Assembly (NCBI GenBank): GCA_964539115.1
Contig: CAZIHY010000003.1
Coordinates: forward strand, 1 to 47,203
Length of the DNA: 47,203 bases
From: an uncultured Oscillospiraceae bacterium
GTDB taxonomy: Bacteria; Bacillota; Clostridia; Oscillospirales; Oscillospiraceae
Direction: 5' to 3'
Numbering within the stretch: the stretch's first letter is position 1; the number at the start of each line of letters is the position of its first letter. Of this stretch, positions 1 through 47,203 are shown piece by piece. A program made the translations under genes and the position numbers. The notes beneath the pieces were generated by a model. That model did not search any database. It was not told where the DNA came from and saw only the letters and a program-made list of their open reading frames with translations.

Positions 1-28
1 AAATTTATTTTACATAAGAGGTGGTATC

Positions 29-1588
29 ATGTCCGAAAAAATCAGTGGCAAAGTCATAGAATACGGCGGCATTGTCACGGAAATTGAGATGGAAACCGAT
101 GTACTTATAGTCGGATGCGGCGCTTCCGGCGTATCGGCTGCTCTTGCCGCGGCTGAGCGAGGGGCGCATGTGATCATTATGGAACGATCCGCAGTTTTTG
201 GCGGAAGTGGTATTTATACCAGCGGAGGCTTTTTTGTCGATAGCTATTGCCAGAAGCGAGCGGGTGAAACTTACACCTGCAAGCAAGCGTATGATGATGC
301 GATGTACTTTGCAAATTATCTCTGCGACCCCATACTTATGCGTGATGTTATTTTTGAATCAGGAGAAACGGTTCGCTGGTGCGATAGTCATGGCGCTGGG
401 TTCTTCCTGATAGATAGCAATAAGTTCGATGATAAGGAGAGCCGTCCTTCAACTTTTCACGGGTGGAGAGAGAATGATGCCTTCTCAAACTTCAAGCGTG
501 AGCTTGATAATTTTGGGAACATAGAATACCTGATGGAAACTAAGTGTGTTGAACTTATCCAGAATAAAAACGGTGAGATCCTGGGAGCTGTTGGGGAAAG
601 GGCGGATGGCTGCAAGATCAAGATAAAAGCGGGCGCTGTTTATATTGGAACAGGTGGATACATAGGAAACCGCGAGATGATCGCGGAGGCGGTCGGCGAT
701 GAGGTCGCGAGTTATCTGATAATTGATGATCCTGAGGGAAGTGACGGAACCGGCATCCGCATGGCATGGAATGCGGGCGCTGCAAAGTGCGGTCATAAGC
801 TCCTGGGAACTTGCGGTGTGCGCACCGGCTTCGGACACACGAGTGATGGTCTGTCCGGAATTGATCTGCTTACCTGTTTGCCCATACTTTGGGTAAACCG
901 TGACGGCCGCCGTTTTATGAATGAGGAGATCATATTCAACACGCTTTATTTCAGCAACACGATCCTTACACAGGGAGGTTTTTCCTTTATAATTTTTGAC
1001 CAAGCTTCAATAGACCAATGGAAGACTGGTAAAATACCGCTCAAAATGGCCAATAATGACCGCTTTAGTGAAGAGCGCAGCTGTCCGCCGGTCACAAGCT
1101 TTGAGGATGACTTTGCAGCCGCTGTTAAAGGCGGGGGCGGATTCAAGGCCGATACGATTGCAGAATTGGCGGAAAAAATCGGCGCAGAGCCGGAAACTCT
1201 TACAAAAACAGTCTTTGACTATAATGAAGCGGTCGACAGTAAAGTCGACAATGAGTTCTTCAAGAGTGAAGAGAGCCTGATTTTTCCAGTTAAGGAAGGC
1301 CCGTTTTATGCGATCAGATGCCGACTTCAGACACGGTGCACTCATGGCGGAGTGGCAGTCAACCGTATGATGCAGGCTATTGACGAAAATGGTACGGTTA
1401 TACCAAATCTCTATGTCGGCGGCAATGATGCCGGTGGATTGTATTTCGTGTCATATTCCAACCAGACGGGTATGGCTCTGAGCTGGGCGCTGACAAGCGG
1501 AAGGACTGCGGGCATCAGAATGGCTGAGCAGCTTGGGTTTGATAAAGTTGTCAAACCCCCTCTCTATCCTGATCCTGAGGAGGTTTGA
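29..1588 (+). CDS. FAD-dependent oxidoreductase, fumarate reductase/flavocytochrome-c/KstD-like flavoprotein (FAD_binding_2 type), without FMN_bind domain
   Basis: 519-aa ORF with RBS AAGAGGTGG just upstream. N-terminal dinucleotide-binding motif VLIVGCGASGVSAALAAAERGA. C-terminal THGGVAVN...YVGGNDAGGLY block typical of this flavoenzyme family. Clearly paralogous to the FAD module of the next gene. Confidence 0.8.
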   Translation: MSEKISGKVIEYGGIVTEIEMETDVLIVGCGASGVSAALAAAERGAHVIIMERSAVFGGSGIYTSGGFFVDSYCQKRAGETYTCKQAYDDAMYFANYLCDPILMRDVIFESGETVRWCDSHGAGFFLIDSNKFDDKESRPSTFHGWRENDAFSNFKRELDNFGNIEYLMETKCVELIQNKNGEILGAVGERADGCKIKIKAGAVYIGTGGYIGNREMIAEAVGDEVASYLIIDDPEGSDGTGIRMAWNAGAAKCGHKLLGTCGVRTGFGHTSDGLSGIDLLTCLPILWVNRDGRRFMNEEIIFNTLYFSNTILTQGGFSFIIFDQASIDQWKTGKIPLKMANNDRFSEERSCPPVTSFEDDFAAAVKGGGGFKADTIAELAEKIGAEPETLTKTVFDYNEAVDSKVDNEFFKSEESLIFPVKEGPFYAIRCRLQTRCTHGGVAVNRMMQAIDENGTVIPNLYVGGNDAGGLYFVSYSNQTGMALSWALTSGRTAGIRMAEQLGFDKVVKPPLYPDPEEV

Positions 1589-1590
1589 AC

Positions 1591-3345
1591 ATGATCAAAA
1601 AATATATTGGATCTGCAGAGGGATACGGCGGAGATATCACAGCAAAAATCGAAATCGAAAACAGCAAGATAATTTCCGTCGAACTGGAAGGCAACAATGA
1701 GACAAAAGGCATTGGAGACCGCGCCATAGACAAGCTCGGAACTGAATTTATCAAAAGACAGACCTGGGATGTTGATGCGGTTTCCGGCGCTACTATTACC
1801 AGCAGCGGAGCAAAGAACGCAATGCGCGCAGCACTTATAAACGCCGGTCTTGAGAAAGAAAATTGCGCAGAGGAGAAGTTGGAGGCCGATATTGTCATCG
1901 TTGGCTGCGGCATTACCGGTATAACCGCGGGTCTGGCAGCGGCTGAGAGAGGCGCAAATGTAATAATGCTGGAGCGCACAGATGTTTTCGGTGGTAACGG
2001 CCTGCACGCACATGGAGGATACTTTGTTGGCACGTATCTGCAGAAAGAAGTCGGTGAGACCTTCTGCCTCAAGGATGCATTTGAACAGGCAATGGTTTTC
2101 AACAACTATCTATGTGACCCGCTTATTATGCGCAAACATCTCGGAGAAGGTGCGGAGACGATCCGCTGGCTGAATAAGGACCATGATGCAGGAATGACTC
2201 TGCCGCATGTATATAAATCCTCGGCTCTGGAAGGTGAACCGTTCACATATCACGCTTGGGATGAACAGCGCACCCTATGGTCAAAATTCCGTGCAGAGTT
2301 GGAGGGACGGGATAATGTTCGTATACTGTTTGAAACCAAGGGTACTGAGCTTGTTATGGACGCTGACGGCACAGTATCCGGTGTTGTCGCAGAAAGGAGC
2401 GACGGAACAATAGTTCATATCAACTGCAAGGCTGCCTATATGGCAAGCGGCGGCTATCTAAGCAATGACGCAATGCTCAAAGACGCCATAGGCAGCGAGC
2501 TTGTAAAATACCTCGTCAAGGATACATCGGCGGTCTGCGATGGAAGCGGACTGAGGATGGCTTGGGCAGTAGGAGCAGGAAGATGTAATGACGATATGAT
2601 AACCAATCATGGCGGACGCTCTGGTCTAGGCGGAAAGGACGGACTTTTTGGCATCGATTTTCTGCTTTATATACCGATCCTCTGGGTCAATAAATTTGGC
2701 GAGCGATTTATGGATGAAGAAAAGGTGCCAAATGCACTCTTCTTCAGCAACCTTTTGATTTCTCAGAAGGGAAGAGCCCTTGTTGTCTTTGACCAAGCAT
2801 CGCTCGATGAATGGAAGGTTAAGAAGATTCCATTAAAAATGGCATTCTGGGACCGTTTCAGCGACGATTATTATTGTCCGCCGGTTACGACCTTTGAAGA
2901 AGACTTTGCAGAGGCTCAGGCAGTTGGACGTGGCTTTAAGGCGGATACTATTGAAGAGCTTGCATATGTGAGCGGTATGAATGCGGAAACCCTGAAAAAG
3001 ACTGTGTCAAGTTACAACAAATATGTCTCGCAGAAGCAGGATGAAGAGTTCTGCAAATCGCCGGAAAGCCTGATTTTCCCTGTTGAAAAGGGGCCGTTCT
3101 ATGCAGTGCAGTGCAGGGTGCAGGCTCAGGGCACTGTTGGCGGTATAAAGATTAATGACAGCATGCAGGTCGTGACACAGGAGGGGGAGGTCATACCTGG
3201 ACTTTTCGCCGGAGGCGCAGATGCCGGCGGTCTGTATAACGGCTCATACTCCATTCAGGCAGGAACAGCTGTAAGCTGGGCGTTGACCAGCGGAAGACTG
3301 GCTGGAATTGAAATGTCAAAATACATTGAAAGACAGTTTGGCTAA
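1591..3345 (+). CDS. FMN_bind domain fused to FAD-dependent reductase (urocanate/fumarate-reductase-like flavin reductase)
   Basis: GGAGG RBS (1579-1583) then ATG 1591; the track start TTG 1585 overlaps the upstream TGA. N-terminal ~90 aa resemble an FMN_bind domain with motif D-A-V-S-G-A-T-I-T-S (nt 1774-1803). This is followed by IVIVGCGITGITAGLAAAERGA and a C-terminal GTVGGIKIN...FAGGADAGGLY block. Confidence 0.8.
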   Translation: MIKKYIGSAEGYGGDITAKIEIENSKIISVELEGNNETKGIGDRAIDKLGTEFIKRQTWDVDAVSGATITSSGAKNAMRAALINAGLEKENCAEEKLEADIVIVGCGITGITAGLAAAERGANVIMLERTDVFGGNGLHAHGGYFVGTYLQKEVGETFCLKDAFEQAMVFNNYLCDPLIMRKHLGEGAETIRWLNKDHDAGMTLPHVYKSSALEGEPFTYHAWDEQRTLWSKFRAELEGRDNVRILFETKGTELVMDADGTVSGVVAERSDGTIVHINCKAAYMASGGYLSNDAMLKDAIGSELVKYLVKDTSAVCDGSGLRMAWAVGAGRCNDDMITNHGGRSGLGGKDGLFGIDFLLYIPILWVNKFGERFMDEEKVPNALFFSNLLISQKGRALVVFDQASLDEWKVKKIPLKMAFWDRFSDDYYCPPVTTFEEDFAEAQAVGRGFKADTIEELAYVSGMNAETLKKTVSSYNKYVSQKQDEEFCKSPESLIFPVEKGPFYAVQCRVQAQGTVGGIKINDSMQVVTQEGEVIPGLFAGGADAGGLYNGSYSIQAGTAVSWALTSGRLAGIEMSKYIERQFG

Positions 3346-3350
3346 ATTGA

Positions 3351-3379
3351 AAACGGAGCAGAATAATTCTGCTCCGTTT
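3351..3379. terminator. Hairpin between convergent genes, probable bidirectional intrinsic terminator
   Basis: AAACGGAGCAGAAT / ATTCTGCTCCGTTT, a 14-bp perfect inverted repeat followed by TATATATTTT on the + strand. It overlaps the stop codon of the minus-strand DUF1836 gene. Confidence 0.6.
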
Positions 3380-3860
3380 ATATATTTTCAGCCTCTATCT
3401 CATCCAATATGGACTCAAAACGAAGCTTACACACAAGTGTTCTGATAGCTGCGGTCATCAGCGGAGGACAGGAAGCCTCTACGCATTTCTTGGTATTATC
3501 AGAGAATTCATCTTGCAAATTGGCTTCGAGGGATTTACAAAACTTGCTGTAAAGCTCCTCGGTATTTTTGAATTGCATGAGCACATCGAGCTCAGACATT
3601 GTCAGCACGCGTTTAAGCAAGGTTATCATAATAAGGCGTGCAATGTGTTCTTTAGAGTATTTCTTTTTTTCTGAAGGCGCAATGAGTTTTATTTTGACAT
3701 AATTGTTGATCATCGTTGCAGTTGCGGCCATTTCCCCCGGTTTTAAAAGAGGGGCGACAGCGTCCTGAAGAATTATGAGAACCTGATCCATATAGAGAGC
3801 AACGGCCGGAAGCTCATCCCAGCGTGGACAGTGATAGATATTTGACTGAGTGTTAAGCAT
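3378..3860 (-). CDS. DUF1836 domain protein
   Basis: Motifs ...MINNYVKIKLIAPSEKKKYSKEHIARLIMITLLKRVLTMSE... match my memory of the DUF1836 family. The preferred start is the internal ATG at 3860, preceded by AGAGGTGA; the track ORF extends to 3890. Confidence 0.6.
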   Translation of the reverse strand: MLNTQSNIYHCPRWDELPAVALYMDQVLIILQDAVAPLLKPGEMAATATMINNYVKIKLIAPSEKKKYSKEHIARLIMITLLKRVLTMSELDVLMQFKNTEELYSKFCKSLEANLQDEFSDNTKKCVEASCPPLMTAAIRTLVCKLRFESILDEIEAENI

Positions 3861-3902
3861 ATAATCACCTCTTCTTAAACAGAATAACATATTATTAAAA
3901 TA

Positions 3903-3944
3903 ATGTCAACGAGTGTTGACATCGCCACAATAATATGATAAACT
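3903..3944. promoter_or_regulatory. Palindrome ATGTCAAC-GAGT-GTTGACAT providing back-to-back TTGACA -35 boxes for divergent promoters
   Basis: + strand: TTGACA (3916-3921), 17-nt spacer, TGaTAAACT extended -10 (3936-3944). - strand: TTGACA (3909-3904), 17-nt spacer, TATTCT (3886-3881). The arms are an 8-bp perfect inverted repeat (3903-3910 / 3915-3922). Confidence 0.35.
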
Positions 3945-3988
3945 CATTACATCCAGAGTTAAATACCACATCATGTGAGGCGAAAAAC

Positions 3989-4696
3989 ATGCCAAATGCA
4001 ATTAAAATCACGATTTATGGCGATTCCATTATGAAAGCAACGATCCCCGATGAGCGTTTTCGCTATCATTTTACAATAAAATCATATCTTGAAAAGCTCC
4101 AAAGCATGTTTCCAGTTGAGATAAGAAACAGAGCGGTATTCGGCTCCTGTATATCAAAGGGTGAAAAACAACTGGAAGCGGATCTGGAGCGGGCCGATAT
4201 CGGCAGCATCGCCCTTTTGGAGTTTGGCGGCAACGATTGCAATTTCCATTGGGATGAGATAGCTGATTCTCCGGAAAATGAGCATCTGCCTTTTACCTCT
4301 TTGGAAAGTTTTGTTTCAACACTTGAGAAAATGGCAAAAAAGCTGGTACAGCGCGGGATAAAGCCTGTTTTGATGACCCTTCCTCCGATAGATTCAACAA
4401 AGTATTTGAACTATATCGGACGTGATGGGAAGAACTGCGGCAATATTCTCAGATGGCTGGGCGATGTGAACATGATATACAGGTTTCATGAGATGTATTC
4501 AAACGCAATTACAAAGCTGGCGCTTGAAAATAAGTATGAACTTGTTGATATTCGTGCCCATTTCCTTAATAAGCACAACTATAGTGAGCTTATATCTGAT
4601 GATGGCATCCATCCGTCCGAAAAGGGATATGACCTTATATTTAATACTTTTACCGGGATGCTTTCAAAGATCTTTATGAGTACCATGACAGCATAA
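3989..4696 (+). CDS. SGNH/GDSL-family hydrolase (esterase/lipase-like)
   Basis: Block I ITIYGDSIM (GDS), block III FGGNDC, block V DGIHPS. ATG 3989 is preceded by GTGAGG. The track start 3935 would lie inside the predicted promoter. Confidence 0.75.
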   Translation: MPNAIKITIYGDSIMKATIPDERFRYHFTIKSYLEKLQSMFPVEIRNRAVFGSCISKGEKQLEADLERADIGSIALLEFGGNDCNFHWDEIADSPENEHLPFTSLESFVSTLEKMAKKLVQRGIKPVLMTLPPIDSTKYLNYIGRDGKNCGNILRWLGDVNMIYRFHEMYSNAITKLALENKYELVDIRAHFLNKHNYSELISDDGIHPSEKGYDLIFNTFTGMLSKIFMSTMTA

Positions 4697-4699
4697 GTC

Positions 4700-4728
4700 G
4701 ACCCCCAGATGCATTTCATCTGGGGGTC
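4700..4728. terminator. GC-rich hairpin between convergent genes
   Basis: GACCCCCAGATG-cattt-CATCTGGGGGTC, a 12-bp perfect stem. The flanking U-tracts are weak. Confidence 0.5.
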
Positions 4729-4732
4729 AACT

Positions 4733-5260
4733 TTATACCTTGTATATATAATTTTCCTTACGCTTTGGCGCTTCAGGTATATCACATGCCGGATAACCGA
4801 GGACTATTTGGCAAATGCCGATATAATCTCCCTCGATCCCCCATTCGCGAAGCAGAGCCTTGCCCTCCTCGCTATCGAAAATATCACGCGCCCTGTGGAC
4901 CCAGCATGAGCCGATGCCAAGGCTAAAAGCGGCGTTCATTATGTTGCCAGCGATAAGTGCGCCATCCTCCGCAGGAGCGCCGCTGTCGCTCCTTGCGATT
5001 ATAGTGACAAGGGTCGATGCGTTGTAATATGGGCGAATATCCGTCTTTTTGCTTGGGATATACTTGGCGTTCATTATCTCAAGCTTGCGAATCAATTCCC
5101 GATCCTGTGTAACGATAACTGTTGCAGACTGCTGATTTCCGCCGCTGGGAGCATATATTCCTGCTTTGAGAATCTCGTCGAGAATATCTTCGGGGATCAT
5201 CTCATCGGTGTAAGCACGGATACTGCGTCTGCCAAGCAGACATCTGATAGTTTCGTTCAT
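4733..5260 (-). CDS. Nitroreductase-family protein
   Basis: N-terminal LLGRRSIRAYTDE motif and ...PSGGNQQS... typical of the NADH/FMN nitroreductase fold. RBS GGAGG upstream. It lies 21 nt downstream of znuB on the same strand. Confidence 0.8.
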   Translation of the reverse strand: MNETIRCLLGRRSIRAYTDEMIPEDILDEILKAGIYAPSGGNQQSATVIVTQDRELIRKLEIMNAKYIPSKKTDIRPYYNASTLVTIIARSDSGAPAEDGALIAGNIMNAAFSLGIGSCWVHRARDIFDSEEGKALLREWGIEGDYIGICQIVLGYPACDIPEAPKRKENYIYKV

Positions 5261-5281
5261 AGTTAACCTCCTAAAATACTT

Positions 5282-6100
5282 TCAGTGCGCCTTTATCAAG
5301 GCGGCAGCCGAGAAAATCAAAAATGCAGCGATATTTACTATAACAATACTGGCTCCTGCCGGCGCTCCGCATAGAAAAGAGAGAGAGATCCCTATCAGGA
5401 AACAGACGACAGAGACAATAGCAGAACTGATGATTACAGATTTGAAGCGCTTAAAAACTCGCATTGATGTAAGGGCAGGGAAGATAATGAGACTGGATAT
5501 AAGGAGGGCTCCCATCATTCTCATGCCGAGTACAATAGTGATCGCGGTCAAAAAAGCTATCAGCATGTTGAACATACCGGTCTTGACGCCAGTCGCCTTT
5601 GCGAAGGTCTCATCAAAGGTAACAGCAAAAATCTTTGTGTATGAAAAAATAAACAACAGGAGAACGACAATAGACAGAACAATGCTGAGCCACACATCGC
5701 CAGTACTCATTGAGAGAATGCTCCCAAACATGTAGTTTGACACATCTGCGGTCATACCGGTGGTTACAGAGACTACAAGTACGCCAACTGCAAGCGATCC
5801 TGTCGAGATAAGAGCTATCGCAGAGTCGCCCTTTATGCTGCTGCTTTCGCTTATACGCAAGAGCAGGAACGCAGCGATTACGACAACAGGCACGGCAACG
5901 GCAAGAGGCGCCAGTCCCAAAGCCATGGCAACAGCCAGCGCGCCGAAACCGACATGGGAAAGCCCGTCGCCGATCATGGAATACCGTTTCAATACAAGAG
6001 AAACGCCGAGCAGAGCGGCGCAAAGTGAAATCAGGACGCCAACAACAAGCGCACGTACCATAAATGGATAGTTAAACATAACAAGAAGTTGCTTAAGCAT
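5282..6100 (-). CDS. znuB: Metal (Zn/Mn-type, ABC-3) ABC transporter permease
   Basis: Highly hydrophobic protein with about 8-9 TM segments, in an ABC-3/TroCD/ZnuB-like context with znuC and znuA. The preferred start ATG 6100 is preceded by GGGAGGTGA and overlaps the znuC stop (ATGCTTAA). Confidence 0.75.
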   Translation of the reverse strand: MLKQLLVMFNYPFMVRALVVGVLISLCAALLGVSLVLKRYSMIGDGLSHVGFGALAVAMALGLAPLAVAVPVVVIAAFLLLRISESSSIKGDSAIALISTGSLAVGVLVVSVTTGMTADVSNYMFGSILSMSTGDVWLSIVLSIVVLLLFIFSYTKIFAVTFDETFAKATGVKTGMFNMLIAFLTAITIVLGMRMMGALLISSLIIFPALTSMRVFKRFKSVIISSAIVSVVCFLIGISLSFLCGAPAGASIVIVNIAAFLIFSAAALIKAH

Positions 6101-6803
6101 CCGTTTCACCTCCCGCAAAACGCTTTACTGCATCGCTGCTTAAATATTCCCGAGCTGTTCCATAAAATTGCGGAGTTTTGCGCAGATGCAGTATGTGGCT
6201 TGCGTCTTTTACAACAGATCCTATATCATGTGAGATCATGATTATTGCAACGCCCTTATCATTATTGAGCATCTTAATAATATCGTACATCTCCTTGGCA
6301 ACTATGGGGTCAAGTCCCGCGACCGGCTCATCAAGAAGCAGGAGTTTTTTTGTCGCGCAGAGTGCACGGGCAAGCAGTACACGCTGGCGCTGTCCGCCGG
6401 AAAGATCACGGTAGCATGTGTCTGAGAGTTCGGAAAGACCAAGAAGCTGCATATTCTCGCGCGCTTTTATTCGCTCAACTGCAGAGTAAAAAGGTTTTAT
6501 ACCGCGGGCATTTAGACAGCCGGAAATAACGACCTCATAGACAGAGGCAGGGAAGTCTTTCTGCAAGGGCGTCTGCTGAGGCAGATATCCTATCTCAGTA
6601 CGCTTCAGGCCCTGAGAAAATTCAATTTTTCCACTGGCAGGGGAAACAAGACCAAGTATTCCTTTTATAAGAGTTGATTTACCCGACCCATTTTCTCCTA
6701 CAACACAGAGATAGTCCTTATCGTTAACTGTAAAGTTTATATCTGATACAACGACAACTCCGTCGTATGCAAGCGAGAGATTTTCGCAAGTGATCAGTGG
6801 CAT
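6093..6803 (-). CDS. znuC: Metal ABC transporter ATP-binding protein
   Basis: Walker A GENGSGKST, signature LSGGQRQRV, Walker B LLLLDEP, H-loop ISHD. Confidence 0.85.
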   Translation of the reverse strand: MPLITCENLSLAYDGVVVVSDINFTVNDKDYLCVVGENGSGKSTLIKGILGLVSPASGKIEFSQGLKRTEIGYLPQQTPLQKDFPASVYEVVISGCLNARGIKPFYSAVERIKARENMQLLGLSELSDTCYRDLSGGQRQRVLLARALCATKKLLLLDEPVAGLDPIVAKEMYDIIKMLNNDKGVAIIMISHDIGSVVKDASHILHLRKTPQFYGTAREYLSSDAVKRFAGGETDA

Positions 6804-6804
6804 G

Positions 6805-7749
6805 TCAATTCAGAGCCTTTCTAAGGTTTTCGGCGTTTTGTGTCATAATGGAAATATAGCTCTCGCCGTTTTCAAGCTGCTCCGCTGTAACGCTATGGCA
6901 GGAGTGCATGAGAAGAGTTTCAGCTCCTGTGGCTTCGGAGATAGCGTCCGCTACCTTGTGGTTGGAAAATTCGATATAAAAAACTACAGGCAAATCCTCT
7001 TCTTTAACTTTATCTATAAGAAAAGCGATCGTTGCAGCGGAAGGCTCGCTCTCAGTGCTGCATCCAGGGAAGGCTGCGTAATACTCGATGCCATAGGCTT
7101 CGGTAAGATAGCGGAATGGAAAGCGGTCACCGATAACTATTGTGTTTCTAGCGGCGGAGTCCATGATCTCATCGAACAGTGAATCAAGCTTTGTCAGCTC
7201 TTTCTGATACGAAGCGTTTCCGGAAGTATAAACGGCAGCACCGGCCGGATCAAGGGCTGCCAGTTTCTCTGTTATTTTGTCACATATAAGCATTGCATTC
7301 TTGGGGGAAGCCCATACATGCTCGTCAAACTCTTCCTCATCTTCGTCATCGTGATATTCCATTCCCTCAACCAGTTCTTCAACAACAGGTTCAACACACT
7401 CCATAAGCGTGAGTGTTTCCGGCGCATTATTGCCCAGGGAATTGAGCATTTCGTCGACCCATGCATCGCTCTCGCCGCCAACGTAGATGAAAAGGTCACA
7501 TTCTCCGATAGCTATTATGTCTTGCGACGTGGGTTCAAAGCTGTGGCTTTCTGCGCCGGGAGGAAGAAGCATTTGTACGCTGATTTTACTATCCGAAATT
7601 TCTCGTACAAAATCATAAGGGGGGAATATGGTAGTGATCACGCTTAGTCCATCATCGGATGCTTCGGTGGTCATATTGGAGGAACATCCACCGAGCAAAA
7701 GCAGCGAAACCATAGACAATACGGGAATTATTAGTTTTAATATCTTCAA
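6805..7749 (-). CDS. znuA: Metal ABC transporter substrate-binding lipoprotein, ZnuA-like
   Basis: Lipobox LLLGGC and a cluster-9 SBP fold. The acidic/His-rich loop EYHDDEDEEEFDEH is typical of zinc-specific ZnuA/AdcA. The likely start TTG 7749 follows GGAAGGAG and overlaps the zur stop (TTGA). Confidence 0.75.
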   Translation of the reverse strand: MKILKLIIPVLSMVSLLLLGGCSSNMTTEASDDGLSVITTIFPPYDFVREISDSKISVQMLLPPGAESHSFEPTSQDIIAIGECDLFIYVGGESDAWVDEMLNSLGNNAPETLTLMECVEPVVEELVEGMEYHDDEDEEEFDEHVWASPKNAMLICDKITEKLAALDPAGAAVYTSGNASYQKELTKLDSLFDEIMDSAARNTIVIGDRFPFRYLTEAYGIEYYAAFPGCSTESEPSAATIAFLIDKVKEEDLPVVFYIEFSNHKVADAISEATGAETLLMHSCHSVTAEQLENGESYISIMTQNAENLRKALN

Positions 7750-8162
7750 TTGTTCTCCTTCCGCGCGCTGCAATTGCCGCATATGCCATAGACGATCGTT
7801 CTTGTACTGTCAAGCTTAAAGCTGTGTCCCTCTTTGAGGTGTGCGCTTAGCATGCTGGCAAAATCGCAGCGTGCACGTGTGACACCGCCGCAGGAGAGAC
7901 ATTTGAGTATAAGACTGTCGTCCAGCTCAGACGCATCGTTTATATAGCGATAGGCAGCGCTTTCACGGCCTGAGTAGCTGAGCTTTTCAACAACGCCCTC
8001 TTCTACTAGGAGTGCCAAAGCTCGGTAAATCGTCGCCTCTCCGACAGAGTAGCCTTCTGCTGAAAGGTCGCTGCGTATCTCGCCGATGGTACGGGCCTCA
8101 TCTGCACTGCGGCGCATATTCTCAAGAATGAGTTTTCTTTGCTTTGTGTTATATGTGGCCAT
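7746..8162 (-). CDS. zur: Fur-family metalloregulator, probably Zur
   Basis: 138 aa with a winged-helix N-terminus (NTKQRKLILENM...) and two CxxC pairs (CLSCGG ... CGNC). It is the first gene of the znu operon. ATG 8162 is preceded by GGGAG; the track start 8204 would cover the operator. Confidence 0.7.
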   Translation of the reverse strand: MATYNTKQRKLILENMRRSADEARTIGEIRSDLSAEGYSVGEATIYRALALLVEEGVVEKLSYSGRESAAYRYINDASELDDSLILKCLSCGGVTRARCDFASMLSAHLKEGHSFKLDSTRTIVYGICGNCSARKENN

Positions 8163-8188
8163 ATATATCTCCCGAGAAAAAATGAACT

Positions 8189-8204
8189 TGAAAATTAATT
8201 TCAT
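8189..8204 (-). promoter_or_regulatory. Perfect 16-bp palindrome TGAAAATTAATTTTCA, candidate Fur/Zur-family operator
   Basis: Perfect dyad whose half-site TGAAAAT resembles the Fur-box half-site TGATAAT. It sits immediately downstream of the predicted -10, so it overlaps the expected transcription start of the zur-znu operon. Confidence 0.5.
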
Positions 8205-8210
8205 TTTCTA

Positions 8211-8239
8211 TTTTAACATTGTGGAATAAAAAAGGCAAG
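8211..8239 (-). promoter_or_regulatory. Sigma-A-type promoter of the zur-znuACB operon
   Basis: Minus strand: TTGCCT (8239-8234), 17-nt spacer ending in TGt, then TAAAAT (8216-8211). Confidence 0.4.
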
Positions 8240-8379
8240 AATTTTTTAGTTCTGGGACGAAAGAACATTCAGAGCTGATATGCCAGGCATGCGTATACGA
8301 CAGATCGACAAAACACGTATGAATTTGCAGGAAGAGGATCTAAGATTCAGAACGATAGGGAGGAAGCGGGAAATATTAA

Positions 8380-8408
8380 AGCCCGACGGGATAAAACCGT
8401 CGGGCTTC
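8380..8408 (-). terminator. Intrinsic terminator of the thiolase operon
   Basis: AAGCCCGACGG-gataaaa-CCGTCGGGCTT. On the minus strand the stem is followed by TTAATATTT. It lies 20 nt past the thiolase stop codon. Confidence 0.65.
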
Positions 8409-8427
8409 ATTATAAGTTGATAGATTA

Positions 8428-9576
8428 TCAGTTGGTGAGAATGCTCATGTAGCCGATAGCGGGGCTGGACAGCGTGACAAGTCCGCCGCCGACCATCTGG
8501 GCCAGACCAACATGGCAGTTCGGCTGCTGACGCTCGCCGCACTCGCCGCGGAGCTGATGGGTGATCTCACAGACAACGCGGACGCCGGAAGCACCAAGAG
8601 GATGACCAAGGGACTGAAGTCCACCGGAGGGATTGACAGCGCAACGGCCACCGATCTCAGCTTCACCGTCACGTATGAATCTCTTAGTTTCGCCCTCGGG
8701 GCAGAGACGCATGACCTCATACATGTAGAGCTCTTCGGGGGAGAAGGCGTCGTGCAGCTCAACGACCTGGATCTGCTCGGGCGCGATACCAGACTTGGTG
8801 TAGACGTCATCGGCGAGCATGCGGATCAGGGGAGCCTCAAGGACGTCCTCATCCCACGCGGTGTACGGGCTGGACAGGAGGGAGGAAGCCTCGATCTTTA
8901 TGAGCTTGGTGGTGTACTGCATGGCGATTTCCTTAGTGCACATGATAACAGCGGCTGCGCCGTCAGACTGAGGGCAGCAGTGCAGAACAGTAACAGGGTC
9001 GGAAATCATCTTTGCGTTCATAACATCCTCAAAGGTGATAGCCTTACGGAAATGAGCATAAGGATTGGAAACAGCATTTCTGTGGTTCTTGATGGAAGCA
9101 TAGGCCAGATCCTCGAGGGTCATGTCACGTGCCTCCATAAGGCGTTTTGCATTCAAAGCTGCAAGACCGGGCATAGTGATACCCATAAGGCCGTCAATGT
9201 CGCCCTCTGCGGTCGGGATAAGGCCGCCGTTAAGCTTGGAACGGGTGAGGGAATCAACGCCGATTGCAATACCAATGTCCTTGTAGCCAAGGGCTATGTC
9301 TTTCCACAGGGAGTGGGCAGCGTCGCCGCCGGAAGCGCAGGCGTTCTCAATGTTGTGCATCTCGATAGCAGCAACACCGACATACTTCAGAATATCCTCG
9401 CACTGCTGGCTGGAACCTTCGCAGTGAGCGGCATAAGCGATCTCAAGCTTACGGGGATCGATGCCGGCGTCGTCGATAGCGGCGCGGACGGCGATTTCGC
9501 CAAGGCGGGAGGGATGGAGTTCAGGCTGTTTGGTGAACTTGGTCTGACCAACGCCAAGGATATATACGTCTCTCAT
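8428..9576 (-). CDS. Thiolase-family protein (SCP-x/archaeal-type acetyl-CoA C-acyltransferase-like)
   Basis: MRDVYILGVGQTKF N-terminus, active-site Cys context NIENACASGG, and C-terminal NPSGGLQSLGHPLGASG thiolase signature. Confidence 0.8.
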   Translation of the reverse strand: MRDVYILGVGQTKFTKQPELHPSRLGEIAVRAAIDDAGIDPRKLEIAYAAHCEGSSQQCEDILKYVGVAAIEMHNIENACASGGDAAHSLWKDIALGYKDIGIAIGVDSLTRSKLNGGLIPTAEGDIDGLMGITMPGLAALNAKRLMEARDMTLEDLAYASIKNHRNAVSNPYAHFRKAITFEDVMNAKMISDPVTVLHCCPQSDGAAAVIMCTKEIAMQYTTKLIKIEASSLLSSPYTAWDEDVLEAPLIRMLADDVYTKSGIAPEQIQVVELHDAFSPEELYMYEVMRLCPEGETKRFIRDGEAEIGGRCAVNPSGGLQSLGHPLGASGVRVVCEITHQLRGECGERQQPNCHVGLAQMVGGGLVTLSSPAIGYMSILTN

Positions 9577-9996
9577 TTATTTGTCCTCCTTAACGATATG
9601 GTACTTGGGGCCGATGACAATCTTGTCCTCGTCTTCCCAATAGGTTGCAAACTCCATCTTAGCAGTAGCGCCGACTTTATAGTCAGCCTCTTCCTCTATG
9701 AACAGAGGAGCGGTAACGCGAGCCTCGCTCTCGGGGATGCTGACCCAGCAGATGGGATGGGGCTTAGGGAAGTTGCCATAGGGAGGCTTGGTGCGGGTGA
9801 TTGTGTAGGAGTAGATCGTGCCGGTGTCGGCGAGTTCATACTCTTCCTGCTCTTCGCACAGGCACTTGGTGCAGAAACCGCTGGCGGGGTAGGACTTATG
9901 ACCACACTTCGGGCAAACGCTGCCGTAGAGGTAATAAGAACCGTCTTCTCTCTGCTTACAAATGTCGTCGGAGATAAAAACTTTGGGCTTAGACAT
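9577..9996 (-). CDS. DUF35 Zn-ribbon/OB-fold protein (thiolase partner)
   Basis: CPKCGHKSYPASGFCTKC zinc ribbon followed by an OB-fold-like C-terminal half. Its stop codon abuts the thiolase ATG. Confidence 0.7.
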   Translation of the reverse strand: MSKPKVFISDDICKQREDGSYYLYGSVCPKCGHKSYPASGFCTKCLCEEQEEYELADTGTIYSYTITRTKPPYGNFPKPHPICWVSIPESEARVTAPLFIEEEADYKVGATAKMEFATYWEDEDKIVIGPKYHIVKEDK

Positions 9997-10099
9997 GTCA
10001 TTTCCTCCAAATTAAATTTCAAGTAACTTTATTTATTCTAACACTTAAAGCACGGGTTGTACATTTCTATTTATGATAAATTTAATGCACTGTTTGCAC

Positions 10100-11716
10100 T
10101 CATTCGACTCTTTCCTGGCCATCGCGTCCGGTGAGATGCATGTACTCGTCGTAAGTCATGCTTCTGTCGATACAGCCGTCAGGCGTCAGCTCTATGATCC
10201 TGTTAGCAACGGTCTGAGTCAATTGATGGTCATGGCTGTAAAAGATGATATTATGTGCAAATGCACTCATGCCGTTATTCAGGGCCGCTATGCTTTCAAG
10301 GTCGAGGTGATTGGTAGGTTGATCGAACAGAAGGATGTTTGCGCTCTCGAGCATCATCTTGGATAACATACAGCGTACCTTTTCACCGCCGGAAAGGACC
10401 GAAACGTTTTTGTAAACCTCATCCCCGGAAAACAGCATACGTCCGAGGAAAGTCCTGAGATAGCTCTCGCGCTTGTCAGCAGAGAATTGGCGCATCCAGT
10501 CTATGAGGTTATATTCACAGCCGTCAAAATAGCTATTGTGATCCTTGGGGAAATAAGACTGTGTCGTCGACGCACCCCACTTTATAGTACCCTCGTCCGG
10601 CTCAAGCTCACCGACGAGCAGCTGGAACATCGTTGTAATGGCTATTTCGCTTTCACCGATGAGAGCGATTTTGTCATCTCGGCCCATGATGAAGCTGACA
10701 TCGTTTATGACCTTAATACCGTCGACTGTTTTGGATACATTGGTAACAAAAAGCCTGTCTTTTCCGGGTTCGCGCTCAGCTTTGAAGCCCACCCATGGAT
10801 ATCGGCGGGAAGAAGCTGGCATTTCCTCAACTGTTATTTTGTCGAGAAGCTTACGGCGGCTTGTTGCCTGGCGCGATTTGGATTTATTGGCGGAGAACCG
10901 CTGGATAAAATTCTGAAGCTCTTCGATTTTTTGAGCTGCTTTTTTGTTCTGATCACGGACAAGCTTTTGCACAAGTTGGCTGCTTTCATACCAGAAATCG
11001 TAGTTTCCGACATACATCTTTATCTTTCCGTAGTCTATATCGACGATATGTGTGCAGATGTTGTTCAGAAAATAGCGGTCATGTGATACGACAAGAACAG
11101 TTCCTTCATAATCCATAAGAAAGTCCTCGAGCCAGACAACCGATGCAAGATCCAGGTTGTTTGTCGGCTCGTCGAGCAGGATTATATCGGGCTGGCCGAA
11201 AAGCGCCTGGGCGAGCAATACTTTGACTTTTTGTCTGGGGTCCATGGACGACATGAGATTATAATGATACTCCGGTGTTATGCCAAGGCCCTGGAGTATT
11301 CGAGAGGCGTCAGATTCAGCCTCCCAGCCGCCTAACTCGGCATATTCCTCCTCAAGCTCAGCCGCACGGATACCATCTTCGTCGGAGAAATCCTCTTTCT
11401 CATAGATAGCATCCTTCTCCTTGCCGCATTCATAAAGACGCTGATTGCCCATTATGACGGTTTCAATTACGGGATAATCGTCATACATGCTCTGATTCTG
11501 CTTGAGAACAGACATACGGCACTTTGGATCGATGTAAACATGCCCGCCCGTAGGCTCAGTCTCTCCGGATAGGATCCTTAGAAAAGTGGATTTTCCGGCG
11601 CCATTTGCTCCTATGATACCGTAGCAGTTGCCGGTCGTAAATTGCAGATCAACCTGGCTGAAAAGAACCTGTCCGCCATACTGCAGCGAGAGATTATCAA
11701 CAGTTATCATTTTCAA
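10100..11716 (-). CDS. ABC-F family ATPase (two ABC domains, no TMD)
   Basis: Two Walker A motifs (GANGAGKST; IGESEIAITT is degenerate). Two signatures (MSSMDPRQKVKV is degenerate; LSGGEKVR). Two Walker B motifs (ILLDEP; LLFDQP). A charged interdomain linker QKLVRDQNKKAAQKIEELQNFIQRF. Confidence 0.8.
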   Translation of the reverse strand: MKMITVDNLSLQYGGQVLFSQVDLQFTTGNCYGIIGANGAGKSTFLRILSGETEPTGGHVYIDPKCRMSVLKQNQSMYDDYPVIETVIMGNQRLYECGKEKDAIYEKEDFSDEDGIRAAELEEEYAELGGWEAESDASRILQGLGITPEYHYNLMSSMDPRQKVKVLLAQALFGQPDIILLDEPTNNLDLASVVWLEDFLMDYEGTVLVVSHDRYFLNNICTHIVDIDYGKIKMYVGNYDFWYESSQLVQKLVRDQNKKAAQKIEELQNFIQRFSANKSKSRQATSRRKLLDKITVEEMPASSRRYPWVGFKAEREPGKDRLFVTNVSKTVDGIKVINDVSFIMGRDDKIALIGESEIAITTMFQLLVGELEPDEGTIKWGASTTQSYFPKDHNSYFDGCEYNLIDWMRQFSADKRESYLRTFLGRMLFSGDEVYKNVSVLSGGEKVRCMLSKMMLESANILLFDQPTNHLDLESIAALNNGMSAFAHNIIFYSHDHQLTQTVANRIIELTPDGCIDRSMTYDEYMHLTGRDGQERVE

Positions 11717-11828
11717 ACTCCAAATTCTTAGCGATGGAAAAAGTATAACATAATGTTGCAGATTATGCTATACTTGTTTTGCAACAATAATTTCGGATTA
11801 TCGTCTGCATAATAAAGGGGTTGATGAT

Positions 11829-12809
11829 TTGATACTTGCACTGGATTCTGTTACGCACCTTCTGGTAGACGCTGTCTGTGCGTCTACCATCTTCGGAAAG
11901 TTTTCCGGAGAGAATGTAGCTCTGCTGATAATAATGTATAATACTTTGGCGTTTTCCACGCAATGCGTCATAGGCCTTATAACTGACAGGGTGGGCCATC
12001 TGCGCATGGTGACGGCTCTTGGCTCGCTTCTTGTTGTTCTGGGCTTTGCACTTCCGCTGCCCCAGGAAGTGAGAGTTGCGCTCATAGGAATGGGAAACAG
12101 TCTGTTCCATGTTGGCGGCGGAACAAGAACGCTGCTGAATGCCGATAGGAAGGCAGGTCCTTTGGGCGTTTTTGTAGCGCCGGGCTGCATAGGTCTTGTA
12201 TTGGGAACGCTTTTTCCTCAGTTTGGTACCGTTTTTGCTGTGCTTCTTACAGTTTCGGCAGCACTTACATTTGCATTAAAAAATACTCAGGACAGAGTAC
12301 ATGATAATTCTGAAAAAGAGAAGGACAGCCCAGTAATCGTACTTATTCTCCTGACTCTAGCGGTTGCGGTACGAGCGATAGGCGGTACATGCGTGTCATT
12401 TCCCTGGAAAAGCGGTGCGGCGCTGTCCATAGTTATGACTGTATTCATCTTCGCGGGCAAGACATTGGGAGGTTTTGTCTGCGACCGTCTTGGAGCCTGG
12501 AAGACCGCGCTCATATCCATGCCTCTTGCCGGAATTTTTATAGCATTTTTCAGCTCATGGATGGTCCCCTCACTTTTGGGGCAGCTTCTGGTCAACCTGA
12601 CGATGCCGGTCACTCTGTTTCTTATGTACAGGGCGATTCCCGATTCTCCGGGCTTTGCCTTTGGTCTGGCTGCGTCGGCCCTGTGGCCGGGAACCATTGC
12701 GGGAAACCTGATCCAACTGACAGGTCTGTGGCAGTCTGCACTGATAATAGCATGCTTCGTATTCGGATTGTTTTCAATACTATATGCCAAGAGGAGGATC
12801 GAAAGATGA
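11829..12809 (+). CDS. MFS-like polytopic membrane protein
   Basis: About 10 hydrophobic segments. Two motif-A-like loops (GLITDRVGHLR and GGFVCDRLGAWK) fit the internal repeat of MFS transporters. TTG start after AAAGGGG; the start is uncertain. Confidence 0.5.
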   Translation: MILALDSVTHLLVDAVCASTIFGKFSGENVALLIIMYNTLAFSTQCVIGLITDRVGHLRMVTALGSLLVVLGFALPLPQEVRVALIGMGNSLFHVGGGTRTLLNADRKAGPLGVFVAPGCIGLVLGTLFPQFGTVFAVLLTVSAALTFALKNTQDRVHDNSEKEKDSPVIVLILLTLAVAVRAIGGTCVSFPWKSGAALSIVMTVFIFAGKTLGGFVCDRLGAWKTALISMPLAGIFIAFFSSWMVPSLLGQLLVNLTMPVTLFLMYRAIPDSPGFAFGLAASALWPGTIAGNLIQLTGLWQSALIIACFVFGLFSILYAKRRIER

Positions 12810-12994
12810 AAAAGATTTTAAGCAAGATCACTCTTTGTGTGGTCGTTTCTCTAATTTTGTGCTCCGCCGCCTTTGCGGACGTTGCAGCGGCGCCGATGTA
12901 TGCAGTCATTCTGGGCATTCCCGTGCTGATAATCGCGGTTTTGATTATACTTATCGCGGTTATCGTGCATGTAATAAAACGAAGCAAAAAATAA
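12806..12994 (+). CDS. Small (62 aa) membrane protein with signal peptide plus C-terminal TM
   Basis: ATG preceded by GAGGAGGA and overlapping the upstream stop. MKKILSKITLCVVVSLILCSAAFA signal-like N-terminus and a second hydrophobic helix ending in KRSKK. Confidence 0.45.
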   Translation: MKKILSKITLCVVVSLILCSAAFADVAAAPMYAVILGIPVLIIAVLIILIAVIVHVIKRSKK

Positions 12995-13324
12995 GTGGAA
13001 AGGATATTCATAGCCTGTCTGCTTACGATCTTGATCGAGACTGCATTTTTTCTGATTTTTGGATACCGGTCAAAAAGCTTTGTCATAGTTTGCATATGTG
13101 TAAACGCCGCGACAAATCTGTCTCTTAACCTTATTATCTGGATTCTTTACTGGCTCAATGTAAACCTTACAGTTGCTGTATATCCTCTGGAGCTGCTGGT
13201 TGTGGCTGTTGAGTATATTGTTTACAGTGCGCTGGAGGGTAGATCGGGAAAGCTGTTTTTGCTTACACTGTCGGCAAATTTGGTCTCTTACTGCGCAGGC
13301 CTTATTCTGTTTGGACACATTTAG
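12995..13324 (+). CDS. Small hydrophobic membrane protein, unknown function
   Basis: 109-aa ORF with about 4 TM segments. The GTG start directly abuts the previous stop. No recognisable motif. Confidence 0.4.
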   Translation: MERIFIACLLTILIETAFFLIFGYRSKSFVIVCICVNAATNLSLNLIIWILYWLNVNLTVAVYPLELLVVAVEYIVYSALEGRSGKLFLLTLSANLVSYCAGLILFGHI

Positions 13325-13342
13325 GTTATTGAGTCAAAGCTA

Positions 13343-13373
13343 TTGACATTCCACCATCTGGAAGGTGTATAGT
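13343..13373 (+). promoter_or_regulatory. MerR-type promoter: TTGACA, 19-bp spacer with dyad, TATAGT
   Basis: TTGACA 13343-13348 and TATAGT 13368-13373, with a spacer of exactly 19 nt. The spacer contains the dyad cATTCCA-ccatc-TGGAAgG (13347-13365). Confidence 0.5.
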
Positions 13374-13395
13374 TTTGACAAGGGGGAAATGAAAC

Positions 13396-14043
13396 ATGCG
13401 AATAAAGGATGTTGAAACTCTTGTCGGCATCACAAAAAAGAACATACGTTATTATGAACAAGAGGGGCTGCTGACGCCGGGGAGGAATTCTGAAAACAGT
13501 TACCGTGATTATGACGATGATGACGTTCATCGGCTAAAGCAAATAAAGCTTTTGCGAAAGCTGGGAATGCCTATCAGTGAAATAAGGGATGTTCTAGAAA
13601 AACGGATATCTTTTCCAGTCGCCGCGACCCGGCACACGGCGGCGCTAAGCGGTCAGATTAACAACCTGTCCAAAGCCCGTGTTGTTTGCGAAGAGATCGC
13701 GGACTGCAATATAAGCGTCGATACGCTGGATGTTGATGCATATCTCACACGTATGGATGAAATGGAGAGGGAAGGGACCGTTTTTGTAAACATAGGAAAT
13801 TCCGATGTAAAGAAAAAATATGCCGGTGCGATAAGCGCCGGAGTCGTGATCGTATTTCTTATGGTTGCCGCTGCCATATGGATGATATATCTGCATATGT
13901 CCGCGACGGCAAATGCAGCGCGGATTTTGTTTTCTGTTTTTAGCTGTGTGTTCATAATCGTCGCTATCGGCACGATAATTGCTCTGATGTCGCGCATAAA
14001 AGAGCTGAGGAAAGGTGAAACGGATGATCTTAGTAAATACTGA
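13396..14043 (+). CDS. MerR-family transcriptional regulator with C-terminal transmembrane helices
   Basis: N-terminal HTH MRIKDVETLVGITKKNIRYYEQEGLL and a coiled-coil segment. It ends in two hydrophobic helices (AGAISAGVVIVFLMVAAAIWMIYL; ILFSVFSCVFIIVAIGTIIALM). Confidence 0.8.
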   Translation: MRIKDVETLVGITKKNIRYYEQEGLLTPGRNSENSYRDYDDDDVHRLKQIKLLRKLGMPISEIRDVLEKRISFPVAATRHTAALSGQINNLSKARVVCEEIADCNISVDTLDVDAYLTRMDEMEREGTVFVNIGNSDVKKKYAGAISAGVVIVFLMVAAAIWMIYLHMSATANAARILFSVFSCVFIIVAIGTIIALMSRIKELRKGETDDLSKY

Positions 14044-14335
14044 TTATTTAGCCGGCAGACAGATCGAGATGTTGGGTCTTGTAAAGGGAGGCGCGGTTTT
14101 GTGCCGCAATGCCGGGCGCGATATCGGCAGCGCATTTAAGACGCTCATCGGCGGAGAACTGCAGGCATATACAGATATGATGAACGAAGCGAGAGCTTTG
14201 GCAACCAAGAGAATGGTGGAAGAGGCGGAGAAACTCAATGCCGATGCAATTGTGTGTATTCGTTATACCTCGGCGGAAGTAATGCAGGGTGCGGCTGAGG
14301 TAATGGCTTATGGTACCGCCGTAAGAATTTTATAA
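14024..14335 (+). CDS. YbjQ/UPF0145-family protein
   Basis: MILVNTDYLAGRQIEMLGLV...GGELQAYTDMMNEARALA...ADAIVCIRY...AYGTAV is the classic YbjQ pattern. It overlaps the merR 3' end. Confidence 0.8.
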   Translation: MILVNTDYLAGRQIEMLGLVKGGAVLCRNAGRDIGSAFKTLIGGELQAYTDMMNEARALATKRMVEEAEKLNADAIVCIRYTSAEVMQGAAEVMAYGTAVRIL

Positions 14336-14345
14336 GGAGATAAAA

Positions 14346-14579
14346 ATGGACGAATTCTATAATAACAACAATACGACCCGCTATAAATGCCCCAAATGCG
14401 GCAACACAAGCTTTGAAAGCGACCAGTTTCAGGCAACAGGCGGCAACTTTGCAAAGATATTTGATATCCAGAACAAACGTTTTGCAACGGTAACCTGTAC
14501 CAGATGCGGCTATACAGAACTGTATAAGCGGATGAGCGACACAGGTATGGATATAATCGACTTTCTGTTCGGCAACTGA
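14346..14579 (+). CDS. Zn-ribbon protein (DUF2082-like)
   Basis: CPKCGN...CTRCGY four-Cys ribbon, 77 aa, with AGGAGA RBS. Confidence 0.65.
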   Translation: MDEFYNNNNTTRYKCPKCGNTSFESDQFQATGGNFAKIFDIQNKRFATVTCTRCGYTELYKRMSDTGMDIIDFLFGN

Positions 14580-14590
14580 TCGGAAACTAT

Positions 14591-14627
14591 ATCATCCCCA
14601 TCAGAGATATTCTCTGATGGGGATGAT
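14591..14627. terminator. 17-bp perfect hairpin between convergent operons
   Basis: ATCATCCCCATCAGAGA-tat-TCTCTGATGGGGATGAT. It lies between the + operon end (14579) and the end of the 12-gene minus operon (14641). Confidence 0.65.
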
Positions 14628-14640
14628 TATTCTTTATGGT

Positions 14641-15654
14641 TCATTCAGATGGATTATAAAATTCGCAAACCTCTCTTGAGACCTCGGTGAACGTTGCTAT
14701 TGCCTCCGTGCTGTTGTTGATTTTTGTAGCAAGTATACAGAGAATATAGTCGCCGCCTGGGGTATAAATGATGGCAACGTCGTTTTCTGTATTGTCATGA
14801 TCGGGGGCATAGAGCTCTCCGGTTTTGTTTGCGGAACTGACACCTTCGAAGCCGATAAGCCCGGATGGGATTTTTGATATGCGCTCTTGCGCCTTCATCA
14901 TATTAAGAATGTCCTCAGAAGCCTGCTGGCTGACATAGGTGCCATTATATATCATCCTCAAAACCGCAGCACAGTCCGAGGCGGAGACCAGATTTTCATC
15001 GCCTTCGGCGAGAAACAATCTGTTGAGCACAGTCGAAGTACAGCCTATGCTTTGGATAAAAGCATTAACAGCCTCTTTTCCCGCACTCTCATCCCCATTT
15101 CCAAGTGTCCGTATCAAATTGTTTGCCGACTCATTATCGCTTGCAGATATCATGTTTTTCAACGAGATTTCAGTAAGCTCGTCTATTTTGTCCCCGCTTT
15201 TAAGTGCGTTGTCATAAATGGCTCCGGCAATAAAAAGCTTTATTACACTGGCTGACGTTACAGGTGATGCAGCGGTCAAACCGTTTGTTGAAACAGTAAT
15301 TTGGTCACCGCTGTCTAAATCCTCAACAAGAACTATCCAGTCGCTTGCATAGCCGGCGAATTTGCTGTCAAGGGAGATTTTAAGAGTGCTGAGATCAATA
15401 TTGCTGTTATCTTCCGGGAGGTCTGAAACGGGCTGCTCGATAGGCTCTGTTGTCTCAGGGGCAGAAGTAGCATATTCAGGACTCTGCATTGGACTTTCCG
15501 TTGGACTCTCTGTTTTTAATACAGGAGAGGGCAGTTCCGTTATTTCTGCTGTGTGATCAGAACTGCGTATCAGGTTGCCTACAAAGAAACCAAGGAAGAA
15601 CGCGGCCAGCAGAGACAGAATAAAAACAATAGTGAGAAATTGAGAATTCTTCAT
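14641..15654 (-). CDS. Membrane-anchored extracytoplasmic class-A beta-lactamase-fold serine hydrolase
   Basis: N-terminal TM and a P/T/E/S-rich stalk. Motifs S-V-I-K (SxxK), S-D-N and K-T-G are all present. The preferred start ATG 15654 is preceded by GAGGAA; the track start is 15675. Confidence 0.7.
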   Translation of the reverse strand: MKNSQFLTIVFILSLLAAFFLGFFVGNLIRSSDHTAEITELPSPVLKTESPTESPMQSPEYATSAPETTEPIEQPVSDLPEDNSNIDLSTLKISLDSKFAGYASDWIVLVEDLDSGDQITVSTNGLTAASPVTSASVIKLFIAGAIYDNALKSGDKIDELTEISLKNMISASDNESANNLIRTLGNGDESAGKEAVNAFIQSIGCTSTVLNRLFLAEGDENLVSASDCAAVLRMIYNGTYVSQQASEDILNMMKAQERISKIPSGLIGFEGVSSANKTGELYAPDHDNTENDVAIIYTPGGDYILCILATKINNSTEAIATFTEVSREVCEFYNPSE

Positions 15655-15662
15655 GGGATTCC

Positions 15663-17720
15663 TCATTTCAGACATGAATATACATAAGAGCTTACTGTGG
15701 ATGCACAGCTCATGAGCTGTGTTTGTGTGTCACCGCAGCCCATAAAGACGACAATATATGTCTCCTCACCGTTATCTACAATCGCAGCCTCATTATACAA
15801 ATTACTGCGCACACCATTGTGATTCATAAAGGTGTATCGGTTATCAACACCGCCGCCAAGGCCTTCGCCCGCGGTGGAATCGATAATGTACATGTTTTCC
15901 CGAAGGTAATCTCGGCCGCCGTCAAACTCACCGTTCCAAATAAGCTCAAGTATGCCCGCAACGTCGGCCGCGCTTACATAGTTTTCGTTGCTGCTGGTAG
16001 TGAATCCAATATTTGCATTGACGACAACGCTGTTGAAACCGTAATATGCGCAGACGTCCTCTATATGGCTGAATCCGAGATAATTCATCAAAGTGTTTGC
16101 AGCGTTGTTGTCGCTGTAACTGAGCATCGCGTACATCAGTGTGGAAATTTGAATATAATCTCCGTCATTTGCCGACGTCAAATATCCTCTGCCGTTAGAC
16201 TGATAATCAAAATATGCCTTGTCGCTCATCTTCAGAAAGCCGTTATCGACATCGTATAATATAGTCAGCATGATCGGAATATTTATCAGCGCTGAAGAGA
16301 TAGACTTGGAATAGGCACTGCCGGCAGAATACTGCATTTCCCGCGTGACGTCTGTTATAAAGACTGAAGCATCTGAATAGGGTGCGTAGTTGTTAAGAAG
16401 CCTGTCAAGCTCATTTTCATCCACAAGCGGATCATAATACACAGGCTCCGGGGTGGGCGTAACAGGCTGAGACGTGCTTACAGGAGGAGTTGCAATAATA
16501 TTACTGTCTTGTTGATCCGACGAATCCTGAGGCGTATCAATATTTGAAGTGATCTCGTCGTCCGGCTCATCCTCTGTAGTTTTGCATCCGCGAAGGATCA
16601 GCGCGGCAACCAGGGCAATCAAAAGGGCGGCACAGACACCGATAAGTACGATTATAAGCGTTTTGGACGCTCCGGCGCTTTTTTTAACCGTGCCGCTTGA
16701 ATTGTTATTATTGTTGTTGTTGCTGAGGCCATAGTCTCCGGAATAAGCGGAAACTGTCTTCTCATTTTGGTATATGCCGGCATCCTGTCTATAGTAAGCA
16801 GGTTCTCCCGTCAGCGCCTGTTTCATTTCAGCGGCCGTTGAGAATCTCTCCTCTGGCTGGAATTTGCAGGCACGAAGAATTATATTACTGAGTGCAGGGG
16901 AGGCGTAAGCGGGCACTGGAAGTGGCCGGCCGGAAAAGCGCATACCGTTTGAATTCTCGATATCATCAGCAGTTACAGGAGCAGGCGGAAGCGCGACAAA
17001 AGGCGGCCTGTTTGCATTGCACAGGCGATAGAGAACAAGCCCCAGAGAGTAAATATCGGAACGAAAACTGACGGATTGACCGCGGTTCAGCTCCGGAGCC
17101 ATATAATTGAGCGTTCCGGCGATCGTAACGCCCGCATTTGCATTGTCAAGAGACCTTGAGACGCCAAAATCTCCGAGCTTGAATTCTCCGCTGTTGCTGA
17201 CAAAAATATTGCTGGGTTTTATATCACGATGCAGGATGTTGCGGCTGCTCATGACCTCCAGTGCGGTACATATGTCAATGCCCAGTCTGCGCACCTCATT
17301 TTCGGTTATTGCGCGCTGCTGCAGCAGTACGGGTAGGGGAGTAAGCAGCTCCATGCGTATGAAAATATCATATCCGGGCCCATCTTTCTTGGGCACGACC
17401 ATATGATCCTCATATGACACTATGTTGGTATGCCCCTTGAGGCTGACATTGATCTCGATTTCCCTAAGCAGGCGCTTGAGCATATTTTCATAATACGCAC
17501 CGAGAGAGCTGGGATCGGTAACAATTCCATCAGCATACAGGCTGTCAGCTTCGTTTTTATCCTGAGGGATGGAAATATGTTTAATCGCAGAGTAATAAGT
17601 ATTGGTTTGTCCGTATTCAACTCTGTGTGCTCTATATACCTTACCATGGCTGCCCTGTCCGATCAAATCATCGATCTCCCAAGTACCCCAAAGCGGTGTA
17701 AAGCTGTGTATATCAGACAT
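15663..17720 (-). CDS. Hanks-type Ser/Thr protein kinase - TM - degenerate beta-lactamase-fold ectodomain
   Basis: GQGSHGKV, AIK, HRDIKPSN, DFG and APE motifs. Poly-Asn juxtamembrane run, then TM LIIVLIGVCAALLIALVAALIL. The C-terminal ~245 aa align with the downstream serine hydrolase (SDN kept) but lack SxxK (SSALIN) and have HNG in place of KTG. Confidence 0.8.
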   Translation of the reverse strand: MSDIHSFTPLWGTWEIDDLIGQGSHGKVYRAHRVEYGQTNTYYSAIKHISIPQDKNEADSLYADGIVTDPSSLGAYYENMLKRLLREIEINVSLKGHTNIVSYEDHMVVPKKDGPGYDIFIRMELLTPLPVLLQQRAITENEVRRLGIDICTALEVMSSRNILHRDIKPSNIFVSNSGEFKLGDFGVSRSLDNANAGVTIAGTLNYMAPELNRGQSVSFRSDIYSLGLVLYRLCNANRPPFVALPPAPVTADDIENSNGMRFSGRPLPVPAYASPALSNIILRACKFQPEERFSTAAEMKQALTGEPAYYRQDAGIYQNEKTVSAYSGDYGLSNNNNNNNSSGTVKKSAGASKTLIIVLIGVCAALLIALVAALILRGCKTTEDEPDDEITSNIDTPQDSSDQQDSNIIATPPVSTSQPVTPTPEPVYYDPLVDENELDRLLNNYAPYSDASVFITDVTREMQYSAGSAYSKSISSALINIPIMLTILYDVDNGFLKMSDKAYFDYQSNGRGYLTSANDGDYIQISTLMYAMLSYSDNNAANTLMNYLGFSHIEDVCAYYGFNSVVVNANIGFTTSSNENYVSAADVAGILELIWNGEFDGGRDYLRENMYIIDSTAGEGLGGGVDNRYTFMNHNGVRSNLYNEAAIVDNGEETYIVVFMGCGDTQTQLMSCASTVSSYVYSCLK
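16806..17720 (-). repeat. Kinase-domain paralog copy 1 (dispersed direct repeat with 26164-27063)
   Basis: Long runs are shared with copy 2, e.g. CATATGATCCTCATATGA...CCCTTGAGGCTGAC and CTGACAAAAATATTnCTGGGnTTTATATCACG. The proteins are collinear (FTPLWG.WEID..IGQGS.GKVYRA...). Confidence 0.7.
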
Positions 17721-17797
17721 TGTGTTACCTCGATTCTTTTCGGAAAGAAAATTGTTTATATAATAACTTGTGATTTGCCGGCATCAGTATCAGAAGC

Positions 17798-18532
17798 TTA
17801 TGGTGATGATGGATCCTCAGCAGAGGGCGTGAACGGATCGACGGGAGTAAGCTTTCCCGGGGACTCTTGGGCCGGGGGTTCCTGTATAGGAGCTTCTGTT
17901 GACGCAGATGTTGCAGGAGCGTTTTCGGTTGGCTTGTATGTAGAAATAATGACCGTCTGATCTGTGCCGGGCGATATCTCCGCTTCTTTTACAATGATGG
18001 TGATACTTATAGATTGATTGTTCACAGAATATGTTGCACGGCACTGGGCCTCACCGGCTGACATCGCAGTAAGAGTTCCGGAATCTATAAGAAATACAGA
18101 CTCGTCAAAACTTTTCCATGTTATTGACTCTGTGTCGGCCGGCTCACCATCTGCGAGAAGTTCGATTTTGGCAGCTTCACCAACATGTAGGACGATTGAG
18201 TCCCCGGCGGCATATATGGTTCCGCTGCCTCCGCGAAGGGAGAGACCGGCAAGATCGGCCACAAGCGGAGCAGAGGAGATATCAGTCTGCGGTAGATCCG
18301 TGTCCTCTTCGGGATCCGCTGGAGACACTGTATCATAAAAAGGCGTGGGTGAAACCGAAGCGCTTTTCTGCCCGTTTTCAGCCGTAAAATATCCGGAGAT
18401 AAACAGAACTCCCGCCGTAAGCAGTACAACGACAGCTATAATGGATAATATACGCATGGAAATGGGCACGAATGGAGGAAAAACAGTATCTGCCAACGCG
18501 TGTCTTTTTTCGCCCCTGTTTTGCCGAGCCAT
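17798..18532 (-). CDS. Membrane-anchored protein with Big_2-like Ig domain and P/T/S/E-rich tail
   Basis: TM ILSIIAVVVLLTAGVLFISGYF. ITWKSFDESVFLIDSGTLTAMSAGEAQCRATY resembles bacterial Ig-like group 2 domains. GGAGG RBS. Confidence 0.5.
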   Translation of the reverse strand: MARQNRGEKRHALADTVFPPFVPISMRILSIIAVVVLLTAGVLFISGYFTAENGQKSASVSPTPFYDTVSPADPEEDTDLPQTDISSAPLVADLAGLSLRGGSGTIYAAGDSIVLHVGEAAKIELLADGEPADTESITWKSFDESVFLIDSGTLTAMSAGEAQCRATYSVNNQSISITIIVKEAEISPGTDQTVIISTYKPTENAPATSASTEAPIQEPPAQESPGKLTPVDPFTPSAEDPSSP

Positions 18533-18556
18533 GGATCGGACCTCCGTGAATGAAAA

Positions 18557-19651
18557 TTATTGGAGCCTGAATACGTTTGAACGATTGCCGAGCATGATGA
18601 CCGTTCCCGGGTTAAGCGGTGTGGGCACATTTTGATTTAGTCTCGTTCCGTTTTCCAGGAAAGTTCCGTTACTGGAGTAATCTGTGACATAGAAGCATCC
18701 GGTATTTCCGTCATACTGAATTAGACAATGTTTGCGGCTGACGCTTTCACCGCCGCTGCTTATTACTATCTGGCAATACGCAGGATCGCGTCCTATGCAA
18801 ATCTGCTGATTTGGCGCTATGTCAAACGCGGTTGAAGCGTACATGCCGCTCAAGCCGACTATCTTGTGCGCAGTAAAATTATTCCTGCGCTGTTCCTGCA
18901 TACCGTTCATATAGTTTGGCATATATGCCGTGCTGCTGCCGGCGGTATTTGACTCCGGCGTGCTTTCACCGGACATCTGCTTATACAGCTCTGTTAAAGT
19001 CAGATTGACATATGGAGATATGTAAAATAAATTCAGAAGATTGAAAGTAAAGCAATTGAGTATATACCATCCGATAAAGCTCAACTTTGTAATGATTATA
19101 CCGCCAATATGATCCTTAGCGATGGCAGATGCATTGTCAAGGCATTCCTTTGCTGTCTTTTCGGGGTGGTTTGCCATATAGAAGAACAGAAAATCGTATT
19201 GGCAGCTTTTATAGATAATTATAATTATCGTATAGAGGAGCCCAAGTATCATTAACAATACAGCGATACTGAAACCACCGCTGCCGCCGCCATGGAATAT
19301 ATCTCTTACGGAAGTTCGCGCTATCACTCCTCCGATTATATAAAAAACAAGAGAGGGCAGTGTCCAGAGAAACATGAAGAGAAAATACCATATATAGCCC
19401 ATAATTGCACGAGAGAAAAGTGAAAAACCCTCAAGAACGCTGGACATGCGGGGAGTTTTTCCTGAGGTCTCCTCGAGATACCATGTGCATATACCGACCT
19501 TTGCGGCAGCTATTCCGAATGGAACGATGCTGAGAAGGACCGCCAGCATGTCAGCGCCTACGCATGCGCTCAGTCTTGTTGACATGACCTGCTTTGCACA
19601 TTCCTTTGCATGTGTCCTGTTAAACACCGTAAATTCCTCCTTATTCTTCAT
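18557..19651 (-). CDS. DUF975-like integral membrane domain fused to a C-terminal FHA domain
   Basis: Multi-TM N-terminal part ending in ...HPEKTAKECLDNASAIAKDHIGGIIITKLSFIGWYILN...ISPYVNLTLTELY (DUF975 pattern). The C-terminus ICIGRD...VSRKHCLI...SSNGTFL is a canonical FHA domain. An alternative start GTG 19627 follows AAGGAGGA. Confidence 0.7.
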   Translation of the reverse strand: MKNKEEFTVFNRTHAKECAKQVMSTRLSACVGADMLAVLLSIVPFGIAAAKVGICTWYLEETSGKTPRMSSVLEGFSLFSRAIMGYIWYFLFMFLWTLPSLVFYIIGGVIARTSVRDIFHGGGSGGFSIAVLLMILGLLYTIIIIIYKSCQYDFLFFYMANHPEKTAKECLDNASAIAKDHIGGIIITKLSFIGWYILNCFTFNLLNLFYISPYVNLTLTELYKQMSGESTPESNTAGSSTAYMPNYMNGMQEQRRNNFTAHKIVGLSGMYASTAFDIAPNQQICIGRDPAYCQIVISSGGESVSRKHCLIQYDGNTGCFYVTDYSSNGTFLENGTRLNQNVPTPLNPGTVIMLGNRSNVFRLQ

Positions 19652-20282
19652 TCATGTTCCATGAGAAACTGTCAGTGCAGCAGGGGACAAAGAGGAGCCT
19701 GGTGTTCCCTAATTTTAAAACATCCCCTGCTTTCAGCAGTGCTGTCTCCAGGACAACTTTGCCGTTTAGATAGAATAATTGGGTTGATGTTCCCGGCATA
19801 ACAAAAAAGCAATTTCCGACTGGATCATAGGACAGGATCGCATGCTTATCGGAAGATATGCTGCGGTCTCCCTTGATGGAAACGCTCATGTCGCTGCCTC
19901 TGCCGATAAAATTTCGTCCTGCGGTCAGGCGGTAATCGCGGCCCTTTGCAGCGCCTTCTATGCAGACAAGCCACCCGACGACCGGATCAATTCCGAGCCC
20001 GGAGCCTATGGCTGAAATTGTCTTATCGTTTTCAGCGGCAGATTGAGCTGCCGGTTCAGATTCCGGTCCAAACCCGGGCAATGTGGGTGAATGCGTATAT
20101 CCGGCGTTATAACCTCCGGCATAACTCTGTTGTACAGAGCCATATATATTTCCTCCCGCGAAGCCAACGGTCTTGTCAAAGCTTTTGGCCGGGTCAGTTG
20201 TCTGCATAATCTTTGCACAGTATGGACAGGTACTGTACTGAGAATTATCATAGAAATGACCGTTGCCGCATTGGATATTCAT
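19641..20282 (-). CDS. Zn-ribbon - linker - FHA domain protein (soluble)
   Basis: N-terminal C-x4-H...C-x2-C (CGNGH...CPYC). The linker carries DKTVGF and DKTISAIG. FHA block: GWLVCIEG..KGRDYRL..GRNFIGR...SSDKHAIL...YLNG. Paralog of 23007-23666. Confidence 0.75.
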   Translation of the reverse strand: MNIQCGNGHFYDNSQYSTCPYCAKIMQTTDPAKSFDKTVGFAGGNIYGSVQQSYAGGYNAGYTHSPTLPGFGPESEPAAQSAAENDKTISAIGSGLGIDPVVGWLVCIEGAAKGRDYRLTAGRNFIGRGSDMSVSIKGDRSISSDKHAILSYDPVGNCFFVMPGTSTQLFYLNGKVVLETALLKAGDVLKLGNTRLLFVPCCTDSFSWNMNEE

Positions 20283-20297
20283 TTATAGTTCCTCCCT

Positions 20298-21266
20298 TTA
20301 GTTGATTCTGATTAATGCCACAGATGTGTTATCTTGGCGGCTTCCCCCACGTTCGATCGCAGCCTCTACAAGCTCAGTTGCAGCGCTCTCCGTATTACTT
20401 CCGCTGCGATTGAGTATCGCTGCGATTTCCTGATCTGTAAGCGACTTGTACAACCCATCGCTTGCAAGAAGTACTATATCATTGGATATGAGCGGCGTAG
20501 CCGAATGACTGTGGTCAACTATCAGATGCTTACCAGAACCGATATAGCTGATAAGTGCGTCGCGCTTGGGGTGGTTCAATGCCTCCTGAAGCGTTATCAC
20601 GCCCGCGTTTACTTCATCCATAAGCCTTATCATAAAAACCTGATCTGTTGTGAGCTGATAGAGGGCCCCTTCACGCAGAATGTAGATGCGGCTGTCACCG
20701 GCAGAGCACCAGACAAGCTCATTATTTGCCACGACTACGGCCAAGACAGTGGTGCCGCAAATCAGAGGCCGTCCGTCCTCGTCCTGAAGTGAAGAAACAT
20801 ACTCGTTTGCACTCTTTATTGCGCTGATAATGGTCCCGTATAATGAGCTATATGGAGTTCGGGATGATAGCGCGGCGATAAGTATCTCCGTTGTAAAGGA
20901 ACTGGCTTTCTCACCACAGGCAAGTCCGCCCATTCCATCGCACAAAACCGCGTAAATTCCGTCCCGGTCATCAAAAGAGACCGGAGTGATGCTGACACAG
21001 TCCTGCTGGCTGTTCCGCCCTCCTATGGAGCTTGCGAGTGCTGCTGACATATTTCCGGACGAGAACGATACGGAACTGTCGGGGCGCCGTCTCTCAGCCG
21101 CGGTTTGAGCGTTGGAATAAACCTTCGTTTTTTCGGAGCGGGCAGTATTAAACTGTGGAGAGGATTTGGCCGAGGCTTTTTTTCTTACGGCGACCCATAT
21201 GATATAGAAACTCAGATAAGCAGCCGAAAGCACGCAAGCGATAAGCCAGATTTTTTCTTTTATCAT
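20298..21266 (-). CDS. PP2C-family Ser/Thr phosphatase with N-terminal TM anchor
   Basis: TM IWLIACVLSAAYLSFYIIWVAV followed by RKK. PP2C motifs GRNSQQD, VLCDGMGG, ASDGLY and RQDNTSVALIRI. Confidence 0.8.
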   Translation of the reverse strand: MIKEKIWLIACVLSAAYLSFYIIWVAVRKKASAKSSPQFNTARSEKTKVYSNAQTAAERRRPDSSVSFSSGNMSAALASSIGGRNSQQDCVSITPVSFDDRDGIYAVLCDGMGGLACGEKASSFTTEILIAALSSRTPYSSLYGTIISAIKSANEYVSSLQDEDGRPLICGTTVLAVVVANNELVWCSAGDSRIYILREGALYQLTTDQVFMIRLMDEVNAGVITLQEALNHPKRDALISYIGSGKHLIVDHSHSATPLISNDIVLLASDGLYKSLTDQEIAAILNRSGSNTESAATELVEAAIERGGSRQDNTSVALIRIN

Positions 21267-21303
21267 AAAAGCACAACCTTTTACTGCATACTGCCGCTAC
21301 ATG

Positions 21304-23010
21304 CTATATCGCTACGGCGCGAACTATCATTTTGGAATCGCCGAATCTGACAATGTCACCTATCTCGAGCTTATGGCGGGTATCGGGCATAATGGCGATG
21401 TTGTTCAGAAGCGTACCGTTTTTTGAGCCGAGATCGGTTACATAGAGGATCCCGTCTTCATACTCAAGGCAGAAATGCTGAGAAGAAACACGTCTGTCGA
21501 AATCGATGATAACGTCGTTTTCTTCACCTCTTCCGACAAAAACGCTGCTGCCGATCGAAAGTTCAAAATACTGCTGCCAGCCTCTTCCGTCGGCAAGCTC
21601 CACGCCTATTCGTGTGCCGCTTCCGGGCTTTATCCGGATGCGCCCGTTTTCATCCGGACGATACTCCGGCGGTGTTATCACAACAGCTTTTTTCCTGGAT
21701 TTTATAATGAACATTATGATGACAGCGGCGGCCAAAACGAGGATTACGCCTCCGATAAGCAGCCACACCCACAGCGGCAACAGTGCAGTTGCAGGATCAG
21801 CGCCGGTTTCTATCACAATTTCCACTACATCGGGTGACAAAGGATTAGCTTCCATTGATATATCCGATATGCCGCTCAAAGTCAGATAATATGTACCATT
21901 AACGGGAGGCTCGGAAAAAGACAGGGATGCTGTCTGAGCAGACACGGTAACTCCCACAAATGGTATGTGCTCATTTTCGCTGTTTGTAAAATCATAAGAA
22001 GCAAGATTGTCAGATCCGGAAACGGGTTCGCTGAACTCAATATCCAGCGTTATTTTGTCACTGTTATACTGGGCGATGGTCACATATGGAGCGACACTAT
22101 CGGCCTCCCAACGGTCAAGGATAAGCAGGGAATTATCTCCAGAGCTGCCAATATTGACTCTGAAGCTGTGTTCCTTGCCGTCGGCGATATTTGAAGCCGC
22201 GCGTACCTTCAAAAGCCAGCAGGCGGATACCTTGTCGTATAATTCATCAAGCGCGGAAGCTGCGTCAAGCTCGCTCTGTGTACCGAACATATACAGTTCT
22301 CCGCCATTCATGCGGGCGAGTGAGGCAAATTCGTCTATGTCGTCATTATTATGATCTGTGCTGCCGGCTGCGTCAACACACAGAGCGTTCAGCGCAATGC
22401 CGGCATTCTGAAGGCTGTCAATAAGCTCAGTTCGGGTCGTTCCGGCGCCGGCTTCCGCATCGTTTACACCGTCGGACACTACTATTGCGATTTTTCTCTT
22501 TCCGTCAACACTGCCGCAAAGCTCGATCAGTGTGCTGATCGCATCATAGAAATGTGTTGTTGAGTCACGGCATTCAAGTTCATCGATCGCCTGCTCGACC
22601 TCTTCATAGCTTTCTCCGCCGCTTAGGACGATTTGCACTTCGTCTCCAAATGTGATGAGTGCCATACTGTCGTTGGCGCCGAGTCGGTAATGATTATTAA
22701 GGATAGCCTGCCTGATCTCCCAAAAATAGTTCTTGTTTATGCTTGCGGAAATGTCGAGCAAATAGACATATAATGTCCCTTGGTCCGAGACAGCGGTGGG
22801 TGTTAGTGAAACTATATCTATGCTGTTTTCGTCAAGATAGACACTTATATCTTCAAGCCCCGCATCCCCGGCGTCGAGCTTATCATCATAAAAATAGATG
22901 TCGGCGTTGGGCATGACAGCCTGCACCTGTTCAATATCGACCGCAAGAGCGCACGCGGGCAAAACGAACGTGATCAAAACAGAGATCAGCAATCCTGCCA
23001 GCTTTTTCAC
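21304..23010 (-). CDS. Secreted vWA domain - Ig-like domain - TM - cytoplasmic FHA domain protein
   Basis: Signal peptide/lipobox-like VLPAC. MIDAS D-I-S-A-S (22741-22755) plus downstream T and SDG. TM LLPLWVWLLIGGVILVLAAAVIIMFII. FHA block VFVGRG...VSSQHFCL...SKNGTLL. The start GTG 23010 follows GGGGAGGA and overlaps the upstream TGA. Confidence 0.75.
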   Translation of the reverse strand: MKKLAGLLISVLITFVLPACALAVDIEQVQAVMPNADIYFYDDKLDAGDAGLEDISVYLDENSIDIVSLTPTAVSDQGTLYVYLLDISASINKNYFWEIRQAILNNHYRLGANDSMALITFGDEVQIVLSGGESYEEVEQAIDELECRDSTTHFYDAISTLIELCGSVDGKRKIAIVVSDGVNDAEAGAGTTRTELIDSLQNAGIALNALCVDAAGSTDHNNDDIDEFASLARMNGGELYMFGTQSELDAASALDELYDKVSACWLLKVRAASNIADGKEHSFRVNIGSSGDNSLLILDRWEADSVAPYVTIAQYNSDKITLDIEFSEPVSGSDNLASYDFTNSENEHIPFVGVTVSAQTASLSFSEPPVNGTYYLTLSGISDISMEANPLSPDVVEIVIETGADPATALLPLWVWLLIGGVILVLAAAVIIMFIIKSRKKAVVITPPEYRPDENGRIRIKPGSGTRIGVELADGRGWQQYFELSIGSSVFVGRGEENDVIIDFDRRVSSQHFCLEYEDGILYVTDLGSKNGTLLNNIAIMPDTRHKLEIGDIVRFGDSKMIVRAVAI

Positions 23011-23666
23011 CAACAAAATTCCTCCCCGCAGAAGGAGCGTAGGCAAAACAGGCTGTCACCGGCTTTTATCCTTGCCATGTCTCTAAGTGTTTTGGCACCA
23101 TCAAGCAGCGCCCCGTCCAAATATGTAACGGTTCCTGCTCCGGGAACAATAAACCAAGACTTAGACTCGGGATCGAATACAATTGAAAAATGACCGTCGC
23201 GGTTGATTTTTGGGTCATCGGCTATATTTATTTGCATACTGGCGGAGCGCCCGGCAAAGTTGCGCCCGGTATATAGGCGAAAATCGCGTCCTTTTTCCGG
23301 CCCTTCGATGCAGACAAGCCAACCCGCGACAGGGGAGAAGCTCTTTTTTTCTCCATAATTAAAGGCAGAGATGGTAGGACCGTCATCATTGTTCGAAAAA
23401 TCAAGAGGAAGAGGCCGCCCTGCTTGACCGGCAGACGGCGGCGCAGGAGAGTATGCGGAAGCTGCCGAAAAACCATAAGCGCCGATCGTTGCATCGAGTT
23501 CCGTCTCAGGAAATGGATGCTGTGGAAGTCTGCTGCCGTTCGAGCCAAATCCGTAAGCGTCGATCGTGGAATCCATATCATGGAACCTGCTTCTGCTGCA
23601 AATAGGACATTCATCGTTTCGCTGATCGTCATATCTATGCCCGTTTGGACAGATTCTGATCGCCAT
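23007..23666 (-). CDS. Zn-ribbon - linker - FHA domain protein (soluble)
   Basis: CPNGH...CPIC ribbon. The linker carries STIDAYGF, ATIGAYGF and PTISAFNYG. FHA block: GWLVCIEGPEKGRDFRL..GRNFAGR...NRDGHFSI...YLDG. Confidence 0.75.
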   Translation of the reverse strand: MAIRICPNGHRYDDQRNDECPICSRSRFHDMDSTIDAYGFGSNGSRLPQHPFPETELDATIGAYGFSAASAYSPAPPSAGQAGRPLPLDFSNNDDGPTISAFNYGEKKSFSPVAGWLVCIEGPEKGRDFRLYTGRNFAGRSASMQINIADDPKINRDGHFSIVFDPESKSWFIVPGAGTVTYLDGALLDGAKTLRDMARIKAGDSLFCLRSFCGEEFCW

Positions 23667-23679
23667 ATATTATTTCCCC

Positions 23680-24912
23680 CTATTTTATTATCTCTCTTTC
23701 AAGTTTCAGCTCAAGTATTCTCATAACGCTTTCGTTAATGCGGGATTCCTCAATGCTTCCGTCCTTGACGGCAGCTGCGATAGCCTCGATCGCGCTTGCA
23801 GCATCCGCTGGGCCGAGAAGAATATCATTGCCTGCCTGGACGGCCATGACCGCTATCTCATCTGCCGTAAAAAACCCGGACAAAGCGCTCATTTCCAGGC
23901 CGTCGGTTATAACAACACCGTCATATCCAAGCCTCTCCCGCAAAAGTCCGATTATCACGTTAGCGGAGAGGGAGGCGGGGCGGTTTGGATCGATTGCGGT
24001 CATGGTTAAATGAGCGATCATCACCATGTCCGCTCCGGCTTCTATCCCTGATATGAACGGGAGCAGATCCTGCTCTAAAAGCTCATCTTCAGTTTTGGAA
24101 ACAGCCGCCGCTCCATAATGTGTATCGGCCCCCGCCGAACCATGTCCCGGGAAATGCTTGAGACAGCAGGCGATACCACCGTCATGAAAGCCCTCGACTG
24201 CGTAAGGGATAAGCTCTTCCGCCTGAGAAAAATCGTCACTGTATGCCCGTGTGTTTATTACTGTGTCATCAGCGTTTGTGTGTACATCAGCGACAGGGGC
24301 AAGATCAAGATTGAAGCCGAGCTCTTTCATATAGGCGGCAATAGTCTGTGCGTTGTCATGCGCTGTTTGGACGCCGTCGTCCTTATATGACAGCATGGGG
24401 CCGATCTTTTGAATATCAATAATGTTACCGGTTCTTGTGACGGTGCCGCCCTCCTCATCAGCGCATATGAAAAGTCCAATATCCGCTTTCGACTGGTATT
24501 CCGAGACGCTTGCGATGACCGCGTCTCTGGAGGGAATATCGGATTCAGAATATACCAGCCCGCCGACAGTCAGCCCGTCCAGCCAGTCAGAGGGATATAC
24601 GATCATCATCTGTGCTATTTTTTCCTCAAGAGTTAGTTCCGAAAGGATCTCTTCAGCTCTCCTGGAATAATCTGGTTCCGCTACAACAGGTTCTATCTCA
24701 GTCGGTTCCCGGGTGACTTCGGGAGACGGGGCAGCAGTCGGCGTTATGGTCTCAGGGGGCTCCGTCTGTAATTCGATGTTCGGGGTAGGGGAGGCGGCTA
24801 TATCTTCTGGATTAGCAGCATTACGTGTTTTTAGAAACGCGTAAGTCCCAGCGGACAGGAAAAACAGAACAAGCAGTATGATAAATGCGGTAATCAAAAA
24901 ACTTTTTTTCAT
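23680..24912 (-). CDS. Extracytoplasmic glycoside hydrolase family 3 (NagZ-like beta-N-acetylhexosaminidase), single catalytic domain
   Basis: Signal anchor and P/T/E-rich stalk. GH3 N-domain motifs ...ICADEEGG..., KHFPGHGSAGADTH and ...VITDGLEM... Confidence 0.75.
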   Translation of the reverse strand: MKKSFLITAFIILLVLFFLSAGTYAFLKTRNAANPEDIAASPTPNIELQTEPPETITPTAAPSPEVTREPTEIEPVVAEPDYSRRAEEILSELTLEEKIAQMMIVYPSDWLDGLTVGGLVYSESDIPSRDAVIASVSEYQSKADIGLFICADEEGGTVTRTGNIIDIQKIGPMLSYKDDGVQTAHDNAQTIAAYMKELGFNLDLAPVADVHTNADDTVINTRAYSDDFSQAEELIPYAVEGFHDGGIACCLKHFPGHGSAGADTHYGAAAVSKTEDELLEQDLLPFISGIEAGADMVMIAHLTMTAIDPNRPASLSANVIIGLLRERLGYDGVVITDGLEMSALSGFFTADEIAVMAVQAGNDILLGPADAASAIEAIAAAVKDGSIEESRINESVMRILELKLEREIIK

Positions 24913-24930
24913 CTTTTTCTCCTGGTACGT

Positions 24931-27063
24931 TCAGGGCCTCTCATAGCCGGTGTATCCGTCTCCATATTCCACTGCATATGCTGTATTATTCTTATAATAC
25001 TTAAGTTGTTCATAAGCGAATGGATCGTTCATAACATCATTGAATGTCCAGCCATATTTTTCTAGGTACCAGAGGAGTATGCAGTCCTCTATTCTCTCTC
25101 CGTCAGTACCCGATGGTTCGGTAACACACCAATATTTATCGGGCATGGATTCTCCTGTTATCCACCATGATGCAACGCCGCCGTCGACTGCTATCTCAGT
25201 GCGTCCGCCAAGCCAACAGAAGCTGCACCCCATGTCGGATACTAACTGAACTATAAGATTGAATTCATCATCAGATGTGATAGTTGCAAGGTGTCCGCCT
25301 TTATACATTGCACTGCGGTTTGCCGAGTCCCATGTGATGTCCTCACGTATCAGCTCATAGTCATGGAATGTCGCGTTAACATTCTGTATTAAGTCTGAGG
25401 GACCACCGAACATCAGCGTCCCGCTGTCTGTGAGGTAAAATTGAAGATCTTCGAACTGTACGCCGGTATTGTAATACTGTGAGTAATATGCATCCATTAC
25501 ATAACTTTCGGATAAACCGTTCTTGTTGGCATAATCCGGTGAGGTGATATATTCTCCCGTGTTTTCATCAAAGTGATACACATTAACAAATGTACTGTAA
25601 TCGGAGTGAAACGTGCTGTATGGATAGTAAGGATCATTTCTTTCTGCGTAAGTTTCGGTTATCACTATGGAACAGATCCCGTTATTCCTGATTAGTTCAT
25701 ACGTAATGACCTCAATTACCGGCGACGAGTATTCATAGATGTGTGAATAATCGGCGATTATTTGTTCGTTCAGTTTTTTAACACCGTTTGAATTTTGAAG
25801 AAACTGTGGAATACATATATCTAAATATGATTCGTCCGGCTCAAGATTATAACCGATGCCCTCCCTAAGCTGTATGAATTCGGCAGAATTCTCCTCAAGA
25901 CTATAATATGGAGATAATGTGGGTTCCGGCGTATCAGCAGGATTTATATTGGCGCCCGTATCCTCGTCTTGTGACTTGTAACTGTTGTCCTCCGAGGGGG
26001 AGGGATCGTCTTTAATTCTGGTCAGTAAGATCACGATTGCCGCTATAAGGACTATAATTGCAATGCTTGCAATTATAACTGGGATCAGCCAGAGCTTTGA
26101 CTTTGACTTTTGAGGGGCAGAACTCTCTTTCTGGCGCTCGATAGACTGAATGGGACCGCCAAGGAGGGCCCTTTTAAGTTCAGCTGCATTTAAGAATCTG
26201 TCTTCAGGATTAAACTCGCATGTTTTTAGTATTATAGCCGCAAGCTCCGGTGAAGCATACGCCGGAGCGGGAAGTGGTCGTCCGCTGAATCTGGCGGTAT
26301 TTGATGCTTCCATCATGTCCGCTGTAGCAGGCAAGGGAGGAAGCGGAACGAAGGGAGCGCGGTTTGCATTGCAAAGTCTATATAGAACAAGCCCAAGCGA
26401 GTACATGTCAGATCTCAAGCTGACATTCTGGCCGTGATTGAGCTCTGGCGCCATATAGTTGAGCGTCCCTGCCATAGTAACGCCATTTGCTGCGGAATCC
26501 ATTGTTCGCGAAACGCCAAAGTCGCCTATTTTATAATCGCCGCTGCTGCTGACAAAAATATTACTGGGCTTTATATCACGGTGAAGAATATTGTGCCTGC
26601 CCATTACTTCGAGTGCTGAGCATATATCTATACCAAGCCTGCGTACTTCATTTTCCGTTATCGCCCTTTGCTGCAGCAGCTGCGGCAAAGGCGTCAGGAG
26701 CTCCATTCGTATGAACACGTCGAAGCCCGGGCCTTCTTTGCGGGGGACTACCATATGATCCTCATATGATACAATATTTGTATGACCCTTGAGGCTGACG
26801 TTTATATCTATCTCGCGCATCAGCCGTTGAAGCATATTATCATAGTAAGCCTGCAGTGACTGTGAGTCATTTACAACTCCATCAGCAAACAGGGATTCAA
26901 CTTCCGATTGCGATGAAGGGATAGATATGTGCTTGATGGCCGAATAGTATGTTTTCTCATACTCTGTCCGTTTTGCGCGGTAAACCTTACCATAGCTGCC
27001 CTGTCCGATTATAGTGTCAATTTCCCACACTCCCCATAAAGGGGTAAAACAGCTTATATCCAT
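24931..27063 (-). CDS. Hanks-type Ser/Thr protein kinase - TM - unknown domain - C-type-lectin-like ectodomain
   Basis: GQGSYGKV, AIK, HRDIKPSN, DFG and APE motifs. TM LWLIPVIIASIAIIVLIAAIVILL. The C-terminal ~135 aa (about 24964-25368) read TWDSA...GGHLATITSDDEF...CWLGG...WWITGE...YWCVTEPSGTDGERIEDCILLW...GWTFNDV, which matches the CTLD consensus (W..A...G.LA.I.S..E..F...WIG...W.W..G...W...EP......EDC......W.D). Confidence 0.75.
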   Translation of the reverse strand: MDISCFTPLWGVWEIDTIIGQGSYGKVYRAKRTEYEKTYYSAIKHISIPSSQSEVESLFADGVVNDSQSLQAYYDNMLQRLMREIDINVSLKGHTNIVSYEDHMVVPRKEGPGFDVFIRMELLTPLPQLLQQRAITENEVRRLGIDICSALEVMGRHNILHRDIKPSNIFVSSSGDYKIGDFGVSRTMDSAANGVTMAGTLNYMAPELNHGQNVSLRSDMYSLGLVLYRLCNANRAPFVPLPPLPATADMMEASNTARFSGRPLPAPAYASPELAAIILKTCEFNPEDRFLNAAELKRALLGGPIQSIERQKESSAPQKSKSKLWLIPVIIASIAIIVLIAAIVILLTRIKDDPSPSEDNSYKSQDEDTGANINPADTPEPTLSPYYSLEENSAEFIQLREGIGYNLEPDESYLDICIPQFLQNSNGVKKLNEQIIADYSHIYEYSSPVIEVITYELIRNNGICSIVITETYAERNDPYYPYSTFHSDYSTFVNVYHFDENTGEYITSPDYANKNGLSESYVMDAYYSQYYNTGVQFEDLQFYLTDSGTLMFGGPSDLIQNVNATFHDYELIREDITWDSANRSAMYKGGHLATITSDDEFNLIVQLVSDMGCSFCWLGGRTEIAVDGGVASWWITGESMPDKYWCVTEPSGTDGERIEDCILLWYLEKYGWTFNDVMNDPFAYEQLKYYKNNTAYAVEYGDGYTGYERP
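26164..27063 (-). repeat. Kinase-domain paralog copy 2
   Basis: See copy 1. Similarity ends at the juxtamembrane region, and the ectodomains are unrelated. Confidence 0.7.
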
Positions 27064-27078
27064 TTCAGTCCCTCCCGA

Positions 27079-28041
27079 TTACATAAGGTCGAGAATAAGC
27101 GGCAAAAATACCCCAATGCCAAATGTTAGAAGAACGCACAAAGCCCACAATACTGCCGTTTTCCAAGTGTTCATCCTGGATGGCTCAGAAGAAATAACCA
27201 GATTTTCACTGATATCGATCGTGGGTTCAGACTCATAGGAATAATCGGAGACAGGATCAGCAGCCTTGACCACAACGGCCGTAACATTGTCCCTGCTTCC
27301 TCCTTTGACAGCGCAGTCGACAATCGTTGCCGCAAGGCGTTCGGCGGTCGTCCCAACAGCAAGGATATTTGCTATTTCTCGTTCGCTGAGCCCCTCAACG
27401 ACTCCATCGCTGCAAAGAAGCAAACAATCGCCGGTTCCGAATGGAAAAGCTCCGCTGCAATGTGAACTGAGCGTCATTTCGGAGGGGTCAACGCCAATAT
27501 GCTGTGTCAACTGGTGACGGCGGCTGTCCGTTGTTGCCTGCTCTGGAGTCAGGACTCCCATATTTACCAGCTGCTGCGCCACAGTGTGGTCGCGCGAAAG
27601 CTTTTGCAGCCTGCCGCCGGAGAAAAGATAGGCGGGGCTGTCTCCGAGGTTATAAACTGTGACGTTGTCCGAGGTTATAGACGCTATTGTCATCGTTGAA
27701 CCTATACGCGCCTTTTTCTCCTTTTGCATTTCACAAACGAGTGTGTTTGCACGCTCGATATACTGGGGAATAGCACGGTCTCCGGCCTTGAGTACAGCCA
27801 GCGGGTTGCTTGCCAGCAGACGCGCGAGCAGAGAAGAAGCGCTTGCACCGTATGCCTCGCCGCCCATACCGTCAAAAACAGCGGCAACTCCCTCGGTCAG
27901 ATTTCCTGAAAAGGTACTGTAATGATCAGACGCTGCAGTCGGCATGGGGGCCTGTCCCTGTATGAAAAAGTTGTCCTCATTATTTTGCCTTACCGAACCC
28001 TTATCAGAGCAGGCGGCAAAAGTATATAAGGGAGTTGACAT
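27079..28041 (-). CDS. PP2C-family Ser/Thr phosphatase with C-terminal TM anchor
   Basis: VRQNNEDNF, AAVFDGMGG, CSDGVVEG and SRDNVTAVVV motifs. Tail TM TAVLWALCVLLTFGIGVFLPLIL. Confidence 0.8.
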   Translation of the reverse strand: MSTPLYTFAACSDKGSVRQNNEDNFFIQGQAPMPTAASDHYSTFSGNLTEGVAAVFDGMGGEAYGASASSLLARLLASNPLAVLKAGDRAIPQYIERANTLVCEMQKEKKARIGSTMTIASITSDNVTVYNLGDSPAYLFSGGRLQKLSRDHTVAQQLVNMGVLTPEQATTDSRRHQLTQHIGVDPSEMTLSSHCSGAFPFGTGDCLLLCSDGVVEGLSEREIANILAVGTTAERLAATIVDCAVKGGSRDNVTAVVVKAADPVSDYSYESEPTIDISENLVISSEPSRMNTWKTAVLWALCVLLTFGIGVFLPLILDLM

Positions 28042-28057
28042 GATATCACCTCGGTTT

Positions 28058-30331
28058 TCACTTTCTGAGTGTGAGCCGCGTTGTAAAATAGCTCAGGATA
28101 TAAAATGCCGCGATACTTATGAGAAGGACACCCCACGCTGTCAGCATATGCTCCGATGTGAACTCAAATAGCGGGTCAGGCTCAAATGCCAAAAGCGGCG
28201 TATCGGCATAGCTCAACTCAAGCAGACTGTTAAGATCAGCGGAGGTCCCGTATGCCTCGACCGCCCAGCGGCAGGTCACGACAGCTGATATCTTCTCGAC
28301 AGCGCCGCTCAGTTCAAATGCGAGCCCGGAAAAAAGTATTTGAGGCATAAGAAGTATGGGGGCTACAGTCATAGCCCGGTCAGGGTTGTCGAACAGCGCT
28401 GACACAAAAAGGCCCATTCCCATCGCGGAGAGCATACAAAGATAGGTGGTTATGAAATACTCGAGAAAGGGAAGCATTATAACACCGCGGTCAGGAAGCC
28501 CGACAAGCAAAGAAAATGTGCCGCTCAGCAAAAGTGACTGAACAAGGCAGAAAATGCTCAAAACTGTGAATTTCGACAGGATATATGCCCCCAGACTCAT
28601 TGAAGATGCGTATTCCCGCTTAAGTATTACACGCTCCTTGCATATCTCCTGGATCGCATTCAGAACTCCGATCCAGAACGCAGAGCAAGCCAATGCAAAC
28701 GCCAGCGCCTTGGTTATTTTGAACTCGGCGAATTGCTCACCGTCGGCGACGAGCCATATGAGGACGGCCAAAAGGATCGCCTGAGCAAACAGCAGGGCGA
28801 GTCTTTGCCGGTCATTAGTTATAAGCCTCATATATCTTCTGCATAGGATTCCGAGCTGCGAAAAAAGCGCCTTACAGCGTTTGGTATTATTCAGCGCGGA
28901 AACGTCCGATGTATGATGCGGAGTTTTGTTTCTGCCAGTGCGGTACTGTGAAAATCTTCTGTGCCAGGTTTCAGTATCAGCGTCCAGCATTGAGTAAACG
29001 TCAACGAGACTTTCAACGCCGAAAAACGCCAACGCCTCATTTGGCGGCCCGAAAAAGCAAAGATTTCCGCCGCGCCCAAGAAAAATGATTTTATCACAAA
29101 GGTGAAGGTTAAGCGTATTGTGCGTTACAAGAATAACAGTCTTACCGTCTGAGGTCATGTTCTTGAGCGTGTGCATGAGGTTGCGCTCCGTCCCGGGATC
29201 AAGCCCGCTGGTTGGCTCGTCAAGAAAGAAGAGGCTCGGGTCGCTCAAAAGCTCAACGGCAATGCTGGCCCGCTTTTTCTGTCCGCCGGACAGGCTGCTT
29301 ATCATCGATTTTTCATGCCCGGAGAGTTCGACTGTCGCGATGACCTGTCTGACGCGATCCTCGTATTCAGTTTTGGATGTATCAGTTGGCATTCGCAGCC
29401 GCGCGGCATACATGAGCATATCCCAAAGCGTGAGTCGGTCATATACAATGTCCTGCTGCGGAACATAGCCAATGATGTTCTTCATGGCTCCGTAGTTTGC
29501 ATAAAAGTCCTCACCGTTTATGAAAACCGAGCCTGAATTTGCCTTTACGTAACCGCTGATGCAGTTCATGAAGGTTGATTTACCGGCGCCTGAGCCACCT
29601 ATGATAGCAACAAACTCACATGGATTTATTGAAAGCGAAATATGGTTGGATATTATTTTTTCTCTACCAGAGGATTTGACCTTTCTGACGATATCCACAG
29701 CATCCAAGCCTATGCCGTTTTCAGGAATAAGATATGATATTTTGCCGCCGCCAAAAACAAGCTTTGTGTTAGTTATTATAATAACGTCGTTTTCACGGAG
29801 CTTTGCCCGTCGATTTAGCATATACCCGTTTATACCGACGCCGTTTGTGCTGTTATTGTCGATTATGTACCAGCCATCTGACTCGCATACTATCCTTGCG
29901 TGGATGCGTGAAACGCCTATATGCGGTAGACATATGTTGCAATCCGTATTTCTCCCGATAGTGACGGTATTTTGTCCGGATAGGGAATAAGAGCGCCATA
30001 TCTCACGGTTATCCGACTCGCTGACAATTATAACAACGCCCATCTCGCGCGGCGACGCGGGGTCGTCTATCCTGATGGTCATGCCGTCTGAGAGTTGGAG
30101 ATTAGATATTCTCTGACCATTGAAATATAGCCCGTTTGTGCTGTTATTGTCCTGGATCGTCACAACTCCTCCGTGGATCATGAAAAAACCGTGGCAATGC
30201 GAAACATATTGTGATTTAATGATAATATCATTGTTCGCGGCAGAGCCGAAGCTGATGATGTCTTTCCCAAAACTTTCCGGAATGATGGTTTCCGCCGTTT
30301 TCCCACCGCAGATTATGCTGAGCGTCAGCAT
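28058..30331 (-). CDS. FHA-FHA-ABC transporter (NBD plus ABC-2/ABCG-type permease in one polypeptide), Rv1747-like architecture
   Basis: FHA1 is about aa 24-95 (FGS...VSHCH...STNG) and FHA2 about aa 120-195 (IGRN...VSRIHARI...STNG). Walker A GGSGAGKST, signature LSGGQKKR, Walker B LFFLDEPTSGLD. About 6 C-terminal TM helices. Confidence 0.8.
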   Translation of the reverse strand: MLTLSIICGGKTAETIIPESFGKDIISFGSAANNDIIIKSQYVSHCHGFFMIHGGVVTIQDNNSTNGLYFNGQRISNLQLSDGMTIRIDDPASPREMGVVIIVSESDNREIWRSYSLSGQNTVTIGRNTDCNICLPHIGVSRIHARIVCESDGWYIIDNNSTNGVGINGYMLNRRAKLRENDVIIITNTKLVFGGGKISYLIPENGIGLDAVDIVRKVKSSGREKIISNHISLSINPCEFVAIIGGSGAGKSTFMNCISGYVKANSGSVFINGEDFYANYGAMKNIIGYVPQQDIVYDRLTLWDMLMYAARLRMPTDTSKTEYEDRVRQVIATVELSGHEKSMISSLSGGQKKRASIAVELLSDPSLFFLDEPTSGLDPGTERNLMHTLKNMTSDGKTVILVTHNTLNLHLCDKIIFLGRGGNLCFFGPPNEALAFFGVESLVDVYSMLDADTETWHRRFSQYRTGRNKTPHHTSDVSALNNTKRCKALFSQLGILCRRYMRLITNDRQRLALLFAQAILLAVLIWLVADGEQFAEFKITKALAFALACSAFWIGVLNAIQEICKERVILKREYASSMSLGAYILSKFTVLSIFCLVQSLLLSGTFSLLVGLPDRGVIMLPFLEYFITTYLCMLSAMGMGLFVSALFDNPDRAMTVAPILLMPQILFSGLAFELSGAVEKISAVVTCRWAVEAYGTSADLNSLLELSYADTPLLAFEPDPLFEFTSEHMLTAWGVLLISIAAFYILSYFTTRLTLRK

Positions 30332-30403
30332 TTTGACTCCCCCAAAAAACCATTTTTCGCGATATATTTTTTAAGAAAACCTATTTAATGTAAATTATGA
30401 GTC

Positions 30404-30432
30404 ATTATAACATTATACGTATTAAATATCAA
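30404..30432 (-). promoter_or_regulatory. Sigma-A-type promoter of the 12-gene kinase/FHA operon
   Basis: Minus strand: TTGATA (30432-30427), 17-nt spacer, TATAAT (30409-30404). It lies about 70 nt upstream of the ATG at 30331. The -35 overlaps the 14-bp perfect palindrome ATCAATATATTGAT (30428-30441). Confidence 0.45.
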
Positions 30433-30489
30433 TATATTGATGTATTTTAGATGCATTCGATGCCTATTTGCCCATATGAACGATTTTGA

Positions 30490-30518
30490 TTGTAAAAGCC
30501 AATGAAAAGCTGTATAAT
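30490..30518 (+). promoter_or_regulatory. Sigma-A-type promoter of uvrA
   Basis: TTGTAA (30490-30495), 17-nt spacer ending in TG, then TATAAT (30513-30518). Confidence 0.45.
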
Positions 30519-30555
30519 AAAACATACAAAGCATATAACATGAGGATTTTTCACC

Positions 30556-33381
30556 ATGCAGGAAAAAATAATTATAAAAGGTGCAAGAGAAAATAACCTA
30601 AAAAATATAAATCTTGAAATACCGCGCGATAAACTTGTTGTTTTCACTGGACTTTCCGGAAGCGGAAAATCCAGTCTGGCTTTTGACACCATATACGCTG
30701 AGGGGCAAAGGCGATATGTTGAGAGTCTGTCGTCATATGCCAGACAGTTTCTTGGTCAGATGGACAAGCCAGACCTTGACTATATAGAGGGCTTGTCACC
30801 TGCAATTTCCATCGATCAGAAAACGACGTCCCGCAATCCCCGCTCGACAGTCGGTACAGTTACGGAGATATATGACTACCTTAGACTGCTTTGGGCGAGA
30901 ATAGGGGTACCTCATTGCCCGGTTTGTGGTAAAGAGATAAAGCAGCAGACTGTCGACCAGATCGTAGATCAGGTGCTTGAACTTCCGCAGGCGACTAGGA
31001 TACAGATCCTTGCCCCTGTTGTGCGTGCTAGGAAGGGTGAGCACCAGAAGGTTTTTGAAGACGCTTCACGTTCAGGCTATGTCCGTGTCCGAGTTGACGG
31101 AAGCATTTATGACCTTACAGAAAAGATAGAGCTTGATAAAAATAAAAAGCACAACATAGAGATCGTTGTGGACAGGTTGGTGATTCGTGAGGACCTCGGC
31201 CCCAGGCTTACCGGTTCAATAGAAACGGCTTCTGCGCTGACAGGCGGCCTTGTGATCGTCGATGTGATCGATGAGGAGAGAGAAATGCTTTTTTCTCAGA
31301 GTTATTCCTGTCCCGACTGCGGTATATCGATTGAAGAGCTTTCTCCCAGAGCTTTTTCGTTCAACAATCCATATGGAGCCTGTCCTACCTGCGGAGGCCT
31401 TGGCATACAGCTTGTCGTTGACCCGCAGCTTATCATACCAAATACTTCTCTTTCAATATTTGATGGCGGCATCTGTGCCTCCGGCTGGGGAAAGATAAAA
31501 ACTGACAGCATTGCCAGAATGTATTTTGAGGCATTGGCTAAAAAATATCGCTTTAGTCTGACCGAGCCTATAAAAAACCTCTCAAAAGAGGTAACTGATA
31601 TTATCCTCTACGGAACTAAGGGCGAAAAGCTGACGCTGCATTACGATCAGGCAAGAGGTAAGGGGACGCTGAAGCAGCCTTTCGAGGGCATTGCCAACAA
31701 CATCGAGCGCCGCTATCGTGAGACACAGAGTCCTGCGATGCGCACAGAGCTTGAAGAATGTATGTCGGAGCGCAGCTGCCCGGACTGCGGAGGCAGACGG
31801 TTGAAAAAGGATGTCCTTGCCGTTACGGTCGGCGGGATCAACATAGCCGAGTTTTGTGAGATGTCCATAACTGACGAGCTCAAGTTCATAAACAGCCTTG
31901 AGCTCACTGGGAAAGATGTCATAATTGCCGACCGGATACTAAAGGAGATCAAAAGCCGTCTTGGATTTCTCCAGAGCGTCGGTTTGCAGTATCTGTCTCT
32001 GTCACGTGCGGCGGCTACGCTCTCCGGCGGTGAGAGCCAGCGAATAAGGTTGGCAACGCAGATTGGGTCCTCGCTGATGGGCGTTCTGTACATTCTGGAC
32101 GAGCCCAGCATTGGACTGCACCAGAGGGACAATGAAAAACTCATAAAAACTCTTAATGAACTTAGAGATATAGGCAATACGCTCATTGTTGTCGAACACG
32201 ACGAGGATACTATGCGGGCTGCCGACTATATCGTGGACATTGGCCCTGGAGCGGGAGTACACGGCGGGGAGGTCGTCTGTGCCGGCACTCTTGATGATAT
32301 ATGCGCTTGTGATAGATCGATCACAGGCCAGTATCTTACGGGAGCAAAACGCATACCGATCCCGGAGCAGAGACGTTCGGGAAATGGCCACAAGCTGATA
32401 ATCCGCGGCGCTCAGGAAAATAACCTCAAGGATATAGACGTTGAGATCTGCCTCGGCGCGTTTACTTGTGTTACCGGGGTTTCAGGAAGCGGAAAGTCCT
32501 CGCTGATAAATGAAATACTTTATAAAAAACTTGCCGCCGACCTAAATCGTGTAAAGGTCCGTCCGGGAAAGTTCCGCGGAATAGAGGGAATGGAATATGT
32601 AGATAAAATAATTGCGATCGACCAAAGCCCAATCGGAAGAACACCGAGGTCAAATCCGGCCACATATACCGGTGTTTTCAACGACATACGAGAGCTCTTT
32701 GCCGGAACGAACGACGCGAAAATGCACGGTTATACCGCTGGTCGCTTCTCATTCAATGCCAAAGGCGGACGCTGTGAGGCCTGCGCCGGGGACGGCCTTG
32801 TAAAAATCGAGATGCATTTCCTGCCAGACGTCTATGTCCCGTGCGAGGTGTGCAAAGGCAAACGCTATAATCGCGAAACGCTCGAAGTCAAATATAAGGG
32901 CAAAAATATCGCGGATGTCCTTGACCTGACGGTTGAAGAAGCGCTGGAGTATTTTCAGAATATCCCAAAGATACGCGACAAAATACAGACTCTTTATGAC
33001 GTCGGACTGGGATATGTGAAGCTTGGCCAGTCGAGTACAACGCTCTCAGGCGGCGAGGCGCAGCGCGTCAAAATGGCGACTGAGCTGTCAAAGCGGAGTA
33101 CCGGAAAAACGGTATACGTTCTAGACGAGCCGACTACAGGCCTGCATGTTGCGGATGTCCACAAGCTCGTTCAGATCATCCAGCGGCTTACCGACGCCGG
33201 CAATACTGTTATCGTAATTGAGCATAATCTGGACGTTATAAAATCAGCGGATTATATTATAGATTTGGGGCCTGATGGCGGCGACGCCGGTGGAAATCTT
33301 GTTTTTTCCGGCACACCGGAGGGCTGCGCAAATTGTGCAGAGAGCGCCACTGGTGCTTTTCTCAAAAGGGTTCTGGAATAA
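30556..33381 (+). CDS. uvrA: Excinuclease ABC subunit A
   Basis: 941 aa, starting [14 protein letters not shown]. Two ABC modules (GLSGSGKSS / GVSGSGKSS; LSGGESQR / LSGGEAQR). Zn-finger CxxC pairs (CPVCG, CPDCG...CPTCGG, CPDCGG, CEAC...CEVC). Confidence 0.97.
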
Positions 33382-33398
33382 AGAAGGGCGGAAGATAA

Positions 33399-33881
33399 GT
33401 GTTCGAAGAATTTCTTACAACTGATGTGGGACATTTTTTCACCACTCTGGCAGTAGCAATGCTGCCGGTTCTCGAACTTCGCGGCGCGATACCGCTTGGC
33501 ATTTCCCTTGGACTGCATCCGTGGTGTGCGCTTATTGCCGGCGTGATCGGAAATATTATTCCGTCACCGTTTATAATCATATTTATTAGGCGATTTTTTG
33601 AATGGGTTCGCAAAAAAAGCGACAGGCTTGAGCGGCTTGTCTCGAGGCTTGAAAAAAGAGCTGAAGGAAAGTGGGACAGCATCCATAAATTTCAGTTTCT
33701 GGGTTTGCTGATCCTGGTTGCAATACCTCTGCCCGGCACCGGCGCCTGGACAGGATCTCTTGTAGCCGCAATAGCCAATATGCGTATTAAAAATGCTCTC
33801 CCTGCGATTATAATCGGGGTTATAATTGCCGGTTTTTTGATAACCGGCTTGAGTGTTGGCTTTGCCGCCATTCTAAGTTGA
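33399..33881 (+). CDS. Small membrane protein, COG2426 / small multidrug-export-like family
   Basis: LAVAMLPVLELRGAIPLGISLGL...LPGTGAWTGSL pattern with 4 TM segments. GTG start. Confidence 0.6.
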   Translation: MFEEFLTTDVGHFFTTLAVAMLPVLELRGAIPLGISLGLHPWCALIAGVIGNIIPSPFIIIFIRRFFEWVRKKSDRLERLVSRLEKRAEGKWDSIHKFQFLGLLILVAIPLPGTGAWTGSLVAAIANMRIKNALPAIIIGVIIAGFLITGLSVGFAAILS

Positions 33882-33925
33882 CCCATTTCGCTCCAGCGGC
33901 ATAGTATGTTGCGGGAGGGAATGAT

Positions 33926-34249
33926 ATGGTACGGGAAATTCTTATTTCTTTTTTTGTTTGTGCAGCGCTTCTGTCATTTACCTGGTATCTAAAGTCTCTG
34001 CTGCTTAAACCGCTAAAACCCGGAGACTGCATCGATATCCATATCAGCGTCAGTGCACGGGACTATGCGCCGGAGCTTGAAAATACGGTTAGAACACTTG
34101 TCTGGCTTTCAGTTAATGGAACCATACCGGCCGAGATAGAAATCGTAGATCTTGGAATGGATGAGGAAACGTTGGCGATCGCGCAGGCGCTTGCAAAAGA
34201 TAACAACATCGAACTGCGGAGGGTTCCGGATGGAAGAAAAGCTACTTGA
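33926..34249 (+). CDS. Hypothetical membrane-anchored protein
   Basis: 107-aa ORF with an N-terminal TM (ILISFFVCAALLSFTWYL). No motif recognised. Its 3' end overlaps the recD2 start. Confidence 0.4.
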   Translation: MVREILISFFVCAALLSFTWYLKSLLLKPLKPGDCIDIHISVSARDYAPELENTVRTLVWLSVNGTIPAEIEIVDLGMDEETLAIAQALAKDNNIELRRVPDGRKAT

Positions 34250-36449
34250 TTGTATATCCGGACAAATCAATACTGTCATATATGAAAATGATGAGAACGG
34301 CTATTCGGTTTTTACCATACTCGATAACAGCGGGGAAGAGATAACCGTAACAGGGTATATTCCTTTTGCCTCGGTCGGTGAAAGGGTGGAGATCTCTGGT
34401 CAGTGGACCACTCACGCAACTTACGGACGTCAGTTTCGAGCAGAGCGCGCAAATCGCAGTGTGCCGATGGGCGAGGAAGCAATTTATGAATTCCTCGCCA
34501 GCCGCGCAATTAAGGGAATAGGTGCAGCAACTGCTGCGGTAATAGTTTCTCGCTTTTCCGACAAGAGCCTTGAAATTATTGAAAACCATCCAGAGGAGCT
34601 TGCTGCCATAAAAGGGATCTCCCTCCGTAAAGCCAAGGAGATCTCTGAAGAATACCGTCGGAGGATGGGAATAAGACGGCTTCTGGATTTTATGGGGAAT
34701 TATGGGCTTCGTCCGTCTCTTGCGCTGAGGCTGTATAAATATTACGGCAACAGAGCAGTTGAGATGCTAAAGGAGAACCCCTACATTCTTTCTTCCGATC
34801 ATATAGGCGCCGATTTTCATGAGACTGACGAATTTGCCGTAAGGCTTGGTTTTGAACCCGATGATCCGGCAAGGGTATCTGCGGCGATCATATACGAGCT
34901 TATACATAATCAGTCTAACGGCCACTGTTTTATCCCGGAGGAAAAGCTTGTCGCCGTGACCTCACAGCTTATAGGTGTTGAATCAGAGGCCGTATTCGAG
35001 GGGCTGGAGATGCTGTATGACAGCGAAGAGGTAATACGTGAGGATATTGCAGGGGTACACGCTTGCTATCTTGCCAGACTGCATGAGGCTGAGGCTTATA
35101 CTGCAAATCGCCTGTTTCAAATGGCCTCGCAGCGCGATGTCCTTCCGGATAATATGGAGGCAATAACCTCTGCTCTTGAGTCGAAGCTCAACATAAAATA
35201 TGCACCGAAGCAAAAAGAGACTCTTTGTACGGCAGCCGAAGAACGTGTCATGATAATAACAGGAGGCCCGGGCACTGGTAAGACGACGACCATACGCGCG
35301 ATATTGGCAATGTATGACAGACTTGGTATAGAAACTCTGCTTGCGGCGCCAACAGGACGCGCCGCAAAAAGGCTCGGCGAGGTATGTAACAGGGAAGCTC
35401 AGACGATACACAGACTGCTTGGAGCCGGTTTTTCTCCGGATGGGGAATATGTAGCTTTCAAAAAAAATCAGGACGATCCACTCAAATGTGATGCAATTAT
35501 CCTTGACGAGTGCTCAATGGTTGATATAATGCTGATGAGGGCTCTTTTGTGTGCGTTGCCGCAAAACTGCCGCATTGTGCTTGTCGGCGACGCAGACCAG
35601 CTTCCCTCGGTCGGACCCGGAAATGTGTTCAGGGATATTATACGTTCCAACGCTGTTCCTGTTGTCAAACTGACAGAGGTATTCAGACAGGCAGAGGAAA
35701 GTAGGATCGTTATGTATTCGCACGGGATAAATCGTGGAGAGCATCCTGATTTTCATGAAAACAAGGGTGATTTTTTCCTTTTGCGGCGTGCAGATCCTGC
35801 CAGGATAACGGAAACTGTTATCCAGCTCTGCCGCGACCGCCTTCCCAATAATATGGGCATCATGCCGAGCGAGATCCAGGTACTCTGCCCGACAAGACTG
35901 TACGAATCGGGCACAAAAAACCTTAACATATTGCTTCAGCGTGCGCTGAATCCCCCAGCTGAGGACAAGCCACAGTTGATGTTCGGAGACCGGGTTTTCA
36001 GACTGGGCGACCGTGTAATGCAGATCAAGAACAATTATGAGGTCATCTGCAAAAATGTACTTGGGCAGACGGTTGGAATGGGAATTTTCAACGGAGATGT
36101 AGGGATCATTTCCGCCGTTAGTCCAGCGGATGGCATGATACAGGTAGATTTTGACGGTAAATTTGTCGAATATGGTGCAGACAATCTTCCTGAATTGGAG
36201 CACGCATTTGCAATAACTGTCCATAAATCACAGGGCAGTGAATATCGGGCGGTGATTTTGCCTATCGGCAAGGTGCCTTCAGTACTCCGCACGCGCGGTG
36301 TGCTTTACACAGCAATAACAAGGGCAAGGGAGCTGCTGATTCTTGTCGGCAGCGAAGAAACCATAAATCAGATGATAGATAATCATAAACAGACCGGCAG
36401 ATACAGCGGCCTTCGCGCCAGATTGGCGGCGCTCAACGAAGGTGCTTGA
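34230..36449 (+). CDS. recD2: RecD2-type ATP-dependent DNA helicase (RecD/TraA family)
   Basis: Typical N-terminus (INTVIYENDENGYSVF). Walker A GGPGTGKTT, DEXX-like ILDECSM, VGDADQLPSVGPG, and C-terminal HKSQGSE...LYTAITRAR. The preferred start is ATG 34230; the track ORF is extended to 34152. Confidence 0.9.
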   Translation: MEEKLLDCISGQINTVIYENDENGYSVFTILDNSGEEITVTGYIPFASVGERVEISGQWTTHATYGRQFRAERANRSVPMGEEAIYEFLASRAIKGIGAATAAVIVSRFSDKSLEIIENHPEELAAIKGISLRKAKEISEEYRRRMGIRRLLDFMGNYGLRPSLALRLYKYYGNRAVEMLKENPYILSSDHIGADFHETDEFAVRLGFEPDDPARVSAAIIYELIHNQSNGHCFIPEEKLVAVTSQLIGVESEAVFEGLEMLYDSEEVIREDIAGVHACYLARLHEAEAYTANRLFQMASQRDVLPDNMEAITSALESKLNIKYAPKQKETLCTAAEERVMIITGGPGTGKTTTIRAILAMYDRLGIETLLAAPTGRAAKRLGEVCNREAQTIHRLLGAGFSPDGEYVAFKKNQDDPLKCDAIILDECSMVDIMLMRALLCALPQNCRIVLVGDADQLPSVGPGNVFRDIIRSNAVPVVKLTEVFRQAEESRIVMYSHGINRGEHPDFHENKGDFFLLRRADPARITETVIQLCRDRLPNNMGIMPSEIQVLCPTRLYESGTKNLNILLQRALNPPAEDKPQLMFGDRVFRLGDRVMQIKNNYEVICKNVLGQTVGMGIFNGDVGIISAVSPADGMIQVDFDGKFVEYGADNLPELEHAFAITVHKSQGSEYRAVILPIGKVPSVLRTRGVLYTAITRARELLILVGSEETINQMIDNHKQTGRYSGLRARLAALNEGA

Positions 36450-36480
36450 TAAAATTAGGTTGCTTAACAGAGGTGTGATT

Positions 36481-37134
36481 ATGGGGATTTTGTCCAATCT
36501 TTTAGATTTGCTTTTTCCACCGCGGTGCGTTTTCTGTCACAAGTTCCTAAAGGGCAATTCTTTGGAGCCTATTTGCCCTAAGTGCCGTTCCTCGCTGCCC
36601 CGCACAAATAATGGAGGCAGACAGAAGGGGGACTTTTTTGAATACTGTGTCTCACCATTATATTATGAGGATGATGTGCGCAAATCGATCCACCGATTTA
36701 AGTTTGGAGAATGCACCGGCTATGCCGGGACGTATGGCAAATTGATCGCTGAGTGCATAAGAGATAATGTTGACGAAAAATATGATTTAATTACATGGGC
36801 TCCTATTTCCAGAAAACGATTGAAAAACCGTGGATATGACCAGTCCATGCTTATAGCGATGGCCGCAGCACTCGAATTGGACGATGTTGCTGTTGAAACG
36901 CTGAGAAAACGTGATGTGCCGGCCCAATCCACCCTTGGCGGAGAGGCTCAGCGGCGTGCCAACATTGCCGGAGCATATACTGTGATAGACACTGAGCTTG
37001 TAGAGGGTAAAAAACTCCTGCTCATTGACGACGTGATCACAACCGGCGCGACGCTCTCAGAATGTTCACGCATGCTCAGAATGGCTGGCGCTGATAAAGT
37101 GATCTGTGCCGCTGTGGCTCGCTCGCGTGACTGA
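36481..37134 (+). CDS. comFC: ComF-family phosphoribosyltransferase-like protein (ComFC)
   Basis: N-terminal Zn-binding CVFC...CPKC and PRTase motif LLLIDDVITTGATL. Conserved position after recD2. Confidence 0.75.
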   Translation: MGILSNLLDLLFPPRCVFCHKFLKGNSLEPICPKCRSSLPRTNNGGRQKGDFFEYCVSPLYYEDDVRKSIHRFKFGECTGYAGTYGKLIAECIRDNVDEKYDLITWAPISRKRLKNRGYDQSMLIAMAAALELDDVAVETLRKRDVPAQSTLGGEAQRRANIAGAYTVIDTELVEGKKLLLIDDVITTGATLSECSRMLRMAGADKVICAAVARSRD

Positions 37135-37248
37135 ATTTATGAATTAACGTCCATGATAGATCTGAGGATGAGTAAACCCAATGTTCATGCTTCGGGAACC
37201 TCCGTATAATGCGGCAATACTTAAACGTACACTGTAAAAGGAGAAAAT

Positions 37249-38280
37249 ATGGTCTTTTTTGAAAGAGATATTGCGATAGATCTTGGAACGGCAATGACGC
37301 TGTTCTATATTCGAGGAAAGGGCATTGCGCTGCGCGAGCCTACTGTTGTTGCGGTCGATAAGCAAAACGGCAGACTTTTGAAGGTTGGAGAAGATGCGCA
37401 GAAAATGCTTGGCCGTACGCCTGCCAATATAGTTGCAGTGCACCCCATCGCAAATGGCGTAATTTCTGATTACGACATGACCTCTGCAATGCTCAAGGAG
37501 CTCATTTCAAAAATAACTTCATTTAGTTTCTTCAAACCCCGAGTGATCGTATGTGTTCCCAGCAGCATCACAGGGGTAGAGGAAAGGGCCATTATAGACG
37601 CAAGCATCGAGGCAGGTGCAAGGAAGGTCTATCTTCTCGAAAAGTCTGTAGCAGTTGCGATGGGCGCTGGGCTTGATATCTCTAAACCGGATGGACATAT
37701 GGTCGTTGATATTGGCGCAGGAACAACGGAGATCGCTGTCGTTTCCCTCGGCGGAGTCGTTGAGTGCGAGTCGATTAAATATGCCGGAGATGAGTTTGAC
37801 GAGGCCATTATCAAATATATCCGCCGGAAACACAATCTGCTGATAGGCAGCCGCACGGCAGAAGAGCTAAAGCTCAGTATAGGCTGTGTTTATCCGCGAG
37901 ATGAGATCAGCTATGAGGAGGTCAAGGGGCGCTGCCTGATGACCGGTCTGCCGCGTTCCGTAAACATAAGCTCCAACGATATGATCGAGGCGTTGGAGGA
38001 ACCCTCGGCACGTATTCTCGAAACACTGCATATTGTTCTTGAGCGTACACCGCCTGAACTTATTGCCGATATTTCCGAAAACGGTATAGTAATGTCGGGA
38101 GGCGGAAGCCTGATCTGGGGTATGGACAAGCTTGTGCAGAGCAGGACCGGAATCAACACAACTGTTGTCGATGATGCTGTATCATGTGCCGCCTATGGTG
38201 CGGGAAAAATGCTTCAAAAGCTTAGCGATATGCAAGATGGCATGATAAACCTCGCCCGCAGAAGGCAAATGAAGGGCTGA
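37249..38280 (+). CDS. mreB: Rod-shape-determining actin homolog MreB/Mbl
   Basis: DIAIDLGTAMTLFY, VVDIGAGTTEIAV, GDEFDEAI and IVMSGGGSL motifs of the MreB family. Confidence 0.9.
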   Translation: MVFFERDIAIDLGTAMTLFYIRGKGIALREPTVVAVDKQNGRLLKVGEDAQKMLGRTPANIVAVHPIANGVISDYDMTSAMLKELISKITSFSFFKPRVIVCVPSSITGVEERAIIDASIEAGARKVYLLEKSVAVAMGAGLDISKPDGHMVVDIGAGTTEIAVVSLGGVVECESIKYAGDEFDEAIIKYIRRKHNLLIGSRTAEELKLSIGCVYPRDEISYEEVKGRCLMTGLPRSVNISSNDMIEALEEPSARILETLHIVLERTPPELIADISENGIVMSGGGSLIWGMDKLVQSRTGINTTVVDDAVSCAAYGAGKMLQKLSDMQDGMINLARRRQMKG

Positions 38281-38350
38281 CTTTTTTGTTAGAGCGCAAA
38301 AATATGAAAAAGTGTTCTTGCTATATAACTTACAAAAAATAACGAAAAAA

Positions 38351-38390
38351 GCAGATAACAGACTGTTTCCCTAAACAGTCTGTTATCTGC
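38351..38390. terminator. Bidirectional intrinsic terminator
   Basis: GCAGATAACAGACTGTTT-ccct-AAACAGTCTGTTATCTGC, an 18-bp perfect stem flanked by AAAAAA upstream and TTTT downstream. Confidence 0.85.
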
Positions 38391-38409
38391 TTTTCAGCAA
38401 TAATATTTG

Positions 38410-39345
38410 TCAAATGCCGATCTTATCATTTACCCATGCCAAAATATCTCCGTATACCTGTTCGCGGTTGAGTTCGTTGAGCATTTCGTGACGCCCGCCG
38501 GGATAGAGCTTAAGCGTCACATCCTTCATACCGGATGCGATAAATTTACGGTATGCACGCATGACGCCGCGTCCCATTTCGCCCACAGGATCGGAATCAC
38601 CGGAAAAGAAGTAGACAGGCAGATCCTTTTTCATACGTTCGAGATTCCTATTGCTGCTTATAAATTCAATGCCGCCCATAAGGGCGAGGAAAAGTCCAGA
38701 CGTTGCCATAAATCCACAGAATTTATCAGCAACATATTTGTCGACCTGCTCTTCATCGCGGCTTAGCCAGTCATAGGTGGTGTGCGGATGCGCTATGCCG
38801 TCATTGTAGCTGCCAAATGCAAGCTTATCAAGAAACTCGCTGCGATATGCCGCACCGTGCTTTCTGACCTCGTATTCGGCCATCAGTTTTCCGGCCTTTA
38901 CGATAGCTGGAGCTTGTTGTCCTGTTCCACTTATGATAACTGCGTCAAGCCCTGTACGCCAATTTATGATATAAGTCCTTGTGAGAAAACTTCCCATGCT
39001 GTGACCAAAAAGCACATATGGCAGGTCAGGATACTTCTCCTTTTCCAATTCTGTGAGCTTGCGCATGTCGGCACAAGCGATCTGCCATCCGCCGCTTTCT
39101 CCAAAATAGCCCAGTTCTGATTCGTTGGACACGGTTTTTCCATGTCCTATGTGGTCGTTTCCTACACATACGAAGCCATTCCGCGCAAGGAAATTTGCAA
39201 AGTCATCATAGCGGGCTATATGCTCTGCTATGCCATGCGCAATCTGTATAACGCCTCGGGCATCGCCATCTGGCAGCCATTCACGAACATATATTTCATT
39301 TTTGCCTCCGGAGGAGGTGAAGGTAAACTCATTTAAAGTAGGCAT
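38410..39345 (-). CDS. Alpha/beta hydrolase (lysophospholipase/monoacylglycerol-lipase-like)
   Basis: HGIAEH oxyanion region, nucleophile elbow GHSMGS, and C-terminal GGRHE His region. AAAGGTGG RBS. Confidence 0.8.
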   Translation of the reverse strand: MPTLNEFTFTSSGGKNEIYVREWLPDGDARGVIQIAHGIAEHIARYDDFANFLARNGFVCVGNDHIGHGKTVSNESELGYFGESGGWQIACADMRKLTELEKEKYPDLPYVLFGHSMGSFLTRTYIINWRTGLDAVIISGTGQQAPAIVKAGKLMAEYEVRKHGAAYRSEFLDKLAFGSYNDGIAHPHTTYDWLSRDEEQVDKYVADKFCGFMATSGLFLALMGGIEFISSNRNLERMKKDLPVYFFSGDSDPVGEMGRGVMRAYRKFIASGMKDVTLKLYPGGRHEMLNELNREQVYGDILAWVNDKIGI

Positions 39346-39433
39346 TTAAAAACCACCTTTTTCGTGTTATTATGATATTGATATTTTACGCATTTATTCT
39401 CGTAAAGTCAACTTTTCAATTGGAGGAATTGCA

Positions 39434-40936
39434 GTGAACGGTTATGTCATGGCTCTGGACCAGGGAACCACAAGCTCACGCGCTATTATTTTTGATAGCA
39501 AAGGCGAAATTGTAACGCTTGCCCAATATCCCTTTAAGCAGATTTATCCCAAGCCAGGCTGGGTGGAGCACGATCCTATGACAATACTTGACAGTCAGCT
39601 TCATGCGATGAGCGAGGCCTTTGAAAAAAGCGCTCTTTCTCCTACTGATATAGCGGGAATCGGCATAACTAACCAACGCGAAACGGCTATTGTTTGGAAT
39701 AAAAACACAGGCAAGCCGGTATATAACGCTATTGTGTGGCAGTGCCGCAGAACAGCTGGAATATGTGACGAACTCACGGCAGACGGCATGGGGGCGTATA
39801 TCCGCGATAAGACCGGACTTCTTATCGACGCTTATTTCTCCGGGACAAAAATCAAGTGGATACTAGACAATGTTGAAGGGGCCAGAAAACAGGCCGAGAG
39901 CGGGGAACTGCTGTTTGGAACCGTTGACAGCTGGCTAATTTGGAATCTTACAGGCGGAAAGGTCCATGTATCGGACTACTCAAATGCTTCCAGAACGATG
40001 CTTTTCAATATTGATTCGCTTTGCTGGGACGAATGGCTGTGCAAGCGCCTGGGAATACCGATGTCGATGCTTCCTGAACCTGTCCCCAACTCTATGGAAT
40101 ACGGCAGGGTAGCGCGCGGCATAACCGGAATCGAAGCGTTGGCAGGGGTCCCTATTTGTGGCTCTGCAGGAGACCAGGCGGCTGCTCTGCTCGGACAGGG
40201 ATGCATTGAGAAGGGACAAGCCAAGAATACATATGGGACAGGCTGTTTTACGCTTATGAACGCGGGAAGTACTTCTGTACGATCGGTTTCCGGACTTGTA
40301 ACCAGCGTCGCTTGGTCTATCAGTGGTAAAACAACGTATGCCTTAGAGGGAAGCGTATTTAACGCTGGTTCTTCCATACAATGGCTTCGTGATGAACTGG
40401 GAGTTATAAAAACCGCGCATGAGTGTGATGTTCTGGCTGAAAGCGTGCCGGACAATGGAGGGGTTTATATGGTGTCGGCATTCACCGGGCTTGGCGCCCC
40501 GCGCTGGGACATGTATGCCCGCGGCACGATACTCGGCCTCACAAGGGGCAGCACCAAGGCGCATCTGGCAAGGGCGGTGCTTGAAGGGATAGCTTTTCAG
40601 GTACGTGATCTTCTCGACTGCATGGAGACTGACTCCGGAAACCGGCTGTCAGTCCTGCGTGTCGACGGCGGTGCCTCGGTCAGCGCTTTTATGATGCAAT
40701 TTCAAGCAGATATGCTTAGGCGGCCTATAGACCGGCCCCGTATGGTTGAAACGACCGCCTTTGGTGCAGCCTTTCTGGCGGGACTGGCCTCCGGTATGTG
40801 GTCAGATATTTCAGAAATTGAAAAGCTGAGAATATCAGAACGCATTTTCGAACCTGAAATGCCCGAAAATGCAAGGGAAGAACTGCTTGCCGGCTGGAGA
40901 AAAGCTGTCGCAAGAGCTCAAAATTGGGCAGACTGA
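39434..40936 (+). CDS. glpK: Glycerol kinase
   Basis: [37 protein letters not shown] and TYGTGCF, the FGGY kinase signatures of GlpK. GTG start after GGAGG. Confidence 0.95.
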
Positions 40937-42111
40937 GAGACGAGTTCAAGAAGTTTTTCCCGGCGGTTATCTGCCGGAAATACGATTACATGCTCAAGCA
41001 GGCGGCTTAGTGTAAGGCCGATATTACTGCCTGTTATTCCGATGGAGGCAATATCATTTCCATTGACGGCTAGTTCGGACAGCGTCATGCATTCGCCTGA
41101 GGACAAAACCTCTGCCAGCATTTTGACATGGCCGGACTTATACAATATATCCATGCTGGAAGCGGCGCAAATTGCCGCTTCCATTCCGTTTTGGGAAACG
41201 ATGCGCTTCCACTCTACAGGAGAACATATATTCATCTTAGCGGCGGTATTCGCGCCATATGCGGCGTTTTTGACAGTTTTTCTATCCAGCTTCAGCTTCT
41301 GTAAAAACTTTTCGGGGTCAATTATGCAGCCTGTTTTTATCATTTCAGAGCTCGCCGCGGACCAGCGAATATCGGGAGATTTTTTCAGACAGTTGATTTT
41401 CGACAAATCTAAAGCTTTTCGGTCGTTAATATAATTGTCTATAAGCCCTATGTCAATAAGACTTGACAGCATTTCCGGGCATGGTGATAATAGTATCTTT
41501 TGGATTTCATCCCTGACACGCTCTGCGGATAGCTTTTGCACATTTGATGCAAGCCGTGCTATTGAAGAATAAGTTTCATCCTCGATTGAAAAGGCCAATT
41601 GAGCAGAAAATCTCATTGCGCGCAGCATGCGAAGCGCATCTTCGGAAAATCTCTTTTCCGGCTCACCCACACATCGAATTATTTTCTTTTTTAGGTCTTC
41701 AACGCCTTTGAATGGGTCTATAATATTACCGCGAATATCCGCAGCCATAGCATTTATAGTAAAGTCCCGACGCGACAAATCGCCTTTTATTGTATCAAGA
41801 AAATGCACGCTGTCGGGTCGTCTTGAATCGGTGTAATCCCCGTCTGTACGGAAGGTCGTGACTTCTAAAAGGCGCCCCTCGGATCGGACAGTGACCGTGC
41901 CGTGTTTTATTCCAGTGGGGATACTGCGTGGAAATAGGCTGATAATATCATCAGGCCTCGCTGATGTGCAAACATCGTAGTCATTTACCCTTCGGCCGAG
42001 CAACATGTCGCGCACACATCCGCCAACGGCGTATGCTTTAAATCCGGCATCTTCAAGACGTTGGAGCACTTTGACCGCGTATTTTGGAATTCTGATCGCA
42101 TCCATCTGCAT
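40918..42111 (-). CDS. cca: CCA-adding tRNA nucleotidyltransferase / poly(A) polymerase family protein
   Basis: [18 protein letters not shown] head domain and [10 protein letters not shown] motif, 397 aa. The 3' end overlaps glpK by 19 nt. Confidence 0.8.
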
Positions 42112-42195
42112 TATTCTGCCCCTTTTACACTTGTAAATCGCAATTTATAAGATTATAATATGAAAAGATTTTTTTTACAATAAGGAGCAATAACT

Positions 42196-43563
42196 ATGGG
42201 CTTTGAAACATATATACATCCAGGGAAAAAGGGTCACCTTATTGGTATTGGCGGTGTTTCCATGTCTCCTCTGGCTGAGGTTCTTGCAGGCATGGGTCTC
42301 AGGATCGGCGGGTCGGATATGAATGACAGTGATACTGTAAAACATCTTCGCGAACTGGGCATCGATGTTGCCATTGGTCATAGAGCGGAGAATATCACAG
42401 GTGATGTTGATTTTATAGTGCGTACCGCAGCGGTGCACGACGACAATTGCGAAATTATAAGAGCTCGCGAACTGGGGATCCCGGTATTTGAACGCACACA
42501 GGCTTGGGGCGCTATAATGCGTGATTACAGAAATGCCCTTTGTATCTCCGGCACCCACGGCAAGACGACTACGACATCCATGTGCACGCATATACTTATG
42601 GCAGCAGAGAAGGACCCCACCGTTATGATAGGCGGAACTTTGCCTTTGCTACACGCTGGCCATAGAGTAGGCCGTGGGAACACAATCATTATGGAGTCTT
42701 GTGAATATTATAATTCTTTTCACAGCTTTTTCCCGACCATTGCCGTTATCCTCGATATAGAGGCGGATCATCTCGACTTTTTCAAGGATCTTGATGATAT
42801 TAAGGCGTCCTTCCGTAAATTCGCCTCTCTTGTTCCTTCTGATGGGACAATTATCGCAAACAGGGACGACGAAAATACGATGGATGCGCTGGCGCCTCTT
42901 GGACGAGAGCTGTTCACCTTCGGAATGCACGACAACGCTGATGTATATCCCAGAGACATTGCCCGCGTTGGAGCACAGTCGGAATTTGACATCATGTACA
43001 GGGGAAGCCTTTTCACGCACGTCAGTCTCCGCGTCCCCGGCGAGCATAACATAAAGAACGCGCTTGCCGCCGCCGCCTCGGCTATAGCGCTTGGCATCAA
43101 CGCAACTGCTGTAAAATACGGCCTTGCGGCCTTTACCGGAGCCGGACGGCGTTTTGAATATAAGGGGAAGTTCAACGGCGCCGATGTATATGACGATTAC
43201 GCGCACCATCCGGGAGAGTTAAAAGCGCTTCTGGATGCGATCGAACCGCTTGGTTATAACCGTAGCATCGTTGTATTTCAGCCACACACCTATACAAGGA
43301 CCAATGCACTATTTGATGACTTTGTAGAACAGCTCAGGCGACCAGATATTACCTATCTTGCGGAAATATATGCTGCCCGAGAACAGAACACGATTGGAAT
43401 TTCATCTGCTGATCTTGCAAAACAGATTCCAAACGCTCTGTTTTTTGATACCTTTGATGAACTGGAAAAGAGCCTTCGTTTTACTGCGGCCCCTGGCGAC
43501 ATCATTCTCACAGTAGGTGCCGGAGACGTATATAAGATAGGCGAAAATCTTGTTAAAGAATAA
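42196..43563 (+). CDS. murC: UDP-N-acetylmuramate--L-alanine ligase
   Basis: GIGGVSMSPLAEVL, GTHGKTTTTSM and Mur ligase central/C-terminal motifs (DDYAHHP). Confidence 0.93.
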   Translation: MGFETYIHPGKKGHLIGIGGVSMSPLAEVLAGMGLRIGGSDMNDSDTVKHLRELGIDVAIGHRAENITGDVDFIVRTAAVHDDNCEIIRARELGIPVFERTQAWGAIMRDYRNALCISGTHGKTTTTSMCTHILMAAEKDPTVMIGGTLPLLHAGHRVGRGNTIIMESCEYYNSFHSFFPTIAVILDIEADHLDFFKDLDDIKASFRKFASLVPSDGTIIANRDDENTMDALAPLGRELFTFGMHDNADVYPRDIARVGAQSEFDIMYRGSLFTHVSLRVPGEHNIKNALAAAASAIALGINATAVKYGLAAFTGAGRRFEYKGKFNGADVYDDYAHHPGELKALLDAIEPLGYNRSIVVFQPHTYTRTNALFDDFVEQLRRPDITYLAEIYAAREQNTIGISSADLAKQIPNALFFDTFDELEKSLRFTAAPGDIILTVGAGDVYKIGENLVKE

Positions 43564-43565
43564 TA

Positions 43566-43602
43566 AAAGACCGTGCAAAACAGTTTGTATTGCACGGTCT
43601 TT
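43566..43602. terminator. Bidirectional intrinsic terminator
   Basis: AAAGACCGTGCAA-aacagtttgta-TTGCACGGTCTTT followed by TTG. It lies between convergent murC and the CYTH gene. Confidence 0.75.
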
Positions 43603-43648
43603 TTGACATATTATATTATTTCACTTTGTTATCATTATAAATGCTCAC

Positions 43649-44278
43649 TCATGCGGAAGTCGCAAGAGCATAAGACTTTTCATATTTTGTAGTTGTCTCC
43701 GGCATAAGACCATAACGTTCTCCAAGCGCTTGACAAAACGGTCGAACTGCGTTAAGGCTTCCGAATATAACCTCCAGTTCCATTTCCAGGATATCTCCCG
43801 TTCTGTTTCCGGCATGCGTTACACCTGTATCCATCGCGAGTTCGAGAACGACGCCCTCTTCCATATATAGGATAGCGGATGTTCTTGTGAAATCATCACG
43901 GCAGATGTTAATGAGTTCTTTTCCGCGCGTAAGTTCAACAATTTCTTCAGGAGCGCCGCAGGCGATAAGATGTTCGATTGCGCCTTCGATCTCGGGCGAT
44001 TGGCATATCCATTGCTGACGTATACAGAGACCTATGTTTTCCGTCTTATCAATTGTTCCTTTTTTCAGCGAGACGATCACACGCTCTTCATCTGAACGAA
44101 TTCTCAGCATGAAACCTGCTTTATACAAGTCCCAATCAGGGGTATCGTAGTATTTTGCGCACATCGTAACGCGTTTGAAATCTTCACGTATAAAGCTTCG
44201 TATCTCCTCGTCGTTTATTATATCGTCAATCTGTGCAGCGTCTCTCATGTGGAGCTTGATTTCAACCTCTGTTGCCAT
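43649..44278 (-). CDS. CYTH-domain (triphosphate tunnel metalloenzyme) protein
   Basis: N-terminal E-V-E-I-K (ExExK) motif. The length and beta-rich pattern are typical of CYTH/CyaB-ThTPase proteins. Confidence 0.65.
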   Translation of the reverse strand: MATEVEIKLHMRDAAQIDDIINDEEIRSFIREDFKRVTMCAKYYDTPDWDLYKAGFMLRIRSDEERVIVSLKKGTIDKTENIGLCIRQQWICQSPEIEGAIEHLIACGAPEEIVELTRGKELINICRDDFTRTSAILYMEEGVVLELAMDTGVTHAGNRTGDILEMELEVIFGSLNAVRPFCQALGERYGLMPETTTKYEKSYALATSA

Positions 44279-44418
44279 AATACCGCCTCCGTTTTGTTCG
44301 ATGATTTATTATATTTTATGATAAACTCATATTTATTTCAATACCAATATTGCACAAGCGACGTATATAGGCAAGTAAAATTTTTTTGCGGCATGCATGT
44401 TTAGACCGACTTCGAATA

Positions 44419-44443
44419 TTTACATAAGTATAATTTATGTAAA
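44419..44443 (+). promoter_or_regulatory. 9-bp perfect inverted repeat bracketing a TATAAT hexamer upstream of spoIIE
   Basis: TTTACATAA-gTATAAT-TTATGTAAA. The TATAAT is at 44429-44434, about 32 nt upstream of the GTG start and RBS GGGGAGGGGA. Confidence 0.35.
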
Positions 44444-44465
44444 CCATTTTGGGGAGGGGACATAA

Positions 44466-46802
44466 GTGTCATTTCGTGCGAGGTTATTGGTATTAAAGCA
44501 GAGGTTTCTGTCGGTATATTTACAGAAACATAAATCACAGTTAAAGCAGGCGCTTGGGATAGCAATTTGCTTCATTCTGGGGCTTCTGAGCGCAAGCGTA
44601 AGGATCTTTGATTATATTTCTCCCTTCGGTGTTGCCATGACAGCACAGGCCGGGGCAGGAATAGGCGGTATTTCAACACTGATTGGAGCGTCAATAGGAT
44701 ATCTTCTGTTTGGCGGCTTTGATTGGGGGATAAGATATGTAGCAACATGTGTGCTTATTTTCACAGTGTCATTTGTCTTTCAGAATACAAGGATATACAG
44801 TTCCAGGTGGTTTATGCCTTTGGTTGCCGGCGTCATCTGTACTGTAACCGCCGCTCTGAACAGCTTTTCTTTTCCTTTTGGGGTCAAATCAGCACTGCTT
44901 GTAATATGTGAGGTGGTGCTGGGCTCCGGCTGTACTTATTTTTTCTCGATTGCTCTCTTGCAAGAGCAGCGTGACACCGACTTTACAGAGATACGCCATG
45001 GCGTAGGTGTGCTTATACTGTACGCATGTATTTTCATGGCCTTTTCAGACGTAATGATCATGGACGTCGTTTCTGTCGGAAGGATGGCTGCTACTATAAC
45101 CGTTATGGCTTTTTCACTCAGCGGAGGAAGTCTGTCCGGATGCGGCGCAGGCGCAGCCATGGGACTTGCTATGGATTTGTGTGCAGGGGGTACGCCGTAT
45201 TTCTCAATGGCATATACCTTTTCCGGACTAATCTCCGGAGCTTTTTCAAAACACGGAAAACTCATGTTTGCGTTAAGTTACATAATAGCAAATGCTGCTG
45301 CCGTTGCCTGGACATGGCAGGTCGATTTCCGATCTGAGGTGCTATACGAAACATTTGTCGCTTCGGTCATATTTGTAATGATTCCATCCAGTGCGATGAT
45401 ATATTTTGGTTCGGCGCTGCAGAGAGTGCCTGCAGGAAAAGGCGAGACTGGCCTGAGACGTTACTCGGCTAAGCGCCTGCACAATATAAGTGCGGCATTT
45501 AATGACCTTTACGAGACCGTCCGGAGAAGTCTTGAGGAGTCGTCAAATGACAATGATATCGCAAGGGTATTCGACCGTGCGGCGGATGGTGTGTGCAGTG
45601 CATGTAAGCATAAAAACGAATGTTGGAATGTCAACTATATGGATACGCTTAGTATTATGAACGACGTGACCCCGCTTATGCTCGAAAACGGACGTCTGCG
45701 CAGTGAAGATCTGCCTCAGCGTTTCAGGGAAAAATGTCCTTCCATATATTCATTCACCTCCGCTGTCAATTCGGAGCTCCGAAGTCTGATGTACAGAAGG
45801 CAGTACCGCAGCAGGCTAGCGGAAAACAGGACAGCCGCATATGGGCAGTACGCTGATATGGCACAGATAATGGATTCTGTGGCCGATGAGCTGTCAGCTG
45901 CAGGCGGAGCCGACCCGCTCGCAGAAAGACGTTTGATGCGTTTTCTCCGAGAGACGGACATTGATGCAGAGACTTCGGTGTTCCGGGATAAAAGCGGAAG
46001 GCTCCGCGCCATCATCGAAAGCGGAAGACTTACTCCGCTGATAAAAGATGAAAATTATCTGGACAAGTTGTCGTCAGTATTGGGCGTCAGGCTGTGTAAG
46101 CCAGATATATCAACAGTCAAAAGTTCCGGCCGGCTTATGGTAATGGAGGCGGAACCGCTCACAGTATCAGTTGGTATTGCAACAACAAAAAAGCGCGGTG
46201 AAACGGTAAATGGCGATAGAGGTACATATTTTAAAACCGAGCAGGGAGTTCTTTGCGTCATTCTGTCAGACGGCATGGGCAGCGGAGAAGAGGCCGCACG
46301 TGAGAGCGTCGCAGTCGTTAGGATCCTGGAGAGCTTTCTGCGCGCGGGCGTCGACCCCAATGCGGCCATGAAGGTGCTCAATTCTGTCATGTTGCTCAAG
46401 AATGGGGATGAGTGGGGGTTTGCGACCGTGGACCTCATGTGTATCGACCTGTTCACCGGTGAAACTTGCTTTTATAAATATGGAGCCGCTCCATCATATG
46501 TAAGATTCGGCGGCAGTATCAAGCGGATTAAGGGCAGGAGTCTTGCTGTAGGGCTTGCAGCGGGCGAAGGCTCCGCACCGGATGTAGTAAAAATGAAGCT
46601 CAAGCCCGGCAGTATAGCAATTATAGCAAGCGATGGCGTTATGGTCCAGGAGGATGATCGCTGGCTCAGAAATCTCCTTGCAAACTGGAAAGAAGGCAGT
46701 TCAAAGGAACTGGCAACGGAAACCATGACTGCTGCGGTCAAACAGTACGGCAGAACGGACGACATGACAGTGCTTACCGTTTTTGTCAACCAACGGGCAT
46801 AG
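44466..46802 (+). CDS. spoIIE: Stage II sporulation protein E (membrane PP2C phosphatase)
   Basis: About 10 N-terminal TM helices and a central regulatory region. C-terminal PP2C/SpoIIE domain (GDRGTY..., ILSDGMGSGEEAA, ASDGVM, DDMTVLTVFV). Confidence 0.9.
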   Translation: MSFRARLLVLKQRFLSVYLQKHKSQLKQALGIAICFILGLLSASVRIFDYISPFGVAMTAQAGAGIGGISTLIGASIGYLLFGGFDWGIRYVATCVLIFTVSFVFQNTRIYSSRWFMPLVAGVICTVTAALNSFSFPFGVKSALLVICEVVLGSGCTYFFSIALLQEQRDTDFTEIRHGVGVLILYACIFMAFSDVMIMDVVSVGRMAATITVMAFSLSGGSLSGCGAGAAMGLAMDLCAGGTPYFSMAYTFSGLISGAFSKHGKLMFALSYIIANAAAVAWTWQVDFRSEVLYETFVASVIFVMIPSSAMIYFGSALQRVPAGKGETGLRRYSAKRLHNISAAFNDLYETVRRSLEESSNDNDIARVFDRAADGVCSACKHKNECWNVNYMDTLSIMNDVTPLMLENGRLRSEDLPQRFREKCPSIYSFTSAVNSELRSLMYRRQYRSRLAENRTAAYGQYADMAQIMDSVADELSAAGGADPLAERRLMRFLRETDIDAETSVFRDKSGRLRAIIESGRLTPLIKDENYLDKLSSVLGVRLCKPDISTVKSSGRLMVMEAEPLTVSVGIATTKKRGETVNGDRGTYFKTEQGVLCVILSDGMGSGEEAARESVAVVRILESFLRAGVDPNAAMKVLNSVMLLKNGDEWGFATVDLMCIDLFTGETCFYKYGAAPSYVRFGGSIKRIKGRSLAVGLAAGEGSAPDVVKMKLKPGSIAIIASDGVMVQEDDRWLRNLLANWKEGSSKELATETMTAAVKQYGRTDDMTVLTVFVNQRA

Positions 46803-46857
46803 AAATTCTCTAAATGGGTACAATTATTCATAAAACACTTGTTTGGAGGTGCTGGGC

Positions 46858-47085
46858 TTGATAAAAGGAATTCAAAGACATGTTGTCGTCGTAAAGACTC
46901 CTGACCCTGAAATATTTGAAGAAGCCATTTTTGTCGTTAAGGAAAGCTATATAAAGAATGCGCGCGGCTCTCAGCGTGAGGTGCTTAGGCAAGCTGAACT
47001 GACAGCTGAAAGATTTATGGCGGAAAACCTGCCTCAAAAGCAAAAGGGGAGACAATCCAAGAGACAGAAGGTCACAGCGGATTAA
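46858..47085 (+). CDS. Small hypothetical protein
   Basis: ORF after the GGAGG RBS (46845-46849) with a TTG start at 46858. Sequence IKGIQRHVVVVKTPDPEIFEEAIFVVKE... with a basic C-terminus. I cannot assign a family. Confidence 0.4.
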   Translation: MIKGIQRHVVVVKTPDPEIFEEAIFVVKESYIKNARGSQREVLRQAELTAERFMAENLPQKQKGRQSKRQKVTAD

Positions 47086-47203
47086 TAAAATATATCGGGT
47101 GGGTCGAATGAACAACATTCGTGACCGTGCCTCTGAAATTGTCAATATGGAAATCATTTATACGATCTGACTCAAGTATATAATCGGTAATCAACAAGAT
47201 GAA

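Follow-up and report, generated by a model that had tools for sequence, protein, structure and literature searches.

A Hanks-type kinase of a gut Oscillospiraceae bacterium with a catalytically degenerate PBP-A-fold ectodomain, paired with an intact relative: a candidate peptidoglycan receptor

We describe a Ser/Thr kinase, here kinase 2, whose ectodomain has the fold of class A β-lactamases and of the DD-peptidase PBP-A, has lost the catalytic residues of that fold, and is encoded directly ahead of an intact relative. The gene lies in a 47,203-nt stretch of DNA, hereafter the window, from an uncultured gut Oscillospiraceae bacterium (GCA_964539115.1, contig CAZIHY010000003.1). Taking together what can be observed directly, namely the fold, the loss of catalytic residues, its conservation, the pairing of the genes and their context of peptidoglycan enzymes, we propose, with a probability of about one half, that the dead ectodomain is a non-catalytic receptor for peptidoglycan stem peptides, which would be coupled to a DD-peptidase-like partner and would signal via the FHA and PP2C proteins of the operon. 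Kinase 2 and its parts are laid out as follows:

15663..17720, minus strand: kinase 2 gene, 685 aa, with Hanks kinase, membrane helix, linker and dead PF13354 ectodomain (ORF and Pfam)
16827..17678, minus strand: kinase domain, aa 15-298 (Pfam Pkinase PF00069, E 3.4e-39)
16593..16661, minus strand: single membrane helix, aa 354-376 (hydropathy scan)
16443..16592, minus strand: extracellular linker, acidic and Pro/Thr/Ser-rich, aa 377-426, ahead of the PF13354 match (sequence)
15666..16448, minus strand: degenerate class A β-lactamase/PBP-A-fold ectodomain, aa 425-685 (PF13354, AlphaFold2, Foldseek)
16275..16304, minus strand: degenerate first motif SISSALINIP, aa 473-482 (alignments and family counts)
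16182..16196, minus strand: NGRGY loop, aa 509-513 (conservation; TEM-1 alignment)
16095..16118, minus strand: retained second motif YSDNNAAN, aa 535-542, with Ser536-Asp537-Asn538 as S130-D131-N132
15807..15827, minus strand: degenerate third motif MNHNGVR, aa 632-638, with His634-Asn635-Gly636 for K234-T235-G236

The catalytic motifs on the kinase side are intact (GQGSHG 21-26, AIK Lys47, HRDIKPSN 164-171, DFG 184-186 and APE 208-210) and predict an active Hanks-type Ser/Thr kinase, whose kinase domain is 75% identical to that of kinase 1 (P0011) from the same operon. A run of seven Asn (aa 334-340) precedes the membrane helix, and the orthologs P0004-P0009 share the entire architecture. A Pfam scan found no PASTA repeats in kinase 2; the best NCBIfam kinase match, PknB_PASTA_kin, reaches 128 bits, where the cutoff is 450, and covers the kinase and juxtamembrane part only.

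The PF13354 (Beta-lactamase2) match of the ectodomain spans aa 453-659 (nt 15744-16364) at E 6.7e-22 and 78.3 bits (cutoff 22); judged by such profile scores, the matches of kinase 2 and of the downstream protein are far beyond chance. The AlphaFold2 model of the ectodomain (pLDDT 96.6, pTM 0.94) has PBP-A (2j7v/2j9o) as its top solved match in Foldseek (TM 0.85, E 1e-16, identity ~19%), with TM values of 0.80-0.85 across PBP-A, 4ewf and class A enzymes. Profile, model and PBP-A match thus bear out the β-lactamase fold that a first-pass annotation had assigned to this region from the sequence, and the motif strings which it quoted for kinase 2 and the downstream protein are all present in the ORF translations.

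At the first motif, Ala477 occupies the nucleophile (S70) position and Asn480 the K73 position in a gapless alignment to 4ewf, in a MAFFT alignment with TEM-1 and partner enzymes, and in hmmalign; a HMMER comparison with 4hes instead places a one-residue deletion at the nucleophile. Both outcomes leave the SxxK site without Ser and without Lys, and a conserved Ser (Ser476) stands one residue before the canonical nucleophile position. Among the hallmarks of active-site serine enzymes, the ectodomain has SDN and lacks both SxxK and K-T/S-G. The earlier claim that the residues for acylation are missing was a slight understatement, as the nucleophilic Ser is gone besides both lysines. The SDN loop, the β3 Asn and the Gly-Arg-Gly loop appear to match cleft-lining elements of class A enzymes (the NGRGY loop falls opposite TEM-1 residues 100-105, Tyr105 included), an assignment that comes from the TEM-1 alignment and knowledge of class A enzymes rather than from distances in the model. 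Some of the lost residues (K234, and T235, replaced by Asn) contribute to substrate binding in active enzymes, so peptide binding may have been lost or altered along with catalysis.

The degenerate motifs are kept in kinase 2 orthologs with 44-83% ectodomain identity. In the close orthologs, conservation of the ectodomain equals that of the kinase domain and of the protein as a whole (for the latter comparison, identities of 83, 80, 70, 67 and 65% versus 81, 77, 67, 66 and 67%), which argues that it is under selection rather than decaying. More broadly, 128 of 155 representatives of the clade to which the dead domain belongs are degenerate. In these 128, the nucleophile position is Ala (99), Val (18) or Gly (8) in all but three, and no member has Lys at K73 or at K234, the latter position being chiefly His (40), Leu (28), Gln (28) or Phe (25). 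By contrast with these losses, the Ser preceding the nucleophile position is kept in 118/128, S130 in 120/128 and N132 in 115/128; Asn stands at the T235 position in 117/128, and the GRG loop shows almost no variation in its Gly-Arg.

Most members of this family (56 of 91) carry a zinc ribbon rather than a kinase. The kinase-linked members fall in about seven separate places of a neighbor-joining tree computed without support values, and the kinase domains of the window type and of the type in loci L008/L011 are divergent (E ~1e-8). The dead domain thus appears, from these architectures, to be used modularly as an ectodomain, presented at the external membrane surface on zinc-ribbon anchors or several kinase lineages of gut Clostridia. 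The first-pass annotation had called such a sensor on a Hanks kinase unusual: this holds for the searchable literature, in which we found nothing on the dead-domain family, but not in sequence space, where the family comprises 98 representative clusters at E<1e-30 and the majority of members are not kinases.

The gene downstream of kinase 2 encodes its partner, followed by a hairpin that is probably the operon terminator:

14641..15654, minus strand: partner gene, encoding a membrane-tethered PF13354 serine hydrolase with intact catalytic motifs, 337 aa counted from M8 (Pfam E 9.7e-30)
14591..14627, no strand assigned: perfect 17-bp hairpin directly past the partner stop codon, between convergent genes

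The longest partner ORF (14641-15675, minus strand) has 344 aa; the true start is likely M8 at 15654, because an AGGA lies 5 nt upstream, ortholog N-termini begin with MK or MR and the called gene (P0269) has 337 aa. This AGGA, the ribosome-binding site, overlaps the kinase 2 stop codon, with 8 nt between the two genes. The protein comprises a membrane helix (aa 13-36), a disordered linker and the domain from about aa 96, with the motifs SVIK (143-146; nt 15238-15249), SDN (179-181; 15121-15141) and KTG (284-286; NKTGE 14815-14829). It had been taken for an intact relative of the ectodomain, and SxxK, SDN and KTG are indeed invariant across 36 homologues of 29-72% identity. Its sequence matches in the PDB are 4ewf and PBP-A, and its model (pLDDT 86.8 overall, >94 across most of the domain) is matched in Foldseek by 4ewf, ancestral class A enzymes and PBP-A.

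We considered and rejected its being a true class A β-lactamase, as NCBIfam bla_class_A scores 50.3 bits (cutoff 200) and the omega-loop Glu is absent. True class A β-lactamases have Glu166 of the omega loop (ExxLN) for deacylation; in the partner, Phe221 stands opposite PBP-A Leu158, and the 36 homologues have no conserved Glu in this region. The partner is closer to the DD-peptidase PBP-A than to a true β-lactamase, and from homology and context we predict that it is a DD-peptidase-like enzyme. The dead and the partner domains share only ~24% identity, and the GRG loop of the dead clade is deleted in the partner family; on these grounds, the two seem to represent an old partnership rather than a recent tandem duplication, so the earlier designation of the partner as a paralog stands at the family level alone.

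The two genes stay paired even in distant lineages: an intact partner directly follows the dead-domain gene on the same strand in 13 of the 16 informative loci (the window, L001/L007, L002, L003, L004/L005, L006, L008, L009, L010, L026 with two pairs, L027 and L036). It is lacking in three lineages, namely the Blautia type (L011, L028-L035), L022/L024 and L025, the last having a GH3-like gene in the partner's stead. Members of the partner family are fused to Amidase_3 (MurNAc-L-Ala amidase) in L003 and L015; the family also clusters with NagZ-like GH3 genes, and L020 contains a Peptidase_M15_4 gene in the vicinity. L019 presents a row of Amidase_3, PF13354, zinc-ribbon-Amidase_3, zinc-ribbon-Lectin_C and GH3 genes, and L010 one of zinc-ribbon-dead domain, intact enzyme and zinc-ribbon-Lectin_C. 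In the window, the operon upstream of kinase 2 contains:

18557..21266, minus strand: putative signalling partners, DUF975-FHA 18557-19651, FHA 19641-20282 and PP2C 20298-21266 (Pfam)
23680..27063, minus strand: parallel module, kinase 1 (24931-27063) and then a NagZ-like GH3 (23680-24912) (Pfam)
Farther upstream: VWA-FHA 21304-23046, FHA 23007-23666, PP2C 27079-28041 and FHA-FHA-ABC exporter 28058-30331 (Pfam)

In the Blautia-type loci, the dead-domain kinases are likewise flanked by these FHA and ABC genes. The ectodomain of kinase 1 gave no match in a direct Pfam scan and is lectin-like by transitive homology, phmmer linking it to Lectin_C proteins that carry a kinase or a zinc ribbon; the adjacent GH3 matches the NCBIfam beta-N-acetylhexosaminidase at E 1.4e-46, below the family cutoff. 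This pair of lectin-like kinase and NagZ-like GH3 recurs in L004 and L019 and, along with the Amidase_3 fusions and the L019 cluster, strengthens the link to peptidoglycan drawn in the first-pass annotation.

Under the mechanism that we favor, the dead domain would bind a peptidoglycan stem peptide or muropeptide without cleaving it, the partner enzyme would make or remove that ligand, and occupancy of the dead domain would alter the activity of kinase 2. The resulting phospho-signal might then be read by the DUF975-FHA, the VWA-FHA and the FHA-ABC exporter, with the PP2C phosphatases resetting it, while kinase 1 and the NagZ-like GH3 could constitute a corresponding module for the glycan. That a ligand is bound, what it is and how it is coupled to the kinase are what we infer here, so that the earlier interpretation of a pseudo-enzyme receptor is, as a whole, partly supported; a β-lactam, which it had entertained as a ligand, is unlikely.

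In 13 of the 16 informative loci, the two genes are strictly adjacent and closely coupled, as would be expected if the dead domain were a protein partner of the adjacent enzyme, docking on, activating, inhibiting or localising it, or sensing its state; moreover, a single helix and a long, flexible linker tether each protein to the same membrane face. We nevertheless consider this unlikely, since the residues conserved in the dead clade (SDN, β3 Asn and GRG loop) map by alignment to elements of the catalytic cleft, a pattern more in keeping with a small ligand than with a protein interface, and some lineages have no partner gene nearby. That the dead domain mostly sits on zinc-ribbon anchors devoid of known enzymatic output could suggest a mere wall-anchoring or localisation module for the kinase or zinc-ribbon protein, with no ligand control of the kinase, and PASTA domains also have a partial role in localisation. 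The repeated association with kinases inside FHA/PP2C operons speaks for a use in signalling, making this quite improbable; besides, anchoring would still need binding of a wall component and hence overlaps with the stem-peptide receptor.

The dead domain might alternatively be catalytic via other residues, for instance with Ser476 as the nucleophile and another base: the Ser at this position is kept in 118/128 along with S130 and N132, and helix α2 of the model starts at Ser476. However, such chemistry is very improbable given the uniform absence of Lys from the K73 and K234 positions (0/128), with the variation between H, L, Q and F at the latter indicating that it is not a conserved catalytic residue, and an N-capping Ser of a helix is accounted for by structure alone. 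As for non-covalent sensing of β-lactams, akin to BlaR1 without acylation, the β-lactamase fold is present and BlaR1/MecR1 do use penicillin-binding folds as antibiotic sensors. Covalent sensing in the BlaR1 style is impossible without the nucleophile, Pfam annotation of the operon genes found neither a resistance gene nor a BlaI-type repressor, and the context is one of peptidoglycan hydrolases; we hence give this possibility hardly any credence.

The stem-peptide receptor that we prefer has parallels in several known systems. The PASTA Hanks kinases (PknB, PrkC, Stk1 and IreK) are thought to read peptidoglycan fragments and have PP2C and FHA proteins nearby. Like kinase 2, they are single-pass Ser/Thr kinases with a PBP-derived extracellular domain; kinase 2 differs in having, instead of PASTA repeats, a whole catalytic-fold domain with its chemistry lost as the sensor, and a dedicated active relative encoded alongside. 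In BlaR1/MecR1, too, a penicillin-binding fold has been recruited for extracellular sensing by a signalling protein of the membrane. The BlaR1 domain is of the class D type, covalently acylated and signals through a zinc protease, whereas that of kinase 2 is of the class A type, non-acylatable and joined to a kinase, and Pfam detects no peptidase domain in kinase 2. BlaB of Streptomyces cacaoi (PDB 2wuq), of class A/PBP-like fold and among the top structural matches of the ectodomain model (TM 0.76), is reported to act in regulation and not as an enzyme; it retains the three motifs, is not known as a kinase ectodomain and falls outside the dead clade. EnvC and NlpD, degenerate LytM factors controlling cell-wall amidases, share the concept of a dead copy of a peptidoglycan-hydrolase fold alongside an active wall hydrolase, although fold, partners and organisms differ. 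PBP-A (Tll2115, Thermosynechococcus elongatus), which matches the dead domain best in structure and ranks among the closest sequence and fold matches of the partner, is a DD-carboxypeptidase/endopeptidase acting on muropeptides (PMC11189452). The partner shares with it the absence of Glu at the Leu158 position, whereas the kinase 2 ectodomain, lacking S70, K73 and K234, contrasts with this soluble, active enzyme. AmiE of Bacillus subtilis belongs to a different β-lactamase-fold family (PF00144, not PF13354). In that organism, an extracellular GH3 NagZ works on peptidoglycan together with a stem-peptide-releasing amidase (PMC8054146). The window and its relatives resemble this NagZ/AmiE/NamZ set in combining NagZ-like GH3, Amidase_3 and PF13354 enzymes, but the Bacillus operon is catabolic and has neither kinases nor dead domains.

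A tentative and rather doubtful generalization of the receptor reading is that the dead domain and its intact neighbor form a general receptor/cognate-enzyme cassette of gut Clostridia: the enzyme would set the level of a stem-peptide species, e.g., pentapeptide versus tetrapeptide or amidated versus non-amidated, and the pseudo-enzyme, with its substrate cleft retained, would report it across the membrane via a kinase or zinc ribbon, with the lectin-like proteins and NagZ-like GH3 enzymes as a second, glycan cassette. If true, the two cassettes would represent a PASTA-independent means of sensing the composition of peptidoglycan, be it that of the bacterium's own wall or of fragments from its neighbors.

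The ectodomain of kinase 2, the second Hanks kinase of the operon, is a member of the Beta-lactamase2 family (PF13354) by both sequence and fold, and it lies outside the active-site serine enzymes. Its gene, the genes around it and those of a parallel module in the same operon are as follows.

Features of the window discussed here
13396-14043, plus strand: MerR-family regulator
14015-14335, convergent to the operon: YbjQ-family gene
14591-14627: perfect 17-bp hairpin (inverted repeat)
14641-15675, minus strand: partner, an intact PF13354 protein, 344 aa in its longest reading
15663-17720, minus strand: kinase 2, 685 aa
17798-18532, minus strand: 244-aa membrane protein
23680-24912, minus strand: GH3 following kinase 1
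24931-27063, minus strand: kinase 1
28058-30331, minus strand: ABC exporter with two N-terminal FHA domains

In kinase 2, Pfam assigns aa 15-298 to a protein kinase domain (E 3.4e-39), with complete catalytic motifs (GQGSHG, AIK, HRDIKPSN, DFG and APE), and aa 453-659 to PF13354 (E 6.7e-22; 78.3 bits, cutoff 22); the single hydrophobic helix of the protein (aa 354-376) lies between them and is followed by a linker (aa 377-426) that is acidic and rich in Pro, Thr and Ser. The partner matches PF13354 with an E of 9.7e-30. Its start is most likely Met8 (nt 15654), giving 337 aa, since an AGGA lies 5 nt upstream, overlapping the kinase 2 stop codon, and since the N-termini of orthologs start there and the called gene has 337 aa. 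The intergenic gap is only 8 nt. The hairpin 3' of the partner gene, which separates the operon from the convergent YbjQ-family gene and is probably a bidirectional terminator, makes the partner the final gene of the operon. Beyond it, the MerR-family gene shares 29 nt with the start of the YbjQ-family gene; the MerR-family product has a strongly hydrophobic C-terminal part resembling membrane segments. Upstream of kinase 2, the 244-aa membrane protein could be assigned to no family with significance, Big_2 being a weak match at E 0.06; a homologue stands just upstream of the kinase 2 orthologs in two related loci (L001 and L006), and another, L003, has a 240-aa gene at the matching position. 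Within kinase 2 itself, a run of seven Asn codons (16701-16721, minus strand) falls in the cytoplasmic juxtamembrane segment, where orthologs carry other low-complexity sequence.

Every sequence string quoted in the first-pass annotation is found in kinase 2 or the partner, and its reading of the partner as intact stands: SVIK, SDN and KTG are invariant among 36 homologues at 29-72% identity. Likewise, its claim that the kinase ectodomain lacks the SxxK lysine is borne out, Asn480 occupying the Lys73 position; however, an account by the lysine only was incomplete, as the nucleophilic serine is absent too. Four alignments (phmmer against 4ewf, a solved class A-like protein; MAFFT with TEM-1 and five partner enzymes; two hmmalign runs) agree in reading S-I-S-S-A-L-I-N as aa 473-480, with Ala477 at the nucleophile position. 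HMMER against 4hes instead puts a one-residue gap at the nucleophile; Ser and Lys are absent either way. KTG is replaced, as had been noted, by His634-Asn635-Gly636, and SDN is retained (Ser536-Asp537-Asn538). For aa 425-685, AlphaFold2 run on an 80-sequence alignment gave a model with a mean pLDDT of 96.6 and a pTM of 0.94. The beta-lactamase fold proposed for this ectodomain was recovered by Foldseek against the PDB: the top match is PBP-A (Tll2115) of Thermosynechococcus (TM 0.85, E ~1e-16), followed by the class A-like 4hes and 4ewf, BlaB of Streptomyces cacaoi and many class A beta-lactamases. The clade of catalytically dead domains to which the ectodomain belongs has no solved structure, and its nearest ones, 4ewf and 4hes, retain SxxK.

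This dead domain is a family and not an accident, maintained by selection in well over 100 sequence clusters. A word-indexed search for homologues of the ectodomain by itself returned only 2 proteins, and exhaustive profile and full-length searches were needed: the profile search, run over 1.84 billion representative proteins, yielded 2174 matches at E<=1e-3, 98 of them at E<=1e-30. When the best matches of that search were aligned with the kinase orthologs, 128 of the 155 sequences were degenerate in their motifs, 8 intact and 19 partial. Among the 128 degenerate members the S70 position holds Ala (99), Val (18) or Gly (8), the K73 position never holds Lys, and the K234 position is occupied by His (40), Leu (28), Gln (28) or Phe (25). 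Other positions are strikingly constant: Ser precedes the nucleophile position in 118/128, Ser130 is retained in 120/128 and Asn132 in 115/128, and the T235 position is Asn in 117/128. Near-invariant as well are the Gly-Arg of the GRG loop (aa 510-512) that marks the clade, the Tyr-Asn-Glu after beta3, and Asn580. In class A enzymes the substrate cleft is bounded by the 100-105 loop together with SDN and beta3; the GRG-Tyr loop aligns with the 100-105 region of TEM-1, including Tyr105, and by such alignment the conserved GRG loop, SDN and beta3 residues of the dead domain would be placed at this cleft. The full-length kinase 2 orthologs P0004-P0009, each combining kinase and PF13354 domains, keep SALIN and NHNG at ectodomain identities of 44-83%; for the close ones the ectodomain is 83, 80, 70, 67 and 65% identical, and the whole protein 81, 77, 67, 66 and 67%, an equal degree of conservation. 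Given this strong conservation, we rejected the idea of a decaying, pseudogene-like domain. Recent tandem duplication was likewise rejected as the origin of the pair, as the two domains share ~24% identity and the partner has no GRG loop.

P0252, P0256, P0259 and P0263 form another degenerate lineage, whose pattern is A(A/G)GL(V/I)(Y/F)(I/V)P ... HQ(V/T)G (e.g., AGGLVYIP ... HQTG); P0026 (L003, 2759-4744) is similar to it. The place of this lineage nearer the intact enzymes in a neighbor-joining tree (no support values) hints that catalysis was lost more than once. As to architecture, kinases are few: in 56 of 91 representatives an N-terminal zinc ribbon and a membrane helix precede the dead domain, and a separate phmmer scan found 19 kinases among 156 sequences. 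In that tree, the kinase-linked members fall in about seven separate places among the zinc-ribbon members. The kinases attached to them have also diverged, the window type matching the L008/L011 type at E ~1e-8. Together, these points suggest that the dead domain was joined to kinases more than once.

The dead-domain gene is paired with an intact partner, i.e., an NKTGE-type PF13354 gene directly 3' on the same strand, in 13/16 informative loci. Besides the window, with kinase 2 as carrier, these include MAGs of uncultured Oscillospiraceae, the nearest genomic relatives (L001/L007 and L006; 70-80% ectodomain identity), of which one bears the label Hadza. The carrier is a kinase in L002 and L003, a Lachnospiraceae kinase in L008, a zinc-ribbon kinase in L027, a zinc-ribbon protein in L010, a non-kinase in L009 (Ructibacterium), a partial gene in L004/L005 and a fragment in L036. 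The metagenomic L026 (1-7902) carries two tandem pairs of dead-ectodomain kinase and intact enzyme, then a third kinase; its first pair is of another degenerate type (QDN ... AHRG). No partner gene is present in the Blautia-type loci (L011, L028-L035) or in L022/L024, and in L025 (1-2299) a GH3-like gene follows the dead-domain protein in place of the intact partner.

What, then, is the partner? Its model is confident in the domain, which is preceded by a membrane helix and a disordered linker, and a structure search matches it to 4ewf, ancestral class A enzymes and PBP-A. It scores 50 bits against NCBIfam bla_class_A (cutoff 200), and Phe221 occupies the position of PBP-A Leu158, the residue turned to Glu by the depositors of the 'L158E mutant' entries; no Glu is conserved in this region among the 36 homologues. 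On the strength of the low score and the lack of a conserved Glu there, the partner appears to be a PBP-A-like peptidase; a true beta-lactamase was rejected, the score being far under the cutoff and a Glu166 equivalent missing. PBP-A is a DD-carboxypeptidase/endopeptidase preferring amidated muropeptides (PMC11189452).

Fusions and neighboring genes link the partner family to peptidoglycan hydrolases. In L003 and L015 a member of the family is fused to Amidase_3 (MurNAc-L-Ala amidase), and L003 goes on to a GH3 gene; L019 has the order Amidase_3, PF13354, zinc-ribbon-Amidase_3, zinc-ribbon-Lectin_C and GH3; L010 has zinc-ribbon-dead domain, intact enzyme and zinc-ribbon-Lectin_C; and a Peptidase_M15_4 gene is near in L020. 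Within the operon, kinases 1 and 2 are paralogs with different sensor domains: their kinase domains are 75% identical and their ectodomains unrelated. For the kinase 1 ectodomain, homology extends to kinases and zinc-ribbon proteins that bear Lectin_C; a direct Pfam scan found no lectin domain in it even at E<=1, and thus the term 'lectin-like' rests on transitive homology. The GH3 that follows kinase 1 has as best NCBIfam match a beta-N-acetylhexosaminidase of the NagZ type (E 1.4e-46, below the cutoff), and the order of a Lectin_C-type ectodomain gene followed by GH3 recurs in L004 and L019. Thus, there are two recurring pairs of a binding-type ectodomain followed by a hydrolase. In B. subtilis, secreted NagZ, AmiE and NamZ cooperate on extracellular peptidoglycan (PMC8054146).

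Further genes of the operon code for two PP2C phosphatases and for five FHA-domain proteins, one joined to DUF975 and one to VWA. The FHA-FHA-ABC exporter has the same architecture as M. tuberculosis Rv1747. In Blautia-type loci, too, the dead-domain kinase has FHA-ABC, DUF975-FHA and small FHA genes as neighbors, the FHA-ABC homologue being upstream of it in L011 and L028-L035; hence, the proteins of these three kinds likely read the phospho-signal of kinase 2. Separately, downstream of the distant kinase/partner pair of L002 lies a 1533-aa FHA-FtsK/SpoIIIE protein (7929-12530), which resembles EssC and suggests that this lineage has a tie to type VII secretion.

We propose, with a probability of about one half, that the kinase 2 ectodomain is a pseudo-enzyme receptor: it would keep the cleft of a PBP-A-like peptidase with acyl-enzyme formation made impossible, and would bind a stem peptide or muropeptide that the partner enzyme makes or removes; its occupancy would be relayed to the kinase and onward to the FHA/PP2C network. 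The dead domain might instead dock onto or regulate the partner enzyme, which we regard as unlikely, or might only place its protein at the wall, which seems to us more doubtful still. Residual catalysis through Ser476, the residue at which helix alpha2 begins in the model, is decidedly improbable, and a non-covalent beta-lactam sensor would be the most surprising outcome of all.

To our knowledge, wall-reading Hanks kinases are known almost solely via PASTA domains. The receptor that we favor would work like the PASTA kinases, but kinase 2 has no PASTA repeats and falls outside that group; with BlaR1/MecR1 it would share the general idea, without their acylation chemistry and protease output. 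A review on soluble peptidoglycan fragment sensing makes no mention of PASTA, BlaR or PrkC, and our literature searches turned up no paper on the domain family or on a dead PF13354 domain carried by a kinase or a zinc-ribbon protein. Precedents exist for Hanks kinases that sense the wall and, in wall metabolism, for pairs of pseudo-enzyme and enzyme; the addition here is a clade, large and uncharacterised, whose class A-fold ectodomains are dead and come with an active partner of their own. Among sequenced isolates, Blautia sp. MSJ-9 and Lachnospiraceae MGYG-HGUT-00127 carry relatives, and hence the hypothesis can be tested.

In evolutionary terms, an entire penicillin-recognising catalytic fold has been converted to a non-catalytic ectodomain that is associated with several kinase lineages and whose gene has an active relative beside it in nearly every case. 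If stem peptides are bound, this would represent a second, structurally tractable answer to peptidoglycan sensing in Gram-positive bacteria; it would give a role to many non-resistance 'serine hydrolase / beta-lactamase' annotations in gut Clostridia, and would offer a clean pseudo-enzyme/enzyme pair for tracing the evolution of sensors from enzymes.

Follow-up and report, generated by a model that had tools for sequence, protein, structure and literature searches.

A receptor Ser/Thr kinase with a C-type lectin ectodomain encoded beside a NagZ-type GH3 glycosidase: a candidate reader of wall glycan in a gut Firmicute

The locus described here raises the question of what a bacterial Hanks-type kinase might perceive through a C-type lectin domain (CTLD), and how the glycosidase encoded directly behind it relates to that perception. 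The window, meaning the whole stretch of 47,203 nucleotides analysed, derives from an uncultured Oscillospiraceae-like, sporulating gut Firmicute. The explanation we favour, with about an even chance of being right as a whole, is that the CTLD receptor kinase reads a wall glycan level set by the adjacent GH3 enzyme and signals via the FHA and PP2C proteins of its operon. The features of the two genes are as follows.

24931..27063, minus: receptor Ser/Thr kinase gene, 710 aa, with kinase domain, TM helix, RsiV-like module and CTLD (ORF; Pfam Pkinase 6.9e-39)
26191..27024, minus: Hanks kinase catalytic domain, aa 14-291 (Pfam; sequence reading)
26020..26094, minus: single transmembrane helix LWLIPVIIASIAIIVLIAAIVILLT, aa 324-348 (hydropathy and sequence reading)
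25402..25878, minus: RsiV/PdaC-like (DUF4163+DUF3298 fold) extracellular module, about aa 396-554 (AF2 and Foldseek)
24961..25365, minus: canonical long-form C-type lectin domain, aa 567-701 (phmmer, Pfam on relatives, AF2 and Foldseek, profile)
25102..25119, minus: EPSGTD loop, aa 649-654, with E-P-S at the EPN/QPD position (aligned with CLEC4D EPD)
25081..25092, minus: IEDC, aa 658-661, with E659 equivalent to the third ligand of the principal Ca2+ site (alignment)
25033..25044, minus: FNDV, aa 674-677, at the WND position (alignment)
24913..24930, minus: 18-nt spacer between the kinase and GH3 genes (AGGAG ribosome-binding site 6 nt 5' of the GH3 ATG)
23680..24912, minus: single-domain, membrane-anchored GH3 (NagZ-type) beta-N-acetylglucosaminidase, 410 aa (ORF; Pfam Glyco_hydro_3 8.4e-64)
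24832..24903, minus: GH3 N-terminal signal-anchor helix, aa 4-27 (sequence reading)
24118..24159, minus: KHFPGHGSAGADTH, GH3 aa 252-265, NagZ signature with Asp-His dyad (invariant in GH3 alignment A4)
23890..23910, minus: ITDGLEM, GH3 aa 335-341 (D337 aligned with the nucleophile Asp in YbbD 'VTDAL')

The two genes are translationally linked via the spacer, whose length had been given correctly in the sequence-only reading.

Domain architecture of the receptor kinase

The kinase half is predicted from its motifs to be catalytically complete, with the G-loop GQGSYGKV (20), AIK (42-44, Lys44), HRD (161), DFG (181) and APE (205) all intact. A KSKSK stretch precedes the TM helix on its cytoplasmic side, and the 710-aa protein is a type-I receptor Ser/Thr kinase, with the kinase in the cytoplasm and the RsiV/PdaC-fold module and the CTLD outside. 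Its orthologs share 41-73% identity.

The segment 'LDICIPQF...KKLNEQI', located after the TM helix, had been noted as vaguely recalling DUF4163/DUF3298 domains. This resemblance was recovered at the level of fold but not of sequence, as sequence-level searches of the ~170-aa region before the CTLD gave no significant match, whereas its AF2 model (pLDDT 90, pTM 0.87) matched 3cyg (6e-5), RsiV 5jen (6.4e-5, TM 0.52), the PgdA N-terminal domain, PA4972 and MPT64 in Foldseek, 4e72, 2c1i and 2hhi being among the structural neighbours. The modelling supports an RsiV/DUF4163-DUF3298 fold for the region, at fold level only.

The proposal of a CTLD in the last ~135 aa was borne out by sequence and structure searches. 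When the last 148 aa were compared by phmmer with 177,635 PDB sequences, 44 of the 45 matches were C-type lectin domains, headed by PLA2R (1.4e-6) and CLEC4D (2e-6), and a profile built from 36 sequences gave 121 CTLD matches (best 4e-37). Pfam did not call Lectin_C on the window kinase even at E<=10; it did call the domain on a 67% ortholog, at 23.1 bits where 22.6 is the cutoff, and on 93 of 97 relatives. The AF2 model (pLDDT 91.7) had canonical CTLDs as all of its top 50 Foldseek PDB matches, each with probability 1.0, and the domain is of the canonical Lectin_C type and not of the FGE-sulfatase type named in the sequence-only reading.

The stretch YWCVTEPSGTDGERIEDCILLWYLEKYGWTFNDV, at about aa 643-677 of the kinase, contains EPS (649-651), IEDC (658-661) and FND (674-676). 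In the phmmer alignment with CLEC4D, EPS lies over EPD, E659 over the Glu preceding Cys and FND over WND, which agrees with the positions assigned to these motifs beforehand and maps them to the canonical principal Ca2+/sugar site. Across the 36 sequences of alignment A2, each of the site's E, P, S, D, E, N and D is either invariant or conserved to at least 90%, and the site triplet among 296 related domains is EPS, EPN or QPD-like, which are known sugar-binding types. The principal site keeps four of its five ligands (E-P-S ... E ... N-D), the Asn of canonical EPN is replaced by Ser, and the auxiliary Ca2+ site appears absent. An EPS triplet can go together with glycan binding, as it does in DCIR (PMC3679074); some EPS-bearing CTLDs, such as non-lectin CTLDs of the mannose-receptor family, are not known to bind sugar. 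The consensus cysteines had been reported as partly missing, and both C1-C4 partners are indeed lost in the window protein and its closest orthologs; both are kept by more distant orthologs and most of the family, and since most relatives, from organisms of like kind, retain this pair, the explanation by an anaerobic lifestyle is unneeded.

An operon with two sensor and enzyme pairs

The kinase and GH3 genes belong to an FHA/PP2C/STK operon of ~16 kb, in which a second pair of sensor kinase and enzyme is encoded. Its further features are listed here in the order of transcription.

30404..30432, minus: best minus-strand promoter-like site, TTGATA-17-TATAAT with TG, upstream of the FHA-ABC gene (consensus match only)
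28058..30331, minus: FHA-FHA-ABC(NBD)-ABC2 membrane exporter of Rv1747-like architecture, first gene of the operon (domain search)
27079..28041, minus: PP2C phosphatase with C-terminal TM helix, 15 nt upstream of the kinase gene (domain search, sequence reading)
23007..23666, minus: Zn-ribbon and FHA protein (ORF, domain search)
21304..23046, minus: protein with extracellular vWA, TM helix and cytoplasmic FHA (domain search, sequence reading)
20298..21266, minus: second PP2C phosphatase, N-terminal TM helix (domain search, sequence reading)
19641..20282, minus: second Zn-ribbon and FHA protein (domain search)
18557..19651, minus: DUF975 membrane domain and FHA protein (domain search)
15663..17720, minus: second receptor kinase, class-A beta-lactamase-like ectodomain without SxxK and KTG (domain search, sequence reading)
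14641..15675, minus: TM-anchored Beta-lactamase2 protein with S143xxK, S179DN and K284TG intact, last gene of the operon (domain search, sequence reading)
14591..14627, plus: hairpin with 17-bp stem, candidate operon terminator just past the last gene (pattern match only)

The operon is supported by tight gaps, the one strong promoter-like site and the hairpin past the last gene, and it encodes six FHA-domain proteins and two PP2C phosphatases. The hairpin was called on the plus strand, so the T-tail of this candidate terminator is on the wrong strand for a minus-strand operon. The kinase domain of the second kinase is 75% identical to that of the CTLD kinase.

Combinations of vWA, FHA, PP2C and STK are known from proposed conflict systems, and the cluster might on that account be an anti-phage or conflict system whose CTLD recognises the surface of an invader or competitor. 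The PADLOC kinase models mad6 and PD-T4-6 match the kinase domains and mad3 matches the ABC ATPase; however, these matches are limited to generic kinase and ATPase domains, eight other cluster proteins are unmatched, the cluster is without a nuclease or other effector, and it sits, syntenic across relatives, among housekeeping genes (uvrA, recD2, mreB, Mur ligase, spoIIE), which makes a conflict role very improbable.

The GH3 enzyme and its pairing with CTLD genes

The GH3 protein is a predicted NagZ-type exo-beta-N-acetylglucosaminidase. Its top PDB matches are the GlcNAcase 6k5j (3.4e-56) and B. subtilis YbbD/NagZ (6.8e-51), and the NCBIfam beta-N-acetylhexosaminidase model scores 159 bits, under its cutoff of 207. 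The NagZ likeness noted earlier holds for the signature and the aligned nucleophile but not for the second domain of B. subtilis NagZ, which is absent; likewise, the TM anchor and the KHFPGHG motif, beginning at aa 252, were described correctly, whereas the protein is not freely secreted. A Pro/Thr/Glu-rich linker follows the anchor helix up to about aa 80, and the catalytic domain is predicted to face the same extracytoplasmic compartment as the CTLD. In B. subtilis, NagZ is secreted and acts as an exo-enzyme, taking non-reducing GlcNAc off peptidoglycan (PMC8054146).

In the favoured explanation, the CTLD would bind a sugar whose equatorial 3,4-diol is free, most plausibly GlcNAc at the non-reducing end of a peptidoglycan strand, a muropeptide or a wall glycopolymer. 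This is exactly the residue that the GH3 would remove, and the enzyme's activity would therefore set or reset the ligand level read by the receptor. Occupancy of the CTLD would alter kinase activity, and the phospho-Thr marks would be read by the six FHA-domain proteins, including the Rv1747-like exporter and the vWA-TM-FHA protein, and erased by the two PP2C phosphatases; the second kinase, with a catalytically dead beta-lactamase-like sensor beside an intact paralogous enzyme, would likewise read the peptide side of the wall. The analysis itself shows which domains are present, how they lie relative to the membrane, how well the site residues are conserved, how the operon is built and that CTLD and GH3 genes stay adjacent; we infer which ligand is bound, which way the relation between enzyme and receptor runs and what is phosphorylated, and the sole basis for the GH3 making or trimming the lectin's ligand is the conserved gene adjacency.

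That adjacency, which had been put forward as a check, was retained at every ortholog locus with readable downstream DNA. GH3 was the next gene in all eight distinct EPS...(W/F/L/M)ND CTLD kinases with such DNA (the window kinase, L001, L017, L018/19, L020, L021/22, L023 and L029), and was found at none of the five QPN/QPD-type CTLD kinases and none of the 13 non-CTLD kinase loci; no GH3 accompanies L027, an EPS CTLD kinase that has YCD at the WND position. Of the eight positive kinases, seven form a single orthologous and syntenic cluster and are therefore not independent observations, which fits a reading without any ligand relationship, where an operon for envelope homeostasis carries the GH3 as one of its extracytoplasmic outputs or as a passenger and the place of the GH3 gene is due to vertical inheritance. 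In the reverse test, a CTLD gene lay upstream in only 2 of 80 metagenomic GH3-relative loci, many of which had too little upstream sequence, and the closest GH3 relatives (43-47% identity) had no CTLD partner. Against this reading, which we consider improbable, the adjacency outlasts rearrangement of the neighbourhood (L021, L023) and recurs in L029, another kinase lineage (25% identity overall, 56% GC versus 48%) with the same Pkinase-PdaC-Lectin_C plus GH3 architecture as the window pair, where the GH3 follows the CTLD kinase and not the adjoining YARHG kinase; a TM-anchored GH3 gene also comes immediately after the genes of two CTLD membrane proteins that are not kinases, L036 and L082.

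The ligand may be something other than a glycan, since protein binding is common among CTLDs and RsiV-like domains alike. A glycoside hydrolase could be bound by the RsiV-like module, by the CTLD or by both: either the GH3 encoded alongside, which would then act as co-receptor or be an enzyme under regulation, or a muramidase from outside, for instance host lysozyme. The parallel is RsiV, a lysozyme receptor that binds lysozyme directly (PMC5014341) and has the fold of the middle module, whose neighbours 3CYG, 4E72 and 2HHI are also listed in the RsiV paper; moreover, two kinase lineages unrelated to each other combine the module, the CTLD and the GH3, and the ectodomain and GH3 are tethered to the same membrane face. 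Such protein recognition is nevertheless a doubtful alternative, somewhat more probable than the passenger reading, as DUF4163/DUF3298 proteins are not all lysozyme binders (Rv1980c is not), L023 keeps CTLD and GH3 with its middle module swapped for another, L036 and L082 pair CTLD with GH3 without any RsiV-like module, and protein binding alone leaves the strict conservation of the Ca2+/sugar-site residues unexplained.

Among the rivals, the least unlikely is a sensor of environmental or host glycans, in which the CTLD reads GlcNAc- or Man/Fuc-terminated glycans of the gut (mucin or N-glycans, chitin-derived, fungal or bacterial polysaccharides), the GH3 forages and the kinase tunes export or uptake. 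Human gut and rumen metagenomes are the source of the closest relatives, dockerins on some CTLD relatives suggest polysaccharide-degrading Clostridia, and EPN/EPS-type sites accept several equatorial-diol sugars, DCIR, which has EPS, binding N-glycans (PMC3679074). However, the GH3 is of the peptidoglycan-recycling NagZ type by its signature and best solved relatives, domain searches found no sugar transporter or catabolic genes in the operon, and the sister pair of the operon and the partners in L024, L025 and L029 are wall-peptide and teichoic-type enzymes (beta-lactamase-like, VanY, S11, amidase, GDPD). For the favoured wall-glycan explanation, the pairing of a CTLD kinase with a GH3 suggests an unstudied bacterial way of reading wall-glycan state.

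Comparison with known systems

PASTA kinases (PknB, PrkC, Stk1/StkP) are likewise single-pass Gram-positive Hanks receptor kinases co-encoded with PP2C and FHA readers, with an ectodomain presumed to read peptidoglycan-derived ligands. The window kinase differs in having no PASTA repeats (no PF03793; NCBIfam PknB_PASTA_kin 118 bits against a cutoff of 450) and a dedicated glycosidase as fixed neighbour, and since its sensor consists of an RsiV-like module and a CTLD, it would read glycan and not stem peptide.

With animal C-type lectin receptors (MCL/CLEC4D, Dectin-2, Mincle, DCIR, DC-SIGN), the window CTLD shares the fold (CLEC4D 2e-6; Foldseek probability 1.0, TM 0.6-0.76 normalised to target), a WIGL-like 'WLGG' motif and the principal Ca2+ site E-P-S / E / N-D, DCIR also having EPS; unlike them, it is bacterial, joined via a TM helix to a kinase, and without the C1-C4 and C2-C3 disulfides and an evident auxiliary Ca2+ site. 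Plant lectin receptor kinases, including the single C-type LecRK, combine a lectin ectodomain, a TM helix and a Ser/Thr kinase, an architecture shared by the window kinase, which is however of independent origin and of bacterial Hanks type in an FHA/PP2C operon. In the literature on bacterial Hanks kinases with a C-type-lectin-fold ligand-binding domain, the only case found was that of cyanobacterial Ser/Thr kinases fused to DGR-diversified C-type-lectin-fold domains (PMC7517822); those are hypervaried by a retroelement, whereas the window CTLD is a canonical Lectin_C domain with a conserved site, and no DGR-type template/variable repeat was found in the window.

The anti-sigma-V lysozyme receptor RsiV and the PdaC/PgdA N-terminal domains share the two-lobed fold of the middle module, which, as in RsiV, lies outside the membrane behind a TM helix and is associated with enzymes acting on peptidoglycan; the output differs, being a kinase instead of regulated proteolysis of an anti-sigma factor, and the likeness comes with no significant sequence match. 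B. subtilis NagZ (YbbD) and mycobacterial LpqI (6.7e-35) resemble the window GH3 in the KHFPGHG-x4-D(S/T)H signature, the aligned nucleophile Asp and the location outside the membrane, whereas the window enzyme consists of one catalytic domain and has no counterpart of the C-terminal alpha/beta domain of YbbD, is anchored via a TM helix and PT-rich linker and not a lipobox, and is encoded in a signalling operon and not a murQ/murP recycling operon. Finally, M. tuberculosis PknF-Rv1747 is a precedent for a kinase regulating the ABC exporter with two N-terminal FHA domains of the same operon (PMC3138270); PknF has no ectodomain comparable to that of the window kinase, and the window operon adds two PP2C phosphatases, five more FHA proteins, a second kinase and two extracytoplasmic enzymes.

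Kinase architecture and the C-terminal lectin domain

The two genes that form the pair occupy the following positions.

24931-27063, minus strand: receptor kinase gene, 710 aa (ORF)
23680-24912, minus strand: GH3 gene, 410 aa (ORF)

The genes are separated by exactly 18 nt, with AGGAG located 6 nt ahead of the GH3 ATG, and the sequence strings quoted in the sequence-only reading, which had proposed a lectin-type kinase and a NagZ-like GH3 as an enzyme-plus-receptor pair, were all found in the window at the places it assigned to them. The Pkinase domain extends over aa 14-291 of the kinase (Pfam, 6.9e-39) and the G-loop, AIK (Lys44), HRD, DFG and APE motifs are all intact, a domain and full motif set by which the protein is a predicted Hanks-type (eukaryote-like) Ser/Thr kinase. 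A single hydrophobic helix (aa 324-348) follows a Lys-rich stretch, an arrangement that puts the kinase domain in the cytoplasm and aa ~350-710 on the outside. No PASTA repeat (PF03793) was detected in the kinase by Pfam, and the NCBIfam model PknB_PASTA (NF033483) reached 117.8 bits against a cutoff of 450 and covered the kinase domain only, which together rule out a PASTA kinase (PknB/PrkC/Stk1) identity. Exact-sequence lookup of the kinase returned nothing on record.

The C-terminal domain is, by its modelled fold of two helices, two sheets and a long loop region, a canonical C-type lectin domain (CTLD). Lectin_C (PF00059) gave no Pfam match in the window protein even at E<=10, and the ectodomain alone matched none of Lectin_C, FGE-sulfatase, DUF4163 or DUF3298 in Pfam and NCBIfam. 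The 67% ortholog (P0002) scored 23.1 bits for Lectin_C against a cutoff of 22.6 and is one of the 93 among 97 relatives scanned in which Pfam detects this domain. Comparison of the last 148 aa with PDB sequences (phmmer) returned CTLDs as 44 of 45 matches, the best being PLA2R (1.4e-6) and CLEC4D/MCL (2e-6), and the CLEC4D alignment (107 residues) sets the E-P-S of the window protein on E-P-D, E659 on the Glu preceding Cys, and F-N-D on W-N-D. The profile of the 36-sequence family alignment matched 121 solved CTLDs (best 4e-37). The AlphaFold2 model of aa 384-710 has a mean pLDDT of 91.7 and a pTM of 0.79, and its top 50 Foldseek matches in the PDB are all canonical CTLDs (probability 1.0), including Dectin-2, CL-K1, MCL, MGL, CD23, Mincle and DC-SIGN, with target-normalised TM scores of 0.60-0.76, except for one multi-domain uPARAP entry (0.23). 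Structure prediction thus bore out the CTLD assignment that had been made by eye, and because the PDB and Foldseek matches are canonical CTLDs, the FGE-sulfatase-type reading was unnecessary and was dropped.

The principal Ca2+ site of CTLDs has five ligands, namely the E and N of EPN, a further E, and the N and D of WND. The window CTLD contains E649, E659, N675 and D676 at this site, with Ser651 in place of Asn, which on MBP-A numbering we take to be four of the five ligands. The family alignment has the consensus GEPSGxDxDG..E.C.MLW....GW.(W/F)NDQRNDP, in which P650, D654 and E659 never vary, S651, N675 and D676 show conservation of 90% or more, and position 649 is mostly Glu, with Gln or Gly in a few sequences. 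Among 296 related bacterial CTLDs, the first position of the triplet is E in 208 and Q in 44, and the third is S in 121, N in 94 and D in 33, and the triplet types, as judged from their residues, match known sugar-binding types. DCIR, a mammalian receptor, shows that an EPS triplet can go together with glycan binding (PMC3679074). The nearest genomes are human-gut uncultured Oscillospiraceae MAGs, and a site of this type might serve in sensing environmental or host glycans, an explanation that we consider rather improbable. The conserved disulfides C1-C4 and C2-C3 are missing from the window protein, where the C1 and C4 positions (aa ~584 and ~698) are occupied by residues other than Cys and no Cys follows FND. 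Within the alignment, the 51% and 41% orthologs, like most of the family, have both C1 and C4, and neither is left in the window protein or in its three nearest ortholog types (73-58% identity); the two were thus lost in a correlated, sub-clade-specific event, and the loss is not, as had earlier been suggested, a property of anaerobes.

The middle module (aa 384-566), modelled separately with AlphaFold2 (pLDDT 90, pTM 0.87), has as its best Foldseek match the uncharacterised protein 3cyg (6e-5), with the lysozyme receptor RsiV at 5jen (6.4e-5, TMq 0.52), followed by the PgdA N-terminal domain (2c1i), the DUF3298 protein PA4972 (4e72) and MPT64 (2hhi), all with moderate TM scores. The structures 3CYG, 4E72 and 2HHI are among the structural neighbours of RsiV in the paper describing its structure, according to which lysozyme binding is not common to all members of the DUF4163/DUF3298 family (PMC5014341). 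Neither PF13739 nor PF11738 was matched by Pfam in the window module, the module profile found nothing in the PDB, PF13739 was detected in one of nine orthologous middle-module sequences (E=0.031), and hhalign of the module against the PdaC-annotated region of P0021, the kinase of the L029 contig, gave E=0.036 and a probability of 1.4%. P0021, an independently found analogous kinase, has a recorded PF13739 (PdaC/DUF4163) match at the same position. The earlier suspicion of a DUF4163/DUF3298 domain is therefore borne out by the fold (3cyg and RsiV 5jen), with no significant match at sequence level (Pfam, profile against PDB, hhalign), and since sequence-level RsiV/PdaC proof was not obtained, the module is described at fold level only, as a predicted two-lobed RsiV fold (DUF4163+DUF3298). 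Through such a module the kinase could recognise a protein, either the GH3 or lysozyme, in place of a glycan, which is an unlikely explanation in our assessment.

An exhaustive HMMER search with the ectodomain over 1.84 billion cluster representatives (clustered at 50% identity) yielded 2,477 proteins at E<=1e-3 and 413 at E<=1e-10, nearly all of which align through the CTLD. This exhaustive search was needed because a word-indexed homolog search with the ectodomain alone found a single protein (CTLD + M23 peptidase) and missed the 51-73% orthologs that a full-length query recovered; negatives from word-indexed searches with short divergent queries are thus not readable as absence. The consensus of the family (alignment A1) is GEPS...WxWNDQRNDP...GYICEYE, and its commonest architecture comprises an N-terminal Zn-ribbon, a TM helix, a vWA domain and the CTLD (about 34 of 97 relatives); other relatives have TPR repeats, dockerins or several CTLDs in an array, in proteins as long as ~7,000 aa. 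In one secreted protein (P0001), a CTLD of the EPN/WND type is joined to a peptidoglycan endopeptidase domain (Peptidase_M23), a predicted domain combination that provides a further link between bacterial CTLDs and wall hydrolases.

The GH3 enzyme and its pairing with C-type lectin proteins

The GH3 protein matches Glyco_hydro_3 (PF00933) over the full profile length (Pfam, 8.4e-64), which corresponds to a predicted N-terminal (beta/alpha)8 catalytic domain, and its closest solved relatives are the beta-N-acetylglucosaminidase 6k5j (3.4e-56), B. subtilis YbbD/NagZ (6.8e-51) and mycobacterial LpqI. The NagZ signature, reportedly defined by Litzinger and co-workers in 2010, is KH(F/I)PG(H/L)G-x4-D(S/T)H with an Asp-His dyad, to which a nucleophile Asp is added; the stretch KHFPGHGSAGADTH at aa 252-265 conforms to the dyad signature, and D337 is aligned to the YbbD nucleophile Asp ('VTDAL'). 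The NCBIfam beta-N-acetylhexosaminidase equivalog (PRK05337) was the top-scoring family at 159.2 bits, under its cutoff of 207. The protein consists of an N-terminal signal-anchor helix, a Pro/Thr-rich linker and the catalytic domain alone, and is a predicted NagZ-type beta-N-acetylglucosaminidase; the B. subtilis NagZ is a secreted exo-enzyme that takes non-reducing GlcNAc off peptidoglycan and muropeptides (PMC8054146).

Orthologs of the kinase were detected at 73, 67, 58, 51 and 41% identity, together with one further relative with a replaced middle domain, and a GH3 is the next gene in every ortholog locus with readable downstream DNA (L001, L017, L018/19, L020, L021/22 and L023), an adjacency that persists despite a rearranged upstream neighbourhood (L021) and an inserted extra kinase (L023). 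These loci (L001/L017-L023) constitute one orthologous group and are weak as independent evidence. Independent evidence for the pairing is provided by L029, with a GC content of 56% against 48% in the window, whose kinase is only 25% identical overall and displays a Pkinase-PdaC-Lectin_C architecture with EPSGSD...EDC...WND, and where a TM-anchored GH3 with the NagZ signature follows the kinase gene after 15 nt; the next genes in L029:1-7631 are a paralogous STK with a YARHG ectodomain and then an Amidase_3/beta-lactamase-fold lipoprotein-like gene. Co-occurrence of kinase and GH3, as proposed from the window alone, was thus recovered in all readable ortholog loci and in the unrelated lineage of L029.

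The reverse search, with the GH3 profile over metagenome contigs, revealed a CTLD gene directly upstream in 2 of 80 loci (L036 and L082), and the expectation of CTLD neighbours for many GH3 relatives failed. In L036:1918-5114, a Zn-ribbon-TM-vWA-CTLD gene has a stop codon overlapping the start of a TM-anchored NagZ-like GH3; in L082:4012-6269, a Zn-ribbon-TM-CTLD gene ends 17 nt before the start of a TM-anchored NagZ-like GH3; each of these two non-kinase proteins has a CTLD of the EPS...WND type. YARHG and PP2C genes are also present nearby in L082. For most GH3 relatives, the closest (43-47% identity) included, no CTLD partner was found, and the 390-455-aa apparent upstream partners of the closest ones were low-complexity antisense ORFs with no Pfam match and were discarded. 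The NJ tree of the GH3 domain, which has no support values and serves as a rough guide only, groups the GH3s of the window group, L029 and L036 in one clade with partnerless ones and puts L082 elsewhere.

A GH3 was found beside none of five CTLD kinases with QPN/QPD triplets (L024, L025 and L028), beside none of 13 same-family kinases with other ectodomains, and is absent beside L027, an EPS kinase without WND. The proposition that every CTLD kinase has a hydrolase partner was rejected, as L027 is accompanied by a binding protein and a two-component system and L028 by a PASTA kinase. The QPN/QPD kinases of L024:7084-15824 and L025:2435-10946 are arranged in tandem arrays, interleaved with genes for TM-anchored GDPD, metallophosphatase/VanY and S11 DD-carboxypeptidase, plus PP2C, and the GDPD stop overlaps a kinase start. 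We read the linkage of EPS-type CTLD membrane proteins with NagZ-like GH3s as real and recurrent, and as neither tied to kinases nor universal. Next to the recurrent linkage and the partnerless relatives stands the explanation that the CTLD kinase and its GH3 neighbour have no ligand relationship, which we regard as very unlikely.

The operon and its second sensor-enzyme pair

The kinase and GH3 genes are located within an operon-like run of twelve closely spaced minus-strand genes (30331 to 14641, ~16 kb), containing in total two STKs, two PP2Cs and six FHA-domain proteins, and syntenic in several Oscillospiraceae contigs.

30331-14641, minus strand, genes 1-6: FHA-FHA-ABC exporter, PP2C, STK-CTLD, GH3, Zn-ribbon-FHA, vWA-TM-FHA
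30331-14641, minus strand, genes 7-12: PP2C, Zn-ribbon-FHA, DUF975-FHA, 244-aa membrane protein, second STK, TM-anchored Beta-lactamase2
15663-17720, minus strand: second receptor kinase, class-A beta-lactamase-like (Beta-lactamase2) ectodomain without SxxK and KTG (motif reading)
14641-15675, minus strand: TM-anchored Beta-lactamase2 paralog with intact S143xxK, S179DN and K284TG (motif reading)

The best minus-strand promoter-like site lies just 5' of the first operon gene, and a 17-bp hairpin is present beyond the last. In architecture the FHA-FHA-ABC protein corresponds to M. tuberculosis Rv1747, which is regulated by the co-operonic kinase PknF (PMC3138270). The kinase domains of the two STKs are 75% identical, and the ectodomain of the second, being without the SxxK serine motif and KTG, is read as a pseudo-enzyme sensor; by gene content, the operon thus encodes, directly after each of its two receptor kinases, a membrane-anchored enzyme belonging to a peptidoglycan-related family. 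The second kinase and the Beta-lactamase2 gene display the same sensor-beside-enzyme layout as the CTLD kinase and GH3, and this pair is kept in relatives, such as L021. The 244-aa protein (17798-18532, minus strand) has a single TM helix and a tail rich in Pro and Thr, gave a weak Big_2-like signal (E=0.06), obtained no family assignment from Pfam/NCBIfam scans, and occupies a position between the DUF975-FHA gene and the second kinase that is conserved in relatives. A defence system was weighed as an explanation of the cluster, but PADLOC matched only generic kinase and ABC ATPase domains and left 8 other cluster proteins without a match, and such a role is highly improbable.

The flanking genes are housekeeping genes (uvrA, recD2, mreB, Mur ligase, spoIIE and znuABC), indicating the chromosome of a sporulating Firmicute. 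Long overlapping ORFs with no Pfam match and a locally higher GC content (0.52) were observed at 8428-10026 (both strands) and 11798-12809, and no RNA family (Rfam) was detected anywhere in the window. In another Oscillospiraceae MAG (L003:10001-12245), the syntenic kinase gene has a frameshift near aa 203 and an in-frame stop in the CTLD, and the FHA-ABC gene upstream is also split; these interruptions may be assembly errors or pseudogenes.

Proposed role and comparison with known systems

Alongside the topology, the intact catalytic and binding-site residues, the operon organisation and the conserved adjacency, which are observed, we propose that the CTLD would bind a GlcNAc-type non-reducing end of wall glycan or a muropeptide, that the GH3 would set or clear this ligand, and that the kinase output may reach the FHA proteins of the operon, the ABC exporter included, with the PP2Cs reversing it. 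For this overall picture of ligand sensing by the CTLD, ligand control by the GH3 and output through FHA and PP2C proteins, we hold the chances to be about even; some functional link between CTLD and GH3 is rated above it, and the specific ligand below it.

More tentatively, the EPS-type CTLDs on kinase, Zn-ribbon and vWA anchors could represent an unstudied class of C-type lectin receptors in Clostridia, with obligate glycosidase pairs and a role in proofreading of wall status. Here the CTLDs would be tethered at the outer membrane face, each with a membrane-anchored NagZ-type glycosidase as its partner; the lectin would read GlcNAc at the non-reducing ends of peptidoglycan or wall glycan made by the cell itself, the enzyme would write or erase this mark, and the kinase versions would signal on to the FHA/PP2C phospho-Thr network. 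The two operon pairs of enzyme and pseudo-substrate sensor, one on the glycan side and one on the peptide side, would then form a wall-status proofreading circuit complementing the PASTA kinases. In a sharper form of this proposal, the RsiV-like module would enable the kinase to act as a receptor of host lysozyme or other muramidases.

Each part taken alone is a member of a known family, and Lectin_C is already assigned to some relatives in public annotation. The novelty lies in a sensor built of three modules (RsiV-like module, CTLD and kinase), in the NagZ-type enzyme that is conserved as its partner, and in how large the bacterial EPS-type CTLD family is and how well its site is conserved. 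The animal-type CTLD, usually seen as a module of metazoan innate immunity, is thus represented by a large and well conserved family in gut Clostridia, with recurrent signalling architectures and with EPS, EPN and QPD triplets retained. Full-text searches of the literature brought up no report of a bacterial Hanks kinase with a canonical Lectin_C domain, and the only related paper that they yielded describes DGR-diversified C-type-lectin-fold domains fused to kinases in cyanobacteria (PMC7517822). The 47-kb window contains no second copy of the CTLD-coding DNA that could be a DGR template repeat, no reverse transcriptase was observed among the ORFs scanned, and repeats are limited to the paralogous domains of the two kinases, two FHA paralogs and a FAD-oxidoreductase gene pair at 1082/2875; with no template/variable repeat in the window, the CTLD was rejected as a DGR target.

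The layout of a sensor domain beside an enzyme for the same substrate appears twice in one operon and, if general, would offer a rule by which ligands could be guessed for orphan bacterial receptor kinases. The GH3 and Amidase_3 genes of L029 recall the NagZ/AmiE exo-enzyme set of B. subtilis, and in L029 each enzyme adjoins a kinase. To our knowledge, what is understood of how Gram-positive Ser/Thr kinases sense the wall comes almost entirely from PASTA domains, which bind the stem peptide. A receptor kinase with a canonical, site-conserved CTLD, fixed beside an enzyme that trims terminal GlcNAc, would offer a ligand hypothesis open to direct test, namely GlcNAc-terminated muropeptides with and without Ca2+, and would be the glycan-side counterpart of the PASTA kinases.
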